A stretch of DNA of 64,000 nucleotides from positions 9,617 to 73,616 of the forward strand of contig JAQTRS010000002.1 in assembly GCA_028711705.1 (NCBI GenBank), written 5' to 3'. The position numbers were made by a program, and so were the translations under genes. How positions within the stretch are numbered: the stretch's first letter is position 1; each line of letters opens with the position of its first letter. Positions 1 through 64,000 of this stretch are shown in pieces. Source of the DNA: Candidatus Moraniibacteriota bacterium (GTDB taxonomy: Bacteria > Patescibacteriota > Minisyncoccia > Moranbacterales > UBA1568). The notes under the pieces were generated by a model, which did no database searches, was not told the origin of the DNA, and was given only the letters and a program-made list of their open reading frames with translations.

Positions 1-165
1 GCTCAGGGGCTTCCTGTGCATGTTCTTGGACAAGAACACCGCAGCGACTCTCTGCAAGATGCCTTCCAGACGGCTGCCACCATCGAGGATTTGCTTCTCG
101 AAGCTGGCAATGAAGTTGTCATGGAATCTGATGATAATACCGGTATCATCATCAGCGTGCGCTAG
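1..165 (+). CDS. C-terminal fragment of an upstream gene (…NTGIIISVR*); function not recognised
   Basis: Frame 1 is open from the window edge to TAG at 163-165; no motif recognised. Confidence 0.3.
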   Translation, partial: AQGLPVHVLGQEHRSDSLQDAFQTAATIEDLLLEAGNEVVMESDDNTGIIISVR

Positions 166-651
166 CATGGAACGCAACGACCGTTTCCTCTGATAGAAAA
201 CCGACTTACTCTTTACTGAGCTAAGCGGTTTTTTTATTGTTTCGAAATAGACCTCGAAACAGTGTCTTTATTTTCGGATATATGAAAAGCGGCATCCTGT
301 ATGACAGAAGGCCACTTAATGTTTCAAATTCGTCACTTTTCTTATCTATGTTTCAGATCCACCAATTCGGATCAGGAAACCAACGATCCTTTACTTGGCG
401 CAAACGATTTACCATGCCGCCCAACCAACTCGGCTGGTCTTTGCTTCCCAATAGCCTGTTCATCACAAGCCATATGAGAGCGATCTGTGATACGTTACCT
501 TTTTTCATCTCATTCCCCCGGTCGCATGAGGGATGTCTTTGGCACCCTCATGAAAAAAATATCTCCGCTCCCTGCCCCCTTGCACCCTACTTTGTATGCC
601 AATGCTCTTCCTGAATACCGCAACAGTAGCATATCTTTTTCATCCTGTCAA

Positions 652-684
652 TTAAAAACCCCCAAGCAGAATTCTGCTTGGGGG
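652..684 (-). terminator. Perfect 26-nt palindrome (CCCCCAAGCAGAATTCTGCTTGGGGG, 659-684); on the minus strand it is followed by TTTTT. Likely rho-independent terminator for phoH2 and the small ORF
   Basis: Read directly: an 11-bp stem with an AATT loop. The minus-strand T tract is the complement of 654-658. The plus strand has only TTT after the stem. Confidence 0.55.
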
Positions 685-714
685 TTTAGCCTCATAAGTC
701 ATTCAAAGTATTCA

Positions 715-828
715 CTACCAAATCCCAAGAGGGACATCGGTCGTTGCCGTAATGCAATCAGGAAGGAACATCGCCATATAAACGATGATCACCATCATCC
801 ATTCATTGATTTTTCTTAATGCCGCCAT
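715..828 (-). CDS. Small hydrophobic ORF (37 aa, MAALRKINEWMMVIIVYMAMFLPDCITATTDVPLGIW) with an AAGGAG Shine-Dalgarno 8 nt upstream
   Basis: Translated by hand from the minus strand. It has a strong SD and sits between the phoH2 stop and the palindromic terminator. It is absent from the ORF track because it is under 60 aa. Confidence 0.3.
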   Translation of the reverse strand: MAALRKINEWMMVIIVYMAMFLPDCITATTDVPLGIW

Positions 829-845
829 TTGCCGTACTCCTTATT

Positions 846-2318
846 TTACAACTCATCATTGGCGAAGTCTGCCAACCGACTGCGCTCACCTCTGCGCAAC
901 GTGATATGCGCACCATGTTTCCAGGCTTTGAAATGCTCCACAACATATGTCAATCCAGATGTGGTGGCGCTCAGATACGGCGTATCGATCTGGTCGAGGT
1001 TACCGATACAGATGATCTTCGTGCCAGGTCCCGCGCGGGTAATCAGCGTCTTCATTTGCTTTGACGTCAGATTCTGTGCCTCATCGACAATCAAAAACCG
1101 ATTGAGAAAGGTGCGCCCGCGCATAAAATTGAGCGAACGGATTTTAACACGGTTCATCAGAATATTTTTGGATGCGCCTTGTTCCCATTCACCCTGACCC
1201 AGACGGCTTCCCAAAAGTTCCAGATTGTCCATAAGCGCCCCCATCCATGGTGCCATCTTATCTTCTTCGGTGCCGGGCAAGAACCCGATATCTTCACCGA
1301 TAGGCACCGTTTCACGAGTCATGATGATCTCACTGTATACCTTTCTTTCCATCACCATAACCAGACCTGCGGCCAACGCGGTCAGAGTCTTGCCGGTACC
1401 GGCTGCACCCAGCAAGGTGACAAAATCGATTTCAGGGTCGAGCAACACATTGAGAGCAAAATTCTGCTCACGATTTTTCGCTGTAATACCCCATATATTA
1501 TGGTATTTCACGCGATAATCCTTCAACAGTTCAAGCACCGCGACATCTCCATCGATAGACCTGACAATAGCCTCAAACCCATCTTCATCCCCACCTTCAT
1601 CACCATCAGTATACACGAATTGATTGGGGTACCAATCAGTAACCATGGAATTCTGCAAACGATAAAACGTACGGTCCTTCTCCTTCCATGACTCCATCCT
1701 CGAACCGCATGTATCCCAAAAATCCCTATCCAGAACATAAGCTCCAGTATACAGCAGTTCCAGATCGCTCACAGACTGATCGCTATGATAATCTTCAGCC
1801 ATGATATCAAGCGTCGCAGCTTTGATGCGAGCGTTGATATCTTTTGAAACGAAAATCACATCCGAGTAACCGTTCTTGCACTGCAACAATGCCAATGCGG
1901 CACGCAAAATGACATTATCCGCAAGAATCTCTGAAAGCTCCTCAGGAATATTTTTCGTATCCGGTACCAGTCTTACTGTTTGGAATTTTAATTTTCCAGC
2001 ACATGGAAAGGTATCCGCTAGATTTACATTACCAAGAGGGAGTCCTTGTTTCAATGATGCTGCACTATGCCCGATAGCCAAATCACCAAGGAGGCGAATC
2101 ACTTGCCGTGCATTACGCGCAGCGTCAGGAGCACCCTTCTTCTTTAGATGGTCAAGTTCCTCCAGTACTTGTGTCAGAATAATAACGTCGTGTTCCTTGA
2201 ACCGACAAATAGACCACGGATCATGTATCAGGACACTGGTGTCCAATACATATAATTTAGGCTTTACCGTCGTCATCACACCAGGTACATCACGCTCTAC
2301 AGACGCAACGCCACTCAT
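846..2318 (-). CDS. PhoH2-type protein: N-terminal PIN domain fused to a PhoH-like ATPase (YlaK family)
   Basis: The N terminus has PIN-like acidic residues (YVLDTSVLIHDP…). A Walker A motif GAAGTGKT lies in the C-terminal PhoH domain. Confidence 0.85.
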   Translation of the reverse strand: MSGVASVERDVPGVMTTVKPKLYVLDTSVLIHDPWSICRFKEHDVIILTQVLEELDHLKKKGAPDAARNARQVIRLLGDLAIGHSAASLKQGLPLGNVNLADTFPCAGKLKFQTVRLVPDTKNIPEELSEILADNVILRAALALLQCKNGYSDVIFVSKDINARIKAATLDIMAEDYHSDQSVSDLELLYTGAYVLDRDFWDTCGSRMESWKEKDRTFYRLQNSMVTDWYPNQFVYTDGDEGGDEDGFEAIVRSIDGDVAVLELLKDYRVKYHNIWGITAKNREQNFALNVLLDPEIDFVTLLGAAGTGKTLTALAAGLVMVMERKVYSEIIMTRETVPIGEDIGFLPGTEEDKMAPWMGALMDNLELLGSRLGQGEWEQGASKNILMNRVKIRSLNFMRGRTFLNRFLIVDEAQNLTSKQMKTLITRAGPGTKIICIGNLDQIDTPYLSATTSGLTYVVEHFKAWKHGAHITLRRGERSRLADFANDEL

Positions 2319-2480
2319 ACCATTCTCCTACTCTATTCACTATTGTCAAAGTGCAACCGCACGATGACGGTTCTTGCCGCCTTTTCAAAGCGACACCCTA
2401 TCTTAATACGCTTTTGCATAAAAAGCAAGTGTCTTCCGTTTTGCGAAAAACCCTTTGAAAAACCTCTTGATTCAGAAGCT

Positions 2481-2933
2481 CTACATCTCACCCCCGCCGT
2501 TCTCGATAACGATTCTCCTTCGCGTCTCATCCAGCCACTGGAGCGATAGGGAAATCGCGCTCTCGGGGATAATATCCGCGATGCGCTCCGGCCACTCGGC
2601 AATGACGATGCCGGCCGGATCCTCCATCCATTCTTCCCAGCCGATCGAAAGCATTTCCTGCGTGCCGATGCGATAGGCATCCGCATGATACGCCCGCCTG
2701 ATGCCTTTATGTGCCTCGGGCGAAATGTCATACTGCTTCATGATCACAAACGTCGGGCTCGTGTAGGGCCCCGCCACACCAAGGCCCGAAAGAAGCCCTT
2801 GTGTCAATGTGGTCTTGCCGGCACCCAAGTCCCCGGACAATGCGATCACTGCTCCAGAGGAAAGCCTTGCGGCAAGCTTTTGTCCGAAGCGTATGGTTTC
2901 CTCTTTGGATGTCGTGATGATTTCTTGTCTCAT
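2481..2933 (-). CDS. tsaE: tRNA threonylcarbamoyladenosine (t6A) biosynthesis ATPase TsaE (YjeE)
   Basis: 150 aa with a P-loop SGDLGAGKTT and the typical TsaE size and layout. Confidence 0.8.
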   Translation of the reverse strand: MRQEIITTSKEETIRFGQKLAARLSSGAVIALSGDLGAGKTTLTQGLLSGLGVAGPYTSPTFVIMKQYDISPEAHKGIRRAYHADAYRIGTQEMLSIGWEEWMEDPAGIVIAEWPERIADIIPESAISLSLQWLDETRRRIVIENGGGEM

Positions 2934-3081
2934 ATGCTCCGTATCCTACACGAGAATCTCCCTTTGTGCAAACAAAATAGGCCTTATAGGGTGATTTGAC
3001 ACTCCCTTGCCTTTTTGGTAACCTGAATTACTGTACTGAAACGAAAAGGATATCCGTAAACCGCTATTTCCCATTCTTCCC

Positions 3082-4227
3082 ATGTCCCTGACGCCCCAAC
3101 AACAATTCCAAAAACTCATCCGTGAATCACAAGATATCCTTATCCTTCTTCCTCATTATCTCAATGGAGACGCCCTGACTTCCGCATGGGCCCTTGCCCG
3201 CCTTTTGGAAAAACAGGAAAAGAATGCGACCATCGCAGCCGATATGCTTTTCAAGCACACCGATCAATACCCTTTCCTCACAAAACCGCAAAAGCTCGTC
3301 GAGACGCTTTCCGGCGCCCGCGACTTCATCGTGTCTTTCAATACCAAATACAATAAGATCCAAGCCATCCGCAGCGAAGAAGAGGCGCAGGAATACCGAA
3401 TCTATGTCACGCCCGAACATGGATCCATCAACCCTCGGGATTTTTCATTCATCCCCGCGCAATTCAAGTTCGACCTCGTCGTCGTCTTGGGATCACCCGA
3501 CAAGGAATCGCTCGGCAAACTCTATGAAGATAATGCGGATATTTTTTACGAAGTGCCTGTCATCAATATCGATCACCATGCCAAGAACGACAACTTCGGC
3601 CAGCTCAATGTGGCAGATATCAATGCGTCTTCGACAGCGGAGGTTCTTGCACAGCTTCTGAGCGCCACGCACGCCGAATGGATGGACGAGGACATCGCCG
3701 AGTGCCTACTTACCGGCATCATCAGCGCCACCGAAAGCTTCCAGAAAAAGAACACCACTCCCAAAGCCCTCCACATCGCCTCATGGCTCATGGATCAAGG
3801 CGCCAACCAACAAAAGATCGTCCAGCACCTCTACAAAACCCAGCCGCTTCACCTCCTTAAGCTCTGGGGCCGTATCATGGCGGAACTCAAATGGGACGAA
3901 ACCACCAAACTCATCTGGGCACCGGTCACACCAGGCGACCTTGCCGCCAGCCACGCGCAGGACGATGATCTTCCTTCCATCTTGGAAAAGATCAAGACCC
4001 ACTATTCCACCGGATCCTTTTTCCTCATCCTTTTTCAGGAAACTCCCGAAACTATCCACGGCATCATGAAGGCTGGCTCCCCCGAAGCCCTCACCATCCT
4101 CGCCACCCTCTGGCAGGAAGGCGAAATCAACGACGACACCTTCATCTTCCCTCTCCACCACGCACAGATGGCCACCGCCGAACAGGAAATCATCAGCAAA
4201 CTCGCCGCTTTACTGGCAACGAAATAA
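3082..4227 (+). CDS. DHH-family phosphoesterase (NrnA-like oligoribonuclease / pAp phosphatase, DHH plus DHHA1)
   Basis: Motifs DHH (NIDHHAKN) and GGGH-like; about 380 aa. Confidence 0.65.
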   Translation: MSLTPQQQFQKLIRESQDILILLPHYLNGDALTSAWALARLLEKQEKNATIAADMLFKHTDQYPFLTKPQKLVETLSGARDFIVSFNTKYNKIQAIRSEEEAQEYRIYVTPEHGSINPRDFSFIPAQFKFDLVVVLGSPDKESLGKLYEDNADIFYEVPVINIDHHAKNDNFGQLNVADINASSTAEVLAQLLSATHAEWMDEDIAECLLTGIISATESFQKKNTTPKALHIASWLMDQGANQQKIVQHLYKTQPLHLLKLWGRIMAELKWDETTKLIWAPVTPGDLAASHAQDDDLPSILEKIKTHYSTGSFFLILFQETPETIHGIMKAGSPEALTILATLWQEGEINDDTFIFPLHHAQMATAEQEIISKLAALLATK

Positions 4228-4251
4228 ACCGGCTATCTTCGCAAGCATATC

Positions 4252-4294
4252 AAAAAACAACACCCCGGACAGATACCCGGGGTGTTGTTTTATT
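4252..4294. terminator. Bidirectional rho-independent terminator between convergent nrnA-like and uvrA genes
   Basis: A 10-bp stem AACACCCCGG/CCGGGGTGTT with an 8-nt loop, an A tract upstream and GTTTTATT downstream. Confidence 0.6.
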
Positions 4295-4303
4295 CAGTTT
4301 CTC

Positions 4304-7132
4304 CTAGATATACTTCCCAGTGAAGCTCTTCTTGCATTTCTTAAGTCCTGATGGGATGCCTGCGTAGACGATTTCTCCCCCGCCCTCGCCGCCCTCGGGT
4401 CCAAGGTCAATCACCCAGTCGGCGTGCTTGATCACATCGGTATTGTGCTCGACCACAACAATCGTATTTCCCTTATCGGCCAGCGCGTCCAAAACGATCA
4501 AGAGTTTTCGCGTATCCTCAAAGTGCAAGCCGATAGTCGGCTCATCAAGAATATAGAGCGTCTTACCGGTCGATTTCCGAGCCAATTCCGTCGCCAGTTT
4601 CACTCGCTGCGCTTCACCTCCCGAAAGGGCCGTGGCGCTCTGGCCGAGAATCAGATAGCCTAATCCCACTTCATCCAGCGCCCGCAGTTTCTCTTGAATC
4701 AGCGCATGGTCGCAGAAAAAGCTGCGCGCCTCGGAAACGGTCATATTGAGCACCTGGGATATATTCATCCCCCGATACTCTATAGCCAGTGTCTTTGCAT
4801 TGTAGCGCGTCCCTTGGCACTCCTCGCAGTCGACATAGACATCGGCCAGAAGATACATCTCCACCTTGCGCACCCCGCCACCCTGACAGACCTCGCAGCG
4901 GCCGCCGCGCATATTGAAACTGAAGTGGCTGGCATCATAGCCATCGCGCTTCGCCTCGGCCGTCTCGGCGAACAGATCGCGAATCGGAGAAAAAACCCCG
5001 GTATAGGTCGCGGCATTGGAACGCGGCGTGCGGCCGATCGGCGATTGGTTCACCGTAATCACCTTGTCGATATGCTGCAATCCGGTGATAGTCTTGTGCG
5101 TACCCACCCGCGTCTTGGCCTGATAGAAGTGTCTGGCCAAACTCTTGGAGAGGATGTCCTTAATCAGGGACGACTTTCCCGATCCGGACACGCCCGACAC
5201 CACCACGAATGCCTCCAGCGGTATCTGCACATCGACGTTTTTGAGATTATGCTCGGTGGCCCCGATAATCGATATGAATTTCTTCGCCTTGCGCGGCTTC
5301 CTGTTTTCCGGAGACACACTGATTTTTCCGGACAGGTATTGGCCCGTCAAACTCTTGGACTGCCACAGTTTCTTGGGCGTTCCCGAAAAGATCACCTCTC
5401 CCCCCTCGCGGCCCGCGCCCGGTCCCATATCCACGATCCAATCCGAAGCGGCCATGAGTGCCGGCTCATGTTCCACCACCACCAATGAATTCCCGTTTTC
5501 CCGAAGCGATTGGAGCGCGTGCACGAGCTTTTCCGTGTCGCGGCTATGCAGTCCGACGGACGGTTCGTCCAACACATACAAGATTCCCGTCAGATCCGAC
5601 TTCATCTGGATCGCCAAGCGGATACGCTGCGCTTCCCCGCCCGAAAGCGTTTCCGCACTACGGAAAATTTCAAGATACCCCAGTCCCACTTTTTCCACAG
5701 CCAAAAGACGCATATCCATTTCCTTGAGCAGGGTCGTCATAGCGTTTTTCAAATCTTTGGAAACTGTTTTGACCAGCATCTCCGAAAGACGCTGACGGAA
5801 AGCAGTCACACTGAGCGCCGCCATATCGTGGATAGAGCAATCCTCGATCAGAACCGAAAGGGATTCCTGTTTCAATCGCTTGCCTTGGCACGACGGACAG
5901 GTCCGCACGAGCATATACTTCTCGATCTCTTTGCGCAGGTGTTCCGATTTCGTCTCCTTGTGCTTCTTCTCCAATAACGGAACGATGCCGACAAACATCG
6001 CCTTCTGCTCCGCGGGCGAAAGCTTTTCTTTGCTTTTCAAAACCGCTTCTTCCCCATACAAAAGAATCTTCAGATGCTTGGCCGAGAATTTCTTGATCGG
6101 CGTCTTCATCGAAAAACCGCAACGTTCGGCAGCATCACGCAGGACGCTGAGCTGTCCTGTCTGCACCTGGCGCCCTTCGCTCGTCTTATTCCACGGACGT
6201 ATCGCTCCTTCAAGCAAAGATAGATTCTTGTTCGGGATGATAAGCTCCGGATCGAGCTCGAGCTTCACGCCCAGCCCCGAGCACGTTTCGCACGCACCTT
6301 CCGGACTGTTGAACGAAAAGATATTCGGCGCCAGTTCCGGCAGATGAACATCGCAGGCATGACAAACATATTCCTGACTGTACCAGTATTCTTCTTTTTC
6401 ATTCACCAAGAGGGTGAGCGCGCCATGCCCCAATTTGAAGGCCGTCTCGATAGAATCGAGCAGTCGCTCCTTGTCTGGTTTTTTCGTATCCAAAGTCAGC
6501 CGATCCACCGCTATCTCCATTTCGGAAAGCAGCATATCCGACGCATGCGGCAGCGCTTCGGAAATGAGCATAATCTGGCCATGGAAACGCACGCGGGCAT
6601 AGCCCCACTGCTCCACCTGTTTAAGCGCCTCCTTTTCCGTCTTTTTGAGCGTCTGCGGAAGCTTGGCAAGGAAAATGAAGAAGGTATTGTCCGGAAAATC
6701 CAAAATTTCCGCCAGGATTTCCTGACTGGTCTTTCGATGCAGCATACTGTGGCACTGCGGGCAATGCGGCACACCGGTCTTGGCATACAAAACACGGAGG
6801 TAATCATACACTTCGGTCAGGGTTCCCACGGTCGAACGCGGCGAACGGGAAATACTTTTCTGATCGATGGCGATCGCCGGACTTAAGTGATACATCGCGT
6901 CCACGTCGGGCTTGCCCAAAGATTCCATGAAGTTCCTCGCGTACGAGGAGAGCGACTCCATGTACCGCCTGTTGGATTCGGCATAGATCGTGTCGAAAGC
7001 CAAGGAAGATTTTCCCGAACCGGAAAGGCCGGTGATAACCACGAGCGAATCACGCGGGATTTCGACATCGATATTCTTGAGATTGTTGACACGGGCGCCC
7101 TTGATGATGATGTTATTATTTTTCTTTGCCAT
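4304..7132 (-). CDS. uvrA: Excinuclease ABC subunit A (UvrA, canonical class I, 942 aa)
   Basis: An N-terminal [14 protein letters not shown] motif and tandem ABC ATPase modules with zinc-finger Cys clusters. The length matches E. coli UvrA. Confidence 0.9.
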
Positions 7133-7283
7133 AATATAGTGAAGTGTGATAACTCTAAAACGATCGTCATACCCTTTGCCGTACCCCTCTCATATGACAA
7201 AGCAAGATTGGTATCAATCATACACCATTTTTTCCAGTTTGTAAAACCATTGCGCGCCCGTGTATGAAATGCATTTATTTAAA

Positions 7284-7321
7284 AAGCAAAAAACCCGCAT
7301 ACCGATACTATCGATATGCGG
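7284..7321 (-). terminator. Hairpin terminator downstream of the KP/zinc-ribbon gene
   Basis: An 8-bp stem CCCGCATA/TATGCGGG preceded on the plus strand by AAAAAA (T tract on the minus strand). Confidence 0.45.
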
Positions 7322-7334
7322 GCCATATGCCTTA

Positions 7335-8588
7335 TCAGGCATTTGCCTCTTTCTTCCTTCTTCCTTTCGTGTTCCTCGCGCATTCCGGGCAACCCCTCCC
7401 GGCAAGACGATTATGTCCCGTCGCCCGGTATTCGTGTCCGCATGATTTCACCGGGCATTTCCACCACAAAAGCCGAGTCGTCCCGGCAAACACCTCCCAA
7501 ACATGCTTCGTGTTCCTCCTAGCATACTCGCTTGCCAATGCGGGATGTGTGAAAGACAGATTGTTTGTGGGCGTCAGCACCCGATGCGAACATGCCGGGC
7601 AACCGCCGCCATCGAACCGCGTGACTCCCAACGATTCCCATTCATACTCGCAGGTCCTGCATTTCCACCAAAACCGCTTGCTCGGATGAGGGCACACCTC
7701 GGTGGCCTGCTTCTCATTCTTTTCGGAATACTCCGCTGCCAATTTTGGATACTTCGCGGCAAGATTATTGGTGGAGGTCACGACACGGAAAGCGCAAGCG
7801 GGGCATTTGGTCTTATCCTTCAATGGCCACTGATAGCGACATTCATTACATTCCTGCAATGTTGCCGATACCGGTGTCGCATTGACCTTGGGTTTTCGCC
7901 CTTCCTTAAGCTTTTGCTTATACTGAGCACTGGCCACCCGTTTAGACAGAGTCTTCAGGTCATCGCCATCCTTCACACTCAGGCCTGCTGCACGAAGCTT
8001 TTGTTTCGCAAGTTTCAGTTTCAACTTCAGCTTCGATCGAGGTTTGGGCCTGGGTCTGGGTTTGATCTTGGGCCTCAGTTTGGGTTTGGACACCGGCTTA
8101 GGTTTTCGCCCGGGCTTTTTCTTAGGCCTGGGTTCGGGTTTTGGCTTGGGTTCAGGTTTTACTCTGGGCTCCGGCGCCGATTTCGGTTTCTTCTCCTTTT
8201 TTTGCACCGGCTTGGGTTTTGGTTTCGGTTTGGGCTCAGGTTTTGGTTTCGTTTTCCGTTCTTTCTTCACTCGAGGTTTTGCGTCAGCGCTTTTAGTACG
8301 TTTCCTTTTTACGAAACGCTTCTTGGAAGCCCGCGCTCCCGACTTGGTATCGGACCAGGAAACACTATGCAATGCGGCATCGTACTGCGCCGAGCGGCCG
8401 CTTGAATCGAATGTTTTCAGATACTCCCGAAACTCCCGCACGCAAAACGTCTTCATACCCCGTTCATTTTCATACACGAAATCCGAAGCGCCGAGCAATT
8501 GTGCCATTTCCAATAATGGCACGCCCTCCTCGGTAAGAGCCCTGATTTCCATGTCCGTTTCTTGCAAAATACTCAATGGACGATCCAT
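7335..8588 (-). CDS. Hypothetical protein with three regions: an N-terminal HTH-like segment, a long K/P-rich (KPKPEPKP…) histone-H1/AlgP-like low-complexity region, and two tandem treble-clef zinc-ribbon modules of the DUF4379 type (CPAC…NNL…YP.LA.EY…WWKC..C)
   Basis: The ribbon module is duplicated ([26 protein letters not shown]…[11 protein letters not shown] and [26 protein letters not shown]…[13 protein letters not shown]). About 95 aa of KP repeats. Confidence 0.6.
8030..8270. repeat. Imperfect 6-nt periodic tandem repeat (GGNTTNGG units) that encodes the KP-repeat tract of the zinc-ribbon protein
   Basis: Read directly: ggtttgggcctgggtctgggtttgatcttgggcctcagtttgggtttgg…. Confidence 0.6.
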
Positions 8589-8680
8589 AGGATACGCTCC
8601 CCTTTTGTCAGTGATTGATTTGTTAAGATGCTTCGCTTTTCATCCGCATATGGCATACTCGGATGATAAGGGATAGTACC

Positions 8681-9928
8681 TTATTTCTTGCCCTTCGTCA
8701 ATAAAAAGCTCTTGGCGCGGCGCTTGCGGTGGAAGGTGATGGCGAAGCGGTGCGCCTCGCTGTTGGCAAGCAAAATGGCATCGTGATATTTTTTTGCGAA
8801 CTCCCCTTCTCCCAGGATGCTTTTGGGATTATGGTGCTCGTCCTTCACCACGCCCACCACAGGGATAGCCATAGCGAATTGCTCAAGCACCGCATGCGCG
8901 ACGTTGATCTGCAGATCAAAACCGTCCACCACGATCAGATCGGGCATCCGCCATTCCGAATGCTTCAATCGCCGCATCAGTATTTCCTCGAGGTTCTTCA
9001 CATCGTTGTTGCGTTCTATCGAAAGCTTGAACTGCCGATATTCCTTCTTATCCGGCACTCCGCTCTCCAGCACCGTCATCACGCCCACCACATCACGTCC
9101 CGAAAGATGCGCCACATCATAGGCTTCGATGCGGAACGAATCCGCCGCATAGCTTTCGATCGCATCCTTGCGCAAGAGCGACACGTCATAGATATGGCTC
9201 AAAGCGAACAATGTTTTTTTGAGAGCCTGCGCCTTCTCGAATTCCAATCGCTTGGCATATTCCCCCATCTCCTTCTTCAGATACCTGACGATCATCGATT
9301 TCTTCCCCTCGAAAAAAAGCTTGATATTGCGGATGGTCTTGGCATAGTCTTTCGCCGTCACCGCACCGTCGCACACGCCTGGGCACAAGCCGAGCTGAGC
9401 ATTGAAGCACGGTTTTCCCGAAAGCGGTTTGCACGTGTCGCGATACGGGAAAATCTTGCGCACGATTTTCAACGCTTCCTTCAAAGAGCCTCCCTGCGGG
9501 AACGGCCCGAAGGTATACCTGATCTTCATATCCTTCTTGGCATCCATATCCCTCCCCCGCATGAGCAGCACGCGCGGAAAGGCCTCTTTGGTGATGACGA
9601 CGGAGTAGAAACTCTTATCGTCCTTCTCATCGGTGTTATAGGGCGGCTGATGCTTCTTGATGAGCGACGCTTCCAAAAGCAGCGCCTCCAATACCGAATC
9701 GGTCGTCTGCCACTTCAGGTCCGTCACCTTCTCAAGCATCGCCACGATCTTTGGTCCGCGGGTCGAGGAGATATCGTGCGAGAAATAGCTCCGCACCCGG
9801 GAACGGAGCGAGGTCGCCTTACCGATATACAGAATGCTCTTTCCTTCCATAAAGAAATACACCCCCGGGGTATCGGGAAGCTCTTTTTGAAACACCATTT
9901 CTTTTGTGTTGCCAAACTTCATTGACAT
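8681..9928 (-). CDS. uvrC: Excinuclease ABC subunit C homologue (GIY-YIG plus RNase-H-like endonuclease domain). Short at 415 aa and lacks the C-terminal (HhH)2 region
   Basis: An N-terminal GIY-YIG motif (GVYFFMEGKSILYIGKATSLRSRV). The central endonuclease region DVAHLSGRDVVGVMTV…YRQFKL matches the UvrC/Cho family. Confidence 0.7.
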   Translation of the reverse strand: MSMKFGNTKEMVFQKELPDTPGVYFFMEGKSILYIGKATSLRSRVRSYFSHDISSTRGPKIVAMLEKVTDLKWQTTDSVLEALLLEASLIKKHQPPYNTDEKDDKSFYSVVITKEAFPRVLLMRGRDMDAKKDMKIRYTFGPFPQGGSLKEALKIVRKIFPYRDTCKPLSGKPCFNAQLGLCPGVCDGAVTAKDYAKTIRNIKLFFEGKKSMIVRYLKKEMGEYAKRLEFEKAQALKKTLFALSHIYDVSLLRKDAIESYAADSFRIEAYDVAHLSGRDVVGVMTVLESGVPDKKEYRQFKLSIERNNDVKNLEEILMRRLKHSEWRMPDLIVVDGFDLQINVAHAVLEQFAMAIPVVGVVKDEHHNPKSILGEGEFAKKYHDAILLANSEAHRFAITFHRKRRAKSFLLTKGKK

Positions 9929-10081
9929 AAATGCGGAAGTGTTATAGAATGCAGGAGCAGTTTTTTAACAACCCTGGTTTGATTAAAGTTAATTAAACCA
10001 CATTATAGGAGAAATACGCAATATGATGCCCATTCGTTTGCAACGAGAAATCCACGTCTTTATAATAAAAGGAAAGAAAAA

Positions 10082-10567
10082 ATGAGTACGATAATCGATT
10101 TTTGCAACAGGAACCGCGGGTCACACTGGTGGCTCATGATGATGTTCGCATCAATAATGATACCGTTGTTTGCTATATTCTACACGCTCTATCAATCCCT
10201 GGGGTTCACCCCTCAATTGATGGCGAAACTGATTATAGGATGCGACTACTCCGTCATCGAGTCCCTTTGGATCAATACCGGCCTCCAATGCGAAAACCTC
10301 TTTTCCATGGGAGCTATCATGAAAAACACGCCGTTCGCGCTGGATATCATGCTCCTTTATTGCATGACTTTCTCGACAACGTTTTTCCGTATTTGGAAGG
10401 GTCAGGTTTTCTTATCGGACCCGTCCACGGAATTCTGCGGTTGGAGCGTGCTTATCATGAGATTCAACTCCGAAGAAGAAGTTTCTTTTTCCACATTTCC
10501 TTTTATGAAAAAAGGCTACTGGCTCCAGCCGATTGAAAATTCAAAACAATTCGAGCTGGCAAAATAA
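10082..10567 (+). CDS. Hypothetical membrane protein (161 aa)
   Basis: Third-position C/G bias fits the genome, unlike the overlapping 10102-10536 frame. One clear transmembrane segment and an AGGAAAG SD. There is no homology clue. Confidence 0.35.
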   Translation: MSTIIDFCNRNRGSHWWLMMMFASIMIPLFAIFYTLYQSLGFTPQLMAKLIIGCDYSVIESLWINTGLQCENLFSMGAIMKNTPFALDIMLLYCMTFSTTFFRIWKGQVFLSDPSTEFCGWSVLIMRFNSEEEVSFSTFPFMKKGYWLQPIENSKQFELAK

Positions 10568-10585
10568 TATACACCTCTCAACAAT

Positions 10586-10630
10586 CCCGCTATCGCTTAA
10601 CGAGCGCTCTGGCGGGGTTTCTATTTCACA
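10586..10630 (+). terminator. Weak stem-loop (CCCGC…GCGGG) followed by a T-rich run after the 10082-10567 ORF
   Basis: A 5-bp GC stem with a 21-nt loop, then GTTTCTATTT. Confidence 0.25.
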
Positions 10631-10681
10631 AACAACGATTCCATCCCTTCAGAAAGCGACTTTCAAACAAAATATCATATA

Positions 10682-10710
10682 TTGACATATACGCTACACT
10701 ATGCTATAAT
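10682..10710 (+). promoter_or_regulatory. Consensus sigma70-type promoter TTGACA-17-TATAAT with an extended-10 TG, upstream of the small lipopeptide ORF
   Basis: TTGACA at 10682-10687, TATAAT at 10705-10710, and TGc immediately before the -10. Confidence 0.55.
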
Positions 10711-10786
10711 CGACCGTTGCTTTGAATGATCAAACAACACTCAATACCACTGGCTTTTTAACAAAAATTCTCAAAGGAGAATCGTC

Positions 10787-10918
10787 ATGCAAGAAGACAC
10801 CCGGATCAATCTCGGCATACTGATTTCCGTTATGCTGTTAATAGTATTCATTGCGATAGCATGCAATAAAACGGACAAAACTGAGCAAATCGCTCCGTCA
10901 ACGCTTTCTATCCGATAG
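10787..10918 (+). CDS. Small (43 aa) lipoprotein-like peptide (MQEDTRINLGILISVMLLIVFIAIA|CNKTDKTEQIAPSTLSIR)
   Basis: SD AAAGGAG. The N terminus is hydrophobic and ends in the lipobox-like AIAC. Hand-translated; under 60 aa, so absent from the ORF track. Confidence 0.4.
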   Translation: MQEDTRINLGILISVMLLIVFIAIACNKTDKTEQIAPSTLSIR

Positions 10919-10920
10919 CA

Positions 10921-10949
10921 TCGACAAACGGCTTTTCTTATGCTATATT
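10921..10949 (+). promoter_or_regulatory. Near-consensus promoter TCGACA-17-TATATT (extended-10 TGcTATATT) upstream of the second small ORF
   Basis: Read directly. The -10 context ATGCTATAwT is shared with the promoter at 10682. Confidence 0.45.
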
Positions 10950-10989
10950 CGAAAGGCTAGTAACTTAAAAACTCTGGAGGAAAAGAAAC

Positions 10990-11154
10990 ATGACTTCCGA
11001 AAACGTTGAAAAATGGCTCGAGACTATCGCCGCAAGAGAGGAAACTCAGACCTCGCCGAAAGTGAGACCATCATCACCGCAAGCACTGGAAATCCTTGAT
11101 GGAGCCGATGATCTATATCATTGCCTCGCTGATCAAGATCCGATTGCTCAATAA
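10990..11154 (+). CDS. Small hypothetical protein (54 aa, MTSENVEKWLETIAAREETQ…)
   Basis: SD GGAGG 8 nt upstream. Its N terminus is paralogous to the next ORF (MT-x-E-x3-KW-x-E-x-I). Confidence 0.4.
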   Translation: MTSENVEKWLETIAAREETQTSPKVRPSSPQALEILDGADDLYHCLADQDPIAQ

Positions 11155-11166
11155 TAGGAGAAGAAT

Positions 11167-11343
11167 ATGACTCCCGAAGCACACCGCAAATGGCGGGAAG
11201 ACATTGAAAAAATTCCAATATCTGAGACTCGCGAGATTTTGCTTCGCCATCATAGGCGGATCATTCCGGTTCTCAAAGAACCGATTCGTTTTACAAGTCA
11301 TGCCGAGTTGACACAAACGCCAGAAAAAGAACATATGGACTGA
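11167..11343 (+). CDS. Small hypothetical protein (58 aa, MTPEAHRKWREDIEKIPISETRE…)
   Basis: SD AGGAGA. It is paralogous to the 10990-11154 ORF and is followed by a terminator. Confidence 0.4.
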   Translation: MTPEAHRKWREDIEKIPISETREILLRHHRRIIPVLKEPIRFTSHAELTQTPEKEHMD

Positions 11344-11370
11344 AACATAGTCCCTGGCACCATACATCAG

Positions 11371-11408
11371 AAACAACGCCCGATAGCAATCCTGTCGGGC
11401 GGTTTTTT
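11371..11408. terminator. Rho-independent terminator (CGCCCGA-11nt-TCGGGCG then TTTTTT) that ends the small-ORF cluster. The uvrA2 stop lies at its T-tract edge
   Basis: A 7-bp GC-rich stem with a 6-T tract on the plus strand and A-rich sequence on the other side. Confidence 0.6.
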
Positions 11409-13956
11409 ATATACTCAGCACCCGTTTCAGGTATTCGCCGGTGTGTGAGCCTTTGGCATTAGCAACCTGTTCGGGCGTTCCCTTGGCGACCACTTTGCCG
11501 CCGCCTGATCCGCCTTCGGGTCCGATATCGATAAGATAGTCGGAACTTTTGATCACATCCATATTGTGCTCGATGAGAATCACCGAATTGCCCTTGTCCA
11601 CCAAACGCTGCAAAATCTCGATCAATTTTTTCACGTCCTCGTAGTGCAGGCCGATGGTCGGTTCATCCAAAAGATAAATCGTGCGCTGCAAATGCGGGCG
11701 ATAGAGTTCCGAAGATATCTTGATACGCTGCGCTTCCCCGCCCGAAAGCGTCGTGGCGGATTGACCAAGCTCCAGGTATTCCAAACCGACATCCCGAAGC
11801 GTCTTGAGCCGATCGGCGATGGCCGGGATATCCTTGAAGAATTCCGAGGCTTCCTCGACCGTCATCTTGAGCACATCGTAGATACTCTTTTTCTTATACT
11901 TCACCTCGAGCGTCTCCTTGGTGAAACGCTTGCCATCGCAAACATCGCACGGCACATAGACCGTCGGCAGAAAGTGCATCTCCACCGCGATCTCGCCATT
12001 CCCCTGACAGGTCTCGCAGCGCCCTCCCGGAACATTGAACGAGAATCGCCCAACCTTCCACCCGCGCACGCGAGCCTCGGCCGTCGAGGCATACAAATCG
12101 CGCACATGCGACCACATGCCGGTATAGGTTGCCGGATTGGAGCGTGGCGTGCGTCCGATCGGCGACTGATCGATCATCACGGCCCGGGTCAGGTATTCCG
12201 TCCCGCTCAGGCTCTTGCAATTGATGGCCTTATTATCTTTGTAGCGGCGATCGAAGCGCGCCTGCAGATTCTTGTGCACGATTTCATACAGAAATGACGA
12301 TTTCCCCGATCCGGACACGCCCGTCACGGTGATCAAACGCCCAAGCGGGATATCCACGTCCAAGTTCCGGATATTGAACACGCTGCCCCCGCGGACCTTG
12401 AGCGCGCCTTTTTCTTTGGTACGACGCACGGTCGGAACCTGGATTTTTTTCTCACCGCGAAGATACGAGAGCGTTACCGATCCCGATGCATTCGTCTTGG
12501 CCGTCAGCAATTGCTCCAGATCCCCCGACACCACGATATTGCCGCCATGCACGCCGGCCCCCGGTCCGATGTCGACCAGGTAGTCCGAGGCATAGATGGT
12601 GTCCTCGTCGTGCTCCACCACGATAATCGTGTTGCCCAGCTCGCGCAGACGTTTGAGAGTCGCAATAAGACGGTCATTGTCGCGCTGGTGCAGACCGATG
12701 GTCGGTTCATCCAATACATACAAGGCACCCACCAGCTGCGAACCGAGCTGCGACGCCAAACGGATGCGCTGCGCCTCCCCGCCCGAAAGGGTGTTGGCGC
12801 GCCGATCGAGCGAAAGGTAGTCCAAGCCGACATTCAACAGAAACTGCAGGCGGCTTTCGATTTCCTTCACCACCACGGCGGAAATTTTCTCCTCGCGCTC
12901 GGTCAATTCGAGCGTGGAAATGAACTCATAGGCGTCCCGGATGGTCGAGGCGGTATAGTCGATGATATTCTTGTCCCCCACCAAGACGAACAGAGCCTCC
13001 TCACGCAAACGGTGGCCATGGCAATCCTCGCAGACTTCCTCGCCGAAAAAGTGCTTGGTTCCCAAACCGTTGCATGTCGGGCAGGCGCCGTAGGGAGAAT
13101 TGAAACTGAACAGTCGCGGCTCCACCTCCGGATAGGAAAACCCATCATAGGGGCAGGAGAACTTCGACGACATCACGCGCTCTTCCCCGTCGAGGACGAT
13201 ACGGATCAACCCTTCGGTTTCCTCGAGCGCCTTGTCTATCGCCTCGTTCAATCGCTCCTGCGATCCGAACGCGTCGCTTTGAAATTCATCGAGCACGATC
13301 TCATCCACCAGCATATCGATATCATGCTTCTTGTTCTTGGACAGCACAACCTGATCGCGCAGGCTGCTCCGCACGCCGTCGATACGAGCCTCCACATATC
13401 CCTTGCTCAAGAAATCATACAGCATCTGATAATACTCCCCCTTGCGTCCGCGCACGATCGGCGCCCAGACTTGCAGCGTCGCAGGGACCTTGCTTTTCGC
13501 TTCGGGTTTTTCCTTGCGGTCGCTCACCATATCCACGATGAAATTCACCATCTCTTCGCTCGAGAGTTTCTTGATTTCCCGATTGCACACCAGACAATGC
13601 GGCCGCCCGATACGGGCATAGAGCACGCGCAAATAGTCATAGATTTCGGTGATGGTCGCCACCGTCGAGCGCGGATTGGACGAGCGGGATTTCTGGTCGA
13701 TGGAAATCGCAGGCGACAGCCCGGCAATCTCGTCCACATCCGGCTTCTGGAACTGATGCAGAAATTGCCGCGCATAGGTCGAGAGTGATTCCACGTAGCG
13801 GCGCTGCCCCTCGGCGAAAATGGTATCGAACGCCAAAGAGGACTTGCCCGACCCAGACAAACCCGTAAACACGATCATCTTGTTGCGAGGCATTTCGACC
13901 GTGATATTCTTGAGATTGTGCGTCCGAGCGCCCCGGACGATGATCGTATCCTGCAT
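11407..13956 (-). CDS. Second UvrA-family ABC ATPase (849 aa), about 93 aa shorter than the neighbouring UvrA. Candidate class II / UvrA2-like paralogue
   Basis: The N terminus [28 protein letters not shown] and tandem ABC modules resemble UvrA. The shorter length suggests the UvrB-binding/insertion domains are reduced. Confidence 0.8.
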   Translation of the reverse strand: MQDTIIVRGARTHNLKNITVEMPRNKMIVFTGLSGSGKSSLAFDTIFAEGQRRYVESLSTYARQFLHQFQKPDVDEIAGLSPAISIDQKSRSSNPRSTVATITEIYDYLRVLYARIGRPHCLVCNREIKKLSSEEMVNFIVDMVSDRKEKPEAKSKVPATLQVWAPIVRGRKGEYYQMLYDFLSKGYVEARIDGVRSSLRDQVVLSKNKKHDIDMLVDEIVLDEFQSDAFGSQERLNEAIDKALEETEGLIRIVLDGEERVMSSKFSCPYDGFSYPEVEPRLFSFNSPYGACPTCNGLGTKHFFGEEVCEDCHGHRLREEALFVLVGDKNIIDYTASTIRDAYEFISTLELTEREEKISAVVVKEIESRLQFLLNVGLDYLSLDRRANTLSGGEAQRIRLASQLGSQLVGALYVLDEPTIGLHQRDNDRLIATLKRLRELGNTIIVVEHDEDTIYASDYLVDIGPGAGVHGGNIVVSGDLEQLLTAKTNASGSVTLSYLRGEKKIQVPTVRRTKEKGALKVRGGSVFNIRNLDVDIPLGRLITVTGVSGSGKSSFLYEIVHKNLQARFDRRYKDNKAINCKSLSGTEYLTRAVMIDQSPIGRTPRSNPATYTGMWSHVRDLYASTAEARVRGWKVGRFSFNVPGGRCETCQGNGEIAVEMHFLPTVYVPCDVCDGKRFTKETLEVKYKKKSIYDVLKMTVEEASEFFKDIPAIADRLKTLRDVGLEYLELGQSATTLSGGEAQRIKISSELYRPHLQRTIYLLDEPTIGLHYEDVKKLIEILQRLVDKGNSVILIEHNMDVIKSSDYLIDIGPEGGSGGGKVVAKGTPEQVANAKGSHTGEYLKRVLSI

Positions 13957-13960
13957 AGGA

Positions 13961-13988
13961 TTGACTTTTAACCCAAATCTGCTATATT
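13961..13988 (+). promoter_or_regulatory. Promoter TTGACT-16-TATATT for small paralogue gene A
   Basis: Read directly; the arrangement matches the promoter at 14542-14570. Confidence 0.5.
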
Positions 13989-13992
13989 GAAG

Positions 13993-14033
13993 CTTCTTGG
14001 AAGTCTAGCAGATTCCCTGCAAAGATTCAAGAA
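13993..14033 (+). promoter_or_regulatory. Conserved leader element: inverted repeat TTCTTGgA-N24-TTCAAGAA at or just after the predicted TSS. It is duplicated (about 85% identity over about 65 nt) upstream of paralogue B
   Basis: Alignment of 13990-14063 with 14573-14645 made by eye. Confidence 0.5.
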
Positions 14034-14061
14034 CAGCAACCTTAACAAAGAGGACCCGGTC

Positions 14062-14463
14062 ATGACAATAATACGTTTCACGCTCGCTTCCGTTTTCTTG
14101 GATGCGATGGATCCGATGAACCCATCATCCGCCCACGAATTCCTTGCAAAAGTTCCCTTCTACGAAAAAATTATCGACACCTTGGTGATGATGACCCGAG
14201 GAGGGCACAAAGAAGTGCTCGGTGCCCTCTCGAACGCACCTTCCGAGGAAGAAGGGTTTACGGAAGTTATCTTCAATCAGACCGTACTGATACGCATCGA
14301 TCGTTATGGCGATGATCATCGTGTCACGATCACGACGCAGCATGATACTGAAACTGTCGCAAGCTTCTTCCGTCGATGCGGTATCGAGGCAAGCATACCT
14401 GAGGTTATGCCGAAAGACATCCCGCCCTGCACGGTCTTCGTTTCCCAAAACGACGCCGACTGA
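14062..14463 (+). CDS. Hypothetical small protein, paralogue A (133 aa from ATG 14062)
   Basis: The C-terminal region …DDHRVTITTQHDTETVASFF resembles …DMWRVTVFTDNEITHIVTQL of paralogue B. SD AAAGAGGA. Confidence 0.5.
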   Translation: MTIIRFTLASVFLDAMDPMNPSSAHEFLAKVPFYEKIIDTLVMMTRGGHKEVLGALSNAPSEEEGFTEVIFNQTVLIRIDRYGDDHRVTITTQHDTETVASFFRRCGIEASIPEVMPKDIPPCTVFVSQNDAD

Positions 14464-14485
14464 ATACGCTCGGCAAAACCGCCAC

Positions 14486-14530
14486 AAAAACCGCCGCCGC
14501 TTCCTGTCGCATCAGGAGGGGCGGTTTTTT
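14486..14530 (+). terminator. Stem-loop plus TTTTTT after paralogue A
   Basis: AACCGCC…GGCGGTTTTTT. Confidence 0.45.
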
Positions 14531-14541
14531 CATGGGAAGCA

Positions 14542-14570
14542 TTGACTTTCAAAGCGGGATTTGCTACACT
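14542..14570 (+). promoter_or_regulatory. Promoter TTGACT-17-TACACT for paralogue B, followed by the inverted-repeat leader TTCTTGAA-N24-TTCAAGAA (14576-14615)
   Basis: Read directly. Confidence 0.5.
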
Positions 14571-14642
14571 GACACTTCTTGAAAGTCTCGAGGATTCCCC
14601 GCAAAGATTCAAGAAATTTCCTTAACAAGGAGGATCGCCATC

Positions 14643-15038
14643 ATGTTGACCGCTATAGCATTCCCGATTCATAAAGACTCCGACTTCGAACAAATCTCGC
14701 GCGCATCACTCAATCAAGAAACCGATGAAAGCACGCTGTTTTACAGGAAATTATTCGGGGCCCTGTCTAAAATAGTAGACGTATCCGATGCTCGACTCTA
14801 TGAAGCGATCACGGCATTGCAAACGGACCAAGCGCTCCAGGAATATCCTTTCAAACAAGGGAATCGCATGGATATCGGCCCACGAGAAGAGGATATGTGG
14901 CGCGTCACCGTTTTCACCGATAACGAAATCACGCACATAGTCACCCAGCTCGTGCGTCACGACATAGTAGTCAAACTGACCGATGAAATACCCGACGAAG
15001 TGCCGCTTAAATCAACAGTTATCATTTTCTTCGGTTGA
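14643..15038 (+). CDS. Hypothetical small protein, paralogue B (131 aa)
   Basis: SD AAGGAGGA. Paralogous to 14062-14463. Confidence 0.5.
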   Translation: MLTAIAFPIHKDSDFEQISRASLNQETDESTLFYRKLFGALSKIVDVSDARLYEAITALQTDQALQEYPFKQGNRMDIGPREEDMWRVTVFTDNEITHIVTQLVRHDIVVKLTDEIPDEVPLKSTVIIFFG

Positions 15039-15061
15039 CATCGCACCAACATAAACCCAAG

Positions 15062-15105
15062 AAAAAAACCGCTACCTTTCTAACAAGAAATGTAGCGGTT
15101 TTTTA
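15062..15105. terminator. Bidirectional terminator (AAAAAAACCGCTAC…GTAGCGGTTTTTT) between convergent genes
   Basis: A 9-bp stem with an A tract upstream and a T tract downstream. Confidence 0.6.
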
Positions 15106-15125
15106 TGCGCGCAATGACCGGCATA

Positions 15126-16319
15126 TTACTGATGCCTCACGTCAAATAATGAAACCGGGATATCAATGTCCTTCGCCTTGACCATGAAATCGACGAAAAC
15201 GGATCGATTCAGATCGCTTGCTTGATCAGTATCGCTCCAGTACGACCAATCGGTCGCCTCCGCAAGCTGACTTTTATTTTCAGCGAATATATTCAACCAT
15301 ACGGAATAGCCTTTTTTCTGGGCCGATATGACCTCCGAGAGAATGCCGTTCAGAACATCTTTGCGTTTTCCGGGATCGACCGCTATCGTCATCTTTTCAT
15401 CCAATGTGTATTTCGAAGAGAAGCTTCCCGTATTAAACCAGATATCTTTCACTTCAAGCGTATCGGCGGCTTCCATAGCCAGGCGGGCATTCAGGTATTC
15501 ACGCGCATCAAACAGACCCACCCGTTCGGAACCGGCAGGCGGCGCCCATGGAAACCCCTGGATACCGAAACTGTCGACCAAGCCCTTCTTGATGCCGGAT
15601 ACATACGGAACCAGGCTGACATACTCGCCGCTCTCCCAGTTGAAGTCCTCATTGTCATATGTGGCCGAATTAAGCAGTACGCTCCCCTTCGCCTGAGGGA
15701 ATTCTTTTTTCAATGTGCCCAGGTATTTGTTCACGATAACCGAAAAATCTTTCGGGGTGGCGTTCTCATGGTTCCAATACGGCAAGTTCGCCTCGGGAAA
15801 CGGTACCCAGATACCCATCATATCATCCGTGACACCCTCAGCCTTGATGGCCTTGAAATAAGCTGTGATCCACTTATCGTAGAACCCGGTTCCGAATTCC
15901 TTGAAATCGATCAGTCCCCACTCATTCACGGGCTCGACGACCACGATCGGCGTCACATGGAACCGAGAGAATTCCTTCAGCGTCTCCGCCATTTTTTTCG
16001 CGGACTCGACGGCTCCATTCTTATCTTTCGGCATATCGGTAAAGAGCATGATCCTGTCGGTCACGAAAGAATCGCACACCGCCTGATACTCCGACAGCTT
16101 CAGAAGATGCGGGTCGGATGCCGACTCCAGATCGGTGATCTTCTCCCTATCCGAACATCGGCCCGCCGTCAAAGCGACCTGTTCGGAAACGGTCTTTTTC
16201 GGCAGCCTGATCACACTCCTGACATCGCGATCCGTCATCGAATGAAACACCAGCGTGAATGCGAAAACGGACAGGGCAAGGAATATGGATGAATAGGAAA
16301 GAATGCTTTTTACACTCAT
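15126..16319 (-). CDS. Membrane-anchored conserved protein, paralogue of 24368-25633 (motifs VPFPEAN, FGIQGFPW, WLNIFAENK…TDWSYW). Possibly a glycoside-hydrolase-like TIM-barrel enzyme for polysaccharide processing
   Basis: Clear paralogy with the 24368 gene. An N-terminal transmembrane segment. The start was chosen at the internal Met MSVKSIL; the ORF-track start at 16385 would overlap the GT2 gene. Confidence 0.55.
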   Translation of the reverse strand: MSVKSILSYSSIFLALSVFAFTLVFHSMTDRDVRSVIRLPKKTVSEQVALTAGRCSDREKITDLESASDPHLLKLSEYQAVCDSFVTDRIMLFTDMPKDKNGAVESAKKMAETLKEFSRFHVTPIVVVEPVNEWGLIDFKEFGTGFYDKWITAYFKAIKAEGVTDDMMGIWVPFPEANLPYWNHENATPKDFSVIVNKYLGTLKKEFPQAKGSVLLNSATYDNEDFNWESGEYVSLVPYVSGIKKGLVDSFGIQGFPWAPPAGSERVGLFDAREYLNARLAMEAADTLEVKDIWFNTGSFSSKYTLDEKMTIAVDPGKRKDVLNGILSEVISAQKKGYSVWLNIFAENKSQLAEATDWSYWSDTDQASDLNRSVFVDFMVKAKDIDIPVSLFDVRHQ

Positions 16320-16342
16320 ACCGTTGTCGTACGTTAATAATA

Positions 16343-17617
16343 TTAAATCGTGTCGGTCACTCCGGTCCGCTTCCATTTCTGCCACTCGACATCATCGCCG
16401 CGCAGCACCATCTTGAAACTCTTCAGCAATACCAGATATTCGACCCACACCAGGAAATAGAACAACGGCCACGTGAACGGAAACAGCAGAATCCTCCGCA
16501 AGGAGACGCCGTCGTGAGCGAAAAAAGCGTTGACCAGATAGATCACGAACACGAACAATGCGCCCAAAGTGATGGACAGGTAGTCCCCGGAAATGAAACT
16601 GTATGAGGCGAGAAACGTTATCGAGATGGGCTCGAAAAACAGCTGGATTTCCGCCAAAATAGAGAACGGCAGGATAAACCATGCCAAAAATATATTATGA
16701 TTCCTCCAATCCGTGGAAAAGAACATCCGGCGATATTTGAGGAACGTGTCCATGCGGCCTTTTTTCCAGCGCAAACGCTGGCTTATCAGACCGACTACAG
16801 TCGAAGCGCCCTCGGTATAGCAGATGACATTCTCCGCATAGGCGGAACGCAATCCGTTGAAGCGTATGCGCATCGACATCTCGATATCCTCTGTCTTATT
16901 GCTCGTATCGAAAAGGCCGAGCCTATCGAACACCGTCGCCTTGCGGAACGCGGCGCAAGCGCCTCCGAAAATATATTCCGCCCCCAACACGGAATGGGCA
17001 CGCTTGAAATAGAATCCGAAAAGATACTCGAGCCTTTGCGTGTAGCCGACCATGCTATGGTTCTTGGCGACACGGACATTCCCCACGACGGCATCGATCT
17101 TATCGTCCTCGAAATACTCGACCAGATTCGCTATGGCCCGCCTTTCGAGCGCCGAATCCGCATCGACCGTGACGATGATTTCTCCGGAAACTTTTCCGAT
17201 ACCGAAGTTGAGGGCTTCTCCCTTGCCTCCGTTTTCCTTATAGAAGTACTTCACCTTCGTGCTGTCCAGGTGCCTATTTTCAAGGTTCTTCCTGATGAAC
17301 TCCTTGACCACGGCATCGGAATCATCGGTCGATCCATCGTTTACGACGATAATCTCGATATTCTTATACGAGTTGCGCAGTATCGATTTGATAGTCTTGA
17401 GTATACCTACCCGTTCATTCCAGGCAGGGACGATGACGGAAACGAGGGGAAGGTATGCTCTTCCATGAATCTTACGTAGCTTTTTCAGCCGGATCCTGCG
17501 CATCGATTCCCTCATGGGATACAGCGGTGTTAAGAGCAAAAAGAGGTAATACTTCACCAACATCGCCGTAGCGAAAAAGAAAGCTATATTCTTGAATAGG
17601 TTGAAATACTCGTTCAT
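16343..17617 (-). CDS. Processive family-2 glycosyltransferase of the PgaC/IcaA/NodC type (N-terminal transmembrane segments, DxD, QRLRW)
   Basis: Motifs VIVPAWNE, VNDGSTD, VTVDADS and QRLRWKKG, plus a C-terminal transmembrane bundle. Confidence 0.8.
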   Translation of the reverse strand: MNEYFNLFKNIAFFFATAMLVKYYLFLLLTPLYPMRESMRRIRLKKLRKIHGRAYLPLVSVIVPAWNERVGILKTIKSILRNSYKNIEIIVVNDGSTDDSDAVVKEFIRKNLENRHLDSTKVKYFYKENGGKGEALNFGIGKVSGEIIVTVDADSALERRAIANLVEYFEDDKIDAVVGNVRVAKNHSMVGYTQRLEYLFGFYFKRAHSVLGAEYIFGGACAAFRKATVFDRLGLFDTSNKTEDIEMSMRIRFNGLRSAYAENVICYTEGASTVVGLISQRLRWKKGRMDTFLKYRRMFFSTDWRNHNIFLAWFILPFSILAEIQLFFEPISITFLASYSFISGDYLSITLGALFVFVIYLVNAFFAHDGVSLRRILLFPFTWPLFYFLVWVEYLVLLKSFKMVLRGDDVEWQKWKRTGVTDTI

Positions 17618-18306
17618 TTCTGTGTGTTTTGAATGCTTATGTACATACCTTGCAAGACATAGGTCAGACCGGTATCCTTATCCTCCATGATCAGGATCAG
17701 GGAGTTTGCGGCAGAATCGCCCTTCACATAGGGGTCGTCCGGATGAACGACGCTTCTGTTGGTGATGCGGAACATATATCGCCATCCGGTATCCGTATCC
17801 AAGAACAGGTTATCCCCTATCTTCAGATGCTCCGGCGTCGGGAATGTCCTCCAGCTCGCATTCGCGTATATCACGACATCACCGATATTGCCGTTTTTCC
17901 CATCACTCACGATGATATAATGGCCGTTATTAGCACGGTACAGCCAATCATCCCCGACAACGATCGATTCTATCAGATTGAGCTTGGAACTCATCGAGGG
18001 TATCTTCAGCATTTTCGGTTTCCCGAAGTTCCCGACCTTGCCCGCATCGATGTCTCGAACACCCTCATTCGGGCCGCCGACAATGCTATCGAGCGTCGTT
18101 TTGGAAGACAGTTTATCCAAGGCGTGGATATGCGGGATATCCTTATTGAAAAGCACCTCGATGCTATTCGCGAAAACAAACACCGTCAAAGAGGCGAAAA
18201 TCAGGCCGATAATCGCCATCTTGATCGCCGTCCACACTATTTTTAACGCCTTTTTAACAGCCATTGCAATATTTGTTGAATGATAAGAGAAATGATATTG
18301 ACACAC
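17614..18306 (-). CDS. Hypothetical membrane-anchored protein (start probably at the internal Met MAVKK at 18264)
   Basis: An N-terminal transmembrane segment and a 4-nt overlap with the GT2 gene (translational coupling). Confidence 0.45.
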   Translation of the reverse strand: MCQYHFSYHSTNIAMAVKKALKIVWTAIKMAIIGLIFASLTVFVFANSIEVLFNKDIPHIHALDKLSSKTTLDSIVGGPNEGVRDIDAGKVGNFGKPKMLKIPSMSSKLNLIESIVVGDDWLYRANNGHYIIVSDGKNGNIGDVVIYANASWRTFPTPEHLKIGDNLFLDTDTGWRYMFRITNRSVVHPDDPYVKGDSAANSLILIMEDKDTGLTYVLQGMYISIQNTQK

Positions 18307-18514
18307 AATATGCTTCCCAAAAAACCGGCATACAGCAACGCCAGAAGCTGGTATTGGGATGGTATCATCTGATAAAAATGCAGTATTTGCTCGTACATGA
18401 TCTTTGACACTAAATATAGCCGGCCAAAAAAGACTGACTGTATAGTGTATACCTAAATGATAATATCGTCAATAAAAAACGGTTTTTTGGTATATATACG
18501 CTATGTTTTTTCGG

Positions 18515-20527
18515 TTATTCCATCTGTGATGACATCTCGTCTACCGCTTGCTTACTGGTCAAAACCCGAACGCCTCGGGACTTGAGCCCGGCGAGAACCG
18601 TGTCCAGATGCGCCGGAGTATTCGACCAGGTCGTGCCATTGTCCACGATGTCATGGTAGACGATCGAAAGATTAGCGCCATCCTTGATGGCCTCATCCAC
18701 CCATGCCAGCACCGTTTCAGGAGATGTGGCCGAGGTAGCACTCATCGCGTGCACATTGTATCGGTCGTAATTATCCTTGGTATTGTATCCGACGTCGACC
18801 GACCTATGCGAGGCATAGAATTTCTTGATATGGGCCAAGACCTCGCTATTGTACTCGCCATACGGGGTGGCGAAACTTTCGACAGGAGCTCCCATATACT
18901 GCGCGATCGTATCCCGGGAAGTGCCGAGCTCATCATCCATCTGCGCAGGGGTCAACAGCGGCAGATGCGGATGGGAAATGGTGTGCGCCCCGATCTCGAA
19001 ACCATAATCTTGGATTTCATGCAATTGCGCCGACGTCATCAGCCCTGGCTTGTCCAGGTCCCCGCTCACCAAAAACATCGTTCCTACCATGCCGTACTTC
19101 TTGAAAAGCGGGAAGGCATTATCGTAGAAGGATGTGAAATAGTCATCGAACGTCAACGTCACGGACGGTTTTTTGAAAGGAACTATCGTCACCGGAGTAA
19201 GCGAATAGTCATCGGTGGTCAGGTATCCGGCGGAATATATGAGCGAATATATGGTGACCGATTTCGCATTCTTCGGCATCGAGATGCGTGTCGAAAACTT
19301 GCTCCATCCGGATGGGGACGGGTATACGACACCCAGATACTCATACTTGACCGTTCCGTCGGCCAGAGTGATTTCGGCATCCGTTTCCGCATACATATCG
19401 GACTTGTACTGCATCGAATACTCATACGTTCGATCCGCCTCGATCGTCTGCGGGGCGAACGAATAAAAAGCGACGCCGCTGGTATGCTGAGTAATCTTCA
19501 CCTGAAGGCTCCTTGAACCGGTGTGGCCTGTTTTGAGATACGAGAAAGTCGCGTTATTTGTTCCCGACTTCGTTTTCTTCCACGACAACGGAAGGGCCGC
19601 ATTGGCAGGATTGACCGTTTCAAGCGACGGATTCGGGATAATGTTCACCACCGGATCCGGTGTCGGAGGAGTCGGCAGGACTGGCGCATTATTCACGATG
19701 AAAGAAACGACGCTCGAGGTGGCGGCATTACCTGCCACATCGCGAGCACGCACGCTTACGGTATGCATCCCATCGGCAAGGGTCTTGGTATCAAGAACCA
19801 CGCTGTACGGAGCCGACGTGTCTTCGGATCCGAAGACCGTGTCGTCGATCATGAACTGCACGCCTGTGACTCCTCCGACATCGGATGCGTCCGCAGCCAG
19901 GGTCTGATCACCGGAGACGGTCGTCCCGGCAATCGGAGCAATCACCGCTGCCGTTGGAGGGACGATGTCCACTACCGGAGCAGAATCCCCTTTCTTGGAA
20001 AGCGAAAAATTATCAGTGAAAAGCGCTCCGAGAGATTTCATCCGGTGAATCACCGTGAATGATTTCGCATCGCTCGGAAGGGCAAATTCCACTTCAAGAC
20101 GCTTCCAGTCGGAGGAGGAAGCTATATCCGAGAGCAGCGTTGTCGTACTGACTTTCCCGCTCGTATTGGTTACTCGAACGAAAAGGCTTGTCGGCCCCGA
20201 AGCCTTATAGTATTCGTTGTACCGATACGAAGCCCCCGCATCAGCGCTTATGGGATTAAAGAACCATCCGGAATAACCCGCAACGTATTTCGTCACGGTA
20301 ATCCCAAGAGCCTTCGCTCCATCCTGCCCGTCGGCGTTCCTGTCGAATATCGCTGTGTTATTCCCCAACTTCTCCCTGGACCATCCGTTCGGAAAACCGC
20401 CCGTACCGATCTCGACGGAAGGATTGGCGATCAAATTATCATCCGCCACCGAATAATCGACGCTTCCTAAAAAAGATGCTGCCGCCACAACCACGAACAC
20501 CGCCAGATATTTTCTGATATTGAACAT
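18515..20527 (-). CDS. Secreted polysaccharide deacetylase (CE4/NodB domain, TLTFDDY…HTISHPHL) with two N-terminal carbohydrate-binding-like beta-sandwich modules and an Ig-like domain
   Basis: A signal peptide, a repeated module starting NP(S/T)(V/L)E…W, and CE4 motifs TFDD and H-x-x-x-H. Confidence 0.75.
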   Translation of the reverse strand: MFNIRKYLAVFVVVAAASFLGSVDYSVADDNLIANPSVEIGTGGFPNGWSREKLGNNTAIFDRNADGQDGAKALGITVTKYVAGYSGWFFNPISADAGASYRYNEYYKASGPTSLFVRVTNTSGKVSTTTLLSDIASSSDWKRLEVEFALPSDAKSFTVIHRMKSLGALFTDNFSLSKKGDSAPVVDIVPPTAAVIAPIAGTTVSGDQTLAADASDVGGVTGVQFMIDDTVFGSEDTSAPYSVVLDTKTLADGMHTVSVRARDVAGNAATSSVVSFIVNNAPVLPTPPTPDPVVNIIPNPSLETVNPANAALPLSWKKTKSGTNNATFSYLKTGHTGSRSLQVKITQHTSGVAFYSFAPQTIEADRTYEYSMQYKSDMYAETDAEITLADGTVKYEYLGVVYPSPSGWSKFSTRISMPKNAKSVTIYSLIYSAGYLTTDDYSLTPVTIVPFKKPSVTLTFDDYFTSFYDNAFPLFKKYGMVGTMFLVSGDLDKPGLMTSAQLHEIQDYGFEIGAHTISHPHLPLLTPAQMDDELGTSRDTIAQYMGAPVESFATPYGEYNSEVLAHIKKFYASHRSVDVGYNTKDNYDRYNVHAMSATSATSPETVLAWVDEAIKDGANLSIVYHDIVDNGTTWSNTPAHLDTVLAGLKSRGVRVLTSKQAVDEMSSQME

Positions 20528-20574
20528 AGCTTTCCATTACATCATTACATGAGACCACCATTCACCTTTCGCTC

Positions 20575-21777
20575 TTATTCTTTCTGAAACCATGGATTCC
20601 CACCCAAATGCCATACGGACACGGAGGTAATGCCCAAACTTTCTATCACCTTACGTTTTATACGCATACTCTCGCTATCCTGATAGAAATATACCACATC
20701 CCCTCGTCTCCACGTCATCTCGCCCGAATCGGCATCACGAACGGCCGTCTCAAACCCTTTCTCCTGCCTCAATTGCTCATATGTTAGGATGGTGATCTGA
20801 CTCTTCCTGATAGTGCCCTTGTATCCGTATGACGGGATACCCACGACGATTTTCCTTATGTCCGGAAGCTTTTCTTTCGTTCGAGCGATAACCTCCTTCA
20901 TCCATGGTATCGGAGCTATGGGTGTGCCCGTCCCATGATCGAATTGATAATCATAGAGCATGATAACGGCATAATCAACCGGCAAGACGGCCATATCCTC
21001 ATATCTCCATGAAAACCATCCCGCTTCTTCCTCATTCGCTATCGCCGGACCATCAATCATTAGTTTCTTGCCTTTTTTATGCAATGCGTCACCTAACGCA
21101 GAAACAAATTCCTTATACCTCGGGTATATATCCCCGGTCCATCCCCCAAAATCCTCGAAGTCAAGCTCAATGCCCGTCATGTCATTGTTCACCACGAACT
21201 CGACGAGTGTCCGTATCGTATCATCGCCTCCGAGCGACTTTCGTAAAAACACGTCCATATTCTTCGCATACGATGAGGAGACGGTCGCATACTGGCCTTT
21301 CGAATGCTTCTTCATACCCGCGACATTTTCGGGGGAATACCCGTTGCAGCCAGCTTCCTTTTCAGTGAGGAAAACGAGCTTTCCTTCGTCGGAGACCGTG
21401 AAATATTCTGATTTAAGCACATCCACTATGCCTATATTCGCATATTCGTCGGGAGCCTTGCACGCAGGCTCACCTGGATAGATCCAAGCCATCACCTCCG
21501 TCGTGTTTCGTGAATCCGTAGCGATTTTCGCAGCCGGGCCGGCTGGTGATACAGGCGCCTTAGAAACGGTTTTTTCGTTCGCATCCTCCGCAGGAATATT
21601 CCTGTCGGAAATGACCGGCGAAGAAGGTGTGCTACTACTGCCAAATGTATCGACAGGCGCCTCCTTTCCAGAAAAACATACGAAAACGACCTCGCCTACG
21701 ATTATGAGGCAGACCAAAGCGATGGCAATACTGTATTTTTTGCGATTCAAATCCGACATACGCCTCTTTTTTATCAT
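20575..21777 (-). CDS. Membrane-anchored GH18-like glycoside hydrolase (chitinase-like catalytic motif variant GIELDFEDFGGW)
   Basis: A DxxDxDxE-like motif in which one Asp is replaced by Glu; TIM-barrel-like length. Confidence 0.5.
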   Translation of the reverse strand: MIKKRRMSDLNRKKYSIAIALVCLIIVGEVVFVCFSGKEAPVDTFGSSSTPSSPVISDRNIPAEDANEKTVSKAPVSPAGPAAKIATDSRNTTEVMAWIYPGEPACKAPDEYANIGIVDVLKSEYFTVSDEGKLVFLTEKEAGCNGYSPENVAGMKKHSKGQYATVSSSYAKNMDVFLRKSLGGDDTIRTLVEFVVNNDMTGIELDFEDFGGWTGDIYPRYKEFVSALGDALHKKGKKLMIDGPAIANEEEAGWFSWRYEDMAVLPVDYAVIMLYDYQFDHGTGTPIAPIPWMKEVIARTKEKLPDIRKIVVGIPSYGYKGTIRKSQITILTYEQLRQEKGFETAVRDADSGEMTWRRGDVVYFYQDSESMRIKRKVIESLGITSVSVWHLGGNPWFQKE

Positions 21778-22466
21778 TGCTTCGCCGCCAATAAACGCTC
21801 CGCCAACGCCACATCATTGGGATTGCCGAAAGGCAGCCATCGGGTTGTCACTTCGACCATAACGGGATAATCCAAGCTCATCTTGACCAATGTCTGAGGC
21901 AAACCGAATTCCGTCTCGGATATCGGCACGGGCGGATAGGAGAAGAAATCCGTATTGAGAATATAGGCACCCGTATTCACCAACCCCTCCCCCAATCGAT
22001 GCGGCCGTTCTACCACACCCATCAGATGGTTCGCATCGTCAATCGTCACCAATCCAAAAGAGGCTGCATCCTGCGTATAATAACCGAGCAGGGCCAAGGG
22101 ATGCTGCATCAATTTCTCAATATCTTCGGTAGCATATATATCATCGCCCATCGTCACCAAGAATCGATCATACACCAGATCCTTCACGAAGTGCACCGCG
22201 CCTGCCGTACCGTTGAGCTCTCGCTGCTCGACATAGGTTATGGTCCGCCCGTTCCATTCATCGCCGAAATACTCCGTAATGACTTCCTTCCTGTATCCCA
22301 CAACCAAAATAACCTCATGGAAAGATGCGGGAAGCATATCTATCTTGTGTGCCAAAATGGGCAAACCCAGCACTTCGATCATCGGCTTCGGGAGTTCTTT
22401 CGTCAATTCACCCATACGGGTGCCCCGTCCAGCCGCCAAAATCACACATTGCATACCATTCATCAT
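21774..22466 (-). CDS. Sugar-1-phosphate nucleotidyltransferase (NTP_transferase family)
   Basis: The motif LAAGRGTRM (G-x-G-T-R); 230 aa; 4-nt overlap with the downstream gene. Confidence 0.75.
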   Translation of the reverse strand: MMNGMQCVILAAGRGTRMGELTKELPKPMIEVLGLPILAHKIDMLPASFHEVILVVGYRKEVITEYFGDEWNGRTITYVEQRELNGTAGAVHFVKDLVYDRFLVTMGDDIYATEDIEKLMQHPLALLGYYTQDAASFGLVTIDDANHLMGVVERPHRLGEGLVNTGAYILNTDFFSYPPVPISETEFGLPQTLVKMSLDYPVMVEVTTRWLPFGNPNDVALAERLLAAKQ

Positions 22467-22898
22467 TGAAGAATTACCTCACTTTTCCCATGTGCCGCCT
22501 TCATCCCGAGAAACAAAAACAGGATGGAGCGCGAATACGTTCCGCGTCATATCCTGCAATTTCCTCGCAAGCGACTTCCAACAACAACGATCCCGTTCCC
22601 GGTCTTAGGCATCCCTGAGACAGATTCAAAATACTGTCTTGCGCCAACAATCCTCGATCCCCCCTTCAATACTGGAACTATGATGGATATCTGCTTCATG
22701 CCCCTCAATACGGTATGTCGCTATTCGGTAGAAAAGCGCACTACAGATCGTTAAATAATTTCTTGCAAACCTTTCGTGTTGGTATTCTCTCTTGTCTGGT
22801 AATTACAGAATTGTATCAGCTGACCTGTATTTGTCAACAGAAAATAAGACCATAGATTGACAGGTTTGTCAGTTTTTGCGTTGGTATCGATACAAAAA

Positions 22899-22929
22899 AC
22901 AGCCCCTGTGCTACAGGAGGACTGTTTTT
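22899..22929. terminator. Bidirectional terminator (AAAAAACAGCCCCTGTGCTACAGGAGGACTGTTTTT)
   Basis: An imperfect stem flanked by A and T tracts, just downstream of the minus-strand CE4 gene. Confidence 0.5.
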
Positions 22930-22945
22930 GTGGGTACGCAGCGGT

Positions 22946-24127
22946 TTATTGCTGCATCATTCCTATTCCCTGGCTGAGCGTCACGGTCTTGACGTTCTGG
23001 GCTTTGATATAGTCGACCATGGTCTTAAGGAGCGCCGGGTCATTGCTGAATTCCCCGCCATTCACATCCTGGCGATGCATTTCGAATATCACCCACTGCT
23101 TCTTGGCGACCGCATTATCGATCCATCCCTTGATGGTCGGCCAGGTCACGTCGGACGTGATATGCTGGTCACGCAATTTGTATCTATCAGTCAATGGACT
23201 GTTATACCCCTCATCCACACTTCGTGCCCCGATATATCCAGCATTTTTTACCAACGTGATAATCGAATCATTATAGGTGCCGTATGGGTAGACGAGTGAA
23301 GTCGCAGTGATACCCAAATTTTGCAGATTAACTTTCGACTGATTGATTTCCTTCTTCGCTTGAGCATTGGTAAGTATCGTGAGGTCGGGATGTGTCTGGG
23401 TATGTGAAGCGATTTCATGTCCCCTGGCAGCCATGTCCTTGATTTGTGAGGTTGTCACATATTCCGGTTCTGAGAGATACTTCGTGATAATCGCCTGGGT
23501 GCTTTTGATGCCGGCTGCATCGAGAATCGGCAGCCCATTTGCATAAGTGCTTTTGAAACCGTCATCGAAAGAAAAAGTTACCATCCCTTGGGCAAATTCC
23601 GCCTTCTGACTGACAAGACTTACATCATCAATGGTCAATTGTCCCACTTTGTCGATCAAATGAAACACCGTGAGCGCAGCAACGCCAGTCGGAACGACGA
23701 TAGAAGCTTGCGTCTGTTTCCATGTCGTACCGGTCTTGGGAACGGCTGCCAGATATTCATACTGATACGAATCATCGGTCATGTGGTATTGGGCCACAAG
23801 AGCCGTATCGACATTGGATTTGTACCAATCCGAGAAAAGATACTCCTCCCCCGCATTGACGGCTACTTCGTCGAAATACCATTTGGCATCGCCGTCAGTA
23901 TAGGCGGTGATGGCGACTTTGGCGGCACGGGTGCTTGAGTGTCCGGCGACCGGATAGGTGAACTTCGGCGTGTTGCTCCCCCAGGAGTCGCCCGACCAAA
24001 ACTGCGGATTGGTCCCATCCGCTGTTTCAAGTGTCGGATTTGGCACGAGGTTAGTCGTTGCGGCCGAGGCTGTTGCGATAGGATTCGTTACAAGTACGGC
24101 GAGCAAGAAAACGAGTAGTTTCTTCAT
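22946..24127 (-). CDS. Secreted polysaccharide deacetylase (CE4) with an N-terminal CBM-like beta-sandwich. Paralogous to the C-terminal half of the 18515-20527 protein
   Basis: A signal peptide MKKLLVFLLAVLV and the motifs VTFSFDDG and HTQTHPDL. Confidence 0.75.
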   Translation of the reverse strand: MKKLLVFLLAVLVTNPIATASAATTNLVPNPTLETADGTNPQFWSGDSWGSNTPKFTYPVAGHSSTRAAKVAITAYTDGDAKWYFDEVAVNAGEEYLFSDWYKSNVDTALVAQYHMTDDSYQYEYLAAVPKTGTTWKQTQASIVVPTGVAALTVFHLIDKVGQLTIDDVSLVSQKAEFAQGMVTFSFDDGFKSTYANGLPILDAAGIKSTQAIITKYLSEPEYVTTSQIKDMAARGHEIASHTQTHPDLTILTNAQAKKEINQSKVNLQNLGITATSLVYPYGTYNDSIITLVKNAGYIGARSVDEGYNSPLTDRYKLRDQHITSDVTWPTIKGWIDNAVAKKQWVIFEMHRQDVNGGEFSNDPALLKTMVDYIKAQNVKTVTLSQGIGMMQQ

Positions 24128-24299
24128 ACTGCATATCCTAAAAAAATTATACGCCATCCCATATCTCTTGTTTTTTGTTTTACATAAGCTTGTTCGTTAA
24201 AGAATTACATACGAAACAGGCCTCATTTATTGCCCTTTTGAGTAAACAATACACATTTTTTTCCAAAAAATCAACCTATTTTATACTGAAATAAAAGGG

Positions 24300-24328
24300 T
24301 TGTTTCCAACGTAGCAATCAAGTATAAT
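24300..24328 (+). promoter_or_regulatory. Candidate promoter TTGTTT-17-TATAAT for the 24368 gene
   Basis: Read directly in an AT-rich divergent intergenic region. Confidence 0.35.
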
Positions 24329-24367
24329 CAAAGTACAAAAAATAACGGTTTTTTTAACGGTGTTTTT

Positions 24368-25633
24368 ATGAAAAAAGATACAAAATATCCTTTTGTTTCG
24401 TTTGCGTTTTTTTCGTCCATGATACTTTTGCTCCCGCTCATTTCCTACTCTTGCTACCTGAGAAGCGGCACTTCGGCGGACGCAGAAGAAGAGCCAATCA
24501 TAACGGAAGCGCCTACACCATCGACAGACACACTCTCAGCGATTCCTGCGGAAGCCGCTCTTGCTGCAGCGCCATCGAACGCACCCGACACACTCGTGCC
24601 AGGCGAGGCGCAACCGCGAGCGATAGAAACATTCAAACCGCTCGATCTTACGGGTGCAAATGACGAACAACTCAAAAAATTAAGCGCCTATCAAAATGCG
24701 CTCGGCGGTTTTGTGACCAATCAATTGATGGTATTCGTAGATATGCCACAGACATCTTCGGGTATCAAAAAGTCCGCAAGGTATATCGCTCAAACATCCG
24801 ATGAATTTGCCAGACACGGAGTCACGCCTATCTTCATCTTCGAACCGATAGACGAGAAAGATCGATCGCTCAACCTCAAGAAAGTGGCCGAGGGAAAATA
24901 CCAAAAAAACCTCGATCAGCTTTTCGCTGAAATCCAAAAATCCGGTGCGGTCGAAAAAAATCTCGGTATCTTCGTCCCTTATCCGGAAGCCAATACTTCT
25001 GCTTGGGATAGGAGCGATTCTTCGCCAGAAGAATTCCCCGCCATATTCAACGCCTTTTTTGATACGGCCAAAAAATACTACCCGCACATACGAGGCAGCA
25101 TCCTCCTTGATACCAAAACCTACCCCATCAACGACAACGATTGGGAACACGGACGAGTCCAAAGCTTTGCGCCGTATCTCACCGGTATAAACCCGGAGCA
25201 CGTCAGCAGCTTCGGTCTCCAGGGCTTTCCTTGGTCCGATGAGCACCTGCAAGGCAAAGATTTCGACGCGCACAACTTCCTGCCGACATCCATCGCCACC
25301 GAAGCTGCCTCTATCCTCCATACCGACACGATATGGCTCAATACTGGAACATTTCGAGAAATGTATACCATCGGCAATTCCCCGGTAAGCGCCGATGAAC
25401 GGGCTCAGATATTCCAGTCCATTCTCGGCCAGGCAAACGCCCTCACCTCGCAAGGCTTCAAAACCTGGATCAATATCTTCGCCGAAAACAAGATGGCCGT
25501 CGACGAAAAAACCGATTGGTCCTATCTTGATGCAACCCAGAACAAAACCCTCAGCCCTCACGAATCTGCCCTCAAAAAATTTATCGATGATGCGCGCGGT
25601 TCGGGCGTAGCGCTTTCACTCTTTGACCTTTGA
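24368..25633 (+). CDS. Membrane-anchored conserved protein, paralogue of 15126-16319
   Basis: Shared motifs VPYPEAN, FGLQGFPW and WINIFAENK…TDWSYL. Confidence 0.6.
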   Translation: MKKDTKYPFVSFAFFSSMILLLPLISYSCYLRSGTSADAEEEPIITEAPTPSTDTLSAIPAEAALAAAPSNAPDTLVPGEAQPRAIETFKPLDLTGANDEQLKKLSAYQNALGGFVTNQLMVFVDMPQTSSGIKKSARYIAQTSDEFARHGVTPIFIFEPIDEKDRSLNLKKVAEGKYQKNLDQLFAEIQKSGAVEKNLGIFVPYPEANTSAWDRSDSSPEEFPAIFNAFFDTAKKYYPHIRGSILLDTKTYPINDNDWEHGRVQSFAPYLTGINPEHVSSFGLQGFPWSDEHLQGKDFDAHNFLPTSIATEAASILHTDTIWLNTGTFREMYTIGNSPVSADERAQIFQSILGQANALTSQGFKTWINIFAENKMAVDEKTDWSYLDATQNKTLSPHESALKKFIDDARGSGVALSLFDL

Positions 25634-25645
25634 TACCCGATCGCT

Positions 25646-26542
25646 TCAGCGGATCGAGAGCGTTGATTTCGGCTGGATGATGTCTTCAAACGTCGTAAAT
25701 GTCACATCATTGTCCACCAGCGTCTTTAATAGGACCTCATAGTTTTCTGTGTATTTTTGCATATCGAGGTTGCCGTTTTCGTCGGCATACTCCTGCGGAT
25801 GCAGCATGATTACGCATGGCCTTCCAACAGCGAATATCTTTTCACACGTATCGACAACGCCTTTGATCGGTATCATCTGCTGCGTTGCGAAGTCATACGG
25901 CGACGTCACATAATCGAAGAGGTTCTTTCCTTCCGAGGAATTAACCGAAAAACCCTCATCGCGTACAGCTCTCTTTCCCTCATCGGAAATAAGGTTGAAA
26001 GGCGGGATAAATGTCGTCAGCGGCTTGTTTGATATGAGACTCAGCGCTTTTTTACCCAAATCGATCCGGCGTATCGCATCATCATACCCGATCTGTCCGA
26101 ATTCCGTCAGATACACATGATTCGATGGATCATATTCCCCTCCGGAATGATCCCAGCCATGCATCGCGATTTCCATATTGCAACGATTCCTTTTGAGAAA
26201 ATGCATCATGCTCGTATCTTTTTCAATGTCCTTGGGAATCACGCCCGCCACGATGGGCACACCGTATTTGAAAGCCCCTCGCATAAGGCTCATCGAAACA
26301 TCCCGCCACGCATACGATTGAACATCATCGAGCCGCAGCACCACGAGCTTGCGCCCCACAAGCGCCGATGGCCTATCGGCCTGCTGTATACACACGGCAT
26401 CCCGAGCGATATCGATTACGCTTGTATCGTCGTGATAGGCGCTGTTGAGAAAATACACAACACTCCCTCCGGAAAACAACAGTACGATCAACACGATAAT
26501 GCTGCTTACGAGATAACTTTTACGGCCTTGAGGAGTTTCCAT
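25646..26542 (-). CDS. Membrane-anchored putative divergent polysaccharide deacetylase-like protein
   Basis: An N-terminal transmembrane segment. VVLRLDDV and HGWDH loosely resemble CE4 motifs. Confidence 0.4.
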   Translation of the reverse strand: METPQGRKSYLVSSIIVLIVLLFSGGSVVYFLNSAYHDDTSVIDIARDAVCIQQADRPSALVGRKLVVLRLDDVQSYAWRDVSMSLMRGAFKYGVPIVAGVIPKDIEKDTSMMHFLKRNRCNMEIAMHGWDHSGGEYDPSNHVYLTEFGQIGYDDAIRRIDLGKKALSLISNKPLTTFIPPFNLISDEGKRAVRDEGFSVNSSEGKNLFDYVTSPYDFATQQMIPIKGVVDTCEKIFAVGRPCVIMLHPQEYADENGNLDMQKYTENYEVLLKTLVDNDVTFTTFEDIIQPKSTLSIR

Positions 26543-26620
26543 ACGAGGATAATAAAGATATGGGTTACGAAAGTGAAACCGAGCAAAAAATTCATGTTCA
26601 TACGGGTGCGGTTATGCCTG

Positions 26621-27697
26621 TTAAAAAGAGACGCGATCCACCTTTTGCCACACAAGATCGCGCCTGTTCAACACTATCTCTTTGACGAATTCGGTGCTGA
26701 TGATGAATGCATTGATAAACACTATCAGAACATACGCCGGGAAAAATAAGAGCAATTCATAGCGATGGCCTTTGATGCTCGCGTACAAAGCGAAGAGAAA
26801 CGCATTCAGAAAATACATCGGGAGTATGAAGGTGAAGAACGCCTTCGGATTGGCCAAAGGCATGATGAACAGAAGCATACTGTAAAACACGCCGTCCAGA
26901 AAGATGCACGAGAGCTCGAATGCCGCCGCAGGACGATGGAAGACTATCGGGTAATACTTCCGGATATTCTGCCACCCGCCGCCATACCAGCGCCGCATCT
27001 GCCGAATATAGGAGGGCAGATTGGGCGGATCCTGGGTATACACCTTGGCATCTTCGGCATAGATGATCTTAAGACCCTTCAGGTGCAGCTGGAACGTGAA
27101 ATCCAAGTCCTCGGTCACAGTGTCGTGATTGAACGACAGGCCTCGCAGCACTTCGGTGCGCATGGCCGTCGCACACCCCGGCATCACGAACATGTAGTTG
27201 ATGATCGACTGCGCTTTCTTGAAAATCCCCTGGCCCACGATATAGTCGATCGCCCGGCAGGCCGTCAGCCAATTATGCTTAAGGCTGCACACATAGCCGC
27301 CCACCGCACCCACCTCGCGCTTCTCATCGCTCAAAAACGCCGCTTCTATCCGCTCGACGAAATGCTCGTCGATAATCGTGTCCGCATCCGTCATCACAAC
27401 CACATCCCCGGTCACGCTCGGGAGTCCGGCCTCTTGAGCCTTACTTTTGTTGCCGGTGTTGATGACCAGGTTTATCGCATGTATAACCGCGTGTTCGCTT
27501 GCAAATGACGCGAGAATCTTTTGTGTCCCATCCGTGCTGCCGTCATTGACCACGACGATCTGATCCAATGGACGCGTCTGAACAAGAGCGGACTCGAGGC
27601 ACTTTCGAAGACCCTTTTCTTCGTTATGACATGGGATAAGGAGCGAGATTTTCATAGATGCCATATCATGCCATTCGCACCGTCCAAGCTCCATCAA
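26621..27697 (-). CDS. Second processive GT2 synthase (PgaC/NodC-like; LLIPCHNE, DAD, QMRRW)
   Basis: Motif set as given. A C-terminal transmembrane bundle. The likely start is the internal Met MKISLL at 27655. Confidence 0.8.
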   Translation of the reverse strand: MMELGRCEWHDMASMKISLLIPCHNEEKGLRKCLESALVQTRPLDQIVVVNDGSTDGTQKILASFASEHAVIHAINLVINTGNKSKAQEAGLPSVTGDVVVMTDADTIIDEHFVERIEAAFLSDEKREVGAVGGYVCSLKHNWLTACRAIDYIVGQGIFKKAQSIINYMFVMPGCATAMRTEVLRGLSFNHDTVTEDLDFTFQLHLKGLKIIYAEDAKVYTQDPPNLPSYIRQMRRWYGGGWQNIRKYYPIVFHRPAAAFELSCIFLDGVFYSMLLFIMPLANPKAFFTFILPMYFLNAFLFALYASIKGHRYELLLFFPAYVLIVFINAFIISTEFVKEIVLNRRDLVWQKVDRVSF

Positions 27698-27997
27698 TCT
27701 ATCAGAACCCAGTATCGAGAGGAATAGCCATTTTTTATATTACGGTAATACAATTTTCAATAGATTTCTCCAAGAGTTTCACAATCTATCACAAACACAA
27801 TACTATGGATGTAAAGTTCTTAAATTTTACCAGAAACCAAAGAATCGTCAAGGACTCTTTTCTGTCTGTTTATCCTTTAAATGAGGGTTTATTGTTTCTA
27901 CGTCGCCTTCCTCAAAATTATTCCGCTTTTCGGGCCACACATATTTCCAGCAAATAGCCAAGACAGAAAATATGTATTGTAAGCAACTATTTCAGGC

Positions 27998-28798
27998 CTA
28001 ATGATCCTCATCATCCCCATGTTCATGCGAGTTCTCGCCATGTTCATGATCATGTTCATGATCGTCATCATCCTCTTCATCTTTGCATATCGAGAAAAGA
28101 TCCACCGTTTCAACCTCGCTTTTCCACTCATCGTTCTGCTCCCTTACAGCCTGCACCTGAAGAAAATGGCTTCGTTTTGAGACAGGAAGACAATCCCTCT
28201 CTTCCGTGTCATATTCCTCCCCGCCATCGATAGGGTCATCATCATCATCGGAAAATTCATAATAAATACGGGTATCCGGAAGCGAAGCGGACAGGCGAAT
28301 ACAGAAGGAATCTTTTTCATCCTTCTTATCTGCATCCCTATCCTTATCTTTGTCATCTTTTTCATTATCCTTTTTTTCATCATCATGCCTATCACCATCA
28401 TCCGCATGATCTTCTGGATGCTCTTTGCCATGTCCATCTCCCTCGTCATCCCCATCTTGGCCATGCTCCTTTTGATTCCTCTTGTCATTATCCCCATCGC
28501 CATCATCTTTTTTGGTATGCTCTTTATTTCCATCATTCCCATCTCCACCCTCATCCTGATCATTATCTTCGCAATCCTCTTTGCTCCCATCTTTATCACA
28601 TTCGACATCGATTATCACCTCCGGTATCCACTCGCCCGTTTGCACAAGCAGGTTCTTCGTAATATCATGCGCGGAAAAATATGCCATCGTCAACGCGAAG
28701 CTCTCCTGTTTCAACACCAACGCGAAAATACTCAAAGAAAACAAGGTTATTCGCAAGTATCGTTTGAAAAAATGGGTTGTTTTCTGCCAAGGGAGCAT
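27998..28798 (-). CDS. Signal/transmembrane-anchored hyper-acidic Asp/Glu/His/Lys-rich low-complexity protein (…DDDDHEHDHEHGENSHEHGDDEDH)
   Basis: Its start (MLPWQ…) lies 8 nt after the sipW-like stop. The frame was chosen over overlapping low-complexity frames because of this coupling and the N-terminal hydrophobic segment. Confidence 0.5.
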   Translation of the reverse strand: MLPWQKTTHFFKRYLRITLFSLSIFALVLKQESFALTMAYFSAHDITKNLLVQTGEWIPEVIIDVECDKDGSKEDCEDNDQDEGGDGNDGNKEHTKKDDGDGDNDKRNQKEHGQDGDDEGDGHGKEHPEDHADDGDRHDDEKKDNEKDDKDKDRDADKKDEKDSFCIRLSASLPDTRIYYEFSDDDDDPIDGGEEYDTEERDCLPVSKRSHFLQVQAVREQNDEWKSEVETVDLFSICKDEEDDDDHEHDHEHGENSHEHGDDEDH

Positions 28799-28808
28799 AA
28801 GGGTTTTG

Positions 28809-29528
28809 TTAGACGACTTTTCGGCGTGGCGCGGGCGGCGGCATAGGCTGCCTTGTCTTTGGCTGCGGCGGGACGCTCGCTTTGGCCATCGGCACATACC
28901 GCGGCATACTCATCGCATCCGACATCATGATTCTGCCGATAGGCGGATGCTCCCATTTTTTCTGCGGCGGAAAATCATGGGCGGGGCGCACTCCGGATAC
29001 GGGCCCATTCTGCCGGACGATTTTTCTTTTTTTTAGTATCTTGTATATATTGATCGATTCATCACAAATAATGAACATCATCGGGATAATAATAAGCAGG
29101 ATAAAGCCGGGCTTGCTCTTGGAAAAATGTACGGGATAACCGGCGTACGGAAGGATATACGCCACCTTGCCGACGATGTCGGACTGTTTCACGTCATCCT
29201 CATCCATAAGCTCATTGGCATCGCCTTTGGTATGATAGATGATTGCATCATCTTGCTGGAACTTCCCTATGATCCTGTGCGTCACGGTCACGCTTTCGTC
29301 TCCCACTCGGCGCGTCACCACATCCCCTACCCAATACTCCTGCATCGGCCTCGTCACGATGAAGCTCCCTGTCTTGATCGCCGGCTCCATCGACCCGGAC
29401 AAAACCGTAAACGTGAAGATGTTCGCTTTGTGCGAAAAGATCGAGACACCGACAATAAACATGACCACGAGCGCAAGCGTCGCTGTGCCATACCAGATGA
29501 AATTGATTATGGAGCGTATGACAGCCAT
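28809..29528 (-). CDS. SipW-type (archaeal/eukaryotic-like) type I signal peptidase with a Pro-rich basic C-terminal tail
   Basis: The catalytic motif LSGSMEP (identical to the Bacillus SipW SGSMEP) and an N-terminal transmembrane segment. Confidence 0.7.
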   Translation of the reverse strand: MAVIRSIINFIWYGTATLALVVMFIVGVSIFSHKANIFTFTVLSGSMEPAIKTGSFIVTRPMQEYWVGDVVTRRVGDESVTVTHRIIGKFQQDDAIIYHTKGDANELMDEDDVKQSDIVGKVAYILPYAGYPVHFSKSKPGFILLIIIPMMFIICDESINIYKILKKRKIVRQNGPVSGVRPAHDFPPQKKWEHPPIGRIMMSDAMSMPRYVPMAKASVPPQPKTRQPMPPPAPRRKVV

Positions 29529-29603
29529 AGGAAATGACCGGTGTTATGTTTTTGACCAGCCGCCCCTTTATCGTCAAAAGAGGCAGCAGAGAAAACCACA
29601 ATA

Positions 29604-30197
29604 CTAGAAACCGGTATCCACGCTCGCTGGCCATGTCGGAGCCGTTGCCTGCTTGGTCTGAACCGCGAGAATGGCATCGAATGTCTTGCCCTGATACTTG
29701 TCTCCTGCAGCCTCATCCAGCTTCACCGTCAAACGAAATTGGGCCTTATCTCCCGCAGCGATAGTATAAAGAGCGGCATCGGTACCGGTTGGAGAATAGT
29801 AAAATACACCCGTGATACCGGATGGACTGTTGACTAACACTTCCCACGCGCTGCCATTCCACCGCTCAACCTGGGTCACTTTGATCAAGTTCGGATCCGG
29901 TGATGGGATACTGATATCCCACGTGCCGGTTGCCAAACCGCGGAGATTCACCGGGATATTGGCAGTGCCTCCGTTTTGCACATCGAAATTGACTAATGTC
30001 GTTCCGCCGGGAACCATACCCGTTACATGAAACGAAAGCGGATCAGGAGTGTTCTGATTCAACAGATCGACCGAAAGCGTTCCTGCCGAAAGTGTTCCTC
30101 CAGCCGTATCCGACGCGCTGAAATACGAATACGTGCCCCCTCCGATAACCGCGGCCGCGGCCGCGACCATAAACAGACTTCGTAGAATTCCTAACAT
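29604..30197 (-). CDS. TasA/camelysin (peptidase M73, SipW-cognate signal peptide class) family secreted fibre protein
   Basis: The N terminus AAAVIGGGTYSYFSASD…GTLSVDL matches the TasA signature GGGTWAAFND…GTLDL. Confidence 0.7.
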   Translation of the reverse strand: MLGILRSLFMVAAAAAVIGGGTYSYFSASDTAGGTLSAGTLSVDLLNQNTPDPLSFHVTGMVPGGTTLVNFDVQNGGTANIPVNLRGLATGTWDISIPSPDPNLIKVTQVERWNGSAWEVLVNSPSGITGVFYYSPTGTDAALYTIAAGDKAQFRLTVKLDEAAGDKYQGKTFDAILAVQTKQATAPTWPASVDTGF

Positions 30198-30337
30198 ATG
30201 TTTGTATTTAACGATTTATTCTTTGTATTGCTTTTGTTCCTTCGCTGCCGCATCGACCCTTGAGGCAACCTTTCCTGATCTCTTGTCCTGCGCTGTATCC
30301 CCATCAACCGTACCGCAGTATCCTGCGTATCATCGAT

Positions 30338-30393
30338 AGAAAAACAGACCCATCGGAAAGACGACCGTCGTCATCGTGATGAGTCTGTTTTCA
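30338..30393. terminator. Bidirectional structured terminator (AAAAACAGAC…GTCTGTTTTC) that separates the tasA-like operon from upstream genes
   Basis: A 7-bp outer stem with internal palindromes, flanked by A and T tracts. Confidence 0.45.
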
Positions 30394-30604
30394 TATTCTC
30401 CTTGCAGATACCCCACAGCAATATTTTTTGTTTTTTTGCCATGATCCGAACATTTTAGCGCCCCATACCCGTATTATATGCACGTGCCACACGTTGTCAA
30501 ACGCACTGGAATAACCAAGCGCACTTCCAAATATATCGACACTCCTATTGTACACCACGGGGAATAAAATATTTCTAAAATTATTCTAAATCTACGATAT
30601 GGAT

Positions 30605-31381
30605 CTATCTCCCCAAGATCAAGCTATTCCAGAGCTTGGCAACGCGAAACGACGGCCGGGTGGCGTCATCGCCCTTATTCTTGGATATAACCTCCAACCC
30701 CTCTCCATCGATAAAGGCCGCGCCTTCATTGGCATCGCTGAACCGGAACTTCACCTCATACCGGCTCTCCTCGGAATTCGTTGCCGGCTGCACACGGCCG
30801 ACACCCTCGAATGAAATCTTGTATATCTGCTCGAAGCGCGGGCTATACACGTCCAGATCTTTGCTCTTCTGTATCTCCGCATATTGGCTTTGATTGACCG
30901 TACCGGTAATCTTGACATTGCTGTCCGCGAACAACACGATAACCGGAGAATCCATCGTCAGATAGCTCCCTTCCACCGAATGGATCTGATATACCACGCC
31001 GTCTCGCGGCGCCTTTATCTCATAATCCGCCGCTTTCGATTCGAGCAAGGCGAGTTCCGTTCTGGCAGAAAGATTCTCTTCCGCAAGCGATTGTAGGGAA
31101 CTGATTCTCTGTCCCAGACTGTCATCCGCCAACCGCACCAGCAGATCCCCCTTCTTGACATGCTGGCCGGTACTGACCGCCACCTCGATCACTCTCCCCG
31201 TCACCGAGTTGGAGATCACAACCCTTTCTTTCTCTATCGAGAAAAACAAAGGCTGCTTGGTCATCTCATACGTATTCACTTTCCGCGCCAATGCCTGCGT
31301 CGCGATACCCAGCGATACGATGAGCACGACGGTAAAATAAAGTCCGTTGATAAGAAATTGTTTTGTGTTTTCGAATCGCAT
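30605..31381 (-). CDS. HlyD-family membrane-fusion-like protein (short, 258 aa)
   Basis: An N-terminal transmembrane segment and a biotin-lipoyl-like hairpin (VKKGDLLVRL…KAPRDGVV). Confidence 0.55.
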   Translation of the reverse strand: MRFENTKQFLINGLYFTVVLIVSLGIATQALARKVNTYEMTKQPLFFSIEKERVVISNSVTGRVIEVAVSTGQHVKKGDLLVRLADDSLGQRISSLQSLAEENLSARTELALLESKAADYEIKAPRDGVVYQIHSVEGSYLTMDSPVIVLFADSNVKITGTVNQSQYAEIQKSKDLDVYSPRFEQIYKISFEGVGRVQPATNSEESRYEVKFRFSDANEGAAFIDGEGLEVISKNKGDDATRPSFRVAKLWNSLILGR

Positions 31382-31400
31382 AATAGTATCGATAGGTTAT

Positions 31401-32930
31401 TTAATTATCCAACTGAACAGTGGCTCTCGACAACCTCTTCTCCCCTGTCAAAAACAGGTACAAAAGATAGGTGTTGAGAACGACCCATATGGTATTAAAC
31501 AGCGTCGTCCAGAAGTTTTTCGGCTCATACCATCCCACAGCAAGGCTCAATATCCCGAGCATAATGAGGAGCACATGCGGCCACACCCACTTCATGAACG
31601 CGTCTTTCTGAATTTTCTTCGAGGTGGTGGCCACCCATTCTTGCTCCGTTTCGAAGACCACCGAAAAGAGCGCGAGTATATACGGATAGAAGCTGGCCAC
31701 CGCCGTGGAAAGCGTCGCCAAATACAGGCGCCCGAGAAAAAGCCAGGAAAGCATGTAGTAGAGGACGAAATACGGCACGTAGTGAAGGGCCCATACCAAA
31801 CCTTCGTCCGTATTGAGCGGCTTGATGCCGAAGAGCAGGTACAGGATGGGAAACAGCAGGTATGCCAGAATGGAAATGCCCACCAGAAAATACGTATTGG
31901 AAACGAAATACTGAAGACGCTGATCGAGATTGAGCTTCTTCGAGCGCAACGGATTGGTGGTCAAGAGCATATCCAAGCCCCCTTTCGCCCAGCGCCGTTG
32001 CTGCTTGAAGTACGAGATGACGGTTGCCGGAGCCTCACCGACCGCCAACACCTCGTTGACAAACAAGGTGTGCCAGCCCTTCTCGTGCAGAAGGTATGAG
32101 GTCCAAATATCCTCCGAGTTGTTCTGTGCGATGCCACCGATCTCATCGATAGCCGCCCGACGGAAAATCATATTGGTTCCGACGCAGAAGGCTGAATTGG
32201 AAATGTTTTTCGCCGGGCAGACATATTTATAGAACACTTCCTGGGCCTGGGATGTCCCGGCGGCGATGAAGGAATGCGTGTTGGCGAAGTACTGCGGCGA
32301 CTGCACCATCGCCAGTTTCTTATTGTGCATATAGGGCAAGAGTTTGATAATAAAATCCTGTTTGGGCACCTGATCCGCATCGAAAATAGCGAAAAATTCG
32401 CCCTTGCCGTACCGAAGACCGCTGTTCACATTGCCCGCCTTGGCATGCGAGCGGTCCCTTCGTGAAACATACGCCGCACCGAGATTGGCAGCCAAAGCCT
32501 TCACTTCGAGGGATTGCCCATCATCGAGCACGAATGTTATGTGCGGATACTTCATACCTACCGCCGCGGTCACGGTTTTTCGGATAATATCGATCGGCTC
32601 GCCGGCCGTCGTGATAAACACATCGATGCTCGGCATATGCTCGGTCAGGAAAGCATTCGGGGCGACACGATGGCTGCGATGATGACTCTCGACGACCACA
32701 TCCAAAAGTACCGTCACCCACAGGCCAAGCAGTGCCAAAATGGAAATAGCATCGGCAATCACCTGAATGCAGTACAGCAAGATATTATCGGCATTGGCGG
32801 GATTGAACACGAAAGATCCGTATAGGAGAATCACGAGCGGCGCAGCAAGAAGGAAGAGCGTCGTGGTGCTCAACACTTTGGAGGATGCGATATGTTTCTC
32901 GGTAAAGAGATGTTTCAAATGCATGCTCAT
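31401..32930 (-). CDS. Cellulose-synthase-like processive GT2 (BcsA/CrdS type) without a PilZ domain
   Basis: HAKAGNVN, FDADQVP and QQRRW, plus multiple transmembrane segments; 509 aa, similar in size to curdlan synthase. Confidence 0.8.
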   Translation of the reverse strand: MSMHLKHLFTEKHIASSKVLSTTTLFLLAAPLVILLYGSFVFNPANADNILLYCIQVIADAISILALLGLWVTVLLDVVVESHHRSHRVAPNAFLTEHMPSIDVFITTAGEPIDIIRKTVTAAVGMKYPHITFVLDDGQSLEVKALAANLGAAYVSRRDRSHAKAGNVNSGLRYGKGEFFAIFDADQVPKQDFIIKLLPYMHNKKLAMVQSPQYFANTHSFIAAGTSQAQEVFYKYVCPAKNISNSAFCVGTNMIFRRAAIDEIGGIAQNNSEDIWTSYLLHEKGWHTLFVNEVLAVGEAPATVISYFKQQRRWAKGGLDMLLTTNPLRSKKLNLDQRLQYFVSNTYFLVGISILAYLLFPILYLLFGIKPLNTDEGLVWALHYVPYFVLYYMLSWLFLGRLYLATLSTAVASFYPYILALFSVVFETEQEWVATTSKKIQKDAFMKWVWPHVLLIMLGILSLAVGWYEPKNFWTTLFNTIWVVLNTYLLYLFLTGEKRLSRATVQLDN

Positions 32931-32934
32931 AAAA

Positions 32935-34989
32935 TTATCGTGAAGATACGACGGATTCCCTCCCCAACCTGCCAGACAACCAAGTGCCCATGGTTGTCAG
33001 CAAGACCATGCCTATGCCAAGACCCTGCACCGGCCAGTGCCACCACGGCCAATTGTTTTCCAAGCCGATTTCCGAGGGTCTCATATCATCCGGAAGTATC
33101 AGGTGCATGAAGCGCAGATTGGTCGGTTCGATACGGACATCGCGCGCATTGCTCACGGCCCAGTTCTGATCATAGCTCTGCGCGACGAGCATGTCGGGAT
33201 TGCGAAATGACGCCAGCTCCGAACTTTCCACCGTAAGCTTGTCGGGCCACCCGAAAGCAAGCGGAAGGGGTTTCAGGCTGCCATCGCGAATGAGCTTGGC
33301 CATCTGGCTGATCTCATCGTCCCACGGAATATATGAAGTGGCCTGAAGTGTCGGCTTGGGCAGATTATCGAAGCGCAGCAGTTGTTTTTCGTCATCCTTT
33401 TCGAACGCATACGCATAGGCTATCGGCTGCTTATTGTGCAAAACGGCATAAGCATCCGATGCGGTCACCTCGTCCACTTTTTCAAACATGGCAGGAGAAG
33501 ATTCCCTATCCACGGTCAATCCATCCACAAGCGGAGAAAGTTTCGGGATAAAGATATACTCTACTCCTAAAACCAACGAATAATCGTTGATGATCTCTAT
33601 CTGATGCTCCGTTACACCCGTATACGAGATATCTGTCTTCATGAGGCCATCGAAACGCATAGGATACGGATTGGGCAATAGATGCTGATTGTATGATGTT
33701 ATGAAACGCAATCCAGGTTTTCCTAGGTGACTCGCCTCAGCAACGTCCTTAACATAAATACTTCCCTGCGGAATATCTTTATCGGAAAAATATATCACCG
33801 CCGGATTTTGGATGGATTGCACGGGCTGCCCGGAGTACTGCGATGCGATTTCGATTGATTGAGCTATGCTTACGACAATGACCACGAGAAACACCGTGTA
33901 CAGCATACGGGATCTGACGTAAGGAAACGTGGTTTGTAAAAATGCAGCGAAACAAAAAGCTGATAATAGTGCTATAAAGGGTATCGCTCGAGAAAACTGG
34001 AATTTATTCACAAAGCTCGGATAATATCCCAACAATCCGAAATAAATGAACACAAGATAAAAAGTGCAGTAAATCAGAAGGATTTTTGCCCACCGAGGGG
34101 ACTCGTTTGACTTAAAAATAAGCACTGCCCAACTCAGACTGAGAAAAATGAAATACAAAAGACTCAGGCCGAAGTATTCGGGAGCAAGCAACATCCTCAT
34201 AAACTGAGGGGTAACATAAAACGGGTTACTGAATCCGTACCCTGAAAAAAAGTACTGGATGGTAAACGGCATCGAGCTCACCAAAAAAATGGTCATCGCC
34301 AACATGAAGGCCCAGATATCCTTTTTGAGATTATTCGCGAGCACAAGCACGAAGAACATGCCCGACGCGCTATATCCTATCACAGGATGCACCGACCACA
34401 ATGCCCCTGTCACAGCAGCCAGCGCATAGATATATCGCATATTCTTGAGAGCCGCAATCCAGAGCAGCGTGTAAAAGGGTACGACAATAAATCCGATGTA
34501 TATGGAATATTCTTTCAAAGCGGTCCACTGTTGAGATGTCGCATAGGAGACAATAGTTGTAAAGAAACTGAATAAACGATTTATTCCCAGATATCGGAGC
34601 ACCAGATACATGCTTATCCGGATGCCAATAAACACGCTGATCGATACCCACATCATTGCGTGCGTGATGGAAATCCCGGTCCATCGAGTCACATAAAACG
34701 TGAGGATGTGCTCGATATACTGGAACGCCCGCCAATGATTGACGCCATTGCCCCATACATGATCCCATGAGGCGATGCCGTACTGTGCGATATCCCTGAT
34801 ACGGAAGGCATGGTAGATCCAATCCTGATATCCCGTCGCCAAAAATTCATAACTCGCATAATACCCGATAAGGAACCATCCGACAGCAACGATGCATGCC
34901 ACAAGGAGTATCTCGATCAGCATCGACTGGAGCCATGGCGTTTTTGTTGGCGGCGTATTTTCACGCCCCGATGGCAGTTCCATATTCAT
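32935..34989 (-). CDS. Large polytopic membrane protein (about 12 transmembrane segments plus a C-terminal extracytoplasmic domain). Putative GT-C-like glycosyltransferase or polysaccharide export/polymerisation component
   Basis: The hydrophobicity pattern only. Confidence 0.5.
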   Translation of the reverse strand: MNMELPSGRENTPPTKTPWLQSMLIEILLVACIVAVGWFLIGYYASYEFLATGYQDWIYHAFRIRDIAQYGIASWDHVWGNGVNHWRAFQYIEHILTFYVTRWTGISITHAMMWVSISVFIGIRISMYLVLRYLGINRLFSFFTTIVSYATSQQWTALKEYSIYIGFIVVPFYTLLWIAALKNMRYIYALAAVTGALWSVHPVIGYSASGMFFVLVLANNLKKDIWAFMLAMTIFLVSSMPFTIQYFFSGYGFSNPFYVTPQFMRMLLAPEYFGLSLLYFIFLSLSWAVLIFKSNESPRWAKILLIYCTFYLVFIYFGLLGYYPSFVNKFQFSRAIPFIALLSAFCFAAFLQTTFPYVRSRMLYTVFLVVIVVSIAQSIEIASQYSGQPVQSIQNPAVIYFSDKDIPQGSIYVKDVAEASHLGKPGLRFITSYNQHLLPNPYPMRFDGLMKTDISYTGVTEHQIEIINDYSLVLGVEYIFIPKLSPLVDGLTVDRESSPAMFEKVDEVTASDAYAVLHNKQPIAYAYAFEKDDEKQLLRFDNLPKPTLQATSYIPWDDEISQMAKLIRDGSLKPLPLAFGWPDKLTVESSELASFRNPDMLVAQSYDQNWAVSNARDVRIEPTNLRFMHLILPDDMRPSEIGLENNWPWWHWPVQGLGIGMVLLTTMGTWLSGRLGRESVVSSR

Positions 34990-35004
34990 AGTATCTTAAT
35001 CTTT

Positions 35005-37086
35005 TTATTTTTTCGATGTCATCAGCCACGCTTCCATGAAGCTCTTCGAATTGGCGCCGTCTATATCCTCCGGCTTCAGGGACTGTATTTGCCGTCGCGC
35101 TCCGTCGCTATCATAGAACGCGCTGTACATGGCTAGGTAATCTTTGAACATCGTCGGATTTCGAAACTCCGGTTCCGAAAGCATATTTTCCTGCACCCTC
35201 TTCGTGTCTTGACCCAAGTATAAGCTTCCCGGGCTTATCGGGAGCAGCTGGATGCCGAGTCTGGCTTCGGGACGAGCGTTGAACCAGGTCGCCGCATCGA
35301 GCTTGCCGCCCCATACCAACGAGATGAACGAATGCTTGAAATTAGCGAACCGGGCATCACTTCGATCGATATTGAGCCAATCCCTGATCGCGCTCGCCGA
35401 CTCCTCGGAATACAGGTAGCGAGCCATCTCCTCAAGTTTCTTGTTTCCTATCGCATCGCTCCACAGATACAATGCATACCAGGCATTGACCGCTTCCGAG
35501 CTCGACTCCTGGTTATTGCCGTCCGCGAACAGGCCCTGCCCGGAGGCGAAGCTATGGCCTTCATAGGCATCGAATCCACGAAGGTAGGGGAATGCCGTGT
35601 CCTTCCGATCCGTATTGGCGATATCTTGCACGAGAAGATTGATGAAACGCTCGTTGTCGGCAAGATATTCCTTGTCATACCGGGCAAGGACGCTGGCCGC
35701 ATAGATGAAATATCCGTAATGGAAATGGTGATCATTGAACAGTTCCGACCCGAAGCTGGCCGTCTCACCGACGATACCCTTGACCAAAGAATCGTAGTAG
35801 AAGTATTTTTTCTTCGATTCCTTCGCCAGCGTATTGCTTCGCCACAGTTCAAGCTCGGATCGAATCTTCATCCGCAACACCGCGCTTTCGGAATCCATAT
35901 CAAGCTGCTCCGCGATATCCAAGATATTCGCCAAGGCGAACAATTTTTTCCCGAGGAAATACGTGTCTTCTTCCGTTATGGAAATGTTTGACACATCATC
36001 CCTGACAAGGCTGCGAAGCCGCTCCTGCTCGGCGCTCGACAAGGAGCTCACTGGGAGCTGCAACAAAAGGTCGGGCATATCCCGGGAAAATCCGAAGGAC
36101 TTGCCCTGATACAGAGTCTGCTCGCCCCGCAGCGTCTGATACTTCCCTATCGGTTGGAGATGTTTCATATCCGCATCAAAGGCGAGGGTGCTCTTGGGGA
36201 GCAAGGCGAAGAGGGTTTCGGCATTGTTTTGCGTGGTGATTGCAAAGCGACTCTTCATGGCCTTACCGTCCGCATCAAAGCTTGCCTCGGTCGAAACTAT
36301 CGGATCGAAAGCGTATTTTTTGAATACATCAAGACTCTTGCTATCAGGTAACACGGCAATAGAAAAGCGCGCACCACGGTCGGAAACGAAAACGTCTATC
36401 CCTCTTTTGTCCTGTTCGGCTGTCATTACCTCATTACGGGAAAAGAAGAGGGCGAAGAATTTCCCGTGCACGGTGAAGAGCACGAAGTTGTCTCCCTTTT
36501 CCACGAGAGAAAAATCGTCCGCGAGAATTCGGAACGATTTTTTCGGCAAGACAGAAGCGAACACATAGGGTGATCCGTGCGTGAGGCGGATTTCCGAAAC
36601 GGTTTCGTCCTTGCTTTTCTGGGAGATGGCGACAGACAGGTCGTCATGGGACGCGATAAGCGCATCCATATTGTTTTTCTCGAAGGAAACCCGCAAATCG
36701 GGATTATATGACGCGAAAACGGTGTCGGCAGTCGAAACAACTTTCGGATACGACACCCCGAACCCATCGCCATTCATCTTCACCGCCAAAGGATACACGA
36801 ATAACGGCTCGGAAGTCTGCGCAAACGCCACCGAGCTATACCATTGATTCGTCGGTACCGGCAGGTCTGGACGGGCAGTGAATATCCTGTTCCTGATAAC
36901 CGTCTTGTGCTTCAGGTTGTCTATATCTTCATACACCAACTTCGACGCAGCATCGGATTGCGTCCGCAAGGACTGGGTATCGACAGAAAGACTCCCTGCA
37001 GGTTCGACGATGAATTTAATCGCGCCAAAAACAAGCAATCCGAAAATCAAAAACATACCGATTATGAGCGTACGTTGTCGAACCAT
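35005..37086 (-). CDS. Membrane-anchored GH81 endo-beta-1,3-glucanase
   Basis: GH81 signature NDHHFHYGYF and the catalytic E-x3-E pair (QESSSEA) within a conserved WYALYLW context. The start was chosen at the internal Met MVRQRTL (37086); the ORF-track start appears to be non-ATG. Confidence 0.65.
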   Translation of the reverse strand: MVRQRTLIIGMFLIFGLLVFGAIKFIVEPAGSLSVDTQSLRTQSDAASKLVYEDIDNLKHKTVIRNRIFTARPDLPVPTNQWYSSVAFAQTSEPLFVYPLAVKMNGDGFGVSYPKVVSTADTVFASYNPDLRVSFEKNNMDALIASHDDLSVAISQKSKDETVSEIRLTHGSPYVFASVLPKKSFRILADDFSLVEKGDNFVLFTVHGKFFALFFSRNEVMTAEQDKRGIDVFVSDRGARFSIAVLPDSKSLDVFKKYAFDPIVSTEASFDADGKAMKSRFAITTQNNAETLFALLPKSTLAFDADMKHLQPIGKYQTLRGEQTLYQGKSFGFSRDMPDLLLQLPVSSLSSAEQERLRSLVRDDVSNISITEEDTYFLGKKLFALANILDIAEQLDMDSESAVLRMKIRSELELWRSNTLAKESKKKYFYYDSLVKGIVGETASFGSELFNDHHFHYGYFIYAASVLARYDKEYLADNERFINLLVQDIANTDRKDTAFPYLRGFDAYEGHSFASGQGLFADGNNQESSSEAVNAWYALYLWSDAIGNKKLEEMARYLYSEESASAIRDWLNIDRSDARFANFKHSFISLVWGGKLDAATWFNARPEARLGIQLLPISPGSLYLGQDTKRVQENMLSEPEFRNPTMFKDYLAMYSAFYDSDGARRQIQSLKPEDIDGANSKSFMEAWLMTSKK

Positions 37087-37299
37087 AAGCGAAATAATCT
37101 GACTTAAAGTACCGTGACAGTCACTATCTATGATGATGAAAAAATACCGAAACCGACACAAGCGCTACCCTTCAGCTTTCCATATGCCTCAAAAAATGAT
37201 CCACATCTAAAATCTACGCAACATGGGTACAATAAAATCCCACTTTCTGAAAAGTGGGATTTGTATCGCTTCTGCAAAGGTTTTATGACCATCATCCTG

Positions 37300-38193
37300 C
37301 TACTTTCCCACCCCGCATACTTTTTGGATATTGCCACCGCTATTGCCTCCCTCGAAGCTGTTCCCGGCGAAATGGATGGAGTTCGAAAAGAATCCTGCCG
37401 GCTTTTTGCCGCCGCTCGGCGAACCGCAGGAAACGCCGAATTTCTTGTTCGATGCGAGGGTGTTCCCAGAAACTGTAACGTTTCCGCTTTTGGATGTCTT
37501 GGGATAGGATTGCAACGAAAGTCCACTGGCCGTATTGCCAACGAGAGTGTTGCGGGAGACTGAGAGTGAGGATCCGTTGACGACGATTTCCAGACCGCTT
37601 TCCTTATTGTTGGAAATGCGGTTATTCGCGATGGTGCCCGACACATTGTTACGGATATCGATCCCCTCTTCTTTGTTATTAGTGATGTCATTGTTGGTGA
37701 TCGCCAAACTTTTCCCGGGATGGATATACATTCCCTTCCGGTTCTTGGTGATGCGCGAATCCTTGATGGTGAGCGTGCCCCCGCCGGACTGCGTCATGAT
37801 ACCTGCATCGGAAGCGCCCTTGATCGTCACATTGATAAGTGTGACGCTCGCCCCCCTGGTAACGCTTATGCCAACCACCTTGGCATCGACCGTCACATTG
37901 CGAAGCGTCGATCCGTTTTCCATCCTTACGTCGCCGTTGATGACCGCTTTAGAATTATCCCCCGTCACCGACACGTTTTTCCGTATCCGTATATCTCCTG
38001 AAGATGCATTCGCGAAATGGATGTCCTTTTTCCCTGACTTGAGCTGCTTTTCAAGACCGCTCGCTGCGGCATAGGCCGGCGAAACGCCCTGGAAACAGAA
38101 GGCAACCGAAAGCATCGCAAAAAGGATTGCGAGCTTGTACTGCATGAGGGAGGAGTATTTCATAGGTGTCGTATTATCGGATAATGGTTTCAT
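37300..38193 (-). CDS. Secreted right-handed parallel beta-helix repeat protein (PbH1/NosD-like)
   Basis: A signal peptide, then repeated N-x-(I/V)-x-x-N turns (ITNNDITNNKEEGIDIRNNVSGTIANNRISNN). Confidence 0.6.
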   Translation of the reverse strand: MKPLSDNTTPMKYSSLMQYKLAILFAMLSVAFCFQGVSPAYAAASGLEKQLKSGKKDIHFANASSGDIRIRKNVSVTGDNSKAVINGDVRMENGSTLRNVTVDAKVVGISVTRGASVTLINVTIKGASDAGIMTQSGGGTLTIKDSRITKNRKGMYIHPGKSLAITNNDITNNKEEGIDIRNNVSGTIANNRISNNKESGLEIVVNGSSLSVSRNTLVGNTASGLSLQSYPKTSKSGNVTVSGNTLASNKKFGVSCGSPSGGKKPAGFFSNSIHFAGNSFEGGNSGGNIQKVCGVGK

Positions 38194-38272
38194 TCGGTCT
38201 TTTTTCCTATGCTTTACGGTATACCACGTGCCGCGCCTTGGCAAGCGCCGCATCCATCGCACACCGCCCCCT

Positions 38273-40540
38273 CTATTCTCCGTAATACTCGCTCGCGGAA
38301 ATGAAAATTTCATCGATCGCATCGCTTACCGCAACAGAGGCGGTGGCACTACCCTCATCGCCGCCATACGACACCTCGGACGCATCCTCCCACCGCGAAA
38401 ACATAGGGTCGGTAAAATCTGGCGGAGTTTGTCCGAGTGGATCGTTCTTATTCACGTAATACAAAATGCTATGGGCAGGGTTCTTGATGGAAACGCGGAC
38501 TTTAGAGGATTTTTTCTTCTTCGCTTTCTTTTCCGACAATTCCTTGCCGCTCTTGATATCGTAATACTTCACTTCTCCCCCCTCGCCATCGCGGTTGCCG
38601 GTAAGAAGCGGCTTGTCGGAAGTAACGGGCGTATAGGCACTGAAATTTTCGACGGGTTTGTCTTTGAGGGCGATCTTCATGAAATCATTCCAAATCGGCG
38701 CCGCCACGAAGACGCCGTCGGAACCGGCGGCCATCGCGTGGTTGTCGTTATTGCCTGCCCACACACCGACCGCAAGCGATGGCGTGTAGCCGATCGTCCA
38801 CGCGTCGCGGAAATCCTGCGTCGTGCCGGTCTTGGCAGCCACCGGCCGATCGGGCAAGATGAGCGGGCTATGGCTTCCGAATATCGGGGCGCGCGCCGCA
38901 TTATCCGAAAGAATGGAGTTTATCTTCCGTGCTACTTCCGGATCGAGCACCGACACGGGTTTTTCGGCCGCGTCGTCATCGATATGCTTCCCGCCCTGAT
39001 CGATGATATTCACCACCCCGTGCACCGGCGCCCGCATGCCCTCGCGCGCGAACACGCCGAAAGCTGCGGTCATATCCAAAAGTTTCACCTCTCCCCCGCC
39101 CAGCACCAGCGCCAATCCATAGCGATTGGTTTCATTCAGCGTGGTGATGCCAAGCTTATGCGCCATGTCGATGGTCTGCTGGACACCGGCCAGATAGAGG
39201 GTCTGCACAGCCGGGATATTGAGCGACTGCGAGAGTGTCTGACGCATCGAAAGGACGCCATGAAAACGCCCGTCGTAGTTATCGGGAATATAGTCTTTGC
39301 CCGATCCGTCCGGCCCGAAATTGATCCGCTTATCGGTGAGAATCGTCTCTGGCTGGAATCCTTTGGAAAACGCCGTCGCATAGGCGATCGGCTTGAAGGA
39401 ACTTCCCGGCTGGCGAAGGCGCGTCGTCACATTCACCTCGCCGTCGATAGAAGCGTCATAGAAATCCTTGCTCCCCACCATGGCCAATATCTCCCCGGTT
39501 CTGGGATCGACGGCCGTGAGCGCAGCATTTGTAGCATCGCGCGACATATTTTTTTTGGCCCCTTCGCGCACAGCCCACTCGGCCTGCTTCTGCATCTCCC
39601 AATCGAGCGTGGTATATATTTTCCAACCGCCCGTCTCCAAAGCCAATCGCCCGTATTCTTTCTCCAATTGCTCAATAACATAGAACACGAAATGCGGTGC
39701 GACTATCGCATGGGTCAAGGGAACAATCTTGGCGCCGGTATCGATGGTGATGGACTGCTTGAACTGCACATCCGTGATGAGTCCGAGCGCATACATCCGC
39801 GCCAATATACGGTCACGAGCGTTTATTGTGTGGGAGCGTTTGGCAACATAGGGCGAATACAGGCTCGGTGCCTTGGTGAGCGATGCCAGAAGAGCGGCTT
39901 CGTCCAGTGTCAAATCCTTCGCTTCCTTGCCGAAGTATACTTCCGCGGCCGTGCCCACACCATAGGCATTGGCGCCATAGGGCACACGATTGAGATACAT
40001 ATCCAAAATCTCATCCTTGGAAAAGGTATTCTCTATCTTGATGGCCATCACGGTTTCCAAGATCTTGCGCTTCACGGTGCGCTCCCGACCGAAGAACGCA
40101 TTGCGCGCCAGCTGCTGAGTGATGGTCGATCCCCCTTGCTCGATTTTTCCCGCCTCTATATCCGCGATGAGCGCCCGTACTATCGAGGTGAAATCGACGC
40201 CGTGATGCGCATAGAAATTGCTGTCCTCCGCCGCGATCGTCGCCTTGCGCATCGCATCGGAAATCTGATCATGCGGCATCACCTTGCGATTCTCCTCGCC
40301 GTGCAGCTGATACAGCACATGCGTACCCGTCCGATCATACAAAATCGACGTCTGCTCAAGCGGAATAGTCGGCAAGGTCTTGGCATCTTGGGTACCGAAC
40401 ACATAAATACCCGCAAAAGCGAGTACCGCGCCAAAAGCGAAAAGACTAACAACATAGGTTGTTTCCAAGGCGAAGCGGAGCGTTATACGCCAGATTCGTT
40501 TCATGATCGTTTGAGCATTCCCCATAACCGTTCGTATCAT
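38273..40540 (-). CDS. Class A penicillin-binding protein (PBP1A; transglycosylase plus transpeptidase)
   Basis: GT51 motifs (EDSNFYAHHGVD, GGSTITQQL) and transpeptidase motifs (SxxK, KTG). Confidence 0.9.
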   Translation of the reverse strand: MIRTVMGNAQTIMKRIWRITLRFALETTYVVSLFAFGAVLAFAGIYVFGTQDAKTLPTIPLEQTSILYDRTGTHVLYQLHGEENRKVMPHDQISDAMRKATIAAEDSNFYAHHGVDFTSIVRALIADIEAGKIEQGGSTITQQLARNAFFGRERTVKRKILETVMAIKIENTFSKDEILDMYLNRVPYGANAYGVGTAAEVYFGKEAKDLTLDEAALLASLTKAPSLYSPYVAKRSHTINARDRILARMYALGLITDVQFKQSITIDTGAKIVPLTHAIVAPHFVFYVIEQLEKEYGRLALETGGWKIYTTLDWEMQKQAEWAVREGAKKNMSRDATNAALTAVDPRTGEILAMVGSKDFYDASIDGEVNVTTRLRQPGSSFKPIAYATAFSKGFQPETILTDKRINFGPDGSGKDYIPDNYDGRFHGVLSMRQTLSQSLNIPAVQTLYLAGVQQTIDMAHKLGITTLNETNRYGLALVLGGGEVKLLDMTAAFGVFAREGMRAPVHGVVNIIDQGGKHIDDDAAEKPVSVLDPEVARKINSILSDNAARAPIFGSHSPLILPDRPVAAKTGTTQDFRDAWTIGYTPSLAVGVWAGNNDNHAMAAGSDGVFVAAPIWNDFMKIALKDKPVENFSAYTPVTSDKPLLTGNRDGEGGEVKYYDIKSGKELSEKKAKKKKSSKVRVSIKNPAHSILYYVNKNDPLGQTPPDFTDPMFSRWEDASEVSYGGDEGSATASVAVSDAIDEIFISASEYYGE

Positions 40541-40561
40541 CCAACAAAATATACCCCCATG

Positions 40562-41092
40562 CTACCTCACAAACGGGACAGCGACCATCCAGTGAACGAC
40601 TCGCACCCCGTCGATATGCCGAGCATGCCAGCGCTGCTCGAACAGATCCTTGCGTATCCTGCGGAAACCCCATTCTTTATTACGCATACCCTTCTTCTTA
40701 TACGGATCCGCGATAAAAAAATGCGTTTCGTCGAAACCGAAGACGACCGAGTAGTGGCCGTCCTTGGATCCGTCATCGTGCGCCTGAAAATCCACCAGAC
40801 ACAACTGGAAACGACGGATGCATTCCTCGATCGTCTGCAGGGTGGCCTGTTCTTGGACAACATGCTCCACGCCCAGGCTCTCAAGCGCGCTCACCATCCT
40901 GTCCGGATCGGTACCCGTCTTGGGATTGGTTCCGCACAGCTTCGCGATTTCCAACTCGCTCGGCAGTTTGTCGCGCCCGTTGAGCGTCTCCACGATAATC
41001 CGCAGCGATGCCGGCCCGCAGGTGTATTCTTCATACTGTAAGTGCCTGTGCACGGGCAAAATGACCGACGGATAGATATTATGTCCCTTCAT
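40562..41092 (-). CDS. Papain-like cysteine peptidase of the C39-like family
   Basis: A catalytic Cys in YTCGPASL and a His in DGHYSVVFG; 176 aa; start 21 nt after the PBP1A start. Confidence 0.55.
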   Translation of the reverse strand: MKGHNIYPSVILPVHRHLQYEEYTCGPASLRIIVETLNGRDKLPSELEIAKLCGTNPKTGTDPDRMVSALESLGVEHVVQEQATLQTIEECIRRFQLCLVDFQAHDDGSKDGHYSVVFGFDETHFFIADPYKKKGMRNKEWGFRRIRKDLFEQRWHARHIDGVRVVHWMVAVPFVR

Positions 41093-41372
41093 ACGGTTTC
41101 ACAAGAACCTCCTTAAAACCCCATTTCAAGCCGCAGGCATGGGACTTTCAGCAAGCTCCAACAAATTGGTTATAGTGTACTGTATCAGGAAACCAGGCTT
41201 TTGTACAGGGCGATGGGCAACAGGAGGGTATCCCAAGATTTCAAGAAGCCTATCCTCAAAATACGCATATATGAAAAAACGGCCTTATCATTACAATAAA
41301 GACCGTCTCGTTTCCCGTTTTCCGTCATTGACTTCCTTACGGATTTTTCAGAATCATTCTTCATTCATCCGG

Positions 41373-43454
41373 CTATTTCTTGCTGAACCGCGTATACGTC
41401 GCGATCGAATCATTGCCGCCGCAAGTCGGGGAACCACCATCCCTATTGACGCAAGCCCGCACCGTATGCCACTGATTCTTCCACGCATTGTTGATAGGAA
41501 TCTGCCACCCGCCACCATCCATATAGTCTTCATCCGTGGTTCCCGGAGGAAGCTCACTCGGTTGACTGGCTCCATACCCGATAGTCCACCACGCACCACC
41601 GGTCGCCACAGGACTGCTTATCTGATACATCGTCACTACTTGTCCAGAAGGAGCAGCTGATCCAGTGTTTTGAATCCACACATCGGGTTTGATGCGACTG
41701 CCGAGATTGGTGGTACAGCACCCAACTTCATCTTGAAATCCAACAATATTCAAGATGGGTTTCGGTCTTGGATAGAGAGTAAAAGAAAAAGCCGCACAAT
41801 TGTTGGCTTCATTGGTTTCAGTCCATGCATTCTGATAATCCGCACAAAGATAGGCCGTACACGAGCCCGTTGCATTGGGCATCGTCACCGGATTATCGAT
41901 CTGTTCCATATTGCTCACGCTGGGAGTCAATTCAGCAGCGCTGGTTCCGTCATCGGTCAGATAGACCCTGCCTGTTCCGGGACACTCGACACTATAGCTG
42001 CTCCTGATTCCCACTTGCGAGATATTCAGTCCGATATTCTGTATGTATCCCCTAAACCGTGCTGGGTCTCCCGCATAGGTCGGGGCTTGCAAAAAGCTGA
42101 AGGAATGCGCGACGTAATCGATATCCGGCCGATTGACCACCTGCCCATCCGCCGTAACTTCGAAGACCGCTTCCGTCGAGCAATTATTCGATTCATGCTC
42201 TTCGGGGAACGCGCCGCCGTCATTATGATCATCATAGAGATGATCGATGCAAGCGACGATGTTTGAAATACCCGGATCCGTATCTATCCAAAGCTCGATA
42301 CCTTCTTCTTCGGATTTCGTCATGCCGGATTTGAGGTTATCACATTGGATCTGATCGGTTCCGACGCGTTTCCACTGAGTATGATCATCTTCCTTGTAGC
42401 CCTTGGACAGATAGAAATGAACCTCTATCGTTCCGCTGCAATCGGATGACCCGATGTTTGCGAACTGCGCATACATCTTCATGGTTTCAGGCCTGCCGTA
42501 TCGGTAGGTTTCCGTCTGCCAAGGAGTCGTGAACCAGACTTTATCGACAGCGAAGTCGGGAAGGTTAGGAGCTGCCAGTTCGGTCGCTTCGGTTGAACCT
42601 CCAGGACCGGCGCCGCCTATGCCATAACCGCCTTCAAGATACGTCAAGATGTTCTTGGATTGCCCCGTATCTTGCGAACACCATGTCCAAACACTAGAAC
42701 CGGTTTCCGTTTTAAACAAACCTTCGGTATTTTTGTAATACCGAACATGATTACTGCCATCTTCACAAGTCGTCGGATTATTTGTCCAACACAGCACGCC
42801 TTGATTGTCTGCAAGCAACCTACAGGAAAAATCTGAGAATGATTTACCGATGGGGTTAGACTCGTAGAAATGCCCACTGTTAACGTCACACACAAATTCT
42901 GAAGGCGCATCGGTGGAAAAATATCTCAACGAGTTAGTATCTATATCCAAACCATACACATTCATTGCATGCGATACGCCTGATCCGGGGCCACTGTGCA
43001 CCCCAAAATGCAAGTGATATCCTCCTCCATTACCTATCGATAAACCAGTATTTCCAGAATAAGCGATTGGTTGCCCAGCAAACACTCTTTCACCTTCGCC
43101 GGCAATATACCAACTAAGATGCCCGTACAAGGTAAAATAACCGTTCCCGGCATCCACTTTTGCATATCGACCAAAGGCAGTGAAATTGCCATCTTTAACC
43201 GACTTTTCATGATGCATAACACCATCAGTAGCAGCAACCACAATAGAACCATTTGAGAGGCCAAAATCGACATCAAATTCTGAATACTGATCATTGTGAG
43301 TAGGCGCACTATGACTATTCTGGTTACATCTATACGCCATCCCATCATAAAATGGTAATTGTACATCCATCACTGGATTTTCTGCATAAGAAAACGTCGT
43401 AAAAAACATACTCAACCACAGCAATACTCTTGAAACATCAATAGATCGTTTCAT
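41373..43454 (-). CDS. Secreted M23 (LytM-type) metallopeptidase with about three C-terminal CARDB-like beta-sandwich domains
   Basis: A signal peptide from MKRSIDVSR. M23 motifs HxxxD…GYHLHFGVH. Repeated …E(S/T)NE(A/S)NN… domain ends. Confidence 0.7.
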   Translation of the reverse strand: MKRSIDVSRVLLWLSMFFTTFSYAENPVMDVQLPFYDGMAYRCNQNSHSAPTHNDQYSEFDVDFGLSNGSIVVAATDGVMHHEKSVKDGNFTAFGRYAKVDAGNGYFTLYGHLSWYIAGEGERVFAGQPIAYSGNTGLSIGNGGGYHLHFGVHSGPGSGVSHAMNVYGLDIDTNSLRYFSTDAPSEFVCDVNSGHFYESNPIGKSFSDFSCRLLADNQGVLCWTNNPTTCEDGSNHVRYYKNTEGLFKTETGSSVWTWCSQDTGQSKNILTYLEGGYGIGGAGPGGSTEATELAAPNLPDFAVDKVWFTTPWQTETYRYGRPETMKMYAQFANIGSSDCSGTIEVHFYLSKGYKEDDHTQWKRVGTDQIQCDNLKSGMTKSEEEGIELWIDTDPGISNIVACIDHLYDDHNDGGAFPEEHESNNCSTEAVFEVTADGQVVNRPDIDYVAHSFSFLQAPTYAGDPARFRGYIQNIGLNISQVGIRSSYSVECPGTGRVYLTDDGTSAAELTPSVSNMEQIDNPVTMPNATGSCTAYLCADYQNAWTETNEANNCAAFSFTLYPRPKPILNIVGFQDEVGCCTTNLGSRIKPDVWIQNTGSAAPSGQVVTMYQISSPVATGGAWWTIGYGASQPSELPPGTTDEDYMDGGGWQIPINNAWKNQWHTVRACVNRDGGSPTCGGNDSIATYTRFSKK

Positions 43455-43580
43455 TTTCTTTACCTCATTGTCAAAGAACAAAACTCGATTCACGTTTATG
43501 TGAATCACCTTCACCGCATAACAAAATAATGACGAAACATTTTCTTTCGTACATCACTCCGAGATTCTTCCAGATAACTG

Positions 43581-43610
43581 AAAAAATCTCTGGAGAGATT
43601 TACTCTCCAG
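43581..43610 (-). terminator. Hairpin (CTGGAGAG-ATTTA-CTCTCCAG) with the stop codon of the 43600 gene in its loop, followed by a T tract on the minus strand
   Basis: Read directly. Confidence 0.4.
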
Positions 43611-44313
43611 GCGTGGTTGGCGGAAAAAAATGAATAGATTGATACATTAGCTGGTAAACACTATTTACACCAAAATCATTACTACAATCAATGCTGATCG
43701 CACTTTCGAAATCACCAGCTTCTAATTTTTTTTCATCAAATCGAACGATAAATTTTCCTGAACAGTCACCGCTGTCAACAAAAGACAAATACCGATTAAA
43801 TGTACCCTGAAATTCCTTATAATCATTATGTTCGCAAATCTTTCCTTTTTTTCCTGCAATATCAATAAACTTACACGTGCCATCTTTTTCGACATAGTAC
43901 TCTGTCAAAGATTTCAAGAAGCTTAATGTTAAAATAAACTGATGAGCATCATCATCAATAGAGTACCCTTTTTGAGTTAGCCAAATTCTTAATTCATCTG
44001 GTCCGCTTATAACACCAGCACCATTAGCGCCATCAATCCTTACATCAAACATCTCCTCCGGATACTTAAACTCAATCCCGTATTCTTCATTGCGATATGT
44101 TTTCCATTTCGAAACATCGAGATTGCGAACAACAATATCCGCGTCCGTTTCTTGCGGCTGATTCTCAGTCACCCGTTGCTCTTGATTTTCCACCACAGTA
44201 GGCATTATTTGCTGCTGGACAGGCGCCTTCGATGCATACCAGAACCACCCACCTATTACCACAGCGAGTATGAATACAATGGATAAAATAAGCCTCTTTG
44301 AGATATTTTGCAT
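43600..44313 (-). CDS. Hypothetical membrane-anchored protein
   Basis: An N-terminal transmembrane segment; no recognised motif. Confidence 0.45.
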   Translation of the reverse strand: MQNISKRLILSIVFILAVVIGGWFWYASKAPVQQQIMPTVVENQEQRVTENQPQETDADIVVRNLDVSKWKTYRNEEYGIEFKYPEEMFDVRIDGANGAGVISGPDELRIWLTQKGYSIDDDAHQFILTLSFLKSLTEYYVEKDGTCKFIDIAGKKGKICEHNDYKEFQGTFNRYLSFVDSGDCSGKFIVRFDEKKLEAGDFESAISIDCSNDFGVNSVYQLMYQSIHFFPPTTPGE

Positions 44314-44436
44314 AGGATACTCTAAGTTTCTTAAGATCGTAATTGAGAATAACAGGAATAACTATCCCTGTCAATACAAAACAGAGCCCCGGAGAAGGGC
44401 TCTGCTCGTGCATTTCTCAATCACCGGTATCCCCTC

Positions 44437-45324
44437 CTACTGTTTGAGGGCGGCTTTCAGGTCTGTGCGGGCTTTTTCCATGGTGGCTTTGAAATCGGTC
44501 ATCGCCTTGTCGATGGCGGTTTTTTTGGTGGCGGCCAAGGCTGGGACGGAATCACCGAGTCCTTCGAAAGACTTGCGGCTCTCCTGCAATTTCTCGCGGG
44601 CGTCCTTGATGCTTGATGCGAGCGTGTCGCGGACGGTTTTCGGATCCGTTCCGTTGGCGCAATCGGTCTTGGCCTTTTCAAGAGCGGCCTTAACGGTCGA
44701 TTGGAACGTATCGACGGCGCCCTCGACATTCATCTTCTTGGATGAGATGAGCTTATCCACCTCGTCGCGGAACGAATCGATAGCATCGCTTACGGCATTG
44801 CGGCGAACGGTCACCGCCTCATCCACGGTCTTTTGGAATGCCACGACGGCAGCTTTCTGCGCGTCCGTTTTCGCGAGTTCCTCAAGCTTCATATACATCT
44901 CATTGCGGCGCTCGTCCTGCTTGATGCGGTCATTGTTCAATTTGGCATCGTGATTGCCTCGCTTCTCCTCGAAGATACCCATCTTGTCTTCGCGATTCTG
45001 CGCGAATATCTCCTTTTTCTCGGAAAGTTTCTCGAAATGATCGTTTCGCATCGTGGTCATACGCTCGCATGAAGCGGCCTGCCTTTCGGTCTTGCGCTCT
45101 TCCATATTGGCCTTACGCTCTTCCTTGAAGGCTTCCACAGTCGCCTTGCGACCCTCCATGCGGGCATCTCTGGCTTCCTGGATTTCCTTCATGCGAAGCG
45201 CTCGAGCATCCGCATCGACGGTTTCCGCTTCCACCGCATACGCGATCGGCGAGAGGACGACGGATTGCAGGATAGAAAGGCTCAATACGAAAACGATGCT
45301 TTTCTTAGAGTTGATTTTCATCAT
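44437..45324 (-). CDS. Hypothetical secreted alpha-helical / coiled-coil protein
   Basis: A signal peptide and a K/E/A-rich helical composition. Confidence 0.45.
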   Translation of the reverse strand: MMKINSKKSIVFVLSLSILQSVVLSPIAYAVEAETVDADARALRMKEIQEARDARMEGRKATVEAFKEERKANMEERKTERQAASCERMTTMRNDHFEKLSEKKEIFAQNREDKMGIFEEKRGNHDAKLNNDRIKQDERRNEMYMKLEELAKTDAQKAAVVAFQKTVDEAVTVRRNAVSDAIDSFRDEVDKLISSKKMNVEGAVDTFQSTVKAALEKAKTDCANGTDPKTVRDTLASSIKDAREKLQESRKSFEGLGDSVPALAATKKTAIDKAMTDFKATMEKARTDLKAALKQ

Positions 45325-45643
45325 ATGTTTGGCTCAGGTTATTAATTTCTGTCCCACTTGCGGAGATAGCCTCCTTCTCGCTCGTCACATCGTCTTGCAA
45401 TGCCTGGTCATCGAATGATACCTCGTCGATGATGGCATCCACGGTCGCGTCCGGTGTTGCAGGAATCGTTGCTGCCGGCGCAAGTTCCCGCGTGCTGACA
45501 CCAGAGGCGGTGTTTTTCGTTGTTCCGACAGACAATCCGGACGGAGTATTTCCTACCGAAGAAAACTGGTTGTACAGGAATGCGAGCGCCAACACGATGA
45601 CAAGCGCGGCCGCAACCCCAAGCACTTTTTGCTTTTGAGACAT
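45305..45643 (-). CDS. Hypothetical small membrane-anchored protein
   Basis: An N-terminal transmembrane segment; partly overlaps the downstream gene. Confidence 0.35.
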   Translation of the reverse strand: MSQKQKVLGVAAALVIVLALAFLYNQFSSVGNTPSGLSVGTTKNTASGVSTRELAPAATIPATPDATVDAIIDEVSFDDQALQDDVTSEKEAISASGTEINNLSQTYDENQL

Positions 45644-45692
45644 ATCGTATTTTGATTAGTGTTTATGAGCCACAGGTTACAGAGGTAGTATA

Positions 45693-48600
45693 TCACATAA
45701 GCTCGAATTTCTCTTTCAGGATGATGATTTCGTCGCGCAAAATGGCGGCTGTCTCGAAATCCAGCTCCTTCACGGCGAGTTTCATCTGCTTTTCCTTGAG
45801 CTTGATCAGCTTCTCTGGATTCTTCACAAACACCTGCTCGTCGATCAGGATATTCGCCGACACCGCCTTCTGATGCTCGCTCTCGAAGGCCTCGGTGATA
45901 TCGTGGATTTTCTTGCTGATGGTCTGAGGGGTGATGCCATGCGCCTCATTATACGCGATCTGGATGGCACGCCGACGATCGGTCTCGCTTATCGCACGCT
46001 CCAAAGACCCGGTCATCGTGTCCGCATAGACATTGACCCGGCCGAAAACATTGCGCGCCGCCCGCCCGATGATCTGGATGAGCGACGTTTCCGATCGCAA
46101 AAATCCCTCCTTATCCGCATCCAAGATGCCGATGAAAGTCACCTCCGGCAGATCCAATCCTTCCCGCAACAGATTCACGCCCACCAAGCAATCGAATTCC
46201 CCTTTGCGGAACGACGTGAGTATCCTGATGCGGTCTATCGTTTTGACATCGCTGTGCAGATATTCCGCCTTGACTTTCTGTTCTTTCAAATACGTCGTCA
46301 GATCCTCGGCCATTTTTTTGGTCAAAGTCGTCGCCAGCACCCGCCCGCCTTTTTGTATATCCTTCTTCGCCTCGCCGATAAAATGCCAGATCTGCCCGGG
46401 ATAGTTCCCTGCTTCACGCACGGGCCTCACCGTCACTTCCGGATCGATCAGTCCCGTCGGCCGGATGACCTGCTGCACGACCTGCTCGCTCACCTCGCGC
46501 TCATAGACGCTCGGCGTCGCGGACACATAGATCGTCTGACCGACCCGCTGCTCGAATTCCTCATAACGCATCGGGCGATTATCCAAGGCGCTCGGCAGAC
46601 GGAAACCGAAATCGATCAGCGTTCCCTTGCGGGCCTGATCGCCCGCATACATCGCGCGCAACTGCGGCAGCGTCACGTGCGATTCATCGATCAGTGTCAA
46701 AAAATCCGGCGCGCCATCCGCTTTTTTCGGGAAGTATTCAAGCAGGCTGTCCGGCGCCTCCCCGGGTTTCTTGCCCGAAAAATGCCTCGAGTAATTCTCG
46801 ATACCGCTGCAATAGCCGATTTCCTCTATCATCGCCAGATCATACTGCGTCCGCCGCTTCAGGCGATCCGCTTCCAAAAGCTTTCCCTGTTTATTGAGTT
46901 CCGCAAGCTGCTCCTCCAATTCCGCGCGTATCGTCTGCAGCGCACGTAGTTGCTGTTCCTTGTCCGACACGAAGTGCTTGGCCGGAAACAGGAACATCGA
47001 ATCCATCTCGCCTGTAATCTTCTGCGATACCGGATCGATACCGGTGATGGAGCGCACCTCGCCACCCGAGATATCCAACGAATACATCACGCGCTCCTGC
47101 ACCGGCATGATGTCCACCCGATTGCCCAGGCTGCGAAAAGTTCCAGGCGTCAAATCCGCATTAGTGCGCTCGAAGAAAATCCCGATCAAGCGGCGCAAAA
47201 ATTCCGGACGCAAAATCCGGTCGCCCTTCTTCAGGATAACATGCTCCTTCTGATACTCCTCCGGGCTTCCCAAACCGTAGATGCACGACACCGATGCCAC
47301 GATAATCACATCGCGACGCGTTAGCAGCGACTGGGTCGAGGCATGGCGCAACCGGTCGATCTCCTCGTTGATCTGTGCATCCTTTTCGATATACGTATCC
47401 GTGATGGGCATATATGCCTCTGGTTGATAGTAGTCATAATAGGAGACGAAATAGTGGACGGCATTATCGGGAAAAAATTCCTGAAACTCCTGCGCGAGCT
47501 GGGCCGCCAAGGTCTTGTTATGCGCTATAACGAGGGTCGGCTGTTGGATATTTTGTATGACCTGAGCCATAGTGAAGGTATTGTGAACGAATATCCCTCC
47601 GAACCCAGCTAAAAAAGTTTCATTCTGATCGATTGAAAAATCATACACATATTTTTCGCCTGAAATCATTTCTATTTTTTCGATAGGCGTCCAATATGAG
47701 TTCAAAAGATACGCCTGTTTTTCGATAGCGGAAACATCTGCTAAACCGATTTTTTTCGCTGCTTTAAATAAAGTTTTTATGATTCCCTCGAAACAATTTC
47801 TGGAAGGCAGCCTTTTGCCACTCTCAATCAAACCCATATGAGATCGTCCAGAAATAAAATCTTTCTGCCATAGGCCTAGTTTCTGCCTTATATCCTTAAT
47901 CTGCTTCCCATCGATAGGGATAAGATTGACATTCGTGTTACCAAAAGGTGCTATCGTCGCCCTCAAAGAGTCATTTTTTCTTGTAATTGAAAAACCTATA
48001 TTTTCCTGAAAAATCTCCAGATATTCTTTCCCAGAGATAAAGACTTTCCAGCAATCGGTTCGGTTATCCTGATTCGGAATCTTAACACTCCTTTTTTTCA
48101 TCCTTGCCACAATTCCAAAACGCGACAGGGCATAGAGAAGATCCGATGCCAATCCCTTGCTTACCGTTACACAGGTGATAGCGCCGCTATCGATCCCGCC
48201 ATCTCCCGAGAAATACGCCTTCAAAATATGCCTGAGATGGTTATTCGATAACTGCGCCCAGAACGAAGGAAGCCGCTTCATTCGGGAGGTGTTACCGCAC
48301 CAATATTTAAGCCACTCCGTCCATACCGTAGAAGAGACCTGGTAGTCATACGTTCCCGGACGTAAACGATACCGCAACCCAAGATGGACGCAAATGGAAG
48401 AAAAGTCATCAACAGCCTCTCGATCTCCGGATGAGAACATAAAAAAACCGTCCGCTCCATGTCCTTCGGCTATATAGTAACCGATAAGCCTCATCAATTC
48501 CTCGGTAACCGGAATTTCAAGCGTATGTTCATATCCCCGGCTTACCACCCCAAAAACAGCCTGTTGAGAGAGCATCGGGACTGCTGTAATAATTTTTTTA

Positions 48601-49346
48601 TACAGCGAAAAAGACACTCTCTCTTGATCATGCAGAATCCGATAGGCTTTTTGATATGGCAAAATCGACTGCAATAGCTCTTTATGCTCCGCCCAAGCAG
48701 AGGCAAAATTCGGCATACGAACAAACAATTTCAAACCAACATCCGCAACATCATCCGCTAAAGATATCGACTGTAACGTTTTTCTCGGTTCATCCAAACT
48801 CAATGGGACAGGTAAAAAATCGCCCACTCGTAATTCATCGGTTGAACAAAGAACTGTTTTCCCTTTGCGCACCACATAAAAATTGTGATCCTGAGTCACT
48901 GTTACTTCCCTTCCACAGCTTGTCCTTATGACAGAAAGCTCTTTGGGTGACGCATGTCGTGTGAATTGATTTATAGGCTTCCATGAAACCATTTTTGTCT
49001 GAGAATCGATACTATATGCCTCATACTCTCGGTATCGCGAAGGTAAATCATTCACTTCAAGCAACTCCGTATCATCAATATTTTTTATTTTTCCCGGAAA
49101 GATACTCAGGAGTTCGTCTATAAGACTTCCTATACTTACACATGACACCTTGCCATTCCTTCTTATCAACACAGGCGTGGCACCAGTTACACTTTTCCCT
49201 GTACCCGTGGCTCCCAAGAGGGTCTGTTTTTTCATGCCGCCCCGAATACCCGAAACCAGCGCTTCGATCGCCTGCGGTTGGTCCCCTGCTGGCTGATACG
49301 AACTTCTGAGAGTGAAAGGGTTGCTGCGGGGTGTTGACATTTCCAT
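45693..49346 (-). CDS. uvrB: Excinuclease ABC subunit B (UvrB) precursor interrupted by an intein (extein about 679 aa, intein 538 aa)
   Basis: Extein: …LLGATGTGK | … | [28 protein letters not shown]…, with UvrB helicase motifs and the C-terminal UvrB/UvrC interaction helix. The intein starts with Ser and ends in …FVHN before Thr. Confidence 0.85.
   Translation of the reverse strand: [1217 protein letters not shown]
47580..49193 (-). mobile_element. Intein (S52…N589 of the precursor) with an embedded LAGLIDADG homing-endonuclease domain, inserted in the UvrB Walker-A P-loop
   Basis: Block A [18 protein letters not shown]-like motifs [11 protein letters not shown] and [11 protein letters not shown]. 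Block G FVHN then T. Boundaries were verified codon by codon on the DNA. Confidence 0.8.
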
Positions 49347-49463
49347 ATATACACGATACTATGATTCTTCCATTGAGCATAGCAGAAATCTGCCTTCGTT
49401 TCAAGGAAACACCTCTCTCTGAAAGATATCCTCCCACCTTCACAATTTACACAGGAGCAACAC

Positions 49464-49850
49464 ATGGACCTTCCCGACATAGACCTTCCCGTAAACCTAC
49501 CGAAAGACTACCGCGAGAAACATGATCAGCTGGTCAAACAAATTGTCACGCTGCTCCAAGGAAAGGATCGCGTCGTCTTTGAAATATTTTCCATCAATCA
49601 AGACGCTCCTATAGGCTGGCTCAGGATCGATATTCCCGATGAGCAGCCCGATACAAGGGAAAATGCTCCATCGACACGCTTTGGTGCAATTACGGTTCGC
49701 AGCACGACCATAGCATGGCAAAGTACCGGTCTATCCTGGCTGATACCGATCGATAATACCGGCGAAATATCTGAAAATGACAGTGCTCACACCATCGTCC
49801 TCACTCATGGAGATGTAGTGATAAAGATCACCGTCCCCAAACAAGGCTGA
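49464..49850 (+). CDS. Hypothetical protein (128 aa)
   Basis: ORF with a downstream terminator; no motif recognised. Confidence 0.4.
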   Translation: MDLPDIDLPVNLPKDYREKHDQLVKQIVTLLQGKDRVVFEIFSINQDAPIGWLRIDIPDEQPDTRENAPSTRFGAITVRSTTIAWQSTGLSWLIPIDNTGEISENDSAHTIVLTHGDVVIKITVPKQG

Positions 49851-49884
49851 CGGCAATACTCGCTCCTCAAAAACGCCACCTCTA

Positions 49885-49921
49885 CCCCTCACATGCAATA
49901 CTTCGTGAGGGGATTTTTTTA
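49885..49921 (+). terminator. Rho-independent terminator (CCCCTCAC-12nt-GTGAGGGG-ATTTTTTT)
   Basis: Read directly. Confidence 0.6.
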
Positions 49922-50009
49922 CCCGAAACATCTCTTGTTTCTTTCCACTCTTTTTGTCGTAGTGTGCTTCATTAGAGCCTTGATTCCTCTCTTGTGTACC
50001 GAGAATCAT

Positions 50010-50052
50010 TGACAAATCGCAAAAAACGGAGTATAATCGAGCTAATTCTTGG
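50010..50052 (+). promoter_or_regulatory. Promoter TTGACA-17-TATAAT with a conserved downstream box CGAGCTAATTCTT; duplicated at 52234
   Basis: Read directly; GGAGTATAATCGAGCTAATTCTT versus GGAGTATACTCGAGCTAATCTTA. Confidence 0.5.
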
Positions 50053-50122
50053 GATGGAGCATTCCTTCATCGATAAGAGATAGTTCACTCACAAATACAT
50101 CTACTATAAAAGGAGGGATGTC

Positions 50123-50596
50123 ATGAAAAATCCACTGCATAACAACAAAGGGCATTCGTCCGAACATGAGAATATAGACAGCAGACTCTATCCCGGCATA
50201 GTTGCGCACGAGATAGCAGCCTGCCTTGCTCATAACAACGACTGCACGGAAGATATCAAAGCGTGGCGAGATACGGCCGACAGAATCAGATGGGAACGCT
50301 TAAAACAACTCCATCCCGGACTCATTCGGGCCATCGTGATAAAAGTGTACGACCATAAACATGGTCATATCTTTATCCAAGCAATGCTGGATTGCAATGT
50401 ACTGCACCACAGTGATATAGAGATGATCTCTATAGACTGCACATACATTCATCCGACGCTCGTGGAACTTCTGGTATCGAAGGTTCTCGAGATCGGAAAT
50501 CAATTCCAGCATCCGAAAGAAATGGTTGATGAAGTTGTTACAAATCTCAGAGCACCAAGGGAACAATTCCACCCAATGGAAGCCGAACCCATTTAA
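50123..50596 (+). CDS. Hypothetical His/Cys-rich protein (157 aa)
   Basis: A strong SD AAGGAGGGA; no motif recognised. Confidence 0.45.
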   Translation: MKNPLHNNKGHSSEHENIDSRLYPGIVAHEIAACLAHNNDCTEDIKAWRDTADRIRWERLKQLHPGLIRAIVIKVYDHKHGHIFIQAMLDCNVLHHSDIEMISIDCTYIHPTLVELLVSKVLEIGNQFQHPKEMVDEVVTNLRAPREQFHPMEAEPI

Positions 50597-50635
50597 AAAA
50601 ATCAGCGTGTATCGGCGATAACCGTCGCCGCATTA

Positions 50636-50680
50636 AAACCTGCGAAAGCATTCACTGCTTAGCAGGTTTTTAATTTTTCA
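50636..50680 (+). terminator. Stem-loop AACCTGC…GCAGGTT followed by TTTTTAATTTTT
   Basis: Read directly. It is followed by an extended-10 promoter (TGGTATAAT, 50700-50708) for the PP2C gene. Confidence 0.45.
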
Positions 50681-50777
50681 AAAACGTTTTCCGAACTGTG
50701 GTATAATGGCGCATATAGAGCTTTCATGCGCGCATCAATTTCATATCCGATGTAATCTCCTTTAAGCACACGCCTCT

Positions 50778-52196
50778 ATGCGAACACATTCCATGCTGGA
50801 GCACGCCTTCGAGCCCCAAAGCACCCTTCCTCCGAAGGAGACGAAGGAGGCCCTGACTGAAAAAGCCGAAAAAGAGCCCTCGGATATACTCACCTTGCGC
50901 AAGCGCGTCATCCGGGCGGCGGACAAGCTTCAATATATCGCCCGCATCCTGCGCGTTTACGAAACAAAGGAACAGCAGCAAGTGGCGCAGAAACGATCGG
51001 ACCTCAACTCCCGATTGATCGGTGCCTATATACACAGGAACTCCGTGCTCTACAATGAGGCCCTTTTCAAAACGGTCGACGCGGACAAGGAACTGCAAAA
51101 TATCATCGCTTTCGAACAAGAGATTGACGCACTGGAACAAGAGACGCTTCAGGTCGATGATACCATTGATGCGCGGCAAGACGAACTCCGCAGGCAGCAC
51201 CCGGAAGGCATGTTAGCTTCCGAATCGCGACTATTCGATACGCCGGCATTCGAGCACGACCCTGCTTTTGTCGGCATAAGCTCGTTTGCAAGCGAAGATC
51301 ACCCGAAGCTCAACGAGGATAGGATCGCGCAGATCGGCCCCGATGCCTATGTCGTCTTGGACGGTATGGGCGGACATGAAGGCGGAGATATCGCCGCGGC
51401 GGCCGCACTCAAGGTTGTTCATCGTACGATTCACAGGGAACTTTTCACAAAATCGTCCCCGACACTGGAAGAGGTCGAGCATGCCATACGAAACGCCATC
51501 GCAAGCGCGGACGCATGGATAATCGCCTACAATACATCGCGCATCGAAACGCAAAAACAAGAAGCGGCACAGCATGGCGAAATCCTTTCCGAAGAAGCGA
51601 TCCAAAAAATGCGTATCGGGACGACCGTCGTGCTTTCGATCATCCACACCGCGGAAAACGGAACGAAAACCCTTGTCACCGGAAGCGTCGGCGATAGCAT
51701 GGTCGCCCTCTACGCAAACGGAAGACTCGACTGCCTCACCCTCGAAGACGGTCAGCTGCTCAAATTGGCCGACGGCGATCGGGATGTGGCACGAAAACTC
51801 CAGAGTCTCTTGGCCGATTCCGAAAACGTGGCGGATTTCACACAGAGATTACATCAGGCAGGACTTTCTTTTGATGACGAAATGATCCAAACGGTCTTCT
51901 CAAACAGCAGTATGGTCAATCAGATGCTCGGACACGGCCGTAGCGAAGATGGTCGCGTCATGCCAGATATCATAACCAAGCGGCTTCAAGGAAATGAATC
52001 GCTACTTCTATGTACGGACGGCGTGCACGGTACGGGCGAAAAACTGCGTACCTCCGAAATGGAGCATATCCTTGCAGAACATGAGACTCCTCAGGAACAG
52101 AGCGATGCGCTCTGTCAGAGGGCCCGCGCGATACAAGACGGTGACCGAGGCAAAACCGATGATGCGAGCGCGCTGCTGGTAAAACTATCCGCATAA
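50778..52196 (+). CDS. PP2C-family Ser/Thr protein phosphatase with an N-terminal coiled-coil region of about 190 aa
   Basis: PP2C motifs NEDR, VLDGMGGHEGG and CTDGV…. Confidence 0.75.
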   Translation: MRTHSMLEHAFEPQSTLPPKETKEALTEKAEKEPSDILTLRKRVIRAADKLQYIARILRVYETKEQQQVAQKRSDLNSRLIGAYIHRNSVLYNEALFKTVDADKELQNIIAFEQEIDALEQETLQVDDTIDARQDELRRQHPEGMLASESRLFDTPAFEHDPAFVGISSFASEDHPKLNEDRIAQIGPDAYVVLDGMGGHEGGDIAAAAALKVVHRTIHRELFTKSSPTLEEVEHAIRNAIASADAWIIAYNTSRIETQKQEAAQHGEILSEEAIQKMRIGTTVVLSIIHTAENGTKTLVTGSVGDSMVALYANGRLDCLTLEDGQLLKLADGDRDVARKLQSLLADSENVADFTQRLHQAGLSFDDEMIQTVFSNSSMVNQMLGHGRSEDGRVMPDIITKRLQGNESLLLCTDGVHGTGEKLRTSEMEHILAEHETPQEQSDALCQRARAIQDGDRGKTDDASALLVKLSA

Positions 52197-52233
52197 CTGA
52201 TTTCGGCTCCACAAAGCTCTTGACAAAACCCTC

Positions 52234-52274
52234 TTGACAATGTCTGCCAAAGGAGTATACTCGAGCTAATCTTA
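52234..52274 (+). promoter_or_regulatory. Promoter TTGACA-16-TATACT with the conserved CGAGCTAATCTTA box (a paralogue of the 50010 promoter)
   Basis: Read directly; a second TTGACA lies 12 nt upstream. Confidence 0.5.
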
Positions 52275-52350
52275 AAGATGGTGTAAATATTTCGCCATCT
52301 CCAGGGGATAAGATACCCTTAACAAACACACAGCTTACAGGAGATGTGTC

Positions 52351-53208
52351 ATGACAACAATACAAGGGTCTTCAGTCGCCTTAGAAAAAAGTACTGAAAA
52401 CCGTAGCGAGTTTCTGGAACAGCTGAAACTCTCCCTACAATTAAAAAACGATGTGATCGAAGCCGTAAGTATTCTGTTGCATATCGACGAATTGACAGAA
52501 GAAAGCTGGCAAGAAGTCATCGACCATTTCGGTTGGAAAGATAAGGCGCAGGAACATATCCTGCTCATACACCTGATCGAGATGGTACAGAGCCACAAGA
52601 ACGGGGCCCTGCTGGTCGACAAGATCTTGTCTTTGGATAGCTTCTATTACGAGCATTTCAAAGAAGTGCTCAAGAAACTTTCAGGTGCCAATCTTGGTGT
52701 CATCGATAAGTTGGTCAAAAAAATACGGCATATCGGGGCCGCGTATAATGATGCGAAATGGGAGCCGTTGGCAACCGAATTCATCGCTATCGCAACAGGC
52801 ATGCTGAGTAAAAGCAATGATCTGTCTTACTGGTACGCGGTGGCCGATACGACCGATTTCAGATCTCTGGATTATGGATTCGTTCGAGATATCGCGTTTT
52901 TCGCAAGTAACCATAACTATGGTTATATCTTATTGGAAAAGCTTGTTTCGATCAAAATCCTGCATCTTAAGGACTTGATCGTCATAGCCAAGGCAATCAA
53001 AACGTCGGCTCATCCCATGGAAATTTCGTTCAAAATAGCGATATGGGAAGCAGTGAGGTTCTGCGGACGTAGAGATGGACACGCTCTTATCAACGAGGTC
53101 TATCCTCCAGTGTGCTATCCTAGTGTAAATTCTCATGAGTCATATCATAGACTCATAGCCATCGATCAGCCGAAATTTTCCACACCGACATGGACGCTGA
53201 TCGCATAG
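52351..53208 (+). CDS. Hypothetical alpha-helical protein (285 aa)
   Basis: SD AGGAG; no motif recognised. Confidence 0.45.
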   Translation: MTTIQGSSVALEKSTENRSEFLEQLKLSLQLKNDVIEAVSILLHIDELTEESWQEVIDHFGWKDKAQEHILLIHLIEMVQSHKNGALLVDKILSLDSFYYEHFKEVLKKLSGANLGVIDKLVKKIRHIGAAYNDAKWEPLATEFIAIATGMLSKSNDLSYWYAVADTTDFRSLDYGFVRDIAFFASNHNYGYILLEKLVSIKILHLKDLIVIAKAIKTSAHPMEISFKIAIWEAVRFCGRRDGHALINEVYPPVCYPSVNSHESYHRLIAIDQPKFSTPTWTLIA

Positions 53209-53347
53209 TCTTATCAAAGCGCTTTGCAAACCATGCAAAGCCCATACAGTAAAAACCCTCCCGCGCGCACAAGGCTGTGTCAGGGAGGGTTCTTTTTTTG
53301 TCCTTCTTAGGGTACAATAAGGTATAAACCCTTGTGATACCACCCGT

Positions 53348-54517
53348 ATGCGCATATCCTACTCCTCGCTCGAGACCTATCGCAACTGCCCGCTTAAATA
53401 CCGGTACAAGGAAATAGACAAGCTCAAAGAACCAAAATCCAAAGAGGCTGTCTTCGGGACGCTGGTGCACAGTACGATGAAATTCATCTACGACCCGGCC
53501 CTGATCCCGCCCACTATCGAGCAGGCTCTCGATCATTTTTCGCGCGGATGGAATAGCGAGATCTGGGAAAACGAACTCGAGGAACGTGCCGCCTTCTCAC
53601 AGGGTATCGAGATGATACAGAAATACTACCGTTCCAATGACCCTCGCGAAGCTACCATCGTCGCACTCGAAAGCAATTTCTCGCTCGAGATTTCCGATCC
53701 CCTGCACCCGAGAGAAACGCACACCATCCGCGGCATCATCGACCGCATCGACAAGACCGAGGACGGCTATGAAATTATCGATTACAAAACTTCCAAAAAA
53801 ATGCCGTCGCAGGATTTCGTCGATAATAACCTGCAGCTCTCCATCTATCTTAAGGCCTTCCTTACCCGTTATCCCAAGGAAGTGGAGAATATAGCCAATA
53901 TCACCGTAAGCCTGTATTTCCTCAAACACGGGGTCAAGCTTTCCTCCACACGCACGCTCGAGGACCTGCAGGAAGTGGACAATCTGTTCCTTGAAGTCAT
54001 CGGCCTCATCGAAGCCGGGGAGTTTGACGCGCATGTCTCACCACTATGCGATTGGTGCGGTTTTCAGAAAGTCTGTCCGATGTGGAAGCACAAGTTCAAG
54101 GAAGAACGCAAGATCGATTCCACCGAAATCAATCGGGCCATCGAGGACTATATCGCCACTAAACGCGAGTTGACGCTGCAAAAGCTGCGTGTCATGAAGC
54201 TCCAGGAAACCATCATGAACTATATGGACCAAGAGGATGTGGAGCGCGTCTTCGGCGGCGATGGCATCGTCGAACGAGCCAAACGCATTTCCTACAAATA
54301 TGATCCGGAGAAAATCCGCTCTTTCCTTGAGCCGATGGAAAAATGGGAAAGCGTCCTGAAGCTCGACCCGACCGCGCTCAAAAGGACGCTCGCCTCTTTC
54401 CCGAAGGACATGCAAAAAGAAATAGACTCGGCCTCGAAGATTATCGATAAGGAAAGCACGAGTCTTAAGGTAAAAAAAGGCGGCATGAGCACAGAGGAAG
54501 ATGGCGGGCTGGAATAA
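53348..54517 (+). CDS. PD-(D/E)XK-superfamily nuclease (RecB/Cas4-like nuclease domain with a C-terminal Cys cluster)
   Basis: The N-terminal motif SYSSLETYRNCPLKYRY, the D…IDYKTSK core, and C-terminal CDWCGFQKVCP. Confidence 0.65.
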   Translation: MRISYSSLETYRNCPLKYRYKEIDKLKEPKSKEAVFGTLVHSTMKFIYDPALIPPTIEQALDHFSRGWNSEIWENELEERAAFSQGIEMIQKYYRSNDPREATIVALESNFSLEISDPLHPRETHTIRGIIDRIDKTEDGYEIIDYKTSKKMPSQDFVDNNLQLSIYLKAFLTRYPKEVENIANITVSLYFLKHGVKLSSTRTLEDLQEVDNLFLEVIGLIEAGEFDAHVSPLCDWCGFQKVCPMWKHKFKEERKIDSTEINRAIEDYIATKRELTLQKLRVMKLQETIMNYMDQEDVERVFGGDGIVERAKRISYKYDPEKIRSFLEPMEKWESVLKLDPTALKRTLASFPKDMQKEIDSASKIIDKESTSLKVKKGGMSTEEDGGLE

Positions 54518-54523
54518 TACGGC

Positions 54524-55165
54524 CTACTCCCTCTCCTGTTTCTTTTTCCGCACCAGCCAATAGATGAGGCCGACGGAAACGATCACGAATACCGCGCCGA
54601 TCCAAAAGTGAGCATTGTGTATTTTGCGCACAAAAAAACCGACGGCCCGCATCCCGCCATAGCCGACATAGAGATAGATGAGGTTTTTCACGATAGTACC
54701 CAAAAACGTCGCGCTGATGAAGGTTCTCATATTGAGGCGGATAATGCCGCAGACGATCGAAACGGAAACGCTCGGGAAAATCGGGATGGATCGCAAAACG
54801 AAAAGCGCGACCTCATCTCCCCATCCCCCATTGAATCGCTTGCCGAGATTCTCCACATCCTTGTGATTGATACCGACGAATTTTCCGAATCTGACTACGA
54901 CGATATCTTCGAACTTATCGCCCAAAACATAGAACACCCAAGAAGCGATCGTCTTGCCGATCGCGCCGACGATGGCGATCCACAACAAAAACAGCCAGGT
55001 GTGATGCTGCGTCAAAGACAGGGATCCGGCCGTCGTCATGATGAGCGGCGCTGGGATGGGAGGGATGATTTCCTCCAGAAAAGAACCCAAAAATGCGAAA
55101 ACATCCAGCGGCAACGCATTGGCGGAAGTCTTGACGATCGCTTCGATTTGACGGAATGAATACAT
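54524..55165 (-). CDS. DedA/SNARE-associated (TVP38/TMEM64) family membrane protein
   Basis: The hydrophobicity pattern and the conserved G-rich motif region. Start chosen at MYSFRQ. Confidence 0.6.
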   Translation of the reverse strand: MYSFRQIEAIVKTSANALPLDVFAFLGSFLEEIIPPIPAPLIMTTAGSLSLTQHHTWLFLLWIAIVGAIGKTIASWVFYVLGDKFEDIVVVRFGKFVGINHKDVENLGKRFNGGWGDEVALFVLRSIPIFPSVSVSIVCGIIRLNMRTFISATFLGTIVKNLIYLYVGYGGMRAVGFFVRKIHNAHFWIGAVFVIVSVGLIYWLVRKKKQERE

Positions 55166-55368
55166 AGTTTCGGAAGAATCAAGATGGGAGGCTTGACAGG
55201 GTGTGCACAAGTGCTTTTGCCAAACAAAACCCAGGCGCACTTTACAGATTCATGCTTCTTCAGTCTAGAGTCTCTGCGGTGTCCCGTCAACCGGATATGA
55301 CGATCGCCTTGAATCGGAGTGCTTGTTTTGCTATACTGAACAGGCGAATAAAAACTAAGCGTAACACT

Positions 55369-56121
55369 ATGAACATGAAACTCCTCGCCACGGCGGCGGC
55401 AGTGCTCCTGCTTTCCGGATGCTCGCAAGAGGCGGCCACACCGCAAAAAACGACCCCAGAAGCGGACAGCGCCGTTTCCAAGGCGATAGACACGGTCGGA
55501 AAATCACGCGAGACCGTCGACGACGCGACCGCCAAGAAAAATGCCGAACTCGCGCAGGGCATGCCAGAAGAGGCCATCCCAACGAAAGACACTAAATCAT
55601 CTAACACCTCTACCGATATGCAACACGTAAACCAATACGACGGAGCTACCCTCCACACCAGCCAAGGCGACATCACCGTGAAGTTCTATAACGACGCCTC
55701 TCCTATCACCGTCAATAACTTCCTCAAGCTCGCTAGCGACAAGTTCTATGACGGTACGCGCTTCCATCGAGTCATCAAGGATTTCATGATCCAAGGCGGC
55801 GACCCGAATTCCAAAGATGCGGACTGGTCCAATGACGGCACCGGCGGACCCGGATATGCCTTCGCCGATGAGTTCAACAAGCACGCCCTCGTGAAAGGCT
55901 CCCTCGCCATGGCGAACTCGGGACCCAACACCAACGGATCACAGTTCTTCATTGTCACCGCCGCTTCCACGCCATGGCTCGATGGCAAGCACACGAATTT
56001 CGGAGAAGTGACCGGCGGCATGGACGTCGTCAGCGCGATCGAAGATGCGAAAGTGAACGCCAACGATCATCCATTGACGGATATCACCATCAAAAGCATC
56101 GACCTTATCAAGAAAAAATAA
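55369..56121 (+). CDS. Cyclophilin-type peptidyl-prolyl cis-trans isomerase, lipoprotein (LLLSGCS lipobox)
   Basis: FHRVIKDFMIQGGDP…GSQFFIV. Confidence 0.8.
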   Translation: MNMKLLATAAAVLLLSGCSQEAATPQKTTPEADSAVSKAIDTVGKSRETVDDATAKKNAELAQGMPEEAIPTKDTKSSNTSTDMQHVNQYDGATLHTSQGDITVKFYNDASPITVNNFLKLASDKFYDGTRFHRVIKDFMIQGGDPNSKDADWSNDGTGGPGYAFADEFNKHALVKGSLAMANSGPNTNGSQFFIVTAASTPWLDGKHTNFGEVTGGMDVVSAIEDAKVNANDHPLTDITIKSIDLIKKK

Positions 56122-56145
56122 ACCCTCGGTTTCTTTCATCACACA

Positions 56146-56175
56146 AAAGCTCCCTTAAAAGAGGGAGCTTTTTGA
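56146..56175. terminator. Bidirectional terminator (AGCTCCCT-TAAAAG-AGGGAGCT-TTTT)
   Basis: Read directly between convergent ppi and engB. Confidence 0.6.
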
Positions 56176-56254
56176 AACGGATTCCCACCCTATCGGGAAA
56201 TCCGACATCTATCGCTGCAGGAGATAGAAGACCTAAACAATCTTTACGCATACT

Positions 56255-56851
56255 CTACACGCATTGTTGCTGTGCGGCGATACCATCCATGAGTGCCAGA
56301 AGTTCCTCGCGGCCCTGTTTCGTCTTGGCGGAATAGGGAATCAGATCGCTCGGCCCGACCACTTTCCTGATGAGGCTCATCTGTTTCTGGACGGATGTCT
56401 TACCGGATTTGTCGACCTTGTTCGCGACGAGTATCACCTTCCTGCCGAGCGCATGCAGCAGCTCGAGCACCTCGAAGTCACTCTCCTTGAGCCCGACATT
56501 CACGTCGATGATAAGCACGACCGCATCGATACGGACCTCGGAAGAACCCAGATACCATGCCAAGAGCTTCTGAATCTTGACGCGCTGCCGAAGCGGGACC
56601 TTGGCATAGCCATAGCCGGGAAGGTCGGCAAAATAGAACTTATCGTTGATACAGAAATAGTTGATCTGTTGGGTGCGTCCCGGGGTCGAGCTTGAACGCA
56701 CCAGATCCTTGCGGTTGACCAGAGAATTGATCACGCTGGACTTCCCCACATTGGAGCGGCCGACGAAGGCGAAGGTCGGCTTGTCGGTATCGCCGGAAAT
56801 ATCCGTCGTCCCGATAATGCCTTTCACGAATTGTGCGCTGCGTATGATCAT
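56255..56851 (-). CDS. engB: Ribosome-biogenesis GTPase EngB/YihA/YsxC
   Basis: G1 GRSNVGKSS, G3 DLPGYG and G4 NKVD; 198 aa. Confidence 0.85.
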   Translation of the reverse strand: MIIRSAQFVKGIIGTTDISGDTDKPTFAFVGRSNVGKSSVINSLVNRKDLVRSSSTPGRTQQINYFCINDKFYFADLPGYGYAKVPLRQRVKIQKLLAWYLGSSEVRIDAVVLIIDVNVGLKESDFEVLELLHALGRKVILVANKVDKSGKTSVQKQMSLIRKVVGPSDLIPYSAKTKQGREELLALMDGIAAQQQCV

Positions 56852-56941
56852 CGCTGTGCCTGGTTATGATTACCCTCAAGGAAACGTTTCGTGTATCCTA
56901 CCACGATACGCCGTTCGCATCAAGGCTCTACCCTCTTCTCA

Positions 56942-58213
56942 TCAGCCCAAACTCTTCAGGATTTGTGGAGCGAAAATGAGCAAATACCCCAACAAGAGCA
57001 TGCAGATGCCACCGATCAGTGCGGACCACTTCGAGAAGCCTTGCGTCAGATGCATCTTATCGAATCCCCACAAGGCCAAAGCGAATACCAAAAGGTCGTC
57101 GATCATATAGAAGAAGATATAGACCGCCATATACCACTGCGTCTGCCAAAATCCAAGGTCGTTGATCTGGATGATTTTCGTGAACGCCTGCGGATAGCCG
57201 ATCGAGCACGCGAATTCTATGATATTGACCGAAAATGCCAAGCCGATGATGCCGAAGGCGGAAATGAGCGTGAGCGGCGCTTCAGAAAAGGACTTGATCT
57301 TGCGTACGATTTTCGACCTGTTCTCCGCGTCGATAATCTGGCACGCCATCTCCGTCCCGAGCGATTTGTACCACTCGTATAAGAAAAATAATCCCCCAGC
57401 GATCGCAAGCCCCCCGATGACCGGCGTCACGATCCTGTCGAGCCCGATGAAGTTCCAGGTTTTGAACCACACGTTCAGGATCAGATAATACATGATAGCT
57501 TCGGCCAGAATGAACAATCCGGCGATCGCCCACATTTTGCGTTTGCTGCCGATCTGCATCAATACGATCAAAAACGTGATGAGTACCCACATCGCGCACG
57601 GATTGAAGCCGTCCAAGAATCCGAGCACCGACGAGAGAGCGATCAAAGAATACTTGGCCGCATCGACCGCTCCCATGAAAGGAACTTTCACCAAAAGCGC
57701 CGGCTTATCCACCACGCACAGCGAACTGTCGTCGCATGCGGCGGCGCCCTGCTCTGCCTTGGCGATGGTGGCCTTGTCCGCCCTCAGGTAGGCCTCAAAA
57801 CCCTGCTCTTTCGCCCCCGCGTTTTTTTGGACCAATGACAAGATAGTCGCGCCGGTCGTGTCGGCCACATCAAAACCCTGGATTATGCTCATTCCCACGA
57901 TGGTGATCGGAGTCGATTGCGAAAGCTCCGCCTTGTCCGCTATCTGCTGAAACAACTCCAGATTCTTTCCCTCGCTAATATCTAAGAACCGCACCTCGAT
58001 ATCGTCGCGCTTGGCGATAGTATCGTGCAAAAACGCCTTTTCTGCTTGGCAATGAACACAATCAGCGCGCTCCAATACTTCGATCTTCACCTTCTCTGCC
58101 GCCCGCGCCTCCAGAGGTTGCGCCCATGAAAATACGCCTATCACGATAAACACCGCCATCGCCAGCCATGAAGAGACACGTCGTTTTGAAAACATAGTCA
58201 TAAAGTTATGCAA
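56942..58213 (-). CDS. Membrane thiol-disulfide oxidoreductase-like protein: an N-terminal glutaredoxin/thioredoxin-like domain (CVHC) fused to a CcdA/DsbD-like transmembrane domain
   Basis: CxxC, then a polytopic region with the LGFLDGFNPCAMW motif. Confidence 0.5.
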   Translation of the reverse strand: MHNFMTMFSKRRVSSWLAMAVFIVIGVFSWAQPLEARAAEKVKIEVLERADCVHCQAEKAFLHDTIAKRDDIEVRFLDISEGKNLELFQQIADKAELSQSTPITIVGMSIIQGFDVADTTGATILSLVQKNAGAKEQGFEAYLRADKATIAKAEQGAAACDDSSLCVVDKPALLVKVPFMGAVDAAKYSLIALSSVLGFLDGFNPCAMWVLITFLIVLMQIGSKRKMWAIAGLFILAEAIMYYLILNVWFKTWNFIGLDRIVTPVIGGLAIAGGLFFLYEWYKSLGTEMACQIIDAENRSKIVRKIKSFSEAPLTLISAFGIIGLAFSVNIIEFACSIGYPQAFTKIIQINDLGFWQTQWYMAVYIFFYMIDDLLVFALALWGFDKMHLTQGFSKWSALIGGICMLLLGYLLIFAPQILKSLG

Positions 58214-60968
58214 TTACCGTTATCCGTTTCTTGCGCCATTCCTCATACACGAAGACCACTCCCGTGAAAAAAGCGACCAGCGCCCAATCGGTGGCCTCGA
58301 TCGGCATCATATGCAGAGAGTTTTTGAAGAAGGATATGTTGGTGAAAAGCCAGATCAGAACGAAGGAGCATACGATCGCTCCCCATACGTACATATTGCG
58401 AAACATGCCCATCCTGAAAAAGGAAAGGTGCTCGCTGCGGGACTGCAGGAGATTGGCCATCTGCGTGATCGCCAAGACGATATATGCCGCGGTCGCCGCC
58501 TGCAGATAGATCGGGTTATCGCTCGCGATCGTCTCGCCGAAACGGAAACCATGGCGCCACAGGGAAAAGGTGAAGGTCATGATCGCCCCCGCCGCCATGA
58601 TCGTGCCCAAGATAAGGAGGTGCTTCACTCCGGCAAAGCTGATGATCTGCCGTCCCTGCTGCACGCTCTGTTGCTGCGGAGCCTCTTTATCCTCCGGCTC
58701 CAAGCCGAGCGCGAACGATGGCAACACATCCGTCCCAAGATCGATCGCAAGAATCTGCACCGCCAAAAGCGGCGCCGGAATCTGCAGGAGCAATCCCAAA
58801 AGCACTGTCAGTAATTCGCTGACATTGGATGTGAAGACATAGTGCGTGAATTTGCGCAGGTTGGAATATACCATGCGCCCCTCCTTCACGCCGTGCACGA
58901 TGGAGGCGAAATTATCATCCAAGAGAATCATATCCGCCGCCTCCTTGGATACGTCTGTGCCCATAATACCCATCGCCACCCCGATATCCGCCCGCTTGAG
59001 CGCCGGCGCATCATTCACGCCATCCCCCGTCATCGCCACCACCTCGCCGCGCTCCTGCAGAAGGGTCGCTAATCGCAGTTTCTGTTCCGGCGCGAAGCGG
59101 GCGAACACCACTTCCTTATGTTTGAATTCCTTATACACCTCGTCATCAGAAAGAGTCAAAAGATCCCGCCCGCTGATCACCGTATACGGGTGCGCATCAT
59201 CGATCAGGCATGACTGCTTGGCGATAGCCTCCGCGGTAATCGCATAGTCCCCCGTGATCATCACGACCCGGAGCCCCAAAGAGTGGCATTCCTTCACCGC
59301 CTGGGCCACATCGGCTCGTGGAGGATCTATCATCGCCATCATCCCCACCCACACCAATTGATGCTCCATTTCCTCCGAATAATGCGTTTCTGCAATACCT
59401 TCCAAATCACGATAGGCGAACGCCAATACGCGCAGAGCTTCGCGGGAAAACTTATCATAGAGCTTCCGCGTTTCCTGCTTCTCTGTTTCCGAAAACAAAA
59501 CCGCCTCACCGCTCTCATCCAATCGATGCGTTGCAAGCTCGAGCAGCACGTCCGGCGACCCTTTCACCAGCGACTGTTTGTGCGCATTGCGATAGGCCAC
59601 GCTCATCCTCATACGCTCGGACGCGAACGGAAGCTCGGCAATCTTATGCTCCCCTGTCATGAAAAAATTCGGATCGGAATTGAATTTCCGTGCCGCCACC
59701 AAGATCGCGCCCTCGGTCGGATCGCCCGCAATCACATAGCGCGACGTGTCATCCTGTACCAGACTCGCATCATTGCACAGCGTGCCGATACGAAAGAGCA
59801 GCTCGGCATTGGGGATGGTCCTCGCATTCACCACCTCGCCTGCTGCGAAAAAATTTCCCGTCGGGCTATACCCTTCGCCGCTCACCTCATAGACCGTCTT
59901 ACCCGTCACGATGCGCGTCACCATAAGCTCGTTACGCGTGATAGTGCCTGTCTTATCCGTGCAGATCACCGTCACCGATCCCAGCGTCTCCACCGCGCTC
60001 AATCGCTTCGCCAAAACATTGCGCTTAAGCAACCGCTTCATACCCAAAGCCAAAGCGACCGAAATCGCAGCAGGCAGGCCCTCCGGAACGATAGACACCG
60101 CCAATGCCAGAGCCAACAAAAAATTCTCATACCACGACAACCCGAAATACTGGCCCAAAAACACGGTTATCGCACCGATGGCCACCGCCAGCATCGTCAC
60201 GTTGCGGCCAAGTTTCTTCATTTTTTTCTGCAAGGGAGTCACATCCGATTCCGCATCCGTGGCAAGCTCTGCCAAGCGCCCGAGCTGCGTTTGCGCGCCG
60301 ATAGCCACCACGACCGCCAAGGCCTCGCCCGCCACAACGCTCTCGCCCATAAACAGCATATTCTCGATATCGCTCATCGGGATGATCTCATCTTTCATCA
60401 CCTTCGCCTCGCGCTTCTCTGGTTTGGATTCGCCGCTGAAGATAAAACCATCCACCTTGCAGCTATAGCTTTCCAGGATATACGCATCGGCCGGCACGCG
60501 AGCGCCCGCGTTCATCGCGATTACATCCCCGGGCACGAGCTCCGTCGCATCGATTTCCTTTTTCTCCCCGTCCCGGATCACGATGGCTCGCGCCGTCACC
60601 AGCCGCTCCATATGATCTAAGATCTTCTCCGCCTTGTATTCCTGGATGAAGCTGATCAGCGCATTGGCCAGCACGATGACGAGGATGATCGTCGCATCGC
60701 GCATCTCGCCGAACGCGAATGAAAGCCCTGCCGCCACAAGCAAGATGATCGCCAACGCATCCTTGAACTGACCCAAAAAAAGCCCCAGCGTGCCGCGTGT
60801 CTTCTTGTGATCGAAGGCGTTGCGGCCATACTGGGATTGACGTGCCGCGATATCCCTTGCCAGCAAACCCGAAAGGCCGCTCGAGAGTTTCATCAGCACT
60901 TCCTGCGATTTCAGATGATACCACCGCTCCCCTATGCCGCCCTCCGTTTTATTCTCTGATGTTTCCAT
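58206..60968 (-). CDS. P-type cation-transporting ATPase (type II, Ca2+/Mg2+-ATPase-like)
   Basis: ICTDKTGTIT, TGDGVNDAPALK and TGES-like SGES motifs. Start chosen at METSEN. There is an 8-nt overlap with the downstream oxidoreductase gene. Confidence 0.9.
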   Translation of the reverse strand: METSENKTEGGIGERWYHLKSQEVLMKLSSGLSGLLARDIAARQSQYGRNAFDHKKTRGTLGLFLGQFKDALAIILLVAAGLSFAFGEMRDATIILVIVLANALISFIQEYKAEKILDHMERLVTARAIVIRDGEKKEIDATELVPGDVIAMNAGARVPADAYILESYSCKVDGFIFSGESKPEKREAKVMKDEIIPMSDIENMLFMGESVVAGEALAVVVAIGAQTQLGRLAELATDAESDVTPLQKKMKKLGRNVTMLAVAIGAITVFLGQYFGLSWYENFLLALALAVSIVPEGLPAAISVALALGMKRLLKRNVLAKRLSAVETLGSVTVICTDKTGTITRNELMVTRIVTGKTVYEVSGEGYSPTGNFFAAGEVVNARTIPNAELLFRIGTLCNDASLVQDDTSRYVIAGDPTEGAILVAARKFNSDPNFFMTGEHKIAELPFASERMRMSVAYRNAHKQSLVKGSPDVLLELATHRLDESGEAVLFSETEKQETRKLYDKFSREALRVLAFAYRDLEGIAETHYSEEMEHQLVWVGMMAMIDPPRADVAQAVKECHSLGLRVVMITGDYAITAEAIAKQSCLIDDAHPYTVISGRDLLTLSDDEVYKEFKHKEVVFARFAPEQKLRLATLLQERGEVVAMTGDGVNDAPALKRADIGVAMGIMGTDVSKEAADMILLDDNFASIVHGVKEGRMVYSNLRKFTHYVFTSNVSELLTVLLGLLLQIPAPLLAVQILAIDLGTDVLPSFALGLEPEDKEAPQQQSVQQGRQIISFAGVKHLLILGTIMAAGAIMTFTFSLWRHGFRFGETIASDNPIYLQAATAAYIVLAITQMANLLQSRSEHLSFFRMGMFRNMYVWGAIVCSFVLIWLFTNISFFKNSLHMMPIEATDWALVAFFTGVVFVYEEWRKKRITVIA

Positions 60969-61089
60969 ATATGTATTCGAATAACACCGACCACGCTCTG
61001 AAAAAGAGCCCAGCAATCAAAAAAAAATTATATGAATGTCTCCCTCCATTGTAGGTCAATGCAGCAAAAAAAGAAACTCGTATACTCCC

Positions 61090-61111
61090 GTCCCGCATAG
61101 GGATGCGGGAC
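61090..61111. promoter_or_regulatory. Inverted repeat GTCCCGCAT-AGGG-ATGCGGGAC (9-4-9) in the divergent promoter region. Candidate operator, followed by TTGACA-17-TTATAT
   Basis: Read directly. Confidence 0.4.
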
Positions 61112-61192
61112 CGCATCGTTGACATCGCTAGACCTTCATGGTTATATTGGTACACGGTAACTTTACAATCACACACCCTACAGGAGTCTCTC

Positions 61193-62005
61193 ATGAAATC
61201 CATCCTCGCCCACCCCGCTGTCCCGCTCTATTACGAAATCGTATTCGATGCGGAAACTTTTTCCCTTTCTTTCGTCCTGCATCCCAAAGCGAATGATCAT
61301 TTCCTCAGAACAATGCGTGATCCGCTTCGGATAATCACCGGACTCGAGCAAAACCTTCACTTGAGTACGTTCACTTATCCACAGTCCGAAAGCTTCGGCT
61401 TTGGCGATGCCTTCAGACGCAGCGCGGAGCCGTTTGTCGAGGAGGGTTGGGCGACTTGGACATGCATCCTCCCGCAACATCCCGACGGAAAGAAACTTCG
61501 GGAAATATCGGCAAGCATCTGGTGCATCACCACGGTCGCATCCCTTTTGGACAGATTGCCGTTGACGACCACAAACAAGCAGCTCCCCCAACTTCTGCAG
61601 TTTTTGACCATCGATGAGATGGTCACCTATATGGACAGAGGTCAAGATTCCGGAGCTTTTGGCTTCACCTACTCCAAGCAAGTGCTCGATTTTTGCGCGA
61701 CCATCTGGGATAACGAAGCCTGGTGCGACACGGTGCTCGGAAGCATGGTACGAACGTATGCTCACCTGACAGGAGAAGACCTTACAGCAAGAGATCCTTC
61801 ATTCGTTTTCGATATAAGCAAGGGCGATACGCACCTTCCTTACTTCAAGTGTCCCGGCAATTGCGCATGCGTCCATATCTCCAGCTTCCATGATGCTGGC
61901 GGAGCAAAATACTGTGCTCACAATGTCGATACGAAAATGCAACAACTCACGCTGCTGGCAGGCATTATCACCCTCGCGAATCTGGCGATAGAGCACCCTC
62001 AATAA
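61193..62005 (+). CDS. Hypothetical Cys/Trp-rich protein (start at MKSIL with an AGGAG SD)
   Basis: ORF plus SD; no motif recognised. Confidence 0.45.
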   Translation: MKSILAHPAVPLYYEIVFDAETFSLSFVLHPKANDHFLRTMRDPLRIITGLEQNLHLSTFTYPQSESFGFGDAFRRSAEPFVEEGWATWTCILPQHPDGKKLREISASIWCITTVASLLDRLPLTTTNKQLPQLLQFLTIDEMVTYMDRGQDSGAFGFTYSKQVLDFCATIWDNEAWCDTVLGSMVRTYAHLTGEDLTARDPSFVFDISKGDTHLPYFKCPGNCACVHISSFHDAGGAKYCAHNVDTKMQQLTLLAGIITLANLAIEHPQ

Positions 62006-62107
62006 CCCGATCGGGTAAATTAAAAAGCCTTGCGTACCACATGAAATCATGTACTACGCAAGGCTTTTATCTTTTTCATCACGCTGGATGAGCTTTCCGT
62101 TTCCTCC

Positions 62108-62608
62108 TCATAAACACGGTAAAGGGATTTCCATACCCAGCCGTTCCCAAACATACTCTTTGACATCCGGAGATGCCTCGTCAGCCACGACATACATAAC
62201 AAGATCGCAAGAGCGCTCTTTGGGTCGGACATTCTTATACAAAGAATATTCCAATACGTATTTGATTCCATCGAGCCATTCGTCCCAAGCTGTTCCCAGA
62301 AGGACGCCGGGCTCATCTTTGTTCCCTATGTACTGCCAGTCTGATCTTCGTACACAACGCGGGGGTGGAGAATTCAATACTTCGCCATTTCTGCAAATAG
62401 CGAAGTACTTGGTGATTTCTTCTTTCATCAGCACATTTCCAAAGGTGGAAATGTTGTTCGCTGACATCCCAGCGATATCGGGGATGGTCGCGACATCGAC
62501 TTGAATCATTTCGATACCCTCCACGCTGCGCAGCTTTCCAGCCAGCGTCCTCATGATGCGCTCAGCCAATTCCTGAGGGTCGGTTTGAAACATGCATAAT
62601 TTATTCAT
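62108..62608 (-). CDS. Hypothetical protein (166 aa)
   Basis: ORF only. Confidence 0.4.
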   Translation of the reverse strand: MNKLCMFQTDPQELAERIMRTLAGKLRSVEGIEMIQVDVATIPDIAGMSANNISTFGNVLMKEEITKYFAICRNGEVLNSPPPRCVRRSDWQYIGNKDEPGVLLGTAWDEWLDGIKYVLEYSLYKNVRPKERSCDLVMYVVADEASPDVKEYVWERLGMEIPLPCL

Positions 62609-62742
62609 GGTACTACGCTCCTACTCTACGTGAAAAACGGATATGTTTTTGTTAAATGACCTTTTATCGACGTGTTTTGTCGATTCCTTATTTAAGCATG
62701 GCTTTCCGTGAAAGTCAATCGCTCAAAGATAGAAAAACAAGG

Positions 62743-63369
62743 CTAGAATAAGCCTTGTTTTTTGGATAATCGAAGAAAGAGGATGTCCTCTGCCAATTCG
62801 GGAAACGTTTCCTGATTGAAATGCTGCTTGTCGGTGAATATCCGCGCTTTCGCAGACGGGAGTTTCGCCCGATATTTTTCCACCTGCGCGAACGGTACTA
62901 CCGGATCATCCTTGCTCTGATACAGCACCACTTCCCCACCCTGCTGCGGTAAACGGCTCATATCCTCCGGCAATGAAAAATCCCCGAGCGATTCTTCCAT
63001 CCCTTCGGTATCGAAAGGGGCCGCGATAAGGAACGTCGCTCGCACCTTCACCGGCATCATTTCTTCCGAAAGGTACTTTGCCAGGAAAATCCCTCCCAAA
63101 GAATGGCCGACCAGCACCGTTTCAGTGGTCATGAACGGTATCAATTTCTCGAACCATATCTTCCACTCGACATACTTCGCATTACCACCGCTAGGCATGC
63201 GCGGCGCGATCACCCGATAGCCTTCGCCGATCGATGATTGGATCGTCGATTTCCATCCGCGCGAAAGCAGAAAATCCAGCGTCACTTCCGTGCTTTTCAG
63301 ATTCTCAAGGTAATCTTCATAGGTATCGAACGCCTCTCCTCCGTGTATCAACCAGATCTGTTGTTGCAT
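62743..63369 (-). CDS. Alpha/beta-hydrolase-fold serine hydrolase (YdeN/RBBP9-like)
   Basis: A nucleophile elbow GHSLGG; 208 aa. Confidence 0.6.
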   Translation of the reverse strand: MQQQIWLIHGGEAFDTYEDYLENLKSTEVTLDFLLSRGWKSTIQSSIGEGYRVIAPRMPSGGNAKYVEWKIWFEKLIPFMTTETVLVGHSLGGIFLAKYLSEEMMPVKVRATFLIAAPFDTEGMEESLGDFSLPEDMSRLPQQGGEVVLYQSKDDPVVPFAQVEKYRAKLPSAKARIFTDKQHFNQETFPELAEDILFLRLSKKQGLF

Positions 63370-63481
63370 ATGTTTATCATAAGAATAGCTCGCTCTCCTA
63401 GTATATCACTCCTTCATGAAAAGCGGGGCACATAAAAGTCGCCAGCATTTGCCAGCGACTTTTATGCATCATACATGATTC

Positions 63482-64000
63482 TTAGGCAAGCGCCTGCTCG
63501 ATGTCTGCGATAATATCCTCCACATTTTCAAGCCCGACGGAAAGGCGGATCAGTTCCGGCGGAAGACCGGCCCTGCTTCGGTCCTCCTCGCTCAATTGCG
63601 AATGCGACGTGGATGCCGGATGCAGGACGAGGCTTTTGGCATCGCCCACATTGGCAAGATGCGAGATGAGCTTGACAGAATTAATGAATTTCACGCCGGC
63701 ATCAAGCCCACCCTTCACCCCGAAGACCACCATGCCTCCAAAACCGTTCTTGAGATATTTCGATGCCAGCGCATGCGACGGATCATCGCTGAGTCCCGGG
63801 TAACGCACCCAGTCCACTTGCTTGTGATGCTTCAGAAACTGCGCCACTTTAAGCGCATTCTCACTATGACGAGCGGTACGGAGCGGCAGTGTTTCGACGC
63901 CCTGCAAAATGATCCAGGCATTATCCGGCGAGATGCAGGCGCCCAGCGTTCGTAGCGGCACCAACCTCAGCCGGAGCGCGTAGCAAAGCGGCGAAAGCGC
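63482..64000 (-). CDS. C-terminal part of a PLP-dependent Cys/Met-metabolism enzyme (O-acetylhomoserine sulfhydrylase / cystathionine gamma-synthase family); continues beyond the window
   Basis: A C-terminal domain resembling the MetY/MetB family (…LVLHPASTSHSQLSEEDRSRAGLPPELIRLSVGLE…). Confidence 0.65.
   Translation of the reverse strand, partial: ALSPLCYALRLRLVPLRTLGACISPDNAWIILQGVETLPLRTARHSENALKVAQFLKHHKQVDWVRYPGLSDDPSHALASKYLKNGFGGMVVFGVKGGLDAGVKFINSVKLISHLANVGDAKSLVLHPASTSHSQLSEEDRSRAGLPPELIRLSVGLENVEDIIADIEQALA

Follow-up and report, generated by a model that had tools for sequence, protein, structure and literature searches.

A lineage-restricted DUF4379 zinc-ribbon protein encoded between uvrC and uvrA in Candidatus Moranbacteria

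The uvrC-uvrA spacer and its transcription signals

The 64-kb stretch of DNA analysed here (the window) carries uvrC and uvrA on its minus strand, with a third gene, called X in what follows, between them. Both uvr genes were called with TIGR00194 and NF001503, each above its cut-off. An orthologue of X likewise lies between uvrC and uvrA on L084, a 2.2-kb metagenomic contig (blastp E 1e-84), and serves for comparison below. In order of transcription, the features of the locus are as follows:

8681..9928, minus strand: uvrC, followed by a 92-nt spacer
8673..8701, minus strand: promoter-like site for X (TTGACG-17-TACTAT, consensus scan), the -35 hexamer lying within the last uvrC codons
8640..8666, no strand assigned: 27-nt palindrome, TCATCCGAGTATGCCATATGCGGATGA on the minus strand, a predicted stem-loop beginning about 7 nt past the -10 hexamer
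8611..8627, minus strand: conserved 5' leader block of 17 nt, CTTAACAAATCAATCAC, identical in L084 at 15 of 17 positions (alignment A4)
8602..8597, minus strand: Shine-Dalgarno (SD) sequence GGGGAG, 8 nt 5' of the X start codon
7335..8588, minus strand: gene X, a CDS of 417 aa with an ATG start (ORF list)
7282..7324, minus strand: intrinsic terminator of X found by scan, a 15-pair stem (7324..7292) with 7 G-C pairs and then TTTTGCTTTT
7245..7217, minus strand: promoter-like site for uvrA between X and uvrA (scan)
4304..7132, minus strand: uvrA, 202 nt beyond the end of X

The first-pass annotation had placed a 417-aa ORF on the uvrC strand, 92 nt after uvrC and next to uvrA, and both the ORF list and the family matches agree with it. 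By protein self-match the product is GenBank MDD5083644.1, a "zinc-ribbon domain-containing protein" of a Candidatus Moranbacteria MAG. Window positions 7008..11588 recur with 100% identity in L112, a Logan assembly made independently, so the KP-repeat tract within X (see below) is no assembly artefact. Two ORFs on the opposite strand, 7503..8405 (plus) and 8044..8676 (plus), were rejected as genes, since their GLG/GFG repeats mark them as shadow reading frames of the KP tract. The GC content of X is the same as that of its flanks, and a compositional sign of recent transfer is therefore absent. The X sequence shows neither a signal peptide nor a hydrophobic segment, and all three protein clusters checked for X were singletons.

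Gene X sits on an accessory cassette in which a sigma-70-like promoter, a palindrome and an SD sequence precede the ORF and a strong terminator follows it. The promoter is predicted by consensus match only and its conservation is judged from two sequences: at the equivalent position L084 has TTGACA-17-TATTAT (11/12), the best site of that locus. For the palindrome a stem-loop is predicted in both the window and L084 loci (z -2.3 and -3.9). In its helix of 12 pairs, 95.8% of cells are paired and three pairs differ in both bases between L084 and the window, a covariation that comes from two sequences only and was equalled by 52 of 500 shuffles. An operator is one possible role of the palindrome, a stem-loop at the 5' end of the mRNA another. 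At the place equivalent to the X terminator, direct reading of L084 gives the stem CCCTCGTA ... TACGAGGG followed by a T run.

The uvrA promoter has a separate conserved palindrome, TGATTGATACCAATCT, which overlaps the -10 hexamer and is unrelated in sequence to that of the X leader. The window holds one perfect copy of the X-leader palindrome, and extra copies of either palindrome in the window are not above chance, so there is no regulon signal. Because the scan found no terminator in the 92-nt gap between uvrC and X, co-transcription of the two genes is possible as far as the sequence goes; the promoter-like site and the hairpin are present in that gap.

Domain make-up of the encoded protein

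From its N to its C terminus, the X protein consists of the following parts:

8361..8588, minus strand: orphan globular domain at the N terminus, residues 1-76 (AF2 from both orthologues aligned)
7881..8333, minus strand: polycationic linker, residues 86-236, net charge +52 by composition
8031..8282, minus strand: KP-repeat core of the linker, residues 103-186 (84 aa), net charge +32
7794..7850, minus strand: zinc ribbon 1 (orphan, short), C247-x2-C250 ... C262-P-A-C265, from the Cys positions
7590..7781, minus strand: DUF4379 unit 1, residues 270-333, a helix part NNL..P.LA.EY..N and then WWKC310-x2-C313 ... C330-P-A-C333
7380..7577, minus strand: DUF4379 unit 2, residues 338-403, WWKC378-x4-C383-G-H ... 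C400-P-E-C403

Judged from sequence matches, the zinc module is the known Pfam family DUF4379 (PF14311), described there as a probable treble-clef zinc finger, plus an extra orphan ribbon. PF14311 matches X with 75.1 bits (cut-off 24.5; E 4.9e-21) in two stretches, the best of which, residues 351-405, covers profile positions 1-55 of 56. These two matches and the orphan ribbon give three predicted zinc sites of the Cys4 type (C247/C250/C262/C265; C310/C313/C330/C333; C378/C383/C400/C403), and all 12 ligands, together with the YQWPLK motif of ribbon 1, are invariant in the L084 orthologue. In addition, unit 1 aligns to the solved DUF4379 chain 6yxx_E2, and unit 2 aligns, ligand to ligand, with solved mt-SAF33 (6sga_Fd, E 1.4e-5). 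Both orthologues end 14 residues past the last zinc ligand. For the finger region, AF2 on the single sequence did not give a reliable model (pLDDT 26-42). The earlier guess of a "DUF4379-like" zinc ribbon was exactly the Pfam match obtained, and conservation of the zinc motifs in relatives, set beforehand as a test, was found in full in L084. The ribbons had also been called novel and described as two in tandem; PF14311 is a known family, the protein is already annotated in GenBank, and the Cys4-type sites number three. As first drawn, the repeat unit was out of phase with the domain, beginning where one ribbon ends and stopping where the next begins.

The basic KP-repeat stretch described at first pass is present, its core containing 29 Lys, 9 Arg and 26 Pro among 84 residues and 21 [KR]P dipeptides. 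It was also said to be encoded by a 6-nt periodic DNA tract. The periodicity is borne out by autocorrelation (0.48-0.57 at lags 6, 12, 18 and 24 vs 0.14-0.25 out of phase) and by TRF, which gave weak period-6 and period-18 arrays, but the repeat is degenerate (direct-repeat family D1), with an exact period-6 run of at most 6 nt. The suggestion that the tract varies in length agrees with the sole known orthologue: its linker is 118 aa shorter, and the KP tract has shrunk to a K/P/V/I-rich linker of ~45 aa, so that neither length nor sequence is conserved. Database matches to the KP tract (TonB, PARP; E 1e-4 to 1e-5) are compositional only.

Residues 1-85 are acidic (pI 4.6). The AF2 model of the N-terminal domain from the two-orthologue alignment has a mean pLDDT of 82, with values of at least 90 at 57 residues, and predicts helices at 7-20, 25-31, 50-60 and 65-75 and beta strands at 38-40 and 46-48; the single-sequence model of full-length X (pLDDT 48) is usable for hints only. 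Among 1.84 billion representatives the domain has one sequence relative, P0022 (E 5.7e-9). Nothing in Pfam rose above cut-off (best E 0.04), Foldseek of the model against the PDB and BFVD returned nothing at E < 0.6, and neither sequence nor fold search indicated likeness to a nuclease. The metagenome scan found no relatives of the N terminus, and a word-index protein search in which the N terminus was the sole query returned nothing from an index so sparse that the result is uninformative. Kinship with the heads of P0002 and P0003, two nuclease-less DUF4379 arrays, was rejected (hhalign probability 0.4%). The label "HTH-like" first given to this part of X is unproven.

Distribution of the cassette

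No X homologue occurs within 8 kb of uvrC at any of the 80 Patescibacteria loci fetched, whereas L084 has X in the same slot; the first-pass annotation had named absence from this position in close relatives as a refutation, which the 80 loci bear out and that one contig does not. Two relatives among the 80 have uvrC followed by a long uvrA, both without X, with gaps of 237 nt (L004) and 69 nt (L006). L004 is the closest genome (uvrA 89% and uvrC 76% identical to the window), and in blastn its match to the window stops at the end of uvrC and restarts 121 nt upstream of uvrA, which delimits the cassette:

7254..8699, minus strand: segment specific to the window relative to L004 (blastn), including the last five uvrC codons (TKGKK)

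At this site the window has 1446 nt and L004 ~135 nt, a clean 1.45-kb indel. Transposon-type insertion was rejected, since terminal inverted and flanking direct repeats are absent around the cassette.

The architecture of X has two known members, in the window and on L084; lineage-wide synteny with the uvr genes is not seen at the 80 loci. The uvr-adjacent position in both members fits a repair link. GC content is 50% in the window and 39% on L084, whose uvrC-uvrA slot also holds a second, unrelated ORF. The two X proteins share 42-63% amino-acid identity vs 84-98% in the flanking Uvr segments. Third-codon-position identity is 42%, and despite this the finger region (60-63% identical) and the 12 zinc ligands have been kept, a signal of selection. 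The L084 gene has a frameshift in a (GT)5 run, which could mean decay of the gene; the frame past it is still open and about 60% identical to X, so the frameshift is very recent or an assembly error in the dinucleotide run.

A metagenome scan with the two-orthologue alignment recovered generic DUF4379 arrays only, at no more than 38% identity over the fingers and none with the N-terminal domain, and a scan of viral contigs for X found nothing. The word-index protein search with full-length X was swamped by KP low-complexity candidates and gave generic DUF4379 and TonB-like matches only; with the finger region alone it scored 25 candidates with one match, which is uninformative for so sparse an index.

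Interpretation and comparison with known systems

We read X as a lineage-restricted, nuclease-less DNA-binding protein of DUF4379/CapR-like type, carried on an autonomous cassette and likely derived from a homing-endonuclease family, and give this reading a probability of about 0.5. As part of it, X would be cytoplasmic and the cassette would occupy the uvrC-uvrA spacer of a very narrow sublineage of the Moranbacteria, which are ultra-small bacteria. The reading builds on the domain identity, the three conserved zinc sites, the anatomy of the cassette, its pattern of presence and absence, and the domains to which the family is usually fused. Among 17 complete DUF4379-array ORFs from metagenomes, nine match REase_MTES_1575 and five match DUF559/Vsr-like families; in P0004 the array is fused to a ResIII/helicase, and P0006 contains an insert that resembles a REase. 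PHROG 681 ("endonuclease", E 1.6e-9) and PHROG 559 ("HNH endonuclease", E 1.5e-6) match X via its finger region. Such ~60-aa modules have been proposed as DNA-binding arrays of Vsr/EDxHD homing endonucleases (PMC12350094). Nucleic-acid binding, as proposed at first pass, is plausible in the light of the fusions to REase/Vsr nucleases and helicases and of the rRNA contact of a solved DUF4379 protein. X itself matches no nuclease family in Pfam (E up to 0.1), NCBIfam or PADLOC, and no PADLOC defence system.

In mechanistic terms, the three zinc ribbons and the +52 linker would hold X on DNA. Any preference for particular sequences or structures may come from the ribbons, and reach together with non-specific electrostatic affinity would come from the linker. 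At the N terminus, the acidic orphan domain of about 75 aa may act as effector or bind a partner, a role that can only be guessed at, as the domain lacks detectable relatives. A candidate operator for autoregulation would be the palindrome where X transcription is predicted to start. The protein would have originated from the homing-endonuclease-like DUF4379-nuclease family, minus the nuclease.

Several other explanations were weighed. An accessory factor for nucleotide excision repair (NER) that is specific to this lineage, co-expressed with uvrC and tethering or recruiting UvrA or UvrC to DNA, would suit a gene on the uvrC strand, 92 nt downstream and with no intervening terminator, whose sole known orthologue is placed likewise. 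UvrC in the window has no HhH domain by Pfam, and in one version of the idea X compensates for the (HhH)2 domain missing from this 415-aa protein; the related nuclease-less DUF4379 protein P0003, moreover, is encoded next to a weak Pur_DNA_glyco match. However, the uvrC genes at all 80 Patescibacteria loci are equally short (about 1.2 kb) and do without X, that of L004 included; X has its own conserved promoter-like site and terminator; and it has no homology to known repair proteins, including the NER families of Pfam and NCBIfam. The two syntenic cases come from related genomes and so count as one evolutionary event, and the unrelated ORF in the L084 slot suggests a permissive insertion site. 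X is not a conserved component of NER, the repair role proposed at first pass is unsupported, and we regard an accessory function of this kind as quite improbable. It is similarly a long shot that X is a true lineage-specific partner of excision repair, captured from a homing-endonuclease DNA-binding array, that now docks UvrA or the HhH-less UvrC through its acidic head, with the ribbons and KP linker anchoring DNA. Another possibility is that X is the decaying relic of a free-standing selfish gene of homing-endonuclease type, which has lost its nuclease and has no cellular function. Nuclease fusions dominate the DUF4379 family, X evolves fast relative to its Uvr neighbours, and L084 has its frameshift. 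Free-standing homing genes such as T4 seg/mob are typically present in or absent from the spacers that separate highly conserved genes, and X follows this pattern. Against decay, the ORF, all 12 zinc ligands, promoter, SD, palindrome and terminator have been kept over a divergence that has nearly saturated the third codon positions; no remnant of a nuclease is left, both copies end at the same C-terminal point, and the open frame past the L084 frameshift points to a very recent event or an assembly error. A relic is accordingly unlikely.

A sequence-specific transcription regulator, acting as an autorepressor and possibly also on the uvrA promoter, would account for a conserved palindrome right where X transcription is predicted to start and for the different palindrome, TGATTGATACCAATCT, over the uvrA -10 hexamer, and the fingers are modular and of DNA-binding type. 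But the two palindromes are unrelated, each occurs once in the window and at chance level when mismatches are allowed, and the one in the X leader may just as well form a hairpin in the RNA. L004, which has no X, keeps the uvrA palindrome too, so X is not the obligate binder of that palindrome. We consider such a regulator very doubtful. Hardly probable at all is an RNA-binding or ribosome-associated protein, or a general nucleoid protein like H1 or AlgP. The only solved DUF4379 structures are in trypanosome mitoribosome assembly complexes, near rRNA h22/h23, which leaves room for RNA binding by X, and the KP tract is similar in composition to the basic tails of H1 and of AlgP. Bacterial and phage DUF4379 arrays are, however, fused to DNA nucleases and helicases; wide spread in the lineage would be expected, and X is known from two genomes; and a conserved KP/AKP repeat as functional core, the mark of an H1/AlgP-type nucleoid protein, is not found, the L084 linker being reduced.

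X adds little to the understanding of repair, being no conserved member of the uvr cluster and having a zinc module from a family already listed in Pfam. Its modest interest lies in a clean DUF4379 array that has no nuclease and is joined to an orphan head with a confident model. The family has thousands of bacterial and phage members, and X could serve as a convenient minimal protein for probing the binding of DUF4379 fingers. The uvrC-uvrA spacer of this Moranbacteria group appears as a slot that accepts autonomous cassettes, and the conserved promoter-like site and palindrome lead to a testable hypothesis of autoregulation. Were the docked-head reading true, X would stand in, acting in trans, for a DNA-binding domain that these reduced genomes no longer encode.

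Among known systems, the nearest are P0002 and P0003, arrays with short heads that share with X the ~60-aa unit NNL..P.LA.EY + WW.C-x2-C ... CP.C, are 44-49% identical to it in the finger region and likewise have no nuclease. They have 5-9 units, whereas X has two full units and one orphan ribbon, and unlike them X has a 150-aa polycationic linker and an unrelated N-terminal domain. The genome contexts of P0002 and P0003 look like Patescibacteria and differ from that of X. Array homing endonucleases of the CapR/DUF4379/DUF723-like type, with the related REase_MTES_1575 and DUF559 fusions and the phage proteins of PHROG 559 and 681, have the same finger arrays, proposed as their DNA-targeting module, and X resembles them in behaving as a small autonomous gene whose presence between conserved neighbours is sporadic; in place of their nuclease domain it has the orphan N-terminal domain and the KP linker. 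In Trypanosoma brucei, mt-SAF33 (6sga Fd) and 6yxx E2 show finger-unit homology to X (E 1.4e-5 and 2.7e-5, respectively) with the Cys ligands aligned, but they are eukaryotic organellar proteins with one to few units and an architecture unlike that of X. KP/KPKP dipeptide periodicity and high positive charge are also features of AlgP (AlgR3), histone H1 and the TonB spacer. To these the KP tract of X bears a compositional likeness only, without homology, and whereas AlgP/H1-like tails are terminal, the tract in X is an internal linker between folded parts.

Gene X and its predicted transcription signals

Gene X, which encodes the 417-aa zinc-ribbon protein, was recovered exactly as delimited in the first-pass annotation. 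GenBank lists its product, MDD5083644.1, as a 'zinc-ribbon domain-containing protein' from a Candidatus Moranbacteria MAG; this entry and the zinc module, DUF4379, are already known. X lies 92 nt from uvrC and 202 nt from uvrA.

Features of the locus in window coordinates, with one in L084
4304..7132, minus: canonical uvrA, 942 aa, downstream of X (NF001503, 1243 bits)
7205..7220: palindrome TGATTGATACCAATCT, overlapping the -10 hexamer of the uvrA promoter-like site
7245..7217, minus: uvrA promoter-like site, TTTACA-17-TATGAT, past the X terminator
7324..7292, minus: strong intrinsic terminator, 15 pairs, directly past the X stop codon
7335..8588, minus: X, ATG start (ORF list)
8 nt upstream of the X start, minus: Shine-Dalgarno GGGGAG, read from the sequence, kept in L084
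8611..8627: conserved 17-nt block in the X leader, kept in L084
8640..8666: 27-nt palindrome starting ~7 nt past the -10 hexamer of X, hairpin predicted in the window and L084
8701..8673, minus: X promoter-like site, TTGACG-17-TACTAT, -35 hexamer inside the last uvrC codons
8681..9928, minus: uvrC, upstream of X on the common strand (TIGR00194, 304 bits, above cut-off)
10082..10567, opposite strand: 161-aa ORF in the spacer 9929..11406, hydrophobic segment, no Pfam match
11407..13956, minus: 849-aa UvrA paralogue
L084 1249..1668, opposite strand: 139-aa ORF between X and uvrA, no Pfam family

A separate, independent Logan assembly (run SRR22315508) matches window 7008..11588 at 100% identity, so the KP repeat tract of X is not an assembly artefact. 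Opposite this tract, two GLG/GFG-rich antisense ORFs of 300 and 210 aa (7503..8405 and 8044..8676, plus strand) mirror the KP codons and were rejected as genes.

Judged by its signals, X appears to form a transcription unit of its own. At the equivalent place in L084, a 2.2-kb Logan contig (run SRR19430211) with an X orthologue, TTGACA-17-TATTAT is the top promoter-like site of the locus. The -35 hexamer is carried in both cases by a five-residue C-terminal extension of UvrC (TKGKK in the window, TKGGI in L084). Taken as a 12-pair helix, the leader palindrome has 95.8% of cells paired, and three pairs differ on both sides between the window and L084; with two sequences, statistical power is low. 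The element could serve as an operator or as a hairpin at the 5' end of the mRNA. Transcription from uvrC could run on into X, although X need not depend on it, and continuation from X into uvrA appears unlikely. L084 has the same hexamers in its uvrA promoter-like site, and this region is also kept in L004, one of two relatives' loci (with L006) in which a long uvrA follows uvrC. The TGATTGATACCAATCT palindrome, which occurs once in the window, is kept in L084, is present with one change in L004 and is not conserved in L006; it is a candidate operator for some uvrA regulator.

The uvrC-uvrA slot in relatives

In the window, uvrC is flanked by two UvrA paralogues. What the 849-aa paralogue is missing is precisely the PF17755 'UvrA DNA-binding/insertion' domain: UvrA1 residues ~291-411 have no counterpart in that protein. 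UvrC (415 aa) has GIY-YIG, UVR and UvrC_RNaseH (RNase H-like) domains, and no C-terminal (HhH)2 domain was found by Pfam; tblastn matches to it among the Patescibacteria loci fetched are also ~1.2 kb long. The spacer from the short uvrA to uvrC (9929..11406, 1.5 kb) has a GC content of 41-45% versus 52-59% in its flanks. Its counterpart in L004 (~0.95 kb) does not align with it, and the window spacer may be a second variable slot.

Eighty Patescibacteria loci were fetched around close UvrC relatives (49-76% identity). The usual order, seen in most, is a short-type ~2.5-kb uvrA directly upstream of uvrC. No relative of the X N-terminal domain, linker or fingers was found within 8 kb of uvrC in any of the 80. 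A long uvrA comes after uvrC on the common strand in L004 and L006 alone (2/80); among the loci examined, a long canonical uvrA downstream of uvrC is confined to these, the window and L084. X is absent both from L004 (UvrC 76%, UvrA 89% identity; uvrC-uvrA gap 237 nt by ORF coordinates) and from the more distant L006 (59%, 65%; 69 nt). Nucleotide alignment of L004 with the window gives a clean indel: homology ends at the end of uvrC and restarts 121 nt upstream of uvrA, and window 7254..8699 (1446 nt) stands where L004 has about 135 nt. L004 (CAZUWR010000003.1) comes from a MAG labelled 'uncultured Bdellovibrionales', and its uvrA/uvrC/uvrA block has the same gene order as the window at 73-86% DNA identity; the label is probably wrong.

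L084 (GC 39% versus 50% in the window) carries, in order, the uvrC 3' end, the X orthologue, a terminator, the 139-aa ORF and the uvrA start, so the slot takes other genes too. Its flanks match the window at 46/55 residues of the UvrC end and 98/100 of the UvrA start. Measured on these short flanks, L004 is about as near to the window as L084 is, which places X in two of the three members of a small clade. Conservation of X between uvrC and uvrA holds for L084 and fails in all 80 fetched loci, L004 and L006 included.

A frameshift in a (GT)5 run (L084 802..818) interrupts the L084 orthologue; assembly error, phase variation and early decay are all possible causes. Deleting one GT restores a 299-aa protein. 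Identity to X is 42-44% in the N-terminal domain and 60-63% in the finger region, the C-terminal ends coincide, and all 12 zinc ligands are invariant. Its linker falls 118 aa short of that of X and is only weakly KP-like. Since third codon positions are just 42% identical, the retained ORF and motifs indicate purifying selection and not recent common descent.

Architecture of protein X

Residues 1-85 are acidic (pI 4.6). AlphaFold2, given the two-orthologue alignment, confidently predicted a compact fold for residues 1-76 (mean pLDDT 82; at least 90 at 57 residues), with helices 7-20, 25-31, 50-60 and 65-75 and a beta hairpin at 38-48. Exhaustive phmmer against 1.84 billion representative proteins found a sole relative of this domain, that of the L084 orthologue (E 5.7e-9). 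The 'HTH-like' label given to it is unproven, because no Pfam family passed (top DUF746, E 0.04, below its cut-off) and Foldseek gave no significant match in PDB (best E 1.9, TM at most 0.26) or BFVD (best E 0.68); a few winged-helix proteins are among the non-significant fold matches.

The basic linker (residues 86-236) has a net charge of +52, and its KP core (residues 103-186) holds 29 K, 9 R and 26 P in 84 residues, with 21 [KR]P dipeptides. The proposed 6-nt periodicity of the underlying DNA is clear by autocorrelation (0.48-0.57 at lags 6, 12, 18 and 24). The repeat is nevertheless degenerate, with a longest exact run of 6 nt and weak TRF arrays, so present-day slippage looks unlikely. 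After the core, two helices (186-200 and 211-228; window ~7905..8031) have pLDDT 81-91 even in a poor single-sequence model, and residues 186-228 are missing from the L084 orthologue.

The finger region (residues 237-417) contains two full DUF4379 units (PF14311, 75 bits against a cut-off of 24.5, E 4.9e-21) preceded by an orphan short ribbon (C247-x2-C250 ... C262-P-A-C265). There are therefore three Cys4-type sites, where two tandem ribbons were first described, and the repeat unit originally drawn is shifted in register relative to the domain. The protein ends 14 residues past the last finger, and no nuclease domain was found in any profile library searched.

Interpretation and comparison with known systems

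The evidence best fits a reading of X as a DNA-binding member of the DUF4379 family that lacks a nuclease and is carried on a self-contained cassette. This cassette would have arrived in the uvrC-uvrA spacer within a narrow Moranbacteria sublineage or been lost from its sister. The three zinc ribbons and polycationic linker would hold DNA, the orphan acidic head may be an effector or partner-binding part, and X may be autoregulated via the start-site palindrome. Only two examples are known of this architecture, which combines an orphan head, a KP linker and 2+1 fingers and has no nuclease.

That X is a repair accessory, as first proposed, is improbable: its sole basis is placement next to uvr genes in two related genomes, which amount to one evolutionary event, and every other examined genome with the short UvrC is without X at this locus. 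A pure selfish relic is possible and would fit the DUF4379 family context, the fast evolution of X and the L084 frameshift; it sits poorly with the kept ORF, ligands and expression signals.

We know of no experimentally defined function for DUF4379 in bacteria; its associations are consistent. Among the first matches, P0004 is a ResIII/helicase fusion, P0006 has an REase-like insert, and others, with 7-9 fingers, carry additional C-terminal domains. Among 17 complete array ORFs, metagenome sequences picked by similarity to the X fingers, nine match REase_MTES_1575 and five DUF559 (Vsr-like). The finger region of X is also matched by PHROGs families named 'endonuclease' and 'HNH endonuclease', and similar arrays occur as small stand-alone genes in a few phages. 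The only solved DUF4379 proteins are two Trypanosoma mitoribosome assembly factors, mt-SAF33 (6sga_Fd; E 1.4e-5) and 6yxx_E2, both aligning with the X fingers including the ligands; mt-SAF33 is located on immature rRNA helices h22/h23 (PMC8784144). CapR/DUF4379/DUF723-like modules of ~60 aa followed by an EDxHD/Vsr nuclease are described as a large, previously unrecognised homing endonuclease group, in which the modules are proposed as the DNA-binding, specificity-giving part (PMC12350094, NAR 2025). Those homing endonucleases carry a nuclease, whereas X has the fingers without one.

Follow-up and report, generated by a model that had tools for sequence, protein, structure and literature searches.

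Hok, Fst, TisB, and SidA are type I toxins and other small membrane peptides with a single helix. Lipoprotein precursors carry a positively charged n-region and a Leu-rich −3 position. Inhibitors of the SosA/YneA type are encoded divergently from or adjacent to lexA and are LexA-controlled; full-length SosA has 77 aa (PMC6851548). In the Patescibacteria, 54,343 clusters of lineage-specific unknown genes have been described, most of them at the species or genus level (PMC9132574).

The locus described here lies in a 64-kb stretch of DNA (the window) and contains three small ORFs. Like the lineage-specific unknown genes of Patescibacteria (PMC9132574), these ORFs are restricted to a species or genus, lack a Pfam family, and reside in a CPR MAG. 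They differ in being unusually small (43–58 aa), in their fully legible layout of promoters, Shine-Dalgarno (SD) sites, and terminator, and in occupying a defined variable junction, between uvrA and uvrC; moreover, ORF1 is in no catalogue. Lineage-specific orphan small-protein genes of this sort are common in CPR genomes, and this cluster consists of such genes, known from just one or two species. The favored interpretation, held with a little more confidence than doubt, is a genuine σ70-type transcription unit within the variable uvrA–uvrC junction, read from promoter P1 and an internal promoter, P2, and encoding three orphan small proteins specific to the lineage.

The uvrA–uvrC Junction

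The features of the junction are as follows.

8681–9928, − strand: uvrC-like gene, flank of the cluster
9922–10619, + strand: unit of the 161-aa ORF (promoter P0, 9922–9950; ORF, 10082–10567; terminator, 10583–10619)
10682–10710, + strand: promoter P1, TTGACA-17-TATAAT, 12/12 matches, TGn extended −10
10774–10779, + strand: SD of ORF1, AAGGAG, 7-nt spacer
10787–10918, + strand: ORF1, 43 aa, ATG start; MQEDTR, a 19-residue hydrophobic helix, AIAC, and an 18-aa polar tail
10921–10949, + strand: internal promoter P2, TCGACA-17-TATATT, 10/12 matches, TGn; begins 3 nt past the ORF1 stop codon
10976–10980, + strand: SD of ORF2, GGAGG, 9-nt spacer
10990–11154, + strand: ORF2, 54 aa, ATG start; GenBank PHT88_01750 (MDD5083647.1), hypothetical protein
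11156–11160, + strand: SD of ORF3, AGGAG, 6-nt spacer
11167–11343, + strand: ORF3, 58 aa, ATG start, beginning 12 nt past the ORF2 stop; GenBank PHT88_01755 (MDD5083648.1), hypothetical protein
11377–11408, both strands: intrinsic terminator (hairpin 11377–11401, 10-bp GC-rich stem, + strand T-run, A-tract on the other side)
11407–13956, − strand: uvrA-like gene, flank of the cluster

The original prediction placed the cluster between repair genes, and both flanks are indeed uvr-like genes on the − strand. All UvrC relatives come from Patescibacteria MAGs, and the host genome is itself a CPR/Patescibacteria MAG, Paceibacteria-like. In most relatives, uvrA and uvrC are contiguous. Where related genomes have genes at this junction, these are different and unrelated: across 57 loci the gap runs from −24 to +1899 nt, plus one of 4.7 kb, and its contents belong to families with no mutual relation; other relatives have no gene there.

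Here, the spacer measures 1.48 kb and holds two transcription units on the strand opposite to both flanking genes: the 161-aa ORF unit; and ORF1-ORF2-ORF3. The earlier description of 9.9–11.4 kb as otherwise non-coding fails at 9.9–10.7 kb, which carries the 161-aa ORF with its own promoter and terminator (the latter with z = −4.35). P0 overlaps the uvrC start codon, and a promoter similar to P0 adjoins the uvrA ATG. The 161-aa ORF encodes a membrane protein (in GenBank PHT88_01745, product given as 143 aa) that has no match in Pfam, PHROG, NCBIfam, PADLOC, the phage collection, plasmids, or IMG/VR.

Several origins for the spacer contents were considered and rejected: remnants of a larger ancestral gene (145 gap ORFs of relatives, each 60 aa or longer, gave nothing significant in tblastn against the window gap); phage (nothing from tblastn of the 161-aa ORF, ORF2, and ORF3 against the phage collection, and no significant PHROG match); plasmid (nothing from tblastn of the 161-aa ORF); virus (nothing from IMG/VR scans of the 161-aa ORF and of concatenated ORF1–3); a defence system (nothing from PADLOC); and a riboswitch or other structured RNA instead of genes (at the cluster, Rfam returned only a chance-level match to the archaeal C/D-box snoRNA sR45, 21 bits against 40). 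Across the whole window, Rfam gave no match and no tRNAs were found. Nothing beyond location connects the cluster with nucleotide excision repair, and no link to toxin–antitoxin, defence, phage, SOS, or signalling systems was found.

Transcription and Translation Signals

The three small SD-preceded ORFs (43, 54, and 58 aa) were confirmed in their coordinates, ATG starts, and SD sites. The same holds for the two promoters, at 12/12 and 10/12 matches, and for the clean terminator at the cluster end, where the hairpin is followed by a T-run. The P2 −10 block, TATGCTATATTCGA, differs from the P1 block at one of its 14 positions. Transcripts from P1 would span ORF1-ORF2-ORF3 and have a 5′ UTR of about 70 nt; no terminator was found in the ORF1–ORF2 interval. 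Together, P1 and P2 would transcribe all three ORFs, and a shared terminator would close the unit. This terminator, which has an A-tract on its other side, adjoins the uvrA stop codon and so is probably bidirectional; the hairpin has ΔG −19.9 kcal/mol (z = −5.2) on the + strand and −16.2 (z = −2.4) on the − strand.

The informative comparison is with a sister species, L002 (94% amino-acid identity in UvrA, 76% in UvrC). Its gap is organized in the same way: a divergent TTGACA promoter overlies the uvrC ATG, three small ORFs of 48, 69, and 77 aa are each preceded by an SD, and an equivalent hairpin forms a terminator next to the uvrA stop. P1 and the L002 promoter are 63–67% identical (E = 0.005). 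A JGI metagenome scan with the ORF2 and ORF3 peptides returned nothing, and a scan with the UvrA C-terminus for closer relatives returned none above 82% identity; L002 is therefore the sole informative relative.

The ORFs, SD sites, promoters, and terminator together exceed chance. Only 12 promoter-like sites as strong as these occur in 64 kb, P1 among them, and 3 of the 12 fall in the 1.5-kb gap, on the + strand. In dinucleotide-shuffled versions of the gap, ORFs of at least 40 aa with an SD and an ATG (under a loose SD definition) averaged 0.52, with a probability of 0.009 for at least three on one strand. Codon-usage scores of ORF1–3 are in the lowest 2.5–10% of true-gene chunks, and their GC3 is 0.38–0.50 vs 0.61 for the genome. 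ORF1's own frame scores highest among the six, and ORF3's does not. None of the three was predicted by the gene caller used for the Logan contig (from SRR22315508).

ORF2, the Conserved Member

ORF2 encodes an acidic protein (pI 4.2) with two predicted helices; the AF2 model, built like that of ORF3 from one or two sequences and of low to moderate confidence, has a mean pLDDT of 66. It has a single homologue (P0003), which lies in L002 at the same position and in the same orientation, with 38% identity (shuffle p ≤ 2e-4). An exhaustive profile search of about 15 billion proteins recovered only these two; a further match, the 1732-aa P0004, is a tandem-repeat artefact.

Over the first 13 codons, the two genes share about 77% nucleotide identity, with differences (counted by hand) of 5:3:1 at codon positions 3:1:2. 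Four-fold degenerate sites shared with L002 are identical at fractions of 0.51 in uvrA and 0.47 in uvrC. Neutral sites are thus near saturation, yet ORF2 has been kept at the same place, so it is under selection. The comparison shows ORF2 to be a conserved and selected coding sequence, and it is very probably a real gene. The tblastn-type check for conservation in related genomes, proposed with the original prediction, gave a mixed outcome: ORF2 is kept in L002, and neither ORF1 nor ORF3 has a homologue. Translation of ORF1 and ORF3 is therefore argued from their signals only.

ORF3 and Its Likeness to ORF2

ORF2 and ORF3 had both been described as acidic, which is right for ORF2. ORF3 is neutral (pI 7.0; 11 D/E, 11 K/R, and 5 His), is His/Arg-rich, and has two predicted helices plus a tail. 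Its AF2 model (mean pLDDT 72) has no Foldseek match in the PDB. Homologues of ORF3 were sought in related loci, JGI metagenomes, the phage collection, and IMG/VR, and none were found. The HMM and structure searches suggested for assigning ORF2 and ORF3 to a known family came back empty, with no significant match for either in Pfam, NCBIfam, PHROGs, or PADLOC. Two candidate orthologies with L002 were also set aside: ORF3 with the 69-aa ORF (shuffle p = 0.75); and ORF1 with the 77-aa ORF (shuffle p = 0.82). Neither pair is detectably related.

The two proteins had also been called paralogues. Their N-termini have in common the motif MT[SP]E...[KE]W.[ED].[IV], with 7 of 13 residues identical in register. 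Among 161 sequences (about 1.2 Mb of related DNA), this motif is confined to ORF2, ORF3, and the L002 homologue. In a post hoc, in-register comparison of N-termini, ORF3 is the best match to ORF2 among 5,590 other ORFs and the second best to the L002 homologue. Over their full lengths, BLASTP gives no alignment at E ≤ 100, and a Smith-Waterman score of 31 has a shuffle p of 0.067. What stands, then, is an N-terminal 13-residue module beyond chance; significant full-length similarity is not found.

ORF3 most likely arose through partial duplication of the ORF2 5′ end, and on balance it is probably a real gene. The acidic ORF2 and neutral to basic ORF3 products would be co-translated, two-helix cytoplasmic proteins that likely function as a pair, or else target one common partner by way of the shared and putatively amphipathic N-terminal motif.

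ORF1, a Candidate Membrane Peptide

ORF1 is unannotated in GenBank, where PGAP skipped it; it is absent from all protein collections searched, and a search of 160 related loci gave no homologue. The L002 gap lacks a counterpart, though the ORF2 homologue is kept there. The hydrophobic segment reaches 2.85 in a 19-residue Kyte-Doolittle window (residues 7–25).

The original prediction saw a lipoprotein-like peptide with the signal IAIAC. The membrane helix and the AIAC lipobox pattern are present: like bacterial lipoprotein signal peptides (PROSITE PS51257-type, the substrates of Lgt/LspA), ORF1 has an h-region followed by AIAC at residues 23–26, and an Arg within its first seven residues. It matches the PROSITE-style lipobox {DERK}(6)-[LIVMFWSTAG](2)-[LIVMFYSTAGCQ]-[AGS]-C (...FIAIAC, Cys26, Arg6). 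This expression was run over all window ORFs, requiring Cys at 15–35 and K/R within the first seven residues; it discriminates weakly, because several obviously spurious window ORFs match too. Unlike those signal peptides, ORF1 has an n-region (MQEDTR) with two acidic residues and one basic, hence a net negative side-chain charge; Ala rather than Leu at −3; and a mature part of just 18 aa. Its matches to lipoprotein signal models (E = 0.01–0.2) are all sub-threshold. The best is NF033817 (15.6 bits vs a cut-off of 22), with others at 10–15 bits vs 33–200; the match to DUF4969 (E = 0.008) reaches 16.9 bits vs 31.4.

The chance that ORF1 is a real gene is put at slightly better than even. If translated, it would yield a 43-aa peptide that inserts into the membrane by its single helix and possibly carries a lipid at Cys26.

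Alternative Readings

The strongest of the competing explanations, though improbable, is that the ORFs are largely non-coding by-products. The strong + strand promoters and bidirectional terminator would then insulate uvrA and uvrC or regulate them, and ORF1 and ORF3, perhaps together with ORF2, would be fortuitous or functionless proto-genes. The atypical codon usage and low GC3 of ORF1–3 are consistent with this, as are the absence of ORF1 and ORF3 even from L002, the gene caller that passed over all three ORFs, the contiguity of uvrA and uvrC in most relatives, and the placement of P0 over the uvrC ATG with a similar promoter against the uvrA ATG. It leaves unaccounted for the succession of three ATG ORFs on one strand that do not overlap and that each have a well-spaced SD of 5–6 nt, an arrangement that is improbable by chance (p ~0.009). 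Moreover, the ORF2 protein is conserved although neutral sites are near-saturated, and the L002 gap is likewise filled by three SD-led ORFs. (Insulation or regulation would work through transcription that converges on uvrA read-through, and through divergent promoters that overlap the uvrC start.)

Two further explanations are far less probable, and about equally so. In one, ORF1 is a pre-lipoprotein or pro-peptide cut at Cys26, from which an 18-aa lipopeptide signal is released or anchored, with ORF2 and ORF3 as partner or immunity proteins. The lipobox of ORF1 and its weak matches to lipoprotein signal models (E = 0.012–0.19) and DUF4969 are in its favor. So are genuine lipoprotein-like N-termini elsewhere in the window: the gene at 55375–56121 begins with a classical lipoprotein-like N-terminus, LLSGC, and such N-termini suggest that the Lgt/LspA pathway is probably present in the genome. 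All of the ORF1 matches, however, fall far under curated cut-offs, and the charge of its n-region and the Ala at −3 are against it. In addition, ORF2 and ORF3 have neither a membrane segment nor similarity to immunity proteins; ORF2 persists in L002 without an ORF1 counterpart; and no processing, transporter/export, peptidase, or sensor gene is adjacent. Of the small-protein system originally proposed, then, the broad form (some other small-protein system) survives, and the secreted lipopeptide or signal with partner or immunity proteins is very unlikely.

The other is a toxin–antitoxin module: a type I membrane toxin encoded by ORF1, or else a miniature type II-like pair made up of ORF2 (acidic) and ORF3 (basic). 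ORF1 is below 60 aa and resembles type I toxins and related small single-helix peptides such as Hok, Fst, TisB, and SidA in its size, in its single transmembrane helix followed by a charged tail, and in the very strong dedicated promoter upstream of it. It differs from them in that no antisense RNA gene or structured leader was found and in being co-transcribed with two soluble proteins, so that it is not a stand-alone unit; any toxicity would be putative. No − strand promoter-like site with at least 9/12 matches lies near ORF1, the sole one in the cluster being at 11276–11249, inside ORF3. The P1 5′ UTR is not unusually structured (fold of 10717–10800, ΔG −9.8, z = −0.28 vs shuffles), so no SD-occluding fold is indicated, and Rfam finds nothing. 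The layout is suggestive of a type II pair: ORF2 and ORF3 lie 12 nt apart with pI 4.2 and 7.0, and the 48- and 69-aa ORFs of L002 likewise form a coupled pair, acidic then basic (pI 4.05 and 8.0, with a 4-nt overlap). ORF3, though, is neutral, and typical members are longer than either protein. Against a toxin–antitoxin module, ORF2 has no match to a DNA-binding domain (RHH, HTH, AbrB, or Phd); Pfam, NCBIfam, and PADLOC yield no toxin or antitoxin family; and ORF3 is not detectably related to the 69-aa ORF of L002.

Least probable of all, and very doubtful, is a role for ORF1 as a small, DNA-damage-associated membrane protein that inhibits cell division, with SosA, YneA, SidA, or DidA as functional counterparts: as a small single-transmembrane protein between uvrA and uvrC it recalls SosA, YneA, ChiZ, and DivS, which sit beside DNA-damage-response genes and form a family without sequence conservation, its known members having little mutual similarity (PMC6851548), but ORF1 is absent from L002, has no adjacent lexA (its + strand neighbours being the 161-aa ORF and ORF2), no LysM domain, no conserved extracellular segment, and a C-terminal tail of a mere 18 aa, far shorter than SosA's; its weak match to NCBIfam SosA (NF041581; E = 0.14, 12.4 bits vs a cut-off of 60) covers hydrophobic residues of the transmembrane segment only; and neither P1 nor P2 has a GAAC-N4-GTTC (Cheo-type) or CTGT-N8-ACAG (E. 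coli-type) LexA box, although the LexA motif of CPR bacteria may differ. (The sole perfect CTGT-N8-ACAG in the window, at 22825, is upstream of an NTP-transferase gene, not lexA.)

Possible Gene Turnover at the Junction

If the favored reading, a σ70-type unit of orphan small-protein genes, is correct, the large pool of lineage-specific unknowns in the CPR would gain a small-protein family with two members and a 43-aa membrane peptide that lacks annotation. For DNA repair, signalling, or defence, the cluster touches neither a known mechanism nor an open question; it is valuable as a clean and sharply bounded case on which to test small-protein validation, rather than as a discovery in itself.

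A broader and rather speculative reading, judged unlikely, makes the uvrA–uvrC junction of this Paceibacteria lineage a hot spot of gene birth, where an AT-rich, constantly transcribed spacer lets small SD-led ORFs emerge, undergo duplication, and be replaced on a genus-level time scale. The spacer would be kept transcribed by the strong outward promoter overlapping the uvrC start and the bidirectional terminator at the uvrA stop. ORF3 would derive from the ORF2 5′ end; ORF1 and the 161-aa ORF would be new in this species, as the 69- and 77-aa ORFs would be in L002; and ORF2 would be the one proto-gene fixed under selection. Were the genes real, the junction would offer a natural site for studying the gain and loss of tiny genes in reduced genomes.

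A small-gene unit between uvrC and uvrA

Three small plus-strand ORFs lie between two minus-strand genes, uvrC-like (415 aa, with GIY-YIG, UVR, and RNase H endonuclease domains) and uvrA-like (849 aa). The reading adopted here is that two of them encode small helical proteins of the cytoplasm that would act together, the third being an optional membrane peptide, in a putative accessory, lineage-specific role. The setting between repair genes, the ORF positions, the Shine-Dalgarno sites, both promoters, and the terminator all agree with the original prediction:

9922-9950, plus: promoter P0 of the 161-aa ORF, 11/12
10082-10567, plus: 161-aa ORF, predicted membrane protein; an orphan in the same insert
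10583-10619, plus: terminator of the 161-aa ORF (-19.7 kcal/mol, z = -4.35)
10682-10710, plus: promoter P1, TTGACA-17-TATAAT, 12/12, with TGn extension
10787-10918, plus: ORF1, 43 aa, ATG start
10921-10949, plus: internal promoter P2, TCGACA-17-TATATT, 10/12, with TGn
10990-11154, plus: ORF2, 54 aa, ATG start
11167-11343, plus: ORF3, 58 aa, ATG start
11377-11401, plus: operon terminator, 10-bp GC-rich hairpin and T-run (-19.9 kcal/mol, z = -5.2)

The Shine-Dalgarno cores of 5-6 nt (AAGGAG, GGAGG, and AGGAG for ORF1 to ORF3) stand 6-9 nt before ATG. The promoter scan found 12 sites of this quality in 64 kb, three of them on the plus strand of the 1.5-kb gap. Dinucleotide shuffles of the gap give a mean of 0.52 Shine-Dalgarno-led ATG ORFs of at least 40 aa, and at least three on one strand with P = 0.009. 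The ORF, promoter, and Shine-Dalgarno signals are above chance.

Sequence composition is less typical of the genome. The insert has 39-45% GC versus 52-58% in the flanks, and GC3 of the three ORFs is 0.38-0.50 versus 0.61 genome-wide. Codon usage favours the ORF's own frame over the other five in ORF1 and ORF2 but not in ORF3, and it places all three ORFs among the lowest-scoring 2.5-10% of true-gene chunks. Genes that are young or acquired could look like this; so, in the case of ORF1 and ORF3, could sequences that are not genes.

The 161-aa ORF, with its own promoter and terminator, occupies the 9.9-10.7 kb stretch previously described as non-coding; the insert therefore comprises two modular plus-strand units. 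This ORF is GenBank PHT88_01745, annotated from Met19 (143 aa), and has no counterpart in the sister species (L002) or any of 160 related loci. Its leader (10002-10085, plus) contains a 20-aa Shine-Dalgarno-led upstream ORF at 10023-10085, whose initiation region, ATTATAGGAGAA…AATATGATGCCC, is similar to that of ORF3, ATAATAGGAGAAGAATATGACTCCC; the likeness may be chance.

Two of the three small ORFs are already deposited, both as 'hypothetical protein' of a 'Candidatus Moranbacteria' MAG: ORF2 (PHT88_01750) and ORF3 (PHT88_01755), on a contig of 210,826 nt. ORF1 falls between consecutive locus tags, and so is unannotated; its sequence is absent from the protein collections searched. On Logan contig L001, which is identical, a second gene caller predicted none of ORF1 to ORF3. 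New here are the unannotated ORF1, a predicted membrane peptide of 43 aa; an ORF2 family of two members; the N-terminal motif that ORF2 shares with ORF3; and the uvrA-uvrC junction, recognised as variable in content within a conserved frame of promoter and terminator.

Comparison with the sister species

The closest genome, L002, shows amino-acid identities of 94% (UvrA) and 76% (UvrC). Four-fold degenerate sites are only 0.51 (uvrA) and 0.47 (uvrC) identical, so neutral sites are near saturation. The L002 gap shares the architecture: a promoter (TTGACA...TGcTATCAT, its -35 the reverse complement of uvrC ATGTCAA); three Shine-Dalgarno-led ORFs, all called as genes (48, 69, and 77 aa, the first counted from the Shine-Dalgarno-proximal ATG and annotated as 53 aa); and a hairpin terminator adjoining the uvrA stop. 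In DNA alignment only three blocks match: the uvrA 3' end plus the tail of the terminator; the promoter, 63-67% identical (E = 0.005); and the first 40 nt of ORF2, 78% identical (E = 1e-4). An N run in L002 (5776-5893) has the same ~55-nt block, promoter included, on either side, and looks like a scaffolding artefact that enlarges the uvrA-uvrC gap by ~170 nt.

ORF2 and the L002 48-aa protein are 38% identical (Smith-Waterman 61 versus a shuffle mean of 23.5, p ≤ 2e-4) and have start codon, Shine-Dalgarno position, acidity, and approximate length in common; they are homologous. Their first 13 codons show nine nucleotide differences, distributed 5:3:1 over codon positions 3:1:2 (hand count). 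With neutral sites saturated, this pattern is good evidence that ORF2 is under selection as a coding sequence. ORF1 and ORF3 have no counterpart in L002 or the 160 related loci. That the unit reflects non-coding or proto-gene transcription, insulating uvrA from uvrC, is rather unlikely.

Beyond L002, word-indexed searches of 5.8 billion cluster representatives returned only the query itself for ORF2 and ORF3, and only the window and L002 proteins for an ORF2 profile. When 1.84 billion representatives were searched exhaustively with a HMMER profile, only the same two proteins came up, along with one tandem-repeat false positive. A JGI metagenome scan gave no match to ORF2 or ORF3 peptides, and the organism has no closer relative in that collection. 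Pfam, PHROGs, NCBIfam, and PADLOC gave no significant match for any of the ORFs, from the window or the L002 genome; phage, plasmid, IMG/VR, and Rfam searches gave none. The family and structure searches proposed for ORF2 and ORF3 were likewise empty, Foldseek being run with the ORF3 model only. In Patescibacteria, species- and genus-restricted genes of unknown function are the rule; the AGNOSTOS catalogue lists 54,343 lineage-specific unknown-function clusters, 45,788 at species level (PMC9132574).

The predicted proteins

ORF2 and ORF3 are each modelled as two helices with low to moderate confidence (pLDDT 66 and 72). Both had been described as acidic, which fits ORF2 (pI 4.2) and not ORF3 (pI 7.0; 11 D/E, 11 K/R, 5 His). 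Nor are they paralogues in the full sense first proposed: likeness is restricted to residues 1-13 (MTSENVEKWLETI versus MTPEAHRKWREDI), BLASTP gives no alignment, and an unanchored shuffle test gives p = 0.067. In a post hoc, in-register comparison of N-termini across 5,591 ORFs, ORF3 is the best match to ORF2, and ranks second, after ORF2 only, for the L002 homologue. Elsewhere in ~1.2 Mb of related DNA the motif is absent. The shared N-terminus probably reflects duplication, either partial, from the 5' end of ORF2, or full and followed by heavy divergence.

ORF1 opens with MQEDTR and a hydrophobic segment of 19 residues (Kyte-Doolittle 2.85), followed by AIAC and a polar tail of 18 residues. 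It passes a PROSITE-style lipobox regex. Its matches to lipoprotein signal models (E = 0.012-0.19) are weak, cover the hydrophobic stretch only, and fall far below curated cut-offs; side chains in the n-region carry a net negative charge, and lipobox position -3 is Ala. A lipopeptide with immunity proteins, as originally envisaged, is improbable. Elsewhere, a 248-aa ORF (55375-56121, plus) has a classical lipoprotein-type N-terminus, MKLLATAAAVLLLSGC, which suggests that the organism does make lipoproteins.

A toxin-antitoxin module is equally improbable: ORF1 has no antisense promoter nearby, the leader is unstructured (z = -0.28), and no toxin or antitoxin family matches. A damage-induced division inhibitor like SosA or YneA (family features: PMC6851548) is most improbable, since ORF1 matches the SosA transmembrane segment weakly (E = 0.14, hydrophobic stretch only, far below the curated cut-off) and is not conserved, no LexA-type box was found at P1 or P2, and lexA is not adjacent.

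Proposed operation

For the putative pair with its optional membrane peptide, transcription from P1 would start at about 10717 and, with no terminator after ORF1, run through all three ORFs; P2, beginning 3 nt past the ORF1 stop, would contribute further transcripts, of ORF2-ORF3. ORF3 begins 12 nt after the ORF2 stop with its own Shine-Dalgarno site, and the pair would therefore be co-expressed; the L002 pair has a 4-nt overlap instead. The 11377-11401 hairpin lies between an A-tract and a T-tract, adjoins the uvrA stop, and probably terminates both the operon and uvrA. This layout would separate transcription of uvrC from that of uvrA.

A variable junction

All UvrC relatives found are from Patescibacteria MAGs (Paceibacteria, Yonathbacteria and Taylorbacteria type), in which uvrA immediately precedes uvrC on one strand. 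The two genes are -24 to +1899 nt apart, and 4.7 kb in one case; in 15 of 57 loci the distance is under 100 nt. Where a gap is present, it usually holds opposite-strand, Shine-Dalgarno-led ORFs whose starts are 60-150 nt from that of uvrC, and several loci have a promoter-like site overlapping the uvrC start codon. Contents are unrelated between lineages: an opposite-strand family of 122-215 aa with seven members (Yonathbacteria-like L007, L009, L015, L019, L023, L042, and L076); a pair of 218 and 227 aa; three or four paralogous small membrane proteins of 100-124 aa (L032, 4182-5885, minus); and a 443-aa ORF resembling UDP-glucose dehydrogenase, judged by eye (L066). Such diversity makes the junction a variable locus, of which the 1,478-nt insert is one lineage-specific filling.

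Two UvrA paralogues lie within 10 kb, at 4304-7132 and 11407-13956 (both minus). The 942-aa paralogue has UvrA DNA-binding and interaction domains; the 849-aa paralogue, the interaction domain only. The minus-strand order is uvrA(849), insert, uvrC, a DUF4379 zinc-finger protein (7335-8588), and uvrA(942); in L002 a 941-aa UvrA directly follows uvrC and the DUF4379 gene is absent. Strong plus-strand promoters at 9922-9950 and 13961-13988 lie on or beside the starts of minus-strand uvrC (ATG 9928 or 9922) and uvrA (ATG 13956), and L002 also has a promoter at the uvrC start codon. The promoter scan found no sigma-70 site of at least 9/12, and no Shine-Dalgarno site, upstream of uvrC on the minus strand; its mRNA is possibly leaderless or very short-leadered.

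At 22466-22840 (minus), the -35 of a strong promoter (TTGACA-16-TACAAT with TGn) is overlapped by a perfect palindrome, CTGTATTTGTCAACAG; a ~340-nt leader without an Rfam match comes next, and then an NTP-transferase gene. An operator with an uncharacterised leader element is one possibility.

Follow-up and report, generated by a model that had tools for sequence, protein, structure and literature searches.

A conserved promoter-leader cassette heads each of two tandem orphan genes in an uncultured Moranbacteria genome

Two adjacent small orphan genes in an uncultured Moranbacteria genome, hereafter A and B, are each headed by the same promoter-leader cassette of ~105 bases, a real shared control element that so far comes from two organisms only. 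Both genes lie within the window, that is, the whole 64,000-nucleotide stretch of DNA analysed here, where they form separate transcription units, each with its own promoter, a leader of ~66 nt, a strong SD and its own terminator. The features of the locus are listed below with window coordinates and strand.

11407-13956, minus strand: uvrA paralogue, an ORF of 849 aa with Pfam domains ABC_tran and UvrA_inter, divergent from gene A.
13961-13988, plus strand: promoter A; -35 TTGACT (13961-13966), 16-nt spacer, TG (13980-13981), -10 TATATT (13983-13988).
13963-13971, plus strand: segment S1(A), GACTTTTAA, complementary to S2(A), TTGGAAGTC (13997-14005); the pair brackets the -10 box and the predicted +1.
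13994-14033, plus strand: palindrome of leader A, 40 nt, imperfect; left arm TTCTTGGA (13994-14001), central GATTCCC (14011-14017), right arm TTCAAGAA (14026-14033).
14002-14030, minus strand: candidate antisense promoter of the uvrA paralogue; -35 TTGAAT (14030-14025), 17-nt spacer, TG (14010-14009), -10 TAGACT (14007-14002).
14040-14054, plus strand: CCTTAACAA block (14040-14048) and SD AAGAGGA (14048-14054) of gene A.
14062-14463, plus strand: gene A (PHT88_01765, MDD5083650.1), orphan, 133 aa, pI 4.8.
14486-14531, plus strand: intrinsic terminator of gene A, z -3.1.
14542-14570, plus strand: promoter B; -35 TTGACT (14542-14547), 17-nt spacer, TG (14562-14563), -10 TACACT (14565-14570).
14544-14552, plus strand: segment S1(B), GACTTTCAA, a perfect 9-bp complement of S2(B), TTGAAAGTC (14579-14587).
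14576-14615, plus strand: palindrome of leader B, 40 nt; TTCTTGAA (14576-14583), central GGATTCCC (14592-14599), TTCAAGAA (14608-14615).
14620-14634, plus strand: CCTTAACAA block (14620-14628) and SD AAGGAGGA (14627-14634) of gene B.
14643-15038, plus strand: gene B (PHT88_01770, MDD5083651.1), orphan, 131 aa, pI 4.7, 45% identical to its orthologue P0003.
15063-15106, plus strand: intrinsic bidirectional terminator, z -6.2, common to gene B and a convergent gene (15126-16385, minus strand).

These coordinates, the terminator z-scores and a module identity of 72–84% bear out a preliminary description of the locus, made from the sequence, in which each gene was given its own promoter, a similar palindromic leader and its own terminator. 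Promoters A and B are of the sigma-70 type with an extended -10, which that description lacked, and agree in type with other promoters of the window. The ORF list also contained a longer, TTG-started version of gene A, beginning at 13987 and running across the leader; it was rejected based on in-frame stops in the other three leaders described below. The ATG starts of A and B are favoured because an SD lies at the correct distance and three of the four leaders carry these stops.

A and B are paralogues, as had been proposed from their similar C-terminal halves, but the similarity is both weaker and broader than that, amounting to 22% identity over residues 33–121 (E = 0.003), with the first residues (M-T-I-F) also alike. 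Further support for paralogy comes from the AlphaFold models of the two proteins: the predicted secondary-structure elements follow the same order in both, although one alignment is shared between them. Neither model, though confidently predicted, corresponds to a known fold or to any family. The view that the protein family is an unrecognised one has held up, with no match in Pfam, NCBIfam, PADLOC or PHROG, no sequence match in the PDB and no Foldseek neighbour. A Roadblock/LC7/MglB-like fold was rejected for both models (best Foldseek E 0.017–0.04, TM 0.2–0.36, rmsd 7–13 Å), the order of secondary-structure elements being different. Three of five family proteins have a pI of 4.7–4.9, and no HTH is present in the models. 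The products of A and B, acidic and, judging by these models, non-enzyme-like alpha/beta proteins, are unlikely to be the regulator, and autoregulation by A or B was rejected because the proteins are acidic and without a DNA-binding motif. Only A, B and P0003 were retrieved by a word-indexed protein search, whether queried with A, B or a three-sequence profile, and an exhaustive HMMER search of 1.84 billion representatives returned the same three proteins only.

Among ~15 billion proteins, the sole further family member was located on a 1.5-kb contig of a second organism (L082) from the same sample. This contig has the same tandem layout, and the cassette precedes both of its complete genes, A' and B', heading an orthologue of B (45% protein identity) and an A-like gene (roughly 22–30% identical). 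The comparison set consequently comprised four modules (A, B, A' and B') from two organisms in one sample, the interiors of A, B and B' being nearly the same. Identity between leader modules was 0.79 for B-B', 0.75 for A-B, 0.66 for A'-B' and 0.60 for A-A'. The palindromes agreed at 36 of 40 positions between B and B', at 35 of 40 (88%) between A and B and at 29–30 of 40 against A'; for A and B, mean column identity was 84% in an alignment of the two leaders, and 81 of 112 columns (72%) were identical in the four-way alignment. The paralogues are 16–25% identical in protein, and the B orthologues are identical at only 9 of 21 four-fold degenerate sites, which is near saturation. As the orthologous B-B' leaders are more alike than those of A'-B' within one genome, gene conversion does not explain the identity. 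Judged by sequence comparison, the contrast between 36 of 40 palindrome positions and 9 of 21 four-fold sites, together with the absence of any sign of within-genome homogenisation, shows that the cassette is under strong purifying selection, is common to paralogues and orthologues and is not a remnant of recent duplication. The earlier proposal of a functional duplicated regulatory module, for which recent duplication alone had been named as the competing explanation, therefore survives, the same cassette standing before diverged genes in the second organism.

The ~105-bp cassette consists of a TTGAC-N16/17-TGCTAnAnT promoter, followed by TTCTTGA-N10-GGATYCCC-N6/7-ATTCAAGAA and then by YTTAACAA, the SD and the ATG. 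Across the two organisms, the four modules show no variation in TTGAC, TGCTAnAnT or either arm of this pattern, and the promoter spacer and the linker between S3 (the right arm) and the SD are largely scrambled. The conserved central GGATYCCC block and the TTAACAA block were both missing from the preliminary description. A gap of 5 nt separates the -10 box from the palindrome in all four copies, such that the palindrome spans ~+1 to +40 of the predicted start site. The distance from left arm to GAT is fixed at 11 nt, and that from centre to right arm differs by 1 bp in A'. The inverted repeat first reported for both leaders, TTCTTGAA-N24-TTCAAGAA, is exact in B, but in A the left arm is TTCTTGGA, with one departure that would still pair as G-U in RNA.

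Within the 64 kb, TTCTTG-N20-32-CAAGAA occurs only at leaders A and B (0.13 matches expected; at least two in 0 of 100 shuffles). Further copies of the inverted repeat, for which a genome-wide search had been suggested as a check, were not found in the 64-kb window beyond A and B; nor were degenerate additional copies of the palindrome present in its intergenic DNA, or a complementary sRNA-like segment anywhere in it. The strict leader pattern gave no match in the genome contigs and metagenome contigs. A looser pattern gave 19 metagenome and 2 viral matches, which were attributed to chance, all being within coding regions and lacking both the promoter and the TTAACAA block. Searching the literature for the arm sequences gave nothing but primers and unrelated sequences, and among papers retrieved for transcription start sites and SD usage in Patescibacteria none mentioned the group.

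A second conserved inverted repeat, missed in the preliminary description, joins the -35 region to the left arm of the palindrome. Its segment S1 lies upstream of the predicted start site, and S1:S2 pairs in 34 of 36 cells across the four modules, with two pairs changed on both sides. S1:S2 is the consensus helix selected by RNAalifold for the whole module, with two compensatory pairs and two G-U changes; this covariation was matched in 33 of 500 shuffles. Columns 44–48 are common to S1:S2 and to the arm pairing S2:S3, making the two mutually exclusive. The weakest S1:S2, with 7/9 Watson-Crick pairs, belongs to copy A, upstream of which no gene runs in the same direction.

A distance of 5 bp separates the start codon of the uvrA paralogue from the -35 box of promoter A, and the promoter of the paralogue must therefore lie within the A module. 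The sole plausible candidate sits in palindrome A, where it is made by A-specific substitutions, and its -10 context, AATCTGCTA, is identical to that of the sense -10. This antisense extended -10 promoter in leader A most likely drives the divergent uvrA paralogue, whose product is 63–73% identical to UvrA proteins of other Patescibacteria. No homologue of A or B and no leader was found at 80 uvrA loci of other Patescibacteria and other phyla, indicating that the cassette is not a general uvrA-linked operator.

Based on these sequence features, we favour, with a probability of roughly 0.4, an interpretation of the palindrome as a transcribed DNA operator rather than as a 5' stem-loop acting solely in RNA. 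Each fast-diverging gene of the orphan family forms its own transcription unit under one conserved cassette, whose palindrome would be bound by one sequence-specific oligomeric DNA-binding repressor seated on the transcription start. The putative operator would comprise two TTCnnGAA boxes 31–32 bp apart, ~three helical turns, with the central GGATYCC block, and the S1 half-site in the -35 region may extend it. Binding of the repressor would switch all family members together, and we infer that A and B are co-regulated. In copy A, where the promoter of the uvrA paralogue would face that of gene A in the same DNA, the paralogue would be co-repressed, which hints at a stress or DNA-damage regulon. 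Transcription of the operator would place a stem-loop at the extreme 5' end of the mRNA, where it may add an effect on stability, as in CIRCE.

The invariance of the arms without compensatory change (none among 8 arm pairs, although with four sequences shuffles are uninformative here) is what direct reading of the base sequence would produce, and so argues for an operator. Reading at the level of DNA is likewise favoured by the complementarity reaching S1, upstream of the predicted start, by a palindrome interior whose self-complementarity does not exceed that of shuffles (z -0.5 to -2.0, either strand), by the fixed 5-nt and 11-nt distances and by the uvrA promoter in palindrome A. Counting against an operator, the 64 kb yielded no regulator gene, and as no further copy of the site lies in the window, no wider regulon is visible there. 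The gap of 24–26 bp between half-sites is unusual for a simple dimer, whose geometry is also misfitted by the S1/S2/S3 arrangement. A-to-G arm changes that keep G-U pairing are the pattern of an RNA helix, and the common hairpin fold of the four leaders, with the 1-bp change in distance in A', also speaks against an operator.

Among known operators, the CIRCE element bound by HrcA in groE and dnaK operons, TTAGCACTC-N9-GAGTGCTAA, is a perfect, transcribed inverted repeat that serves as DNA operator and as mRNA 5' element. The present palindrome resembles it in lying between a sigma-70-type promoter and the start codon, in being common to several transcription units and in being transcribed, but differs in its form (TTCTTGA-N25/26-TCAAGAA with a conserved centre) and in its downstream genes, which do not encode chaperones; no hrcA was present among the window ORFs scanned. 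The bioO operator of BirA is a 40-bp palindrome at the face-to-face promoters of bioA and bioBFCD, of which the outer segments matter most. It offers a functional analogy to the ~40-bp palindrome over the divergent, face-to-face promoters of gene A and the uvrA paralogue, whereas its sequence is unrelated, biotin genes are absent here and the present palindrome also heads three genes without a divergent partner. The HAIR operator of HspR, CTTGAGT-N7-ACTCAAG, likewise has half-sites with CTTGA/TCAAG, and copy A' reads CTTGAGC; however, the spacer here is 25–27 bp rather than 7, the full half-site is unmatched and no chaperone genes are present. A Gram-positive-type LexA box (GAAC-N4-GTTC) was absent from the intergenic region.

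The principal alternative to the transcribed operator, possible though doubtful, is that the element acts as RNA only, a 5'-terminal mRNA stem-loop that would shield the transcript from 5'-end-dependent RNases or bind an RNA-binding protein, with the conserved apical GGAUUCCC loop and an upstream CCUU/CUUC tract tuning access to the SD. Stabilising 5'-terminal stem-loops, as in the leaders of E. coli ompA and of B. subtilis aprE and ermC, are recognised by where they lie and how stable they are rather than by sequence, and their hairpin begins within ~4 nt of the mapped 5' end. The hairpin described here, 5 nt past the -10 box in four copies, would similarly begin a few nucleotides from the predicted mRNA 5' end, with +1 falling on the first bases of the arm; it differs in that the arms are invariant in sequence and the centre and flanks are conserved. 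In favour of an RNA element, S2:S3 pairs in 32 of 32 cells, and the two arm substitutions, both A-to-G, give G-U pairs in the sense RNA only. The four leaders fold into a common overall hairpin, the interior pairs of A' being CUG/CAG where others have UCU/AGA, with a 1-nt deletion tolerated in A'. Each of the four leaders has an apical UUCCC complementary to its SD, the SD is predicted to be mostly paired (probability of being unpaired 0.06–0.42), and a long leader with a strong SD is atypical for this genome, in which 13 of 45 ORFs have an SD. Against it, the arms show no compensatory change though neutral sites are saturated, folding z-scores are weak (-0.5 to -2.4) with the antisense strand folding about equally well, and the conserved complementarity with the untranscribed S1 is left unexplained. 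The 64 kb contained no Rfam match at gathering score, and neither leader gave one even when E values up to 10 were admitted, the only weak matches being on the B terminator or within gene A. With the same folding span as for other genes, the probability of an unpaired SD was 0.22–0.26 in the leaders and 0.24 in the median of 13 SD-led window genes. SD sequestration by an RNA thermometer was rejected on this ground, SD pairing being no stronger than in other window genes. Several small genes, each with its own conserved leader and a pyrimidine tract able to pair with the SD, recall the ROSE and fourU thermometers of tandem small heat-shock genes, but there was no Rfam ROSE match and the proteins are not Hsp20.

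It is unlikely that the cassette represents a new lineage-specific element of Patescibacteria in which S2 would pair with S1 or S3, coupling promoter DNA, mRNA 5' end and antisense uvrA promoter, to govern a fast-evolving orphan family that may take part in an arms race or host interaction of an episymbiont. Slightly less probable is a three-segment RNA switch, in which S1:S2 would replace S2:S3 in transcripts that read through the upstream terminator, so that translation or decay would differ between these and RNA initiated at the gene's own promoter, and each unit of the array would be insulated. The RNAalifold helix, the mutual exclusion of the two pairings and the weakness of S1:S2 in the copy that lacks an upstream co-directional gene are in its favour. 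However, S1 shares bases with an invariant -35/-10 promoter of good spacing, termination upstream is strong (z -3.1 to -3.8), single-sequence folds of read-through RNA still favour S2:S3 with SD accessibility barely altered, and beyond the frequency of such covariation in shuffles, template-switch correction of quasipalindromes could yield paired change without selection. Last, a leader identity derived from recent duplication or gene conversion, with an incidental palindrome and no specific regulatory role, is highly improbable: tandem paralogues with ~105-bp homologous tracts could recombine, and leader A resembles B more than it does A', which occupies the same position, but the cassette is kept between two organisms at the divergence given above, B-B' exceeds A'-B', and the conserved bases form blocks (arms, centre, TTAACAA, promoter hexamers) separated by scrambled spacers, where conversion would copy the whole tract.

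Other arrangements of repeats were also considered. The Mycoplasma vlp, vsp and mpl families are similarly tandem, fast-diverging paralogues of a reduced-genome bacterium with a conserved 5' region each, but here there is no signal peptide, lipobox, homopolymer tract or recombinase. An invertible promoter (inverton) was rejected, the repeats enclosing only 24–26 bp as against at least ~100 bp, with no recombinase among the window ORFs scanned. Integron attC sites lie 3' of each promoterless cassette, have RYYYAAC...GTTRRRY cores and have an integrase nearby. An attC array was rejected: the module precedes the first gene and does not recur past the last, the genes have their own promoters and terminators, core sites are lacking and the neighbour is a uvrA paralogue, not an integrase. 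A type I toxin-antitoxin system was rejected on its misfitting anatomy.

With only two organisms of a single sample found to carry it, the element probably has no general importance. To our knowledge, almost nothing is known of how Patescibacteria (CPR), which cannot be cultured on their own, regulate their genes. The cassette is a compact, experimentally portable module of ~105 bp under clear selection, with a palindrome at the predicted start site; it heads very fast-evolving genes and overlaps the candidate promoter of a DNA-repair gene, the uvrA paralogue. If a factor that binds it were found, this would define one of the first regulons of the group and provide a handle on an orphan family with a confident, unmatched predicted fold.

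Genes A and B, two tandem small paralogues, come from a metagenome-assembled genome of Candidatus Moranbacteria (Patescibacteria/CPR), where they are carried on a 210,826-bp contig; the identical DNA is also present in the Logan assembly of run SRR22315508. All the features given in the preliminary description of this locus were found where it had placed them.

Genes A and B and the divergent neighbour
14062-14463, + strand: gene A (PHT88_01765, MDD5083650.1)
14643-15038, + strand: gene B (PHT88_01770, MDD5083651.1)
11407-13956, - strand: UvrA paralogue, 849 aa, upstream of A and divergent from it

On the convergent side, downstream of B, lies a large cell-envelope polysaccharide cluster (15126-37161) with three GT2 glycosyltransferases, two polysaccharide deacetylases, GH18, GH81, a weak sortase-like protein, an HlyD-like protein and several proteins without family. 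A nucleotide-excision-repair cluster (4304-13956) comprises a 942-aa UvrA, a DUF4379 treble-clef zinc-finger protein, a short UvrC-like protein (415 aa) and the 849-aa UvrA paralogue, for which a match to PF17755 (UvrA_DNA-bind) was absent at E up to 1e-6. The uvrB gene (45693-49346, - strand) encodes 1217 aa because of an inserted intein with a LAGLIDADG homing-endonuclease domain, and a 490-aa PIN-PhoH fusion protein (846-2318, - strand) adjoins tsaE and a DHH-family protein. At 10682-11343 a near-consensus promoter (TTGACA-N17, TGC-TATAAT) precedes a leader of ~75 nt; three very small ORFs, each SD-led and some 50-60 aa long, follow.

Each of the two genes has its own promoter, TTGACT-N16-TGC-TATATT for A and TTGACT-N17-TGC-TACACT for B, both of the extended -10 type that was also seen at further genes of the window, and its own strong terminator (z -3.1 for A, -6.2 for B). 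The palindrome reported at the start of both leaders is exact in B (TTCTTGAA-N24-TTCAAGAA, 14576-14615) and departs from this form once in A (TTCTTGGA, 13994-14001); its arm pattern is confined to these leaders in the 64 kb (2 observed, 0.13 expected). Alignment bore out the high similarity of the promoter-leader modules (72-84% identity, varying with the alignment used; 35/40 in the 40-nt palindrome), and the similarity claimed for the two proteins is real but low (22% identity, E = 0.003). The leaders are noncoding; in-frame stops occur in three of the four that are known. Only a minority of genes in the window seem to use SD-led initiation: GGAG, GAGG or AGGA is located 3-18 nt from the start codon in 13 of 45 long ORFs. 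A and B are atypical there in their ~66-nt leaders and strong SDs.

The family is very small: word-indexed searches covering 5.8 billion clusters, together with an exhaustive HMMER search of 1.84 billion representatives, turned up A, B and P0003 and no further protein. P0003 (45% identity to B) is encoded on a 1557-bp contig, L082, from a different organism in the same sequencing run. The gene order of L082 reproduces the same architecture, and the partial third paralogue indicates an array of at least three members in this second organism.

Genes of contig L082
2-370: partial third paralogue, upstream of A', cut by the contig end, with its own terminator
A': A-like gene, 136 aa, E = 0.001 to A
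B': orthologue of B, encoding P0003

Both complete genes, A' and B', have the same cassette of promoter and leader 5' and their own terminator 3'. The proposal that the leaders are alike through duplication only, with no conservation elsewhere, was tested, and the leader is kept in this second genome; the cassette carriers are two organisms, both from one sample.

Identities among genes, proteins and cassettes
B vs B', codon positions 1 / 2 / 3: 57% / 76% / 49%
B vs B', four-fold degenerate sites: 9/21
B vs B', promoter: 28/32
B vs B', palindrome: 36/40
A' palindrome vs the other three: 29-30/40
Paralogue proteins: 16-22%

Judged by its codon-position pattern, B/B' is real coding sequence under purifying selection. 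In all four cassettes the -35 TTGAC is followed by a 16/17-nt spacer, TGC-TAnAnT, exactly 5 nt and TTCTTG, then by exactly 11 nt, GATYCCC, 6 or 7 nt and ATTCAAGAA, and finally by 5-10 variable nt, YTTAACAA, the SD and ATG. Little or nothing varies in the blocks ATTGAC, TGCTAnAnTGA, TTCTTG, GAT-CCC, ATTCAAGAA, TTAACAA and the SD, and between them the promoter spacer and the linker 5' of TTAACAA are scrambled. We have high confidence, from these comparisons of sequence, that the cassette represents a selected cis-regulatory module. Based on the usual -10-to-start distance, the mRNA 5' end is predicted at the first left-arm bases. Each arm has the form TTCnnGAA, with 32 bp (31 bp in A') centre to centre, about three helical turns.

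Our leading, tentative reading (probability about 0.4) is that the cassette is a transcribed operator. A sequence-specific oligomeric repressor would span the start site by binding both TTCnnGAA boxes together with the centre, and would co-regulate the whole family as well as, in copy A, the uvrA paralogue; the mRNA 5' stem-loop would be a secondary effect or by-product. Across the four sequences the arms are invariant at saturated neutral divergence, which suggests sequence-specific recognition, a mode more usual for a duplex DNA site than for RNA stems.

An RNA-only 5' stem-loop controlling stability or translation is somewhat less likely. Left and right arm (S2:S3) pair in 32/32 cells, and the only two arm changes, both A-to-G and both in the left arm, each leave a G-U pair in the sense RNA; like the 1-nt indel, this G-U pattern argues in the opposite direction, away from a duplex DNA site. 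All four leaders fold into a similar 40-nt imperfect hairpin, with different interior pairs in A'. There were no both-sided arm changes among the four sequences, three of which have nearly the same interior; the folding energies do not stand out (z -0.5 to -2.4), and antisense folding is of similar quality. With the arms fixed, extra self-complementarity of the interior was not significant against shuffled interiors, pairing of the SD is predicted to be partial and no stronger than in the window's other SD-led genes, and the leaders had no match in Rfam.

The analysis also revealed a second inverted repeat, in which S1, just inside and after the -35 box, is complementary to S2, which overlaps the left arm, the pair flanking the -10 box and the predicted start site.

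Segments of the second inverted repeat
14544-14552 and 14579-14587: copy B, S1 GACTTTCAA and S2 TTGAAAGTC
13963-13971 and 13997-14005: copy A, S1 GACTTTTAA and S2 TTGGAAGTC

S1:S2 is kept in all four cassettes, including those of L082 (34 of 36 cells pair), with two adjacent both-sided changes in A' and two G-U-type changes in A. It forms the RNAalifold consensus helix for the whole module, the observed covariation being reached by 33 of 500 shuffles. A three-segment RNA switch involving read-through transcripts is nevertheless improbable; S2:S3 is still the preferred pairing when such RNAs are folded one at a time. S1, being upstream of the predicted start site, is out of reach for an mRNA-only model; the repeat mildly favours a DNA-level reading, and no model fits it well. 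Non-functional homogenisation is very improbable: leader identity is higher between the orthologues B and B' (0.79) than between A' and B' of the same genome (0.66), so gene conversion is not its source.

The uvrA paralogue ATG is 5 bp away from the gene A -35 box, and its promoter must therefore sit within the A module.

Candidate promoter of the uvrA paralogue
14030 to 14002, - strand: candidate antisense extended -10 promoter, TTGAAT-N14-TGC-TAGACT, in palindrome A

Its -10 context (AATCTGCTA) is a near copy of the gene A sense -10 context, the A-specific interior substitutions (relative to B and B') are exactly those creating it, and a good antisense -10 box is absent from B, B' and A'. 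This appears to be the only plausible promoter for the uvrA paralogue. The two promoters would then stand face to face, with predicted starts near 13995, and any factor bound at palindrome A would affect both.

The protein family remains unrecognised, as first described, with no matches in Pfam, NCBIfam, PADLOC, PHROG or PDB sequences. AlphaFold models of A and B, built on a 3-sequence alignment, have high confidence (pLDDT 84 and 83; pTM 0.81 and 0.77) and an identical order of strands and helices. Foldseek against PDB and BFVD gave nothing below E = 0.017, the recurrent weak matches being roadblock/LC7/MglB-like (TM 0.2-0.36). Across five proteins only three positions, all hydrophobic, are invariant, and three of the five are acidic (pI 4.7-4.9). 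These models and sequences suggest fast-evolving binding proteins that are not enzymes and are unlikely to bind nucleic acids.

Membership in CIRCE/HrcA, bioO, HAIR, ROSE, attC and inverton was rejected, each failing a tested defining feature. In its proposed working the cassette comes closest to CIRCE/HrcA, where a transcribed operator separates the promoter from the start codon, and to bioO, where a 40-bp palindrome overlies face-to-face promoters. The motif is new, its kind familiar, and the orphan family it heads is likewise new.

Follow-up and report, generated by a model that had tools for sequence, protein, structure and literature searches.

What do two paralogous, membrane-anchored proteins of no recognized family do among the polysaccharide synthases and deacetylases of an uncultured ultra-small CPR (Moranbacteria) bacterium? 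CPR bacteria (Patescibacteria) are abundant, mostly uncultured episymbionts, and their surface chemistry is almost unknown. The two proteins are encoded within positions 15126-27697 of a 64,000-nucleotide stretch of DNA, hereafter the window. The ORF list, Pfam, NCBIfam and motif reading showed ten genes in this interval, with the domains stated in an earlier sequence-only reading; the genes listed there are real, but that list omitted a sortase homologue without catalytic residues at 17614-18264 on the minus strand. Every encoded protein other than the GT2 synthases and a nucleotidyltransferase was predicted to have either a signal peptide or one N-terminal anchor. As argued below, we lean slightly towards the view that the interval consists of two side-by-side surface-polysaccharide modules, in which a GT2 polymerises a chain, a CE4 enzyme deacetylates it and a protein of the unassigned family, here named famX, trims it.

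GT2a (16343-17617, minus strand) is a membrane-embedded, processive PgaC-like GT2 with the motifs VNDGS, DAD, TED and QRLRW, and GT2b (about 26621-27697, minus strand) is a processive GT2 with VNDGS, DAD, TED and QMRRW and TM helices at the C-terminal end only. The catalytic D, DxD, TED and QxxRW residues are intact in both, in keeping with their initial designation as synthases. C-terminal TM segments were predicted for both, as in PgaC/IcaA synthases, and the Pfam GT2 family matched GT2a (E 8e-35) and GT2b (E 3.5e-30). The best NCBIfam model for both was PgaC_IcaA (TIGR03937), although neither GT2a (171.5 bits) nor GT2b (128.1 bits) reached its equivalog cut-off of 422.3 bits; the second-best was TIGR03111 (XrtG-associated GT2). 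GT2a shares 29% identity with E. coli PgaC over 369 aa (E 2e-40) and GT2b 30% over 228 aa, and the two share only 24% with each other. Because the GT2 scores fall far below the PgaC cut-off, we infer the monomer and the linkage (β-1,6 or β-1,4) rather than read them from the enzymes; GlcNAc is the most likely monomer. A third QxxRW GT2 is encoded just beyond the interval, at 31401-32930.

Two secreted deacetylases, both on the minus strand, accompany the synthases. CE4a (18515-20527) comprises a signal peptide, a CBM4_9-like module, a Big_7 Ig domain (E 1e-14), a CBM_4_9 domain (E 5e-8) and a CE4 domain (PF01522, E 5e-26), and CE4b (22946-24157) comprises a signal peptide, one CBM4_9-like module and a CE4 domain (PF01522, E 2.7e-26). 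Their PF01522 scores, 91.5 and 92.4 bits respectively, are well above the gathering score of 23.1. The motifs of the Asp-His-His metal triad are kept in CE4a (TFDD and HTISH) and in CE4b (FSFDD and HTQTH). In CE4 motif 3 (RxPY), read by eye without structural alignment, CE4a has ATPYG and CE4b VYPYG, with no Arg where expected. The proposal that both enzymes carry N-terminal CBM-like modules was borne out by mutual homology: the CE4b module matches both CE4a modules (E 1e-24 and 2e-22), and matches to Pfam CBM_4_9 are weak for the CE4b module (E 3.6e-4) and for the N-terminal module of CE4a. In addition, a gene at 25646-26542 (minus strand), named DUF2334 domain-containing protein by NCBI, encodes a membrane-anchored, CE4-like putative deacetylase with RLDD and HGWDH motifs (PF10096, E 5.9e-11, 42.8 bits against a gathering score of 26).

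Between CE4a and CE4b lie a GH18 gene and a nucleotidyltransferase gene. The GH18 protein (20575-21777, minus strand) is membrane-anchored and of the YdhD/SleL type (PF00704, E 3e-13, 50.6 bits against a cut-off of 29.6). Its motif, TGIELDFE, lies in what had been described as a variant catalytic motif; relative to DxxDxDxE, the first two Asp are replaced, but the final D-x-E is kept, and PDB sequences aligned through the DFE include 5jh8, 4wiw, YdhD (3cz8) and SleL (4s3j). Because of the retained D-x-E and the likeness to solved YdhD/SleL-type proteins, the motif is not very unusual. GH18 enzymes cleave β-1,4 GlcNAc linkages, not β-1,6, and the presence of one beside the synthases thus argues against a strict PNAG and would point more towards a β-1,4 polymer. 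The sugar-1-phosphate nucleotidyltransferase (21774-22466, minus strand; Pfam NTP_transferase, E 4e-24) is cytoplasmic and lacks an acetyltransferase domain; among NCBIfam models it best matches archaeal GlmU, in the N-terminal half, at 157 bits, which is under the cut-off. Its gene runs 4 nt into the start of the GH18 gene.

The two unassigned proteins, parA (15126-16319, minus strand) and parB (24368-25633, plus strand), are both labelled hypothetical protein by NCBI (PHT88_01775 and PHT88_01810). Each has one N-terminal hydrophobic helix as a membrane anchor, followed by an extracytoplasmic barrel domain in parA, a member of the type 1 subfamily of famX, and by a Pro/Ala-rich linker and the famX barrel in parB. 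Their suspected paralogy is now firm, with 37% identity over 343 aligned aa (E 3e-78). Neither had any Pfam or NCBIfam match, and none of 46 members of the family alignment matched a carbohydrate-active Pfam family even at E<=10. A profile search of PDB sequences returned nothing relevant, and hhalign gave probabilities of 0.4% against the C-terminal domain of E. coli PgaB (GH153) and below 1% against the GH1 enzyme BglA. A search of 1.84 billion representatives yielded 287 clusters for this small family, all of them named 'hypothetical', and the family is almost confined to CPR bacteria. These data indicate that famX is an unclassified, nearly CPR-restricted family by the measures of Pfam, NCBIfam and PDB sequence.

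AlphaFold (AF2) predicted a (β/α)8 barrel with eight β/α units for both parA (pLDDT 90.8) and parB (pLDDT 85, with core residues 95-421 above 90). In three Foldseek searches, the best matches of both models were almost all clan GH-A glycosidases: GH1, GH26, GH53, GH39 and GH5 for parA, and GH5, GH53, the GH39 enzyme PslG and a viral GH5 for parB. Pooled over both models, the top matches fell in GH5, GH53, GH39, GH1, GH26, GH113, GH10 and GH30 (E 1e-7 to 1e-5, probability 1.0), with modest TM-scores of about 0.45-0.52. The suggestion that the pair might represent a new hydrolase family is thus upheld as regards an unclassified family whose predicted barrel has clan GH-A glycosidases as its nearest structures, but the catalytic residues of that clan are not conserved. 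In clan GH-A, β4 carries the acid/base Glu at its C-terminal end, usually in an Asn-Glu pair, and β7 carries the nucleophile Glu in the equivalent place. With β4 and β7 assigned in parB numbering from predicted secondary structure, not superposition, residue 248 at the end of β4 (242-248) is D in 87 and N in 59 of 158 sequences and S or E in the rest, and is followed by S, T or A. Residue 373, two past β7 (365-371), is E in 97 and Q in 38 of the 158, and is R, G, Y, L, F or P in genome-derived members. Since the canonical residues are not conserved, hydrolase activity is, judged from sequence, plausible only.

The possibility that famX is a degenerate glycosidase fold serving as a non-catalytic polysaccharide-binding or co-polymerase subunit, like BcsB, PgaD or IcaD, would account for the missing acid/base and nucleophile; in 14 loci its gene also comes immediately after that of the synthase, and the adjoining sortase homologue has itself lost its catalytic residues. 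However, an HMM-guided alignment of parA, parB and 56 sequences from related loci showed E159, E207, N209, Q285, N325, R345 and E380 (parB numbering) to be invariant in all 58. The predicted model places every one of these polar residues at the C-terminal end of a barrel strand, the usual position of the active site in TIM barrels, with E159 on β2, E207 after β3 and E380 after β7, 9 residues past the strand. Seven invariant polar residues, three of them Glu, on the active-site face exceed what binding alone usually demands, and we regard a purely structural role as improbable. On balance, famX is best read as a polymer-processing glycosidase, with its chemistry and the identity of its polymer both inferred; the acidic pocket modelled here would suit a cationic polymer.

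Comparison with related loci clarified how these genes belong together. Of 59 famX loci, 52 encode a PgaC-like GT2, a CE4 deacetylase or both no more than 8 kb from famX, and 45 encode the PgaC-like GT2 within that distance. Three gene orders recur around famX, two of which occur in this window as separately conserved modules. Module 1 consists of the sortase homologue, GT2a and parA, with CE4a upstream; 14 loci have a GT2a orthologue (530-610 bits) immediately upstream of famX, and parA orthologues (370-446 bits) were found in 14 loci. Module 2 consists of CE4b, parB, the DUF2334 gene and GT2b, and DUF2334, a GT2b orthologue and a parB-type famX occur together in 4 Gracilibacteria-type loci. 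The GH18 gene was not found in the 59 related famX loci, and we take it, together with the nucleotidyltransferase gene, to be a genome-specific addition. Synteny accordingly replaces the initial picture of one system with many tailoring enzymes by two modules plus a genome-specific pair. Nor are parA and parB convergent, as first described: parA (minus strand, left) and parB (plus strand, right) are divergent, with 8 kb between them, and it is parB and the DUF2334 gene that converge, their stop codons 12 nt apart.

This context also bears on whether famX, CE4 and GH18 might instead attack the host wall or environmental chitin or peptidoglycan, so that an auxotrophic episymbiont could scavenge GlcNAc. 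CPR bacteria are host-dependent, the GH18 is of a peptidoglycan-active type (YdhD/SleL) and the CBMs suit binding to insoluble substrates; moreover, Saccharimonadia take up GlcNAc (PMC9530719). Nevertheless, famX is conserved beside a synthase and not beside transporters or catabolic genes, and famX, GH18 and DUF2334 are anchored in the producer's own membrane, which makes scavenging very improbable.

The sortase homologue in module 1 (17614-18264, minus strand) is a membrane-anchored sortase fold without the catalytic His, Cys and Arg, and we refer to it as a pseudo-sortase. Its gene runs 4 nt into the start of GT2a, and parA starts 23 nt past GT2a. The match to Pfam Sortase (PF04203, E 0.0034, 17.6 bits) is under the gathering score of 26.6, but an alignment of the pseudo-sortases matched one of real CPR sortases with an hhalign probability of 97.5% (E 4.9e-12). 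Alignment showed IYGHY replaced by IYANA and QTCSG by MEDKD, and in all 14 pseudo-sortase orthologues the His-Cys-Arg triad is likewise substituted and the TLxTC motif absent. No credible ORF for an LPxTG-type substrate emerged from a motif scan of the whole window. The pseudo-sortase is probably a structural accessory of GT2a. In Saccharibacteria, all 18 related loci pair famX with a real sortase and an LPxTG mini-peptide of 55-60 aa.

The pairing with wall-anchoring machinery is one reason to consider that famX is a transglycosylase or cell-wall ligase which transfers the nascent chain to peptidoglycan or another polymer, in the manner of the anchored fungal-wall enzymes of clan-A GH17/GH72 and of GH16 (Crh). 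The GH-A-like fold, the membrane anchor and the tight coupling to a synthase also fit transfer, and a change in chemistry could explain the non-canonical residues. Nothing in the sequence, however, favours transfer over hydrolysis, and the known clan A transglycosylases retain the β4/β7 glutamates that famX lacks; we hold this alternative to be unlikely. A broader conjecture, which we would put forward only as a long shot, is that famX is a new GH/transglycosylase family with a GH-A-like barrel and a relocated E159/E207/E380 centre for a cationic, partly deacetylated GlcNAc polymer, and that it works alongside a sortase or pseudo-sortase in a machine, peculiar to CPR bacteria, for attaching polysaccharide to their surface. 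If so, the polymer could be the host-adhesion material of these episymbionts, and the Saccharibacteria version of the machine would include the LPxTG mini-peptide.

Returning to the reading of two polymerising, deacetylating and trimming modules, we propose that the PgaC-like membrane GT2 of each module would polymerise and translocate a hexosamine polymer, most likely of GlcNAc. Outside the membrane, a CBM-bearing CE4 or the DUF2334 CE4-like enzyme would strip some of the acetyl groups, and parA or parB, anchored beside the synthase, would cut or trim the partly deacetylated, cationic chain. By analogy, such a role would resemble that of PslG, the PgaB C-terminal domain and Sph3/Ega3 in other exopolysaccharide systems, and the predicted model suggests that catalysis may use some of the pocket carboxylates E159, E207 and E380 rather than the canonical β4/β7 glutamates. 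A conserved, lineage-restricted module for a GlcNAc-type polymer is a candidate source of CPR attachment or envelope material. In addition, famX would be a new CAZy family whose candidate active-site layout is unlike that of clan GH-A despite the common fold, and its recurrent pairing with a sortase, either dead or live with an LPxTG mini-peptide, may point to a connection, not yet described, of polysaccharide synthesis with sortase-type anchoring.

Among known systems, pgaABCD/icaADBC likewise combines a membrane GT2 bearing D, DxD, TED and QxxRW with an extracytoplasmic CE4 de-N-acetylase and a TIM-barrel hydrolase, which is a PgaB domain in the PNAG system and putatively famX here. In contrast, GT2a and GT2b score 171 and 128 bits against the equivalog cut-off of 422, and the called genes include no recognised PgaD/IcaD or PgaA homologue. 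The CE4s carry CBM4_9 modules and, in CE4a, an Ig module, famX has no similarity to the PgaB GH153 domain, and the locus includes a GH18, an enzyme with β-1,4-specific chemistry. In Pseudomonas aeruginosa, PslG (GH39) is also an N-terminally anchored (β/α)8 hydrolase of an exopolysaccharide operon, and among the best structural matches of famX it had the highest TM-scores and the lowest rmsd (TMq 0.50-0.52, 5.3-5.8 Å). However, it is only 11-12% identical to famX, and the famX positions matching its catalytic pair on β4 and β7 are variable. Psl itself is made by a Wzx/Wzy-type pathway, not a synthase pathway.

The galactosaminogalactan cluster of Aspergillus (Gtb3, Agd3, the GH135 Sph3 and the GH166 Ega3) and the Pel system (the GH114 PelA) combine a synthase, a CBM-bearing deacetylase and two membrane-anchored (β/α)8 hydrolases, one for acetylated and one for deacetylated stretches. 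The locus described here shares the synthase, the CBM-bearing deacetylase and the anchored (β/α)8 proteins, which are of two kinds in those systems. Their sugars, however, are GalNAc/GalN, and their hydrolases were absent from the top 50 Foldseek matches of famX; the 46 famX members gave no GH-family match at E<=10, and so none to Pfam GH114 or GH135. NodC/NodB also pairs a QxxRW GT2 with a CE4, its models match GT2a, GT2b and the CE4s, and its β-1,4 products would fit the GH18, but at 73 and 60 bits the scores fall far short of the 550-bit cut-off. NodB works in the cytoplasm on short oligomers, whereas the CE4s here are secreted and CBM-bearing.

Finally, the exosortase/PEP-CTERM system is an exopolysaccharide-linked form of protein sorting (PMC1569441), and like it the present locus has a gene of sorting-transpeptidase type within a polysaccharide locus and, as the second-best model for both GT2s, the XrtG-associated TIGR03111. 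The window protein is nevertheless a sortase fold, not an exosortase, and differs from working sortase systems in having lost His, Cys and Arg and in the lack of a credible LPxTG-type ORF in the window; the related Saccharibacteria loci do encode a real sortase and an LPxTG mini-ORF.

An ORF listing combined with Pfam and NCBIfam scans recovered every gene that a sequence-only reading had placed in a GlcNAc-polymer module at 15126-27697. On the minus strand these are parA (15126-16319), one of two paralogous membrane-anchored proteins, the PgaC-like synthase GT2a (16343-17617), the secreted, CBM-bearing deacetylase CE4a (18515-20527), a GH18 protein (20575-21777), a sugar-1-P nucleotidyltransferase (21774-22466), a second such deacetylase, CE4b (22946-24157), the CE4-like protein DUF2334 (25646-26542) and a second PgaC-like synthase, GT2b (26621-27694, the end also being given as 27697). 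The other paralogue, parB (24368-25633), is the sole plus-strand gene of the set and is convergent with DUF2334, their stops lying 12 nt apart. One minus-strand gene, encoding 216 aa at 17614-18264, is additional to the earlier list. In a hydropathy scan, all products except the GT2s and the nucleotidyltransferase have either a signal peptide or one N-terminal anchor. Identical proteins occur in the MAG 'Candidatus Moranbacteria bacterium' (locus tags PHT88_01775 to about 01815), and the database name of parA, parB and the 216-aa protein is 'hypothetical protein'; the organism thus belongs to the CPR/Patescibacteria. No convincing ORF was found in the gap at 22467-22945 (479 bp), and scanning the window for Rfam families and tRNAs produced no matches.

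GT2a and GT2b, which are only 24% identical to each other, both keep DGS, DAD, TED and QxxRW, the full processive-synthase set. CE4a and CE4b contain the CE4 motifs TFDD/SFDD and HTxxH; CE4a bears two CBM4_9-type modules with a Big_7 Ig domain between them, and CE4b bears one CBM4_9-type module. The GH18 protein retains the D-x-E of the catalytic motif, and its nearest solved structures are GH18 enzymes of the YdhD/SleL type. We infer a GlcNAc-type sugar because PgaC_IcaA is the best NCBIfam model for the two synthases, although their scores of 171 and 128 bits fall short of its cut-off of 422 bits, because they are 29-30% identical to E. coli PgaC, and because N-acetylated sugars are the substrates of the neighbouring CE4 and GH18 enzymes. 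GH18 chemistry would point to a β-1,4 rather than a β-1,6 linkage. The GH18 and nucleotidyltransferase pair was not found in any of the 59 related loci searched.

The paralogues parA and parB are 37% identical over 343 aa (E 3e-78) and matched no Pfam or NCBIfam model. When PDB sequences were searched with parA, parB and a 46-member profile of their family, famX, the matches were only noise (such as Grainyhead and TPR designs, E>=0.09), and a Pfam scan of the 46 aligned members at E<=10 yielded no consistent or recurrent family. The famX profile aligned to E. coli PgaB (GH153) and GH1 BglA with an hhalign probability of <1%, so that these comparisons gave no sequence-based map of its catalytic residues. 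AlphaFold2 models for which the famX alignment served as input reached a pLDDT of 90.8 for parA and 85 for parB (>90 from residue 95 on), and both comprise a membrane helix, a disordered linker and then eight β/α units. Among the best 50 PDB matches of each model, Foldseek retrieved clan GH-A glycosidases almost exclusively (E 1e-7 to 1e-5), including GH5, GH53 galactanases, PslG (GH39; TMq 0.50-0.52, rmsd 5.3-5.8 Å), GH1, GH26, GH113, GH10, GH30 and GH158; the sole non-GH-A match in either list was a D-psicose 3-epimerase, at rank 50 for parA. The best two viral fold matches were also GH5. The earlier suggestion of a hydrolase-type barrel for this pair therefore survives at the level of these predicted (β/α)8 models and their GH-A matches.

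Family conservation was placed on the predicted strands, using parB numbering. At the β4 end, residue 248 is D, N, E or S among members, and at the β7 end only 97 of 158 members have E at residue 373, which supplies the E of 'FAENK'. 'FAENK' was considered as a GH-A nucleophile motif and rejected, since many members carry Q, R, G, Y, L, F or P in place of E373. With neither position conserved, famX does not appear to be a standard GH-A enzyme. Across 58 sequences aligned with HMM guidance (parA, parB and 56 sequences of related loci), E159 (β2 end), E207 and N209 ('PExN' just after β3), Q285 (β5), N325 (β6), R345 and E380 (loop after β7) are invariant, and D420 (β8) is nearly so. All of these residues map to the C-terminal face of the predicted barrel, the usual site of TIM-barrel active sites. 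The conserved residues are predicted to form a strongly acidic pocket, which would suit a cationic, deacetylated hexosamine chain.

famX is a small, sharply bounded family, with only 287 members at E<=1e-3, 216 of them at E<=1e-30, when its profile was run exhaustively against 1.84 billion representative proteins. GTDB contigs (one genome per species) contained 58 famX loci, nearly all from Saccharibacteria/Saccharimonadales, with a few from Gracilibacteria, Paceibacterota and unclassified Patescibacteria. The only loci labelled non-CPR, L008 (Pseudomonadales MAG) and L051 (Acidoferrum MAG), lie on contigs of 7-10 kb and have synteny typical of CPR, a GT2a-like gene adjoining famX in both and a pseudo-sortase being added in L051; misbinning is a more probable explanation for both than a real presence of famX outside CPR.

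Searching the window proteins against all ORFs of 59 related loci placed a PgaC-like GT2 within 8 kb of famX in 45/59, a CE4 in 33/59 and either or both in 52/59. Three gene orders recur. In type 1 (14 loci), a pseudo-sortase, a GT2a orthologue (530-610 bits) and a parA-type famX (370-446 bits) abut in that order on one strand, exactly matching window 15126-18264. In type 2 (16-18 loci), famX is convergent with a large CBM-CBM-CE4 gene, after which come a small ORF of 55-60 aa, a real sortase gene and a synthase resembling GT2b. Type 3, found in 4 loci of which three bear the label Gracilibacteria and one the label 'Patescibacteria group', combines a parB-type famX with DUF2334, an orthologue of GT2b and a gene resembling CE4b, and matches window 22946-27697. 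In four loci (L004, L006 and L017, labelled Gracilibacteria, and L007, labelled 'Patescibacteria group'), the GT2b, DUF2334 and famX orthologues look split into several ORFs under table 11, which fits the UGA-recoded genetic code of Gracilibacteria and makes the counts for those loci conservative. Two modules, each conserved without the other, are thus brought together in the window. The reading that we favour, with somewhat better than even confidence, is that these are two synthase-dependent modules in which each PgaC-like synthase would make a GlcNAc-type surface polymer; outside the membrane this polymer would lose part of its acetyl groups and be processed by the anchored barrel of famX. 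Among the alternatives, a transglycosylase or wall ligase is unlikely, a non-catalytic synthase partner quite improbable, and a set of host-directed scavenging enzymes very doubtful.

The additional 216-aa protein beside GT2a gave a weak match to Pfam Sortase, and a profile of it with 11 type 1 orthologues matched the type 2 real-sortase profile (97.5% probability, E 4.9e-12). Neither the window protein nor any of the 14 orthologues retains the catalytic His (IYGHY), Cys (QTCSG) or Arg, and an active sortase was consequently rejected as a reading of this ORF (its length also being given as 230 aa). Its ORF shares a 4-nt overlap with that of GT2a. These features mark it as a dead enzyme that has been conserved and whose translation is coupled to that of GT2a; it probably has a structural or accessory role. 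The window held no convincing LPxTG substrate, and no small LPxTG-bearing ORF was found between the pseudo-sortase and CE4a. At real-sortase loci, the sortase is directly preceded by an ORF of 55-60 aa in 18/18 cases (L002:12157-12321, L003:12155-12331 and 16 more related Saccharibacteria loci outside the window). It follows the pattern MYGK...ATG(V/I)..LPxTG, then a TM helix and a basic tail, and lacks a signal peptide, with only about 17-25 residues ahead of LPxTG. The product resembles a minimal substrate for the sortase, encoded inside a GT2/CE4/famX module.

The entire 15-44 kb stretch of the window consists of cell-surface genes. At 28809-30197 and 27998-28687 (both minus strand), a SipW-like S24/S26 signal peptidase (E 2.4e-5) adjoins a 197-aa TasA/camelysin-like Peptidase_M73 protein (E 1.4e-9), apparently a fibre pair of the TasA/SipW type carried by a CPR bacterium, and beside them is an extremely acidic, low-complexity protein rich in D/E/K/H. 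A third synthase-type module at 30605-37161 (minus strand) encodes an HlyD-like protein (258 aa), a cellulose-synthase-like GT2 with QQRRW (509 aa), a 684-aa protein of ~9 TM helices without a Pfam match and a GH81 endo-β-1,3-glucanase (718 aa, E 2e-62); its product is probably a β-glucan. Minus-strand genes at 37300-43514 encode a right-handed β-helix protein, a class A PBP (transglycosylase and transpeptidase), a C39-like peptidase and an M23 peptidase with a CARDB domain. Elsewhere in the window, UvrB (45693-49346, minus strand) is interrupted by an intein with a LAGLIDADG homing-endonuclease domain, and further uvr genes encode a UvrA-like protein (11407-13956) and UvrC (8681-9928).

Literature searches on PNAG, deacetylases and sortases in Saccharibacteria/Patescibacteria, on pseudo-sortases and on DUF2334 brought up no account of the GlcNAc-type module. 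New here are the unclassified, CPR-restricted barrel family with its non-canonical set of conserved residues, its fixed association with PgaC-like synthases, and the sortase or pseudo-sortase component. The overall logic of a synthase, a deacetylase and a dedicated hydrolase is already known, and the role proposed for famX would be that of PslG, the PgaB C-terminal domain and Sph3/Ega3 in their respective systems.
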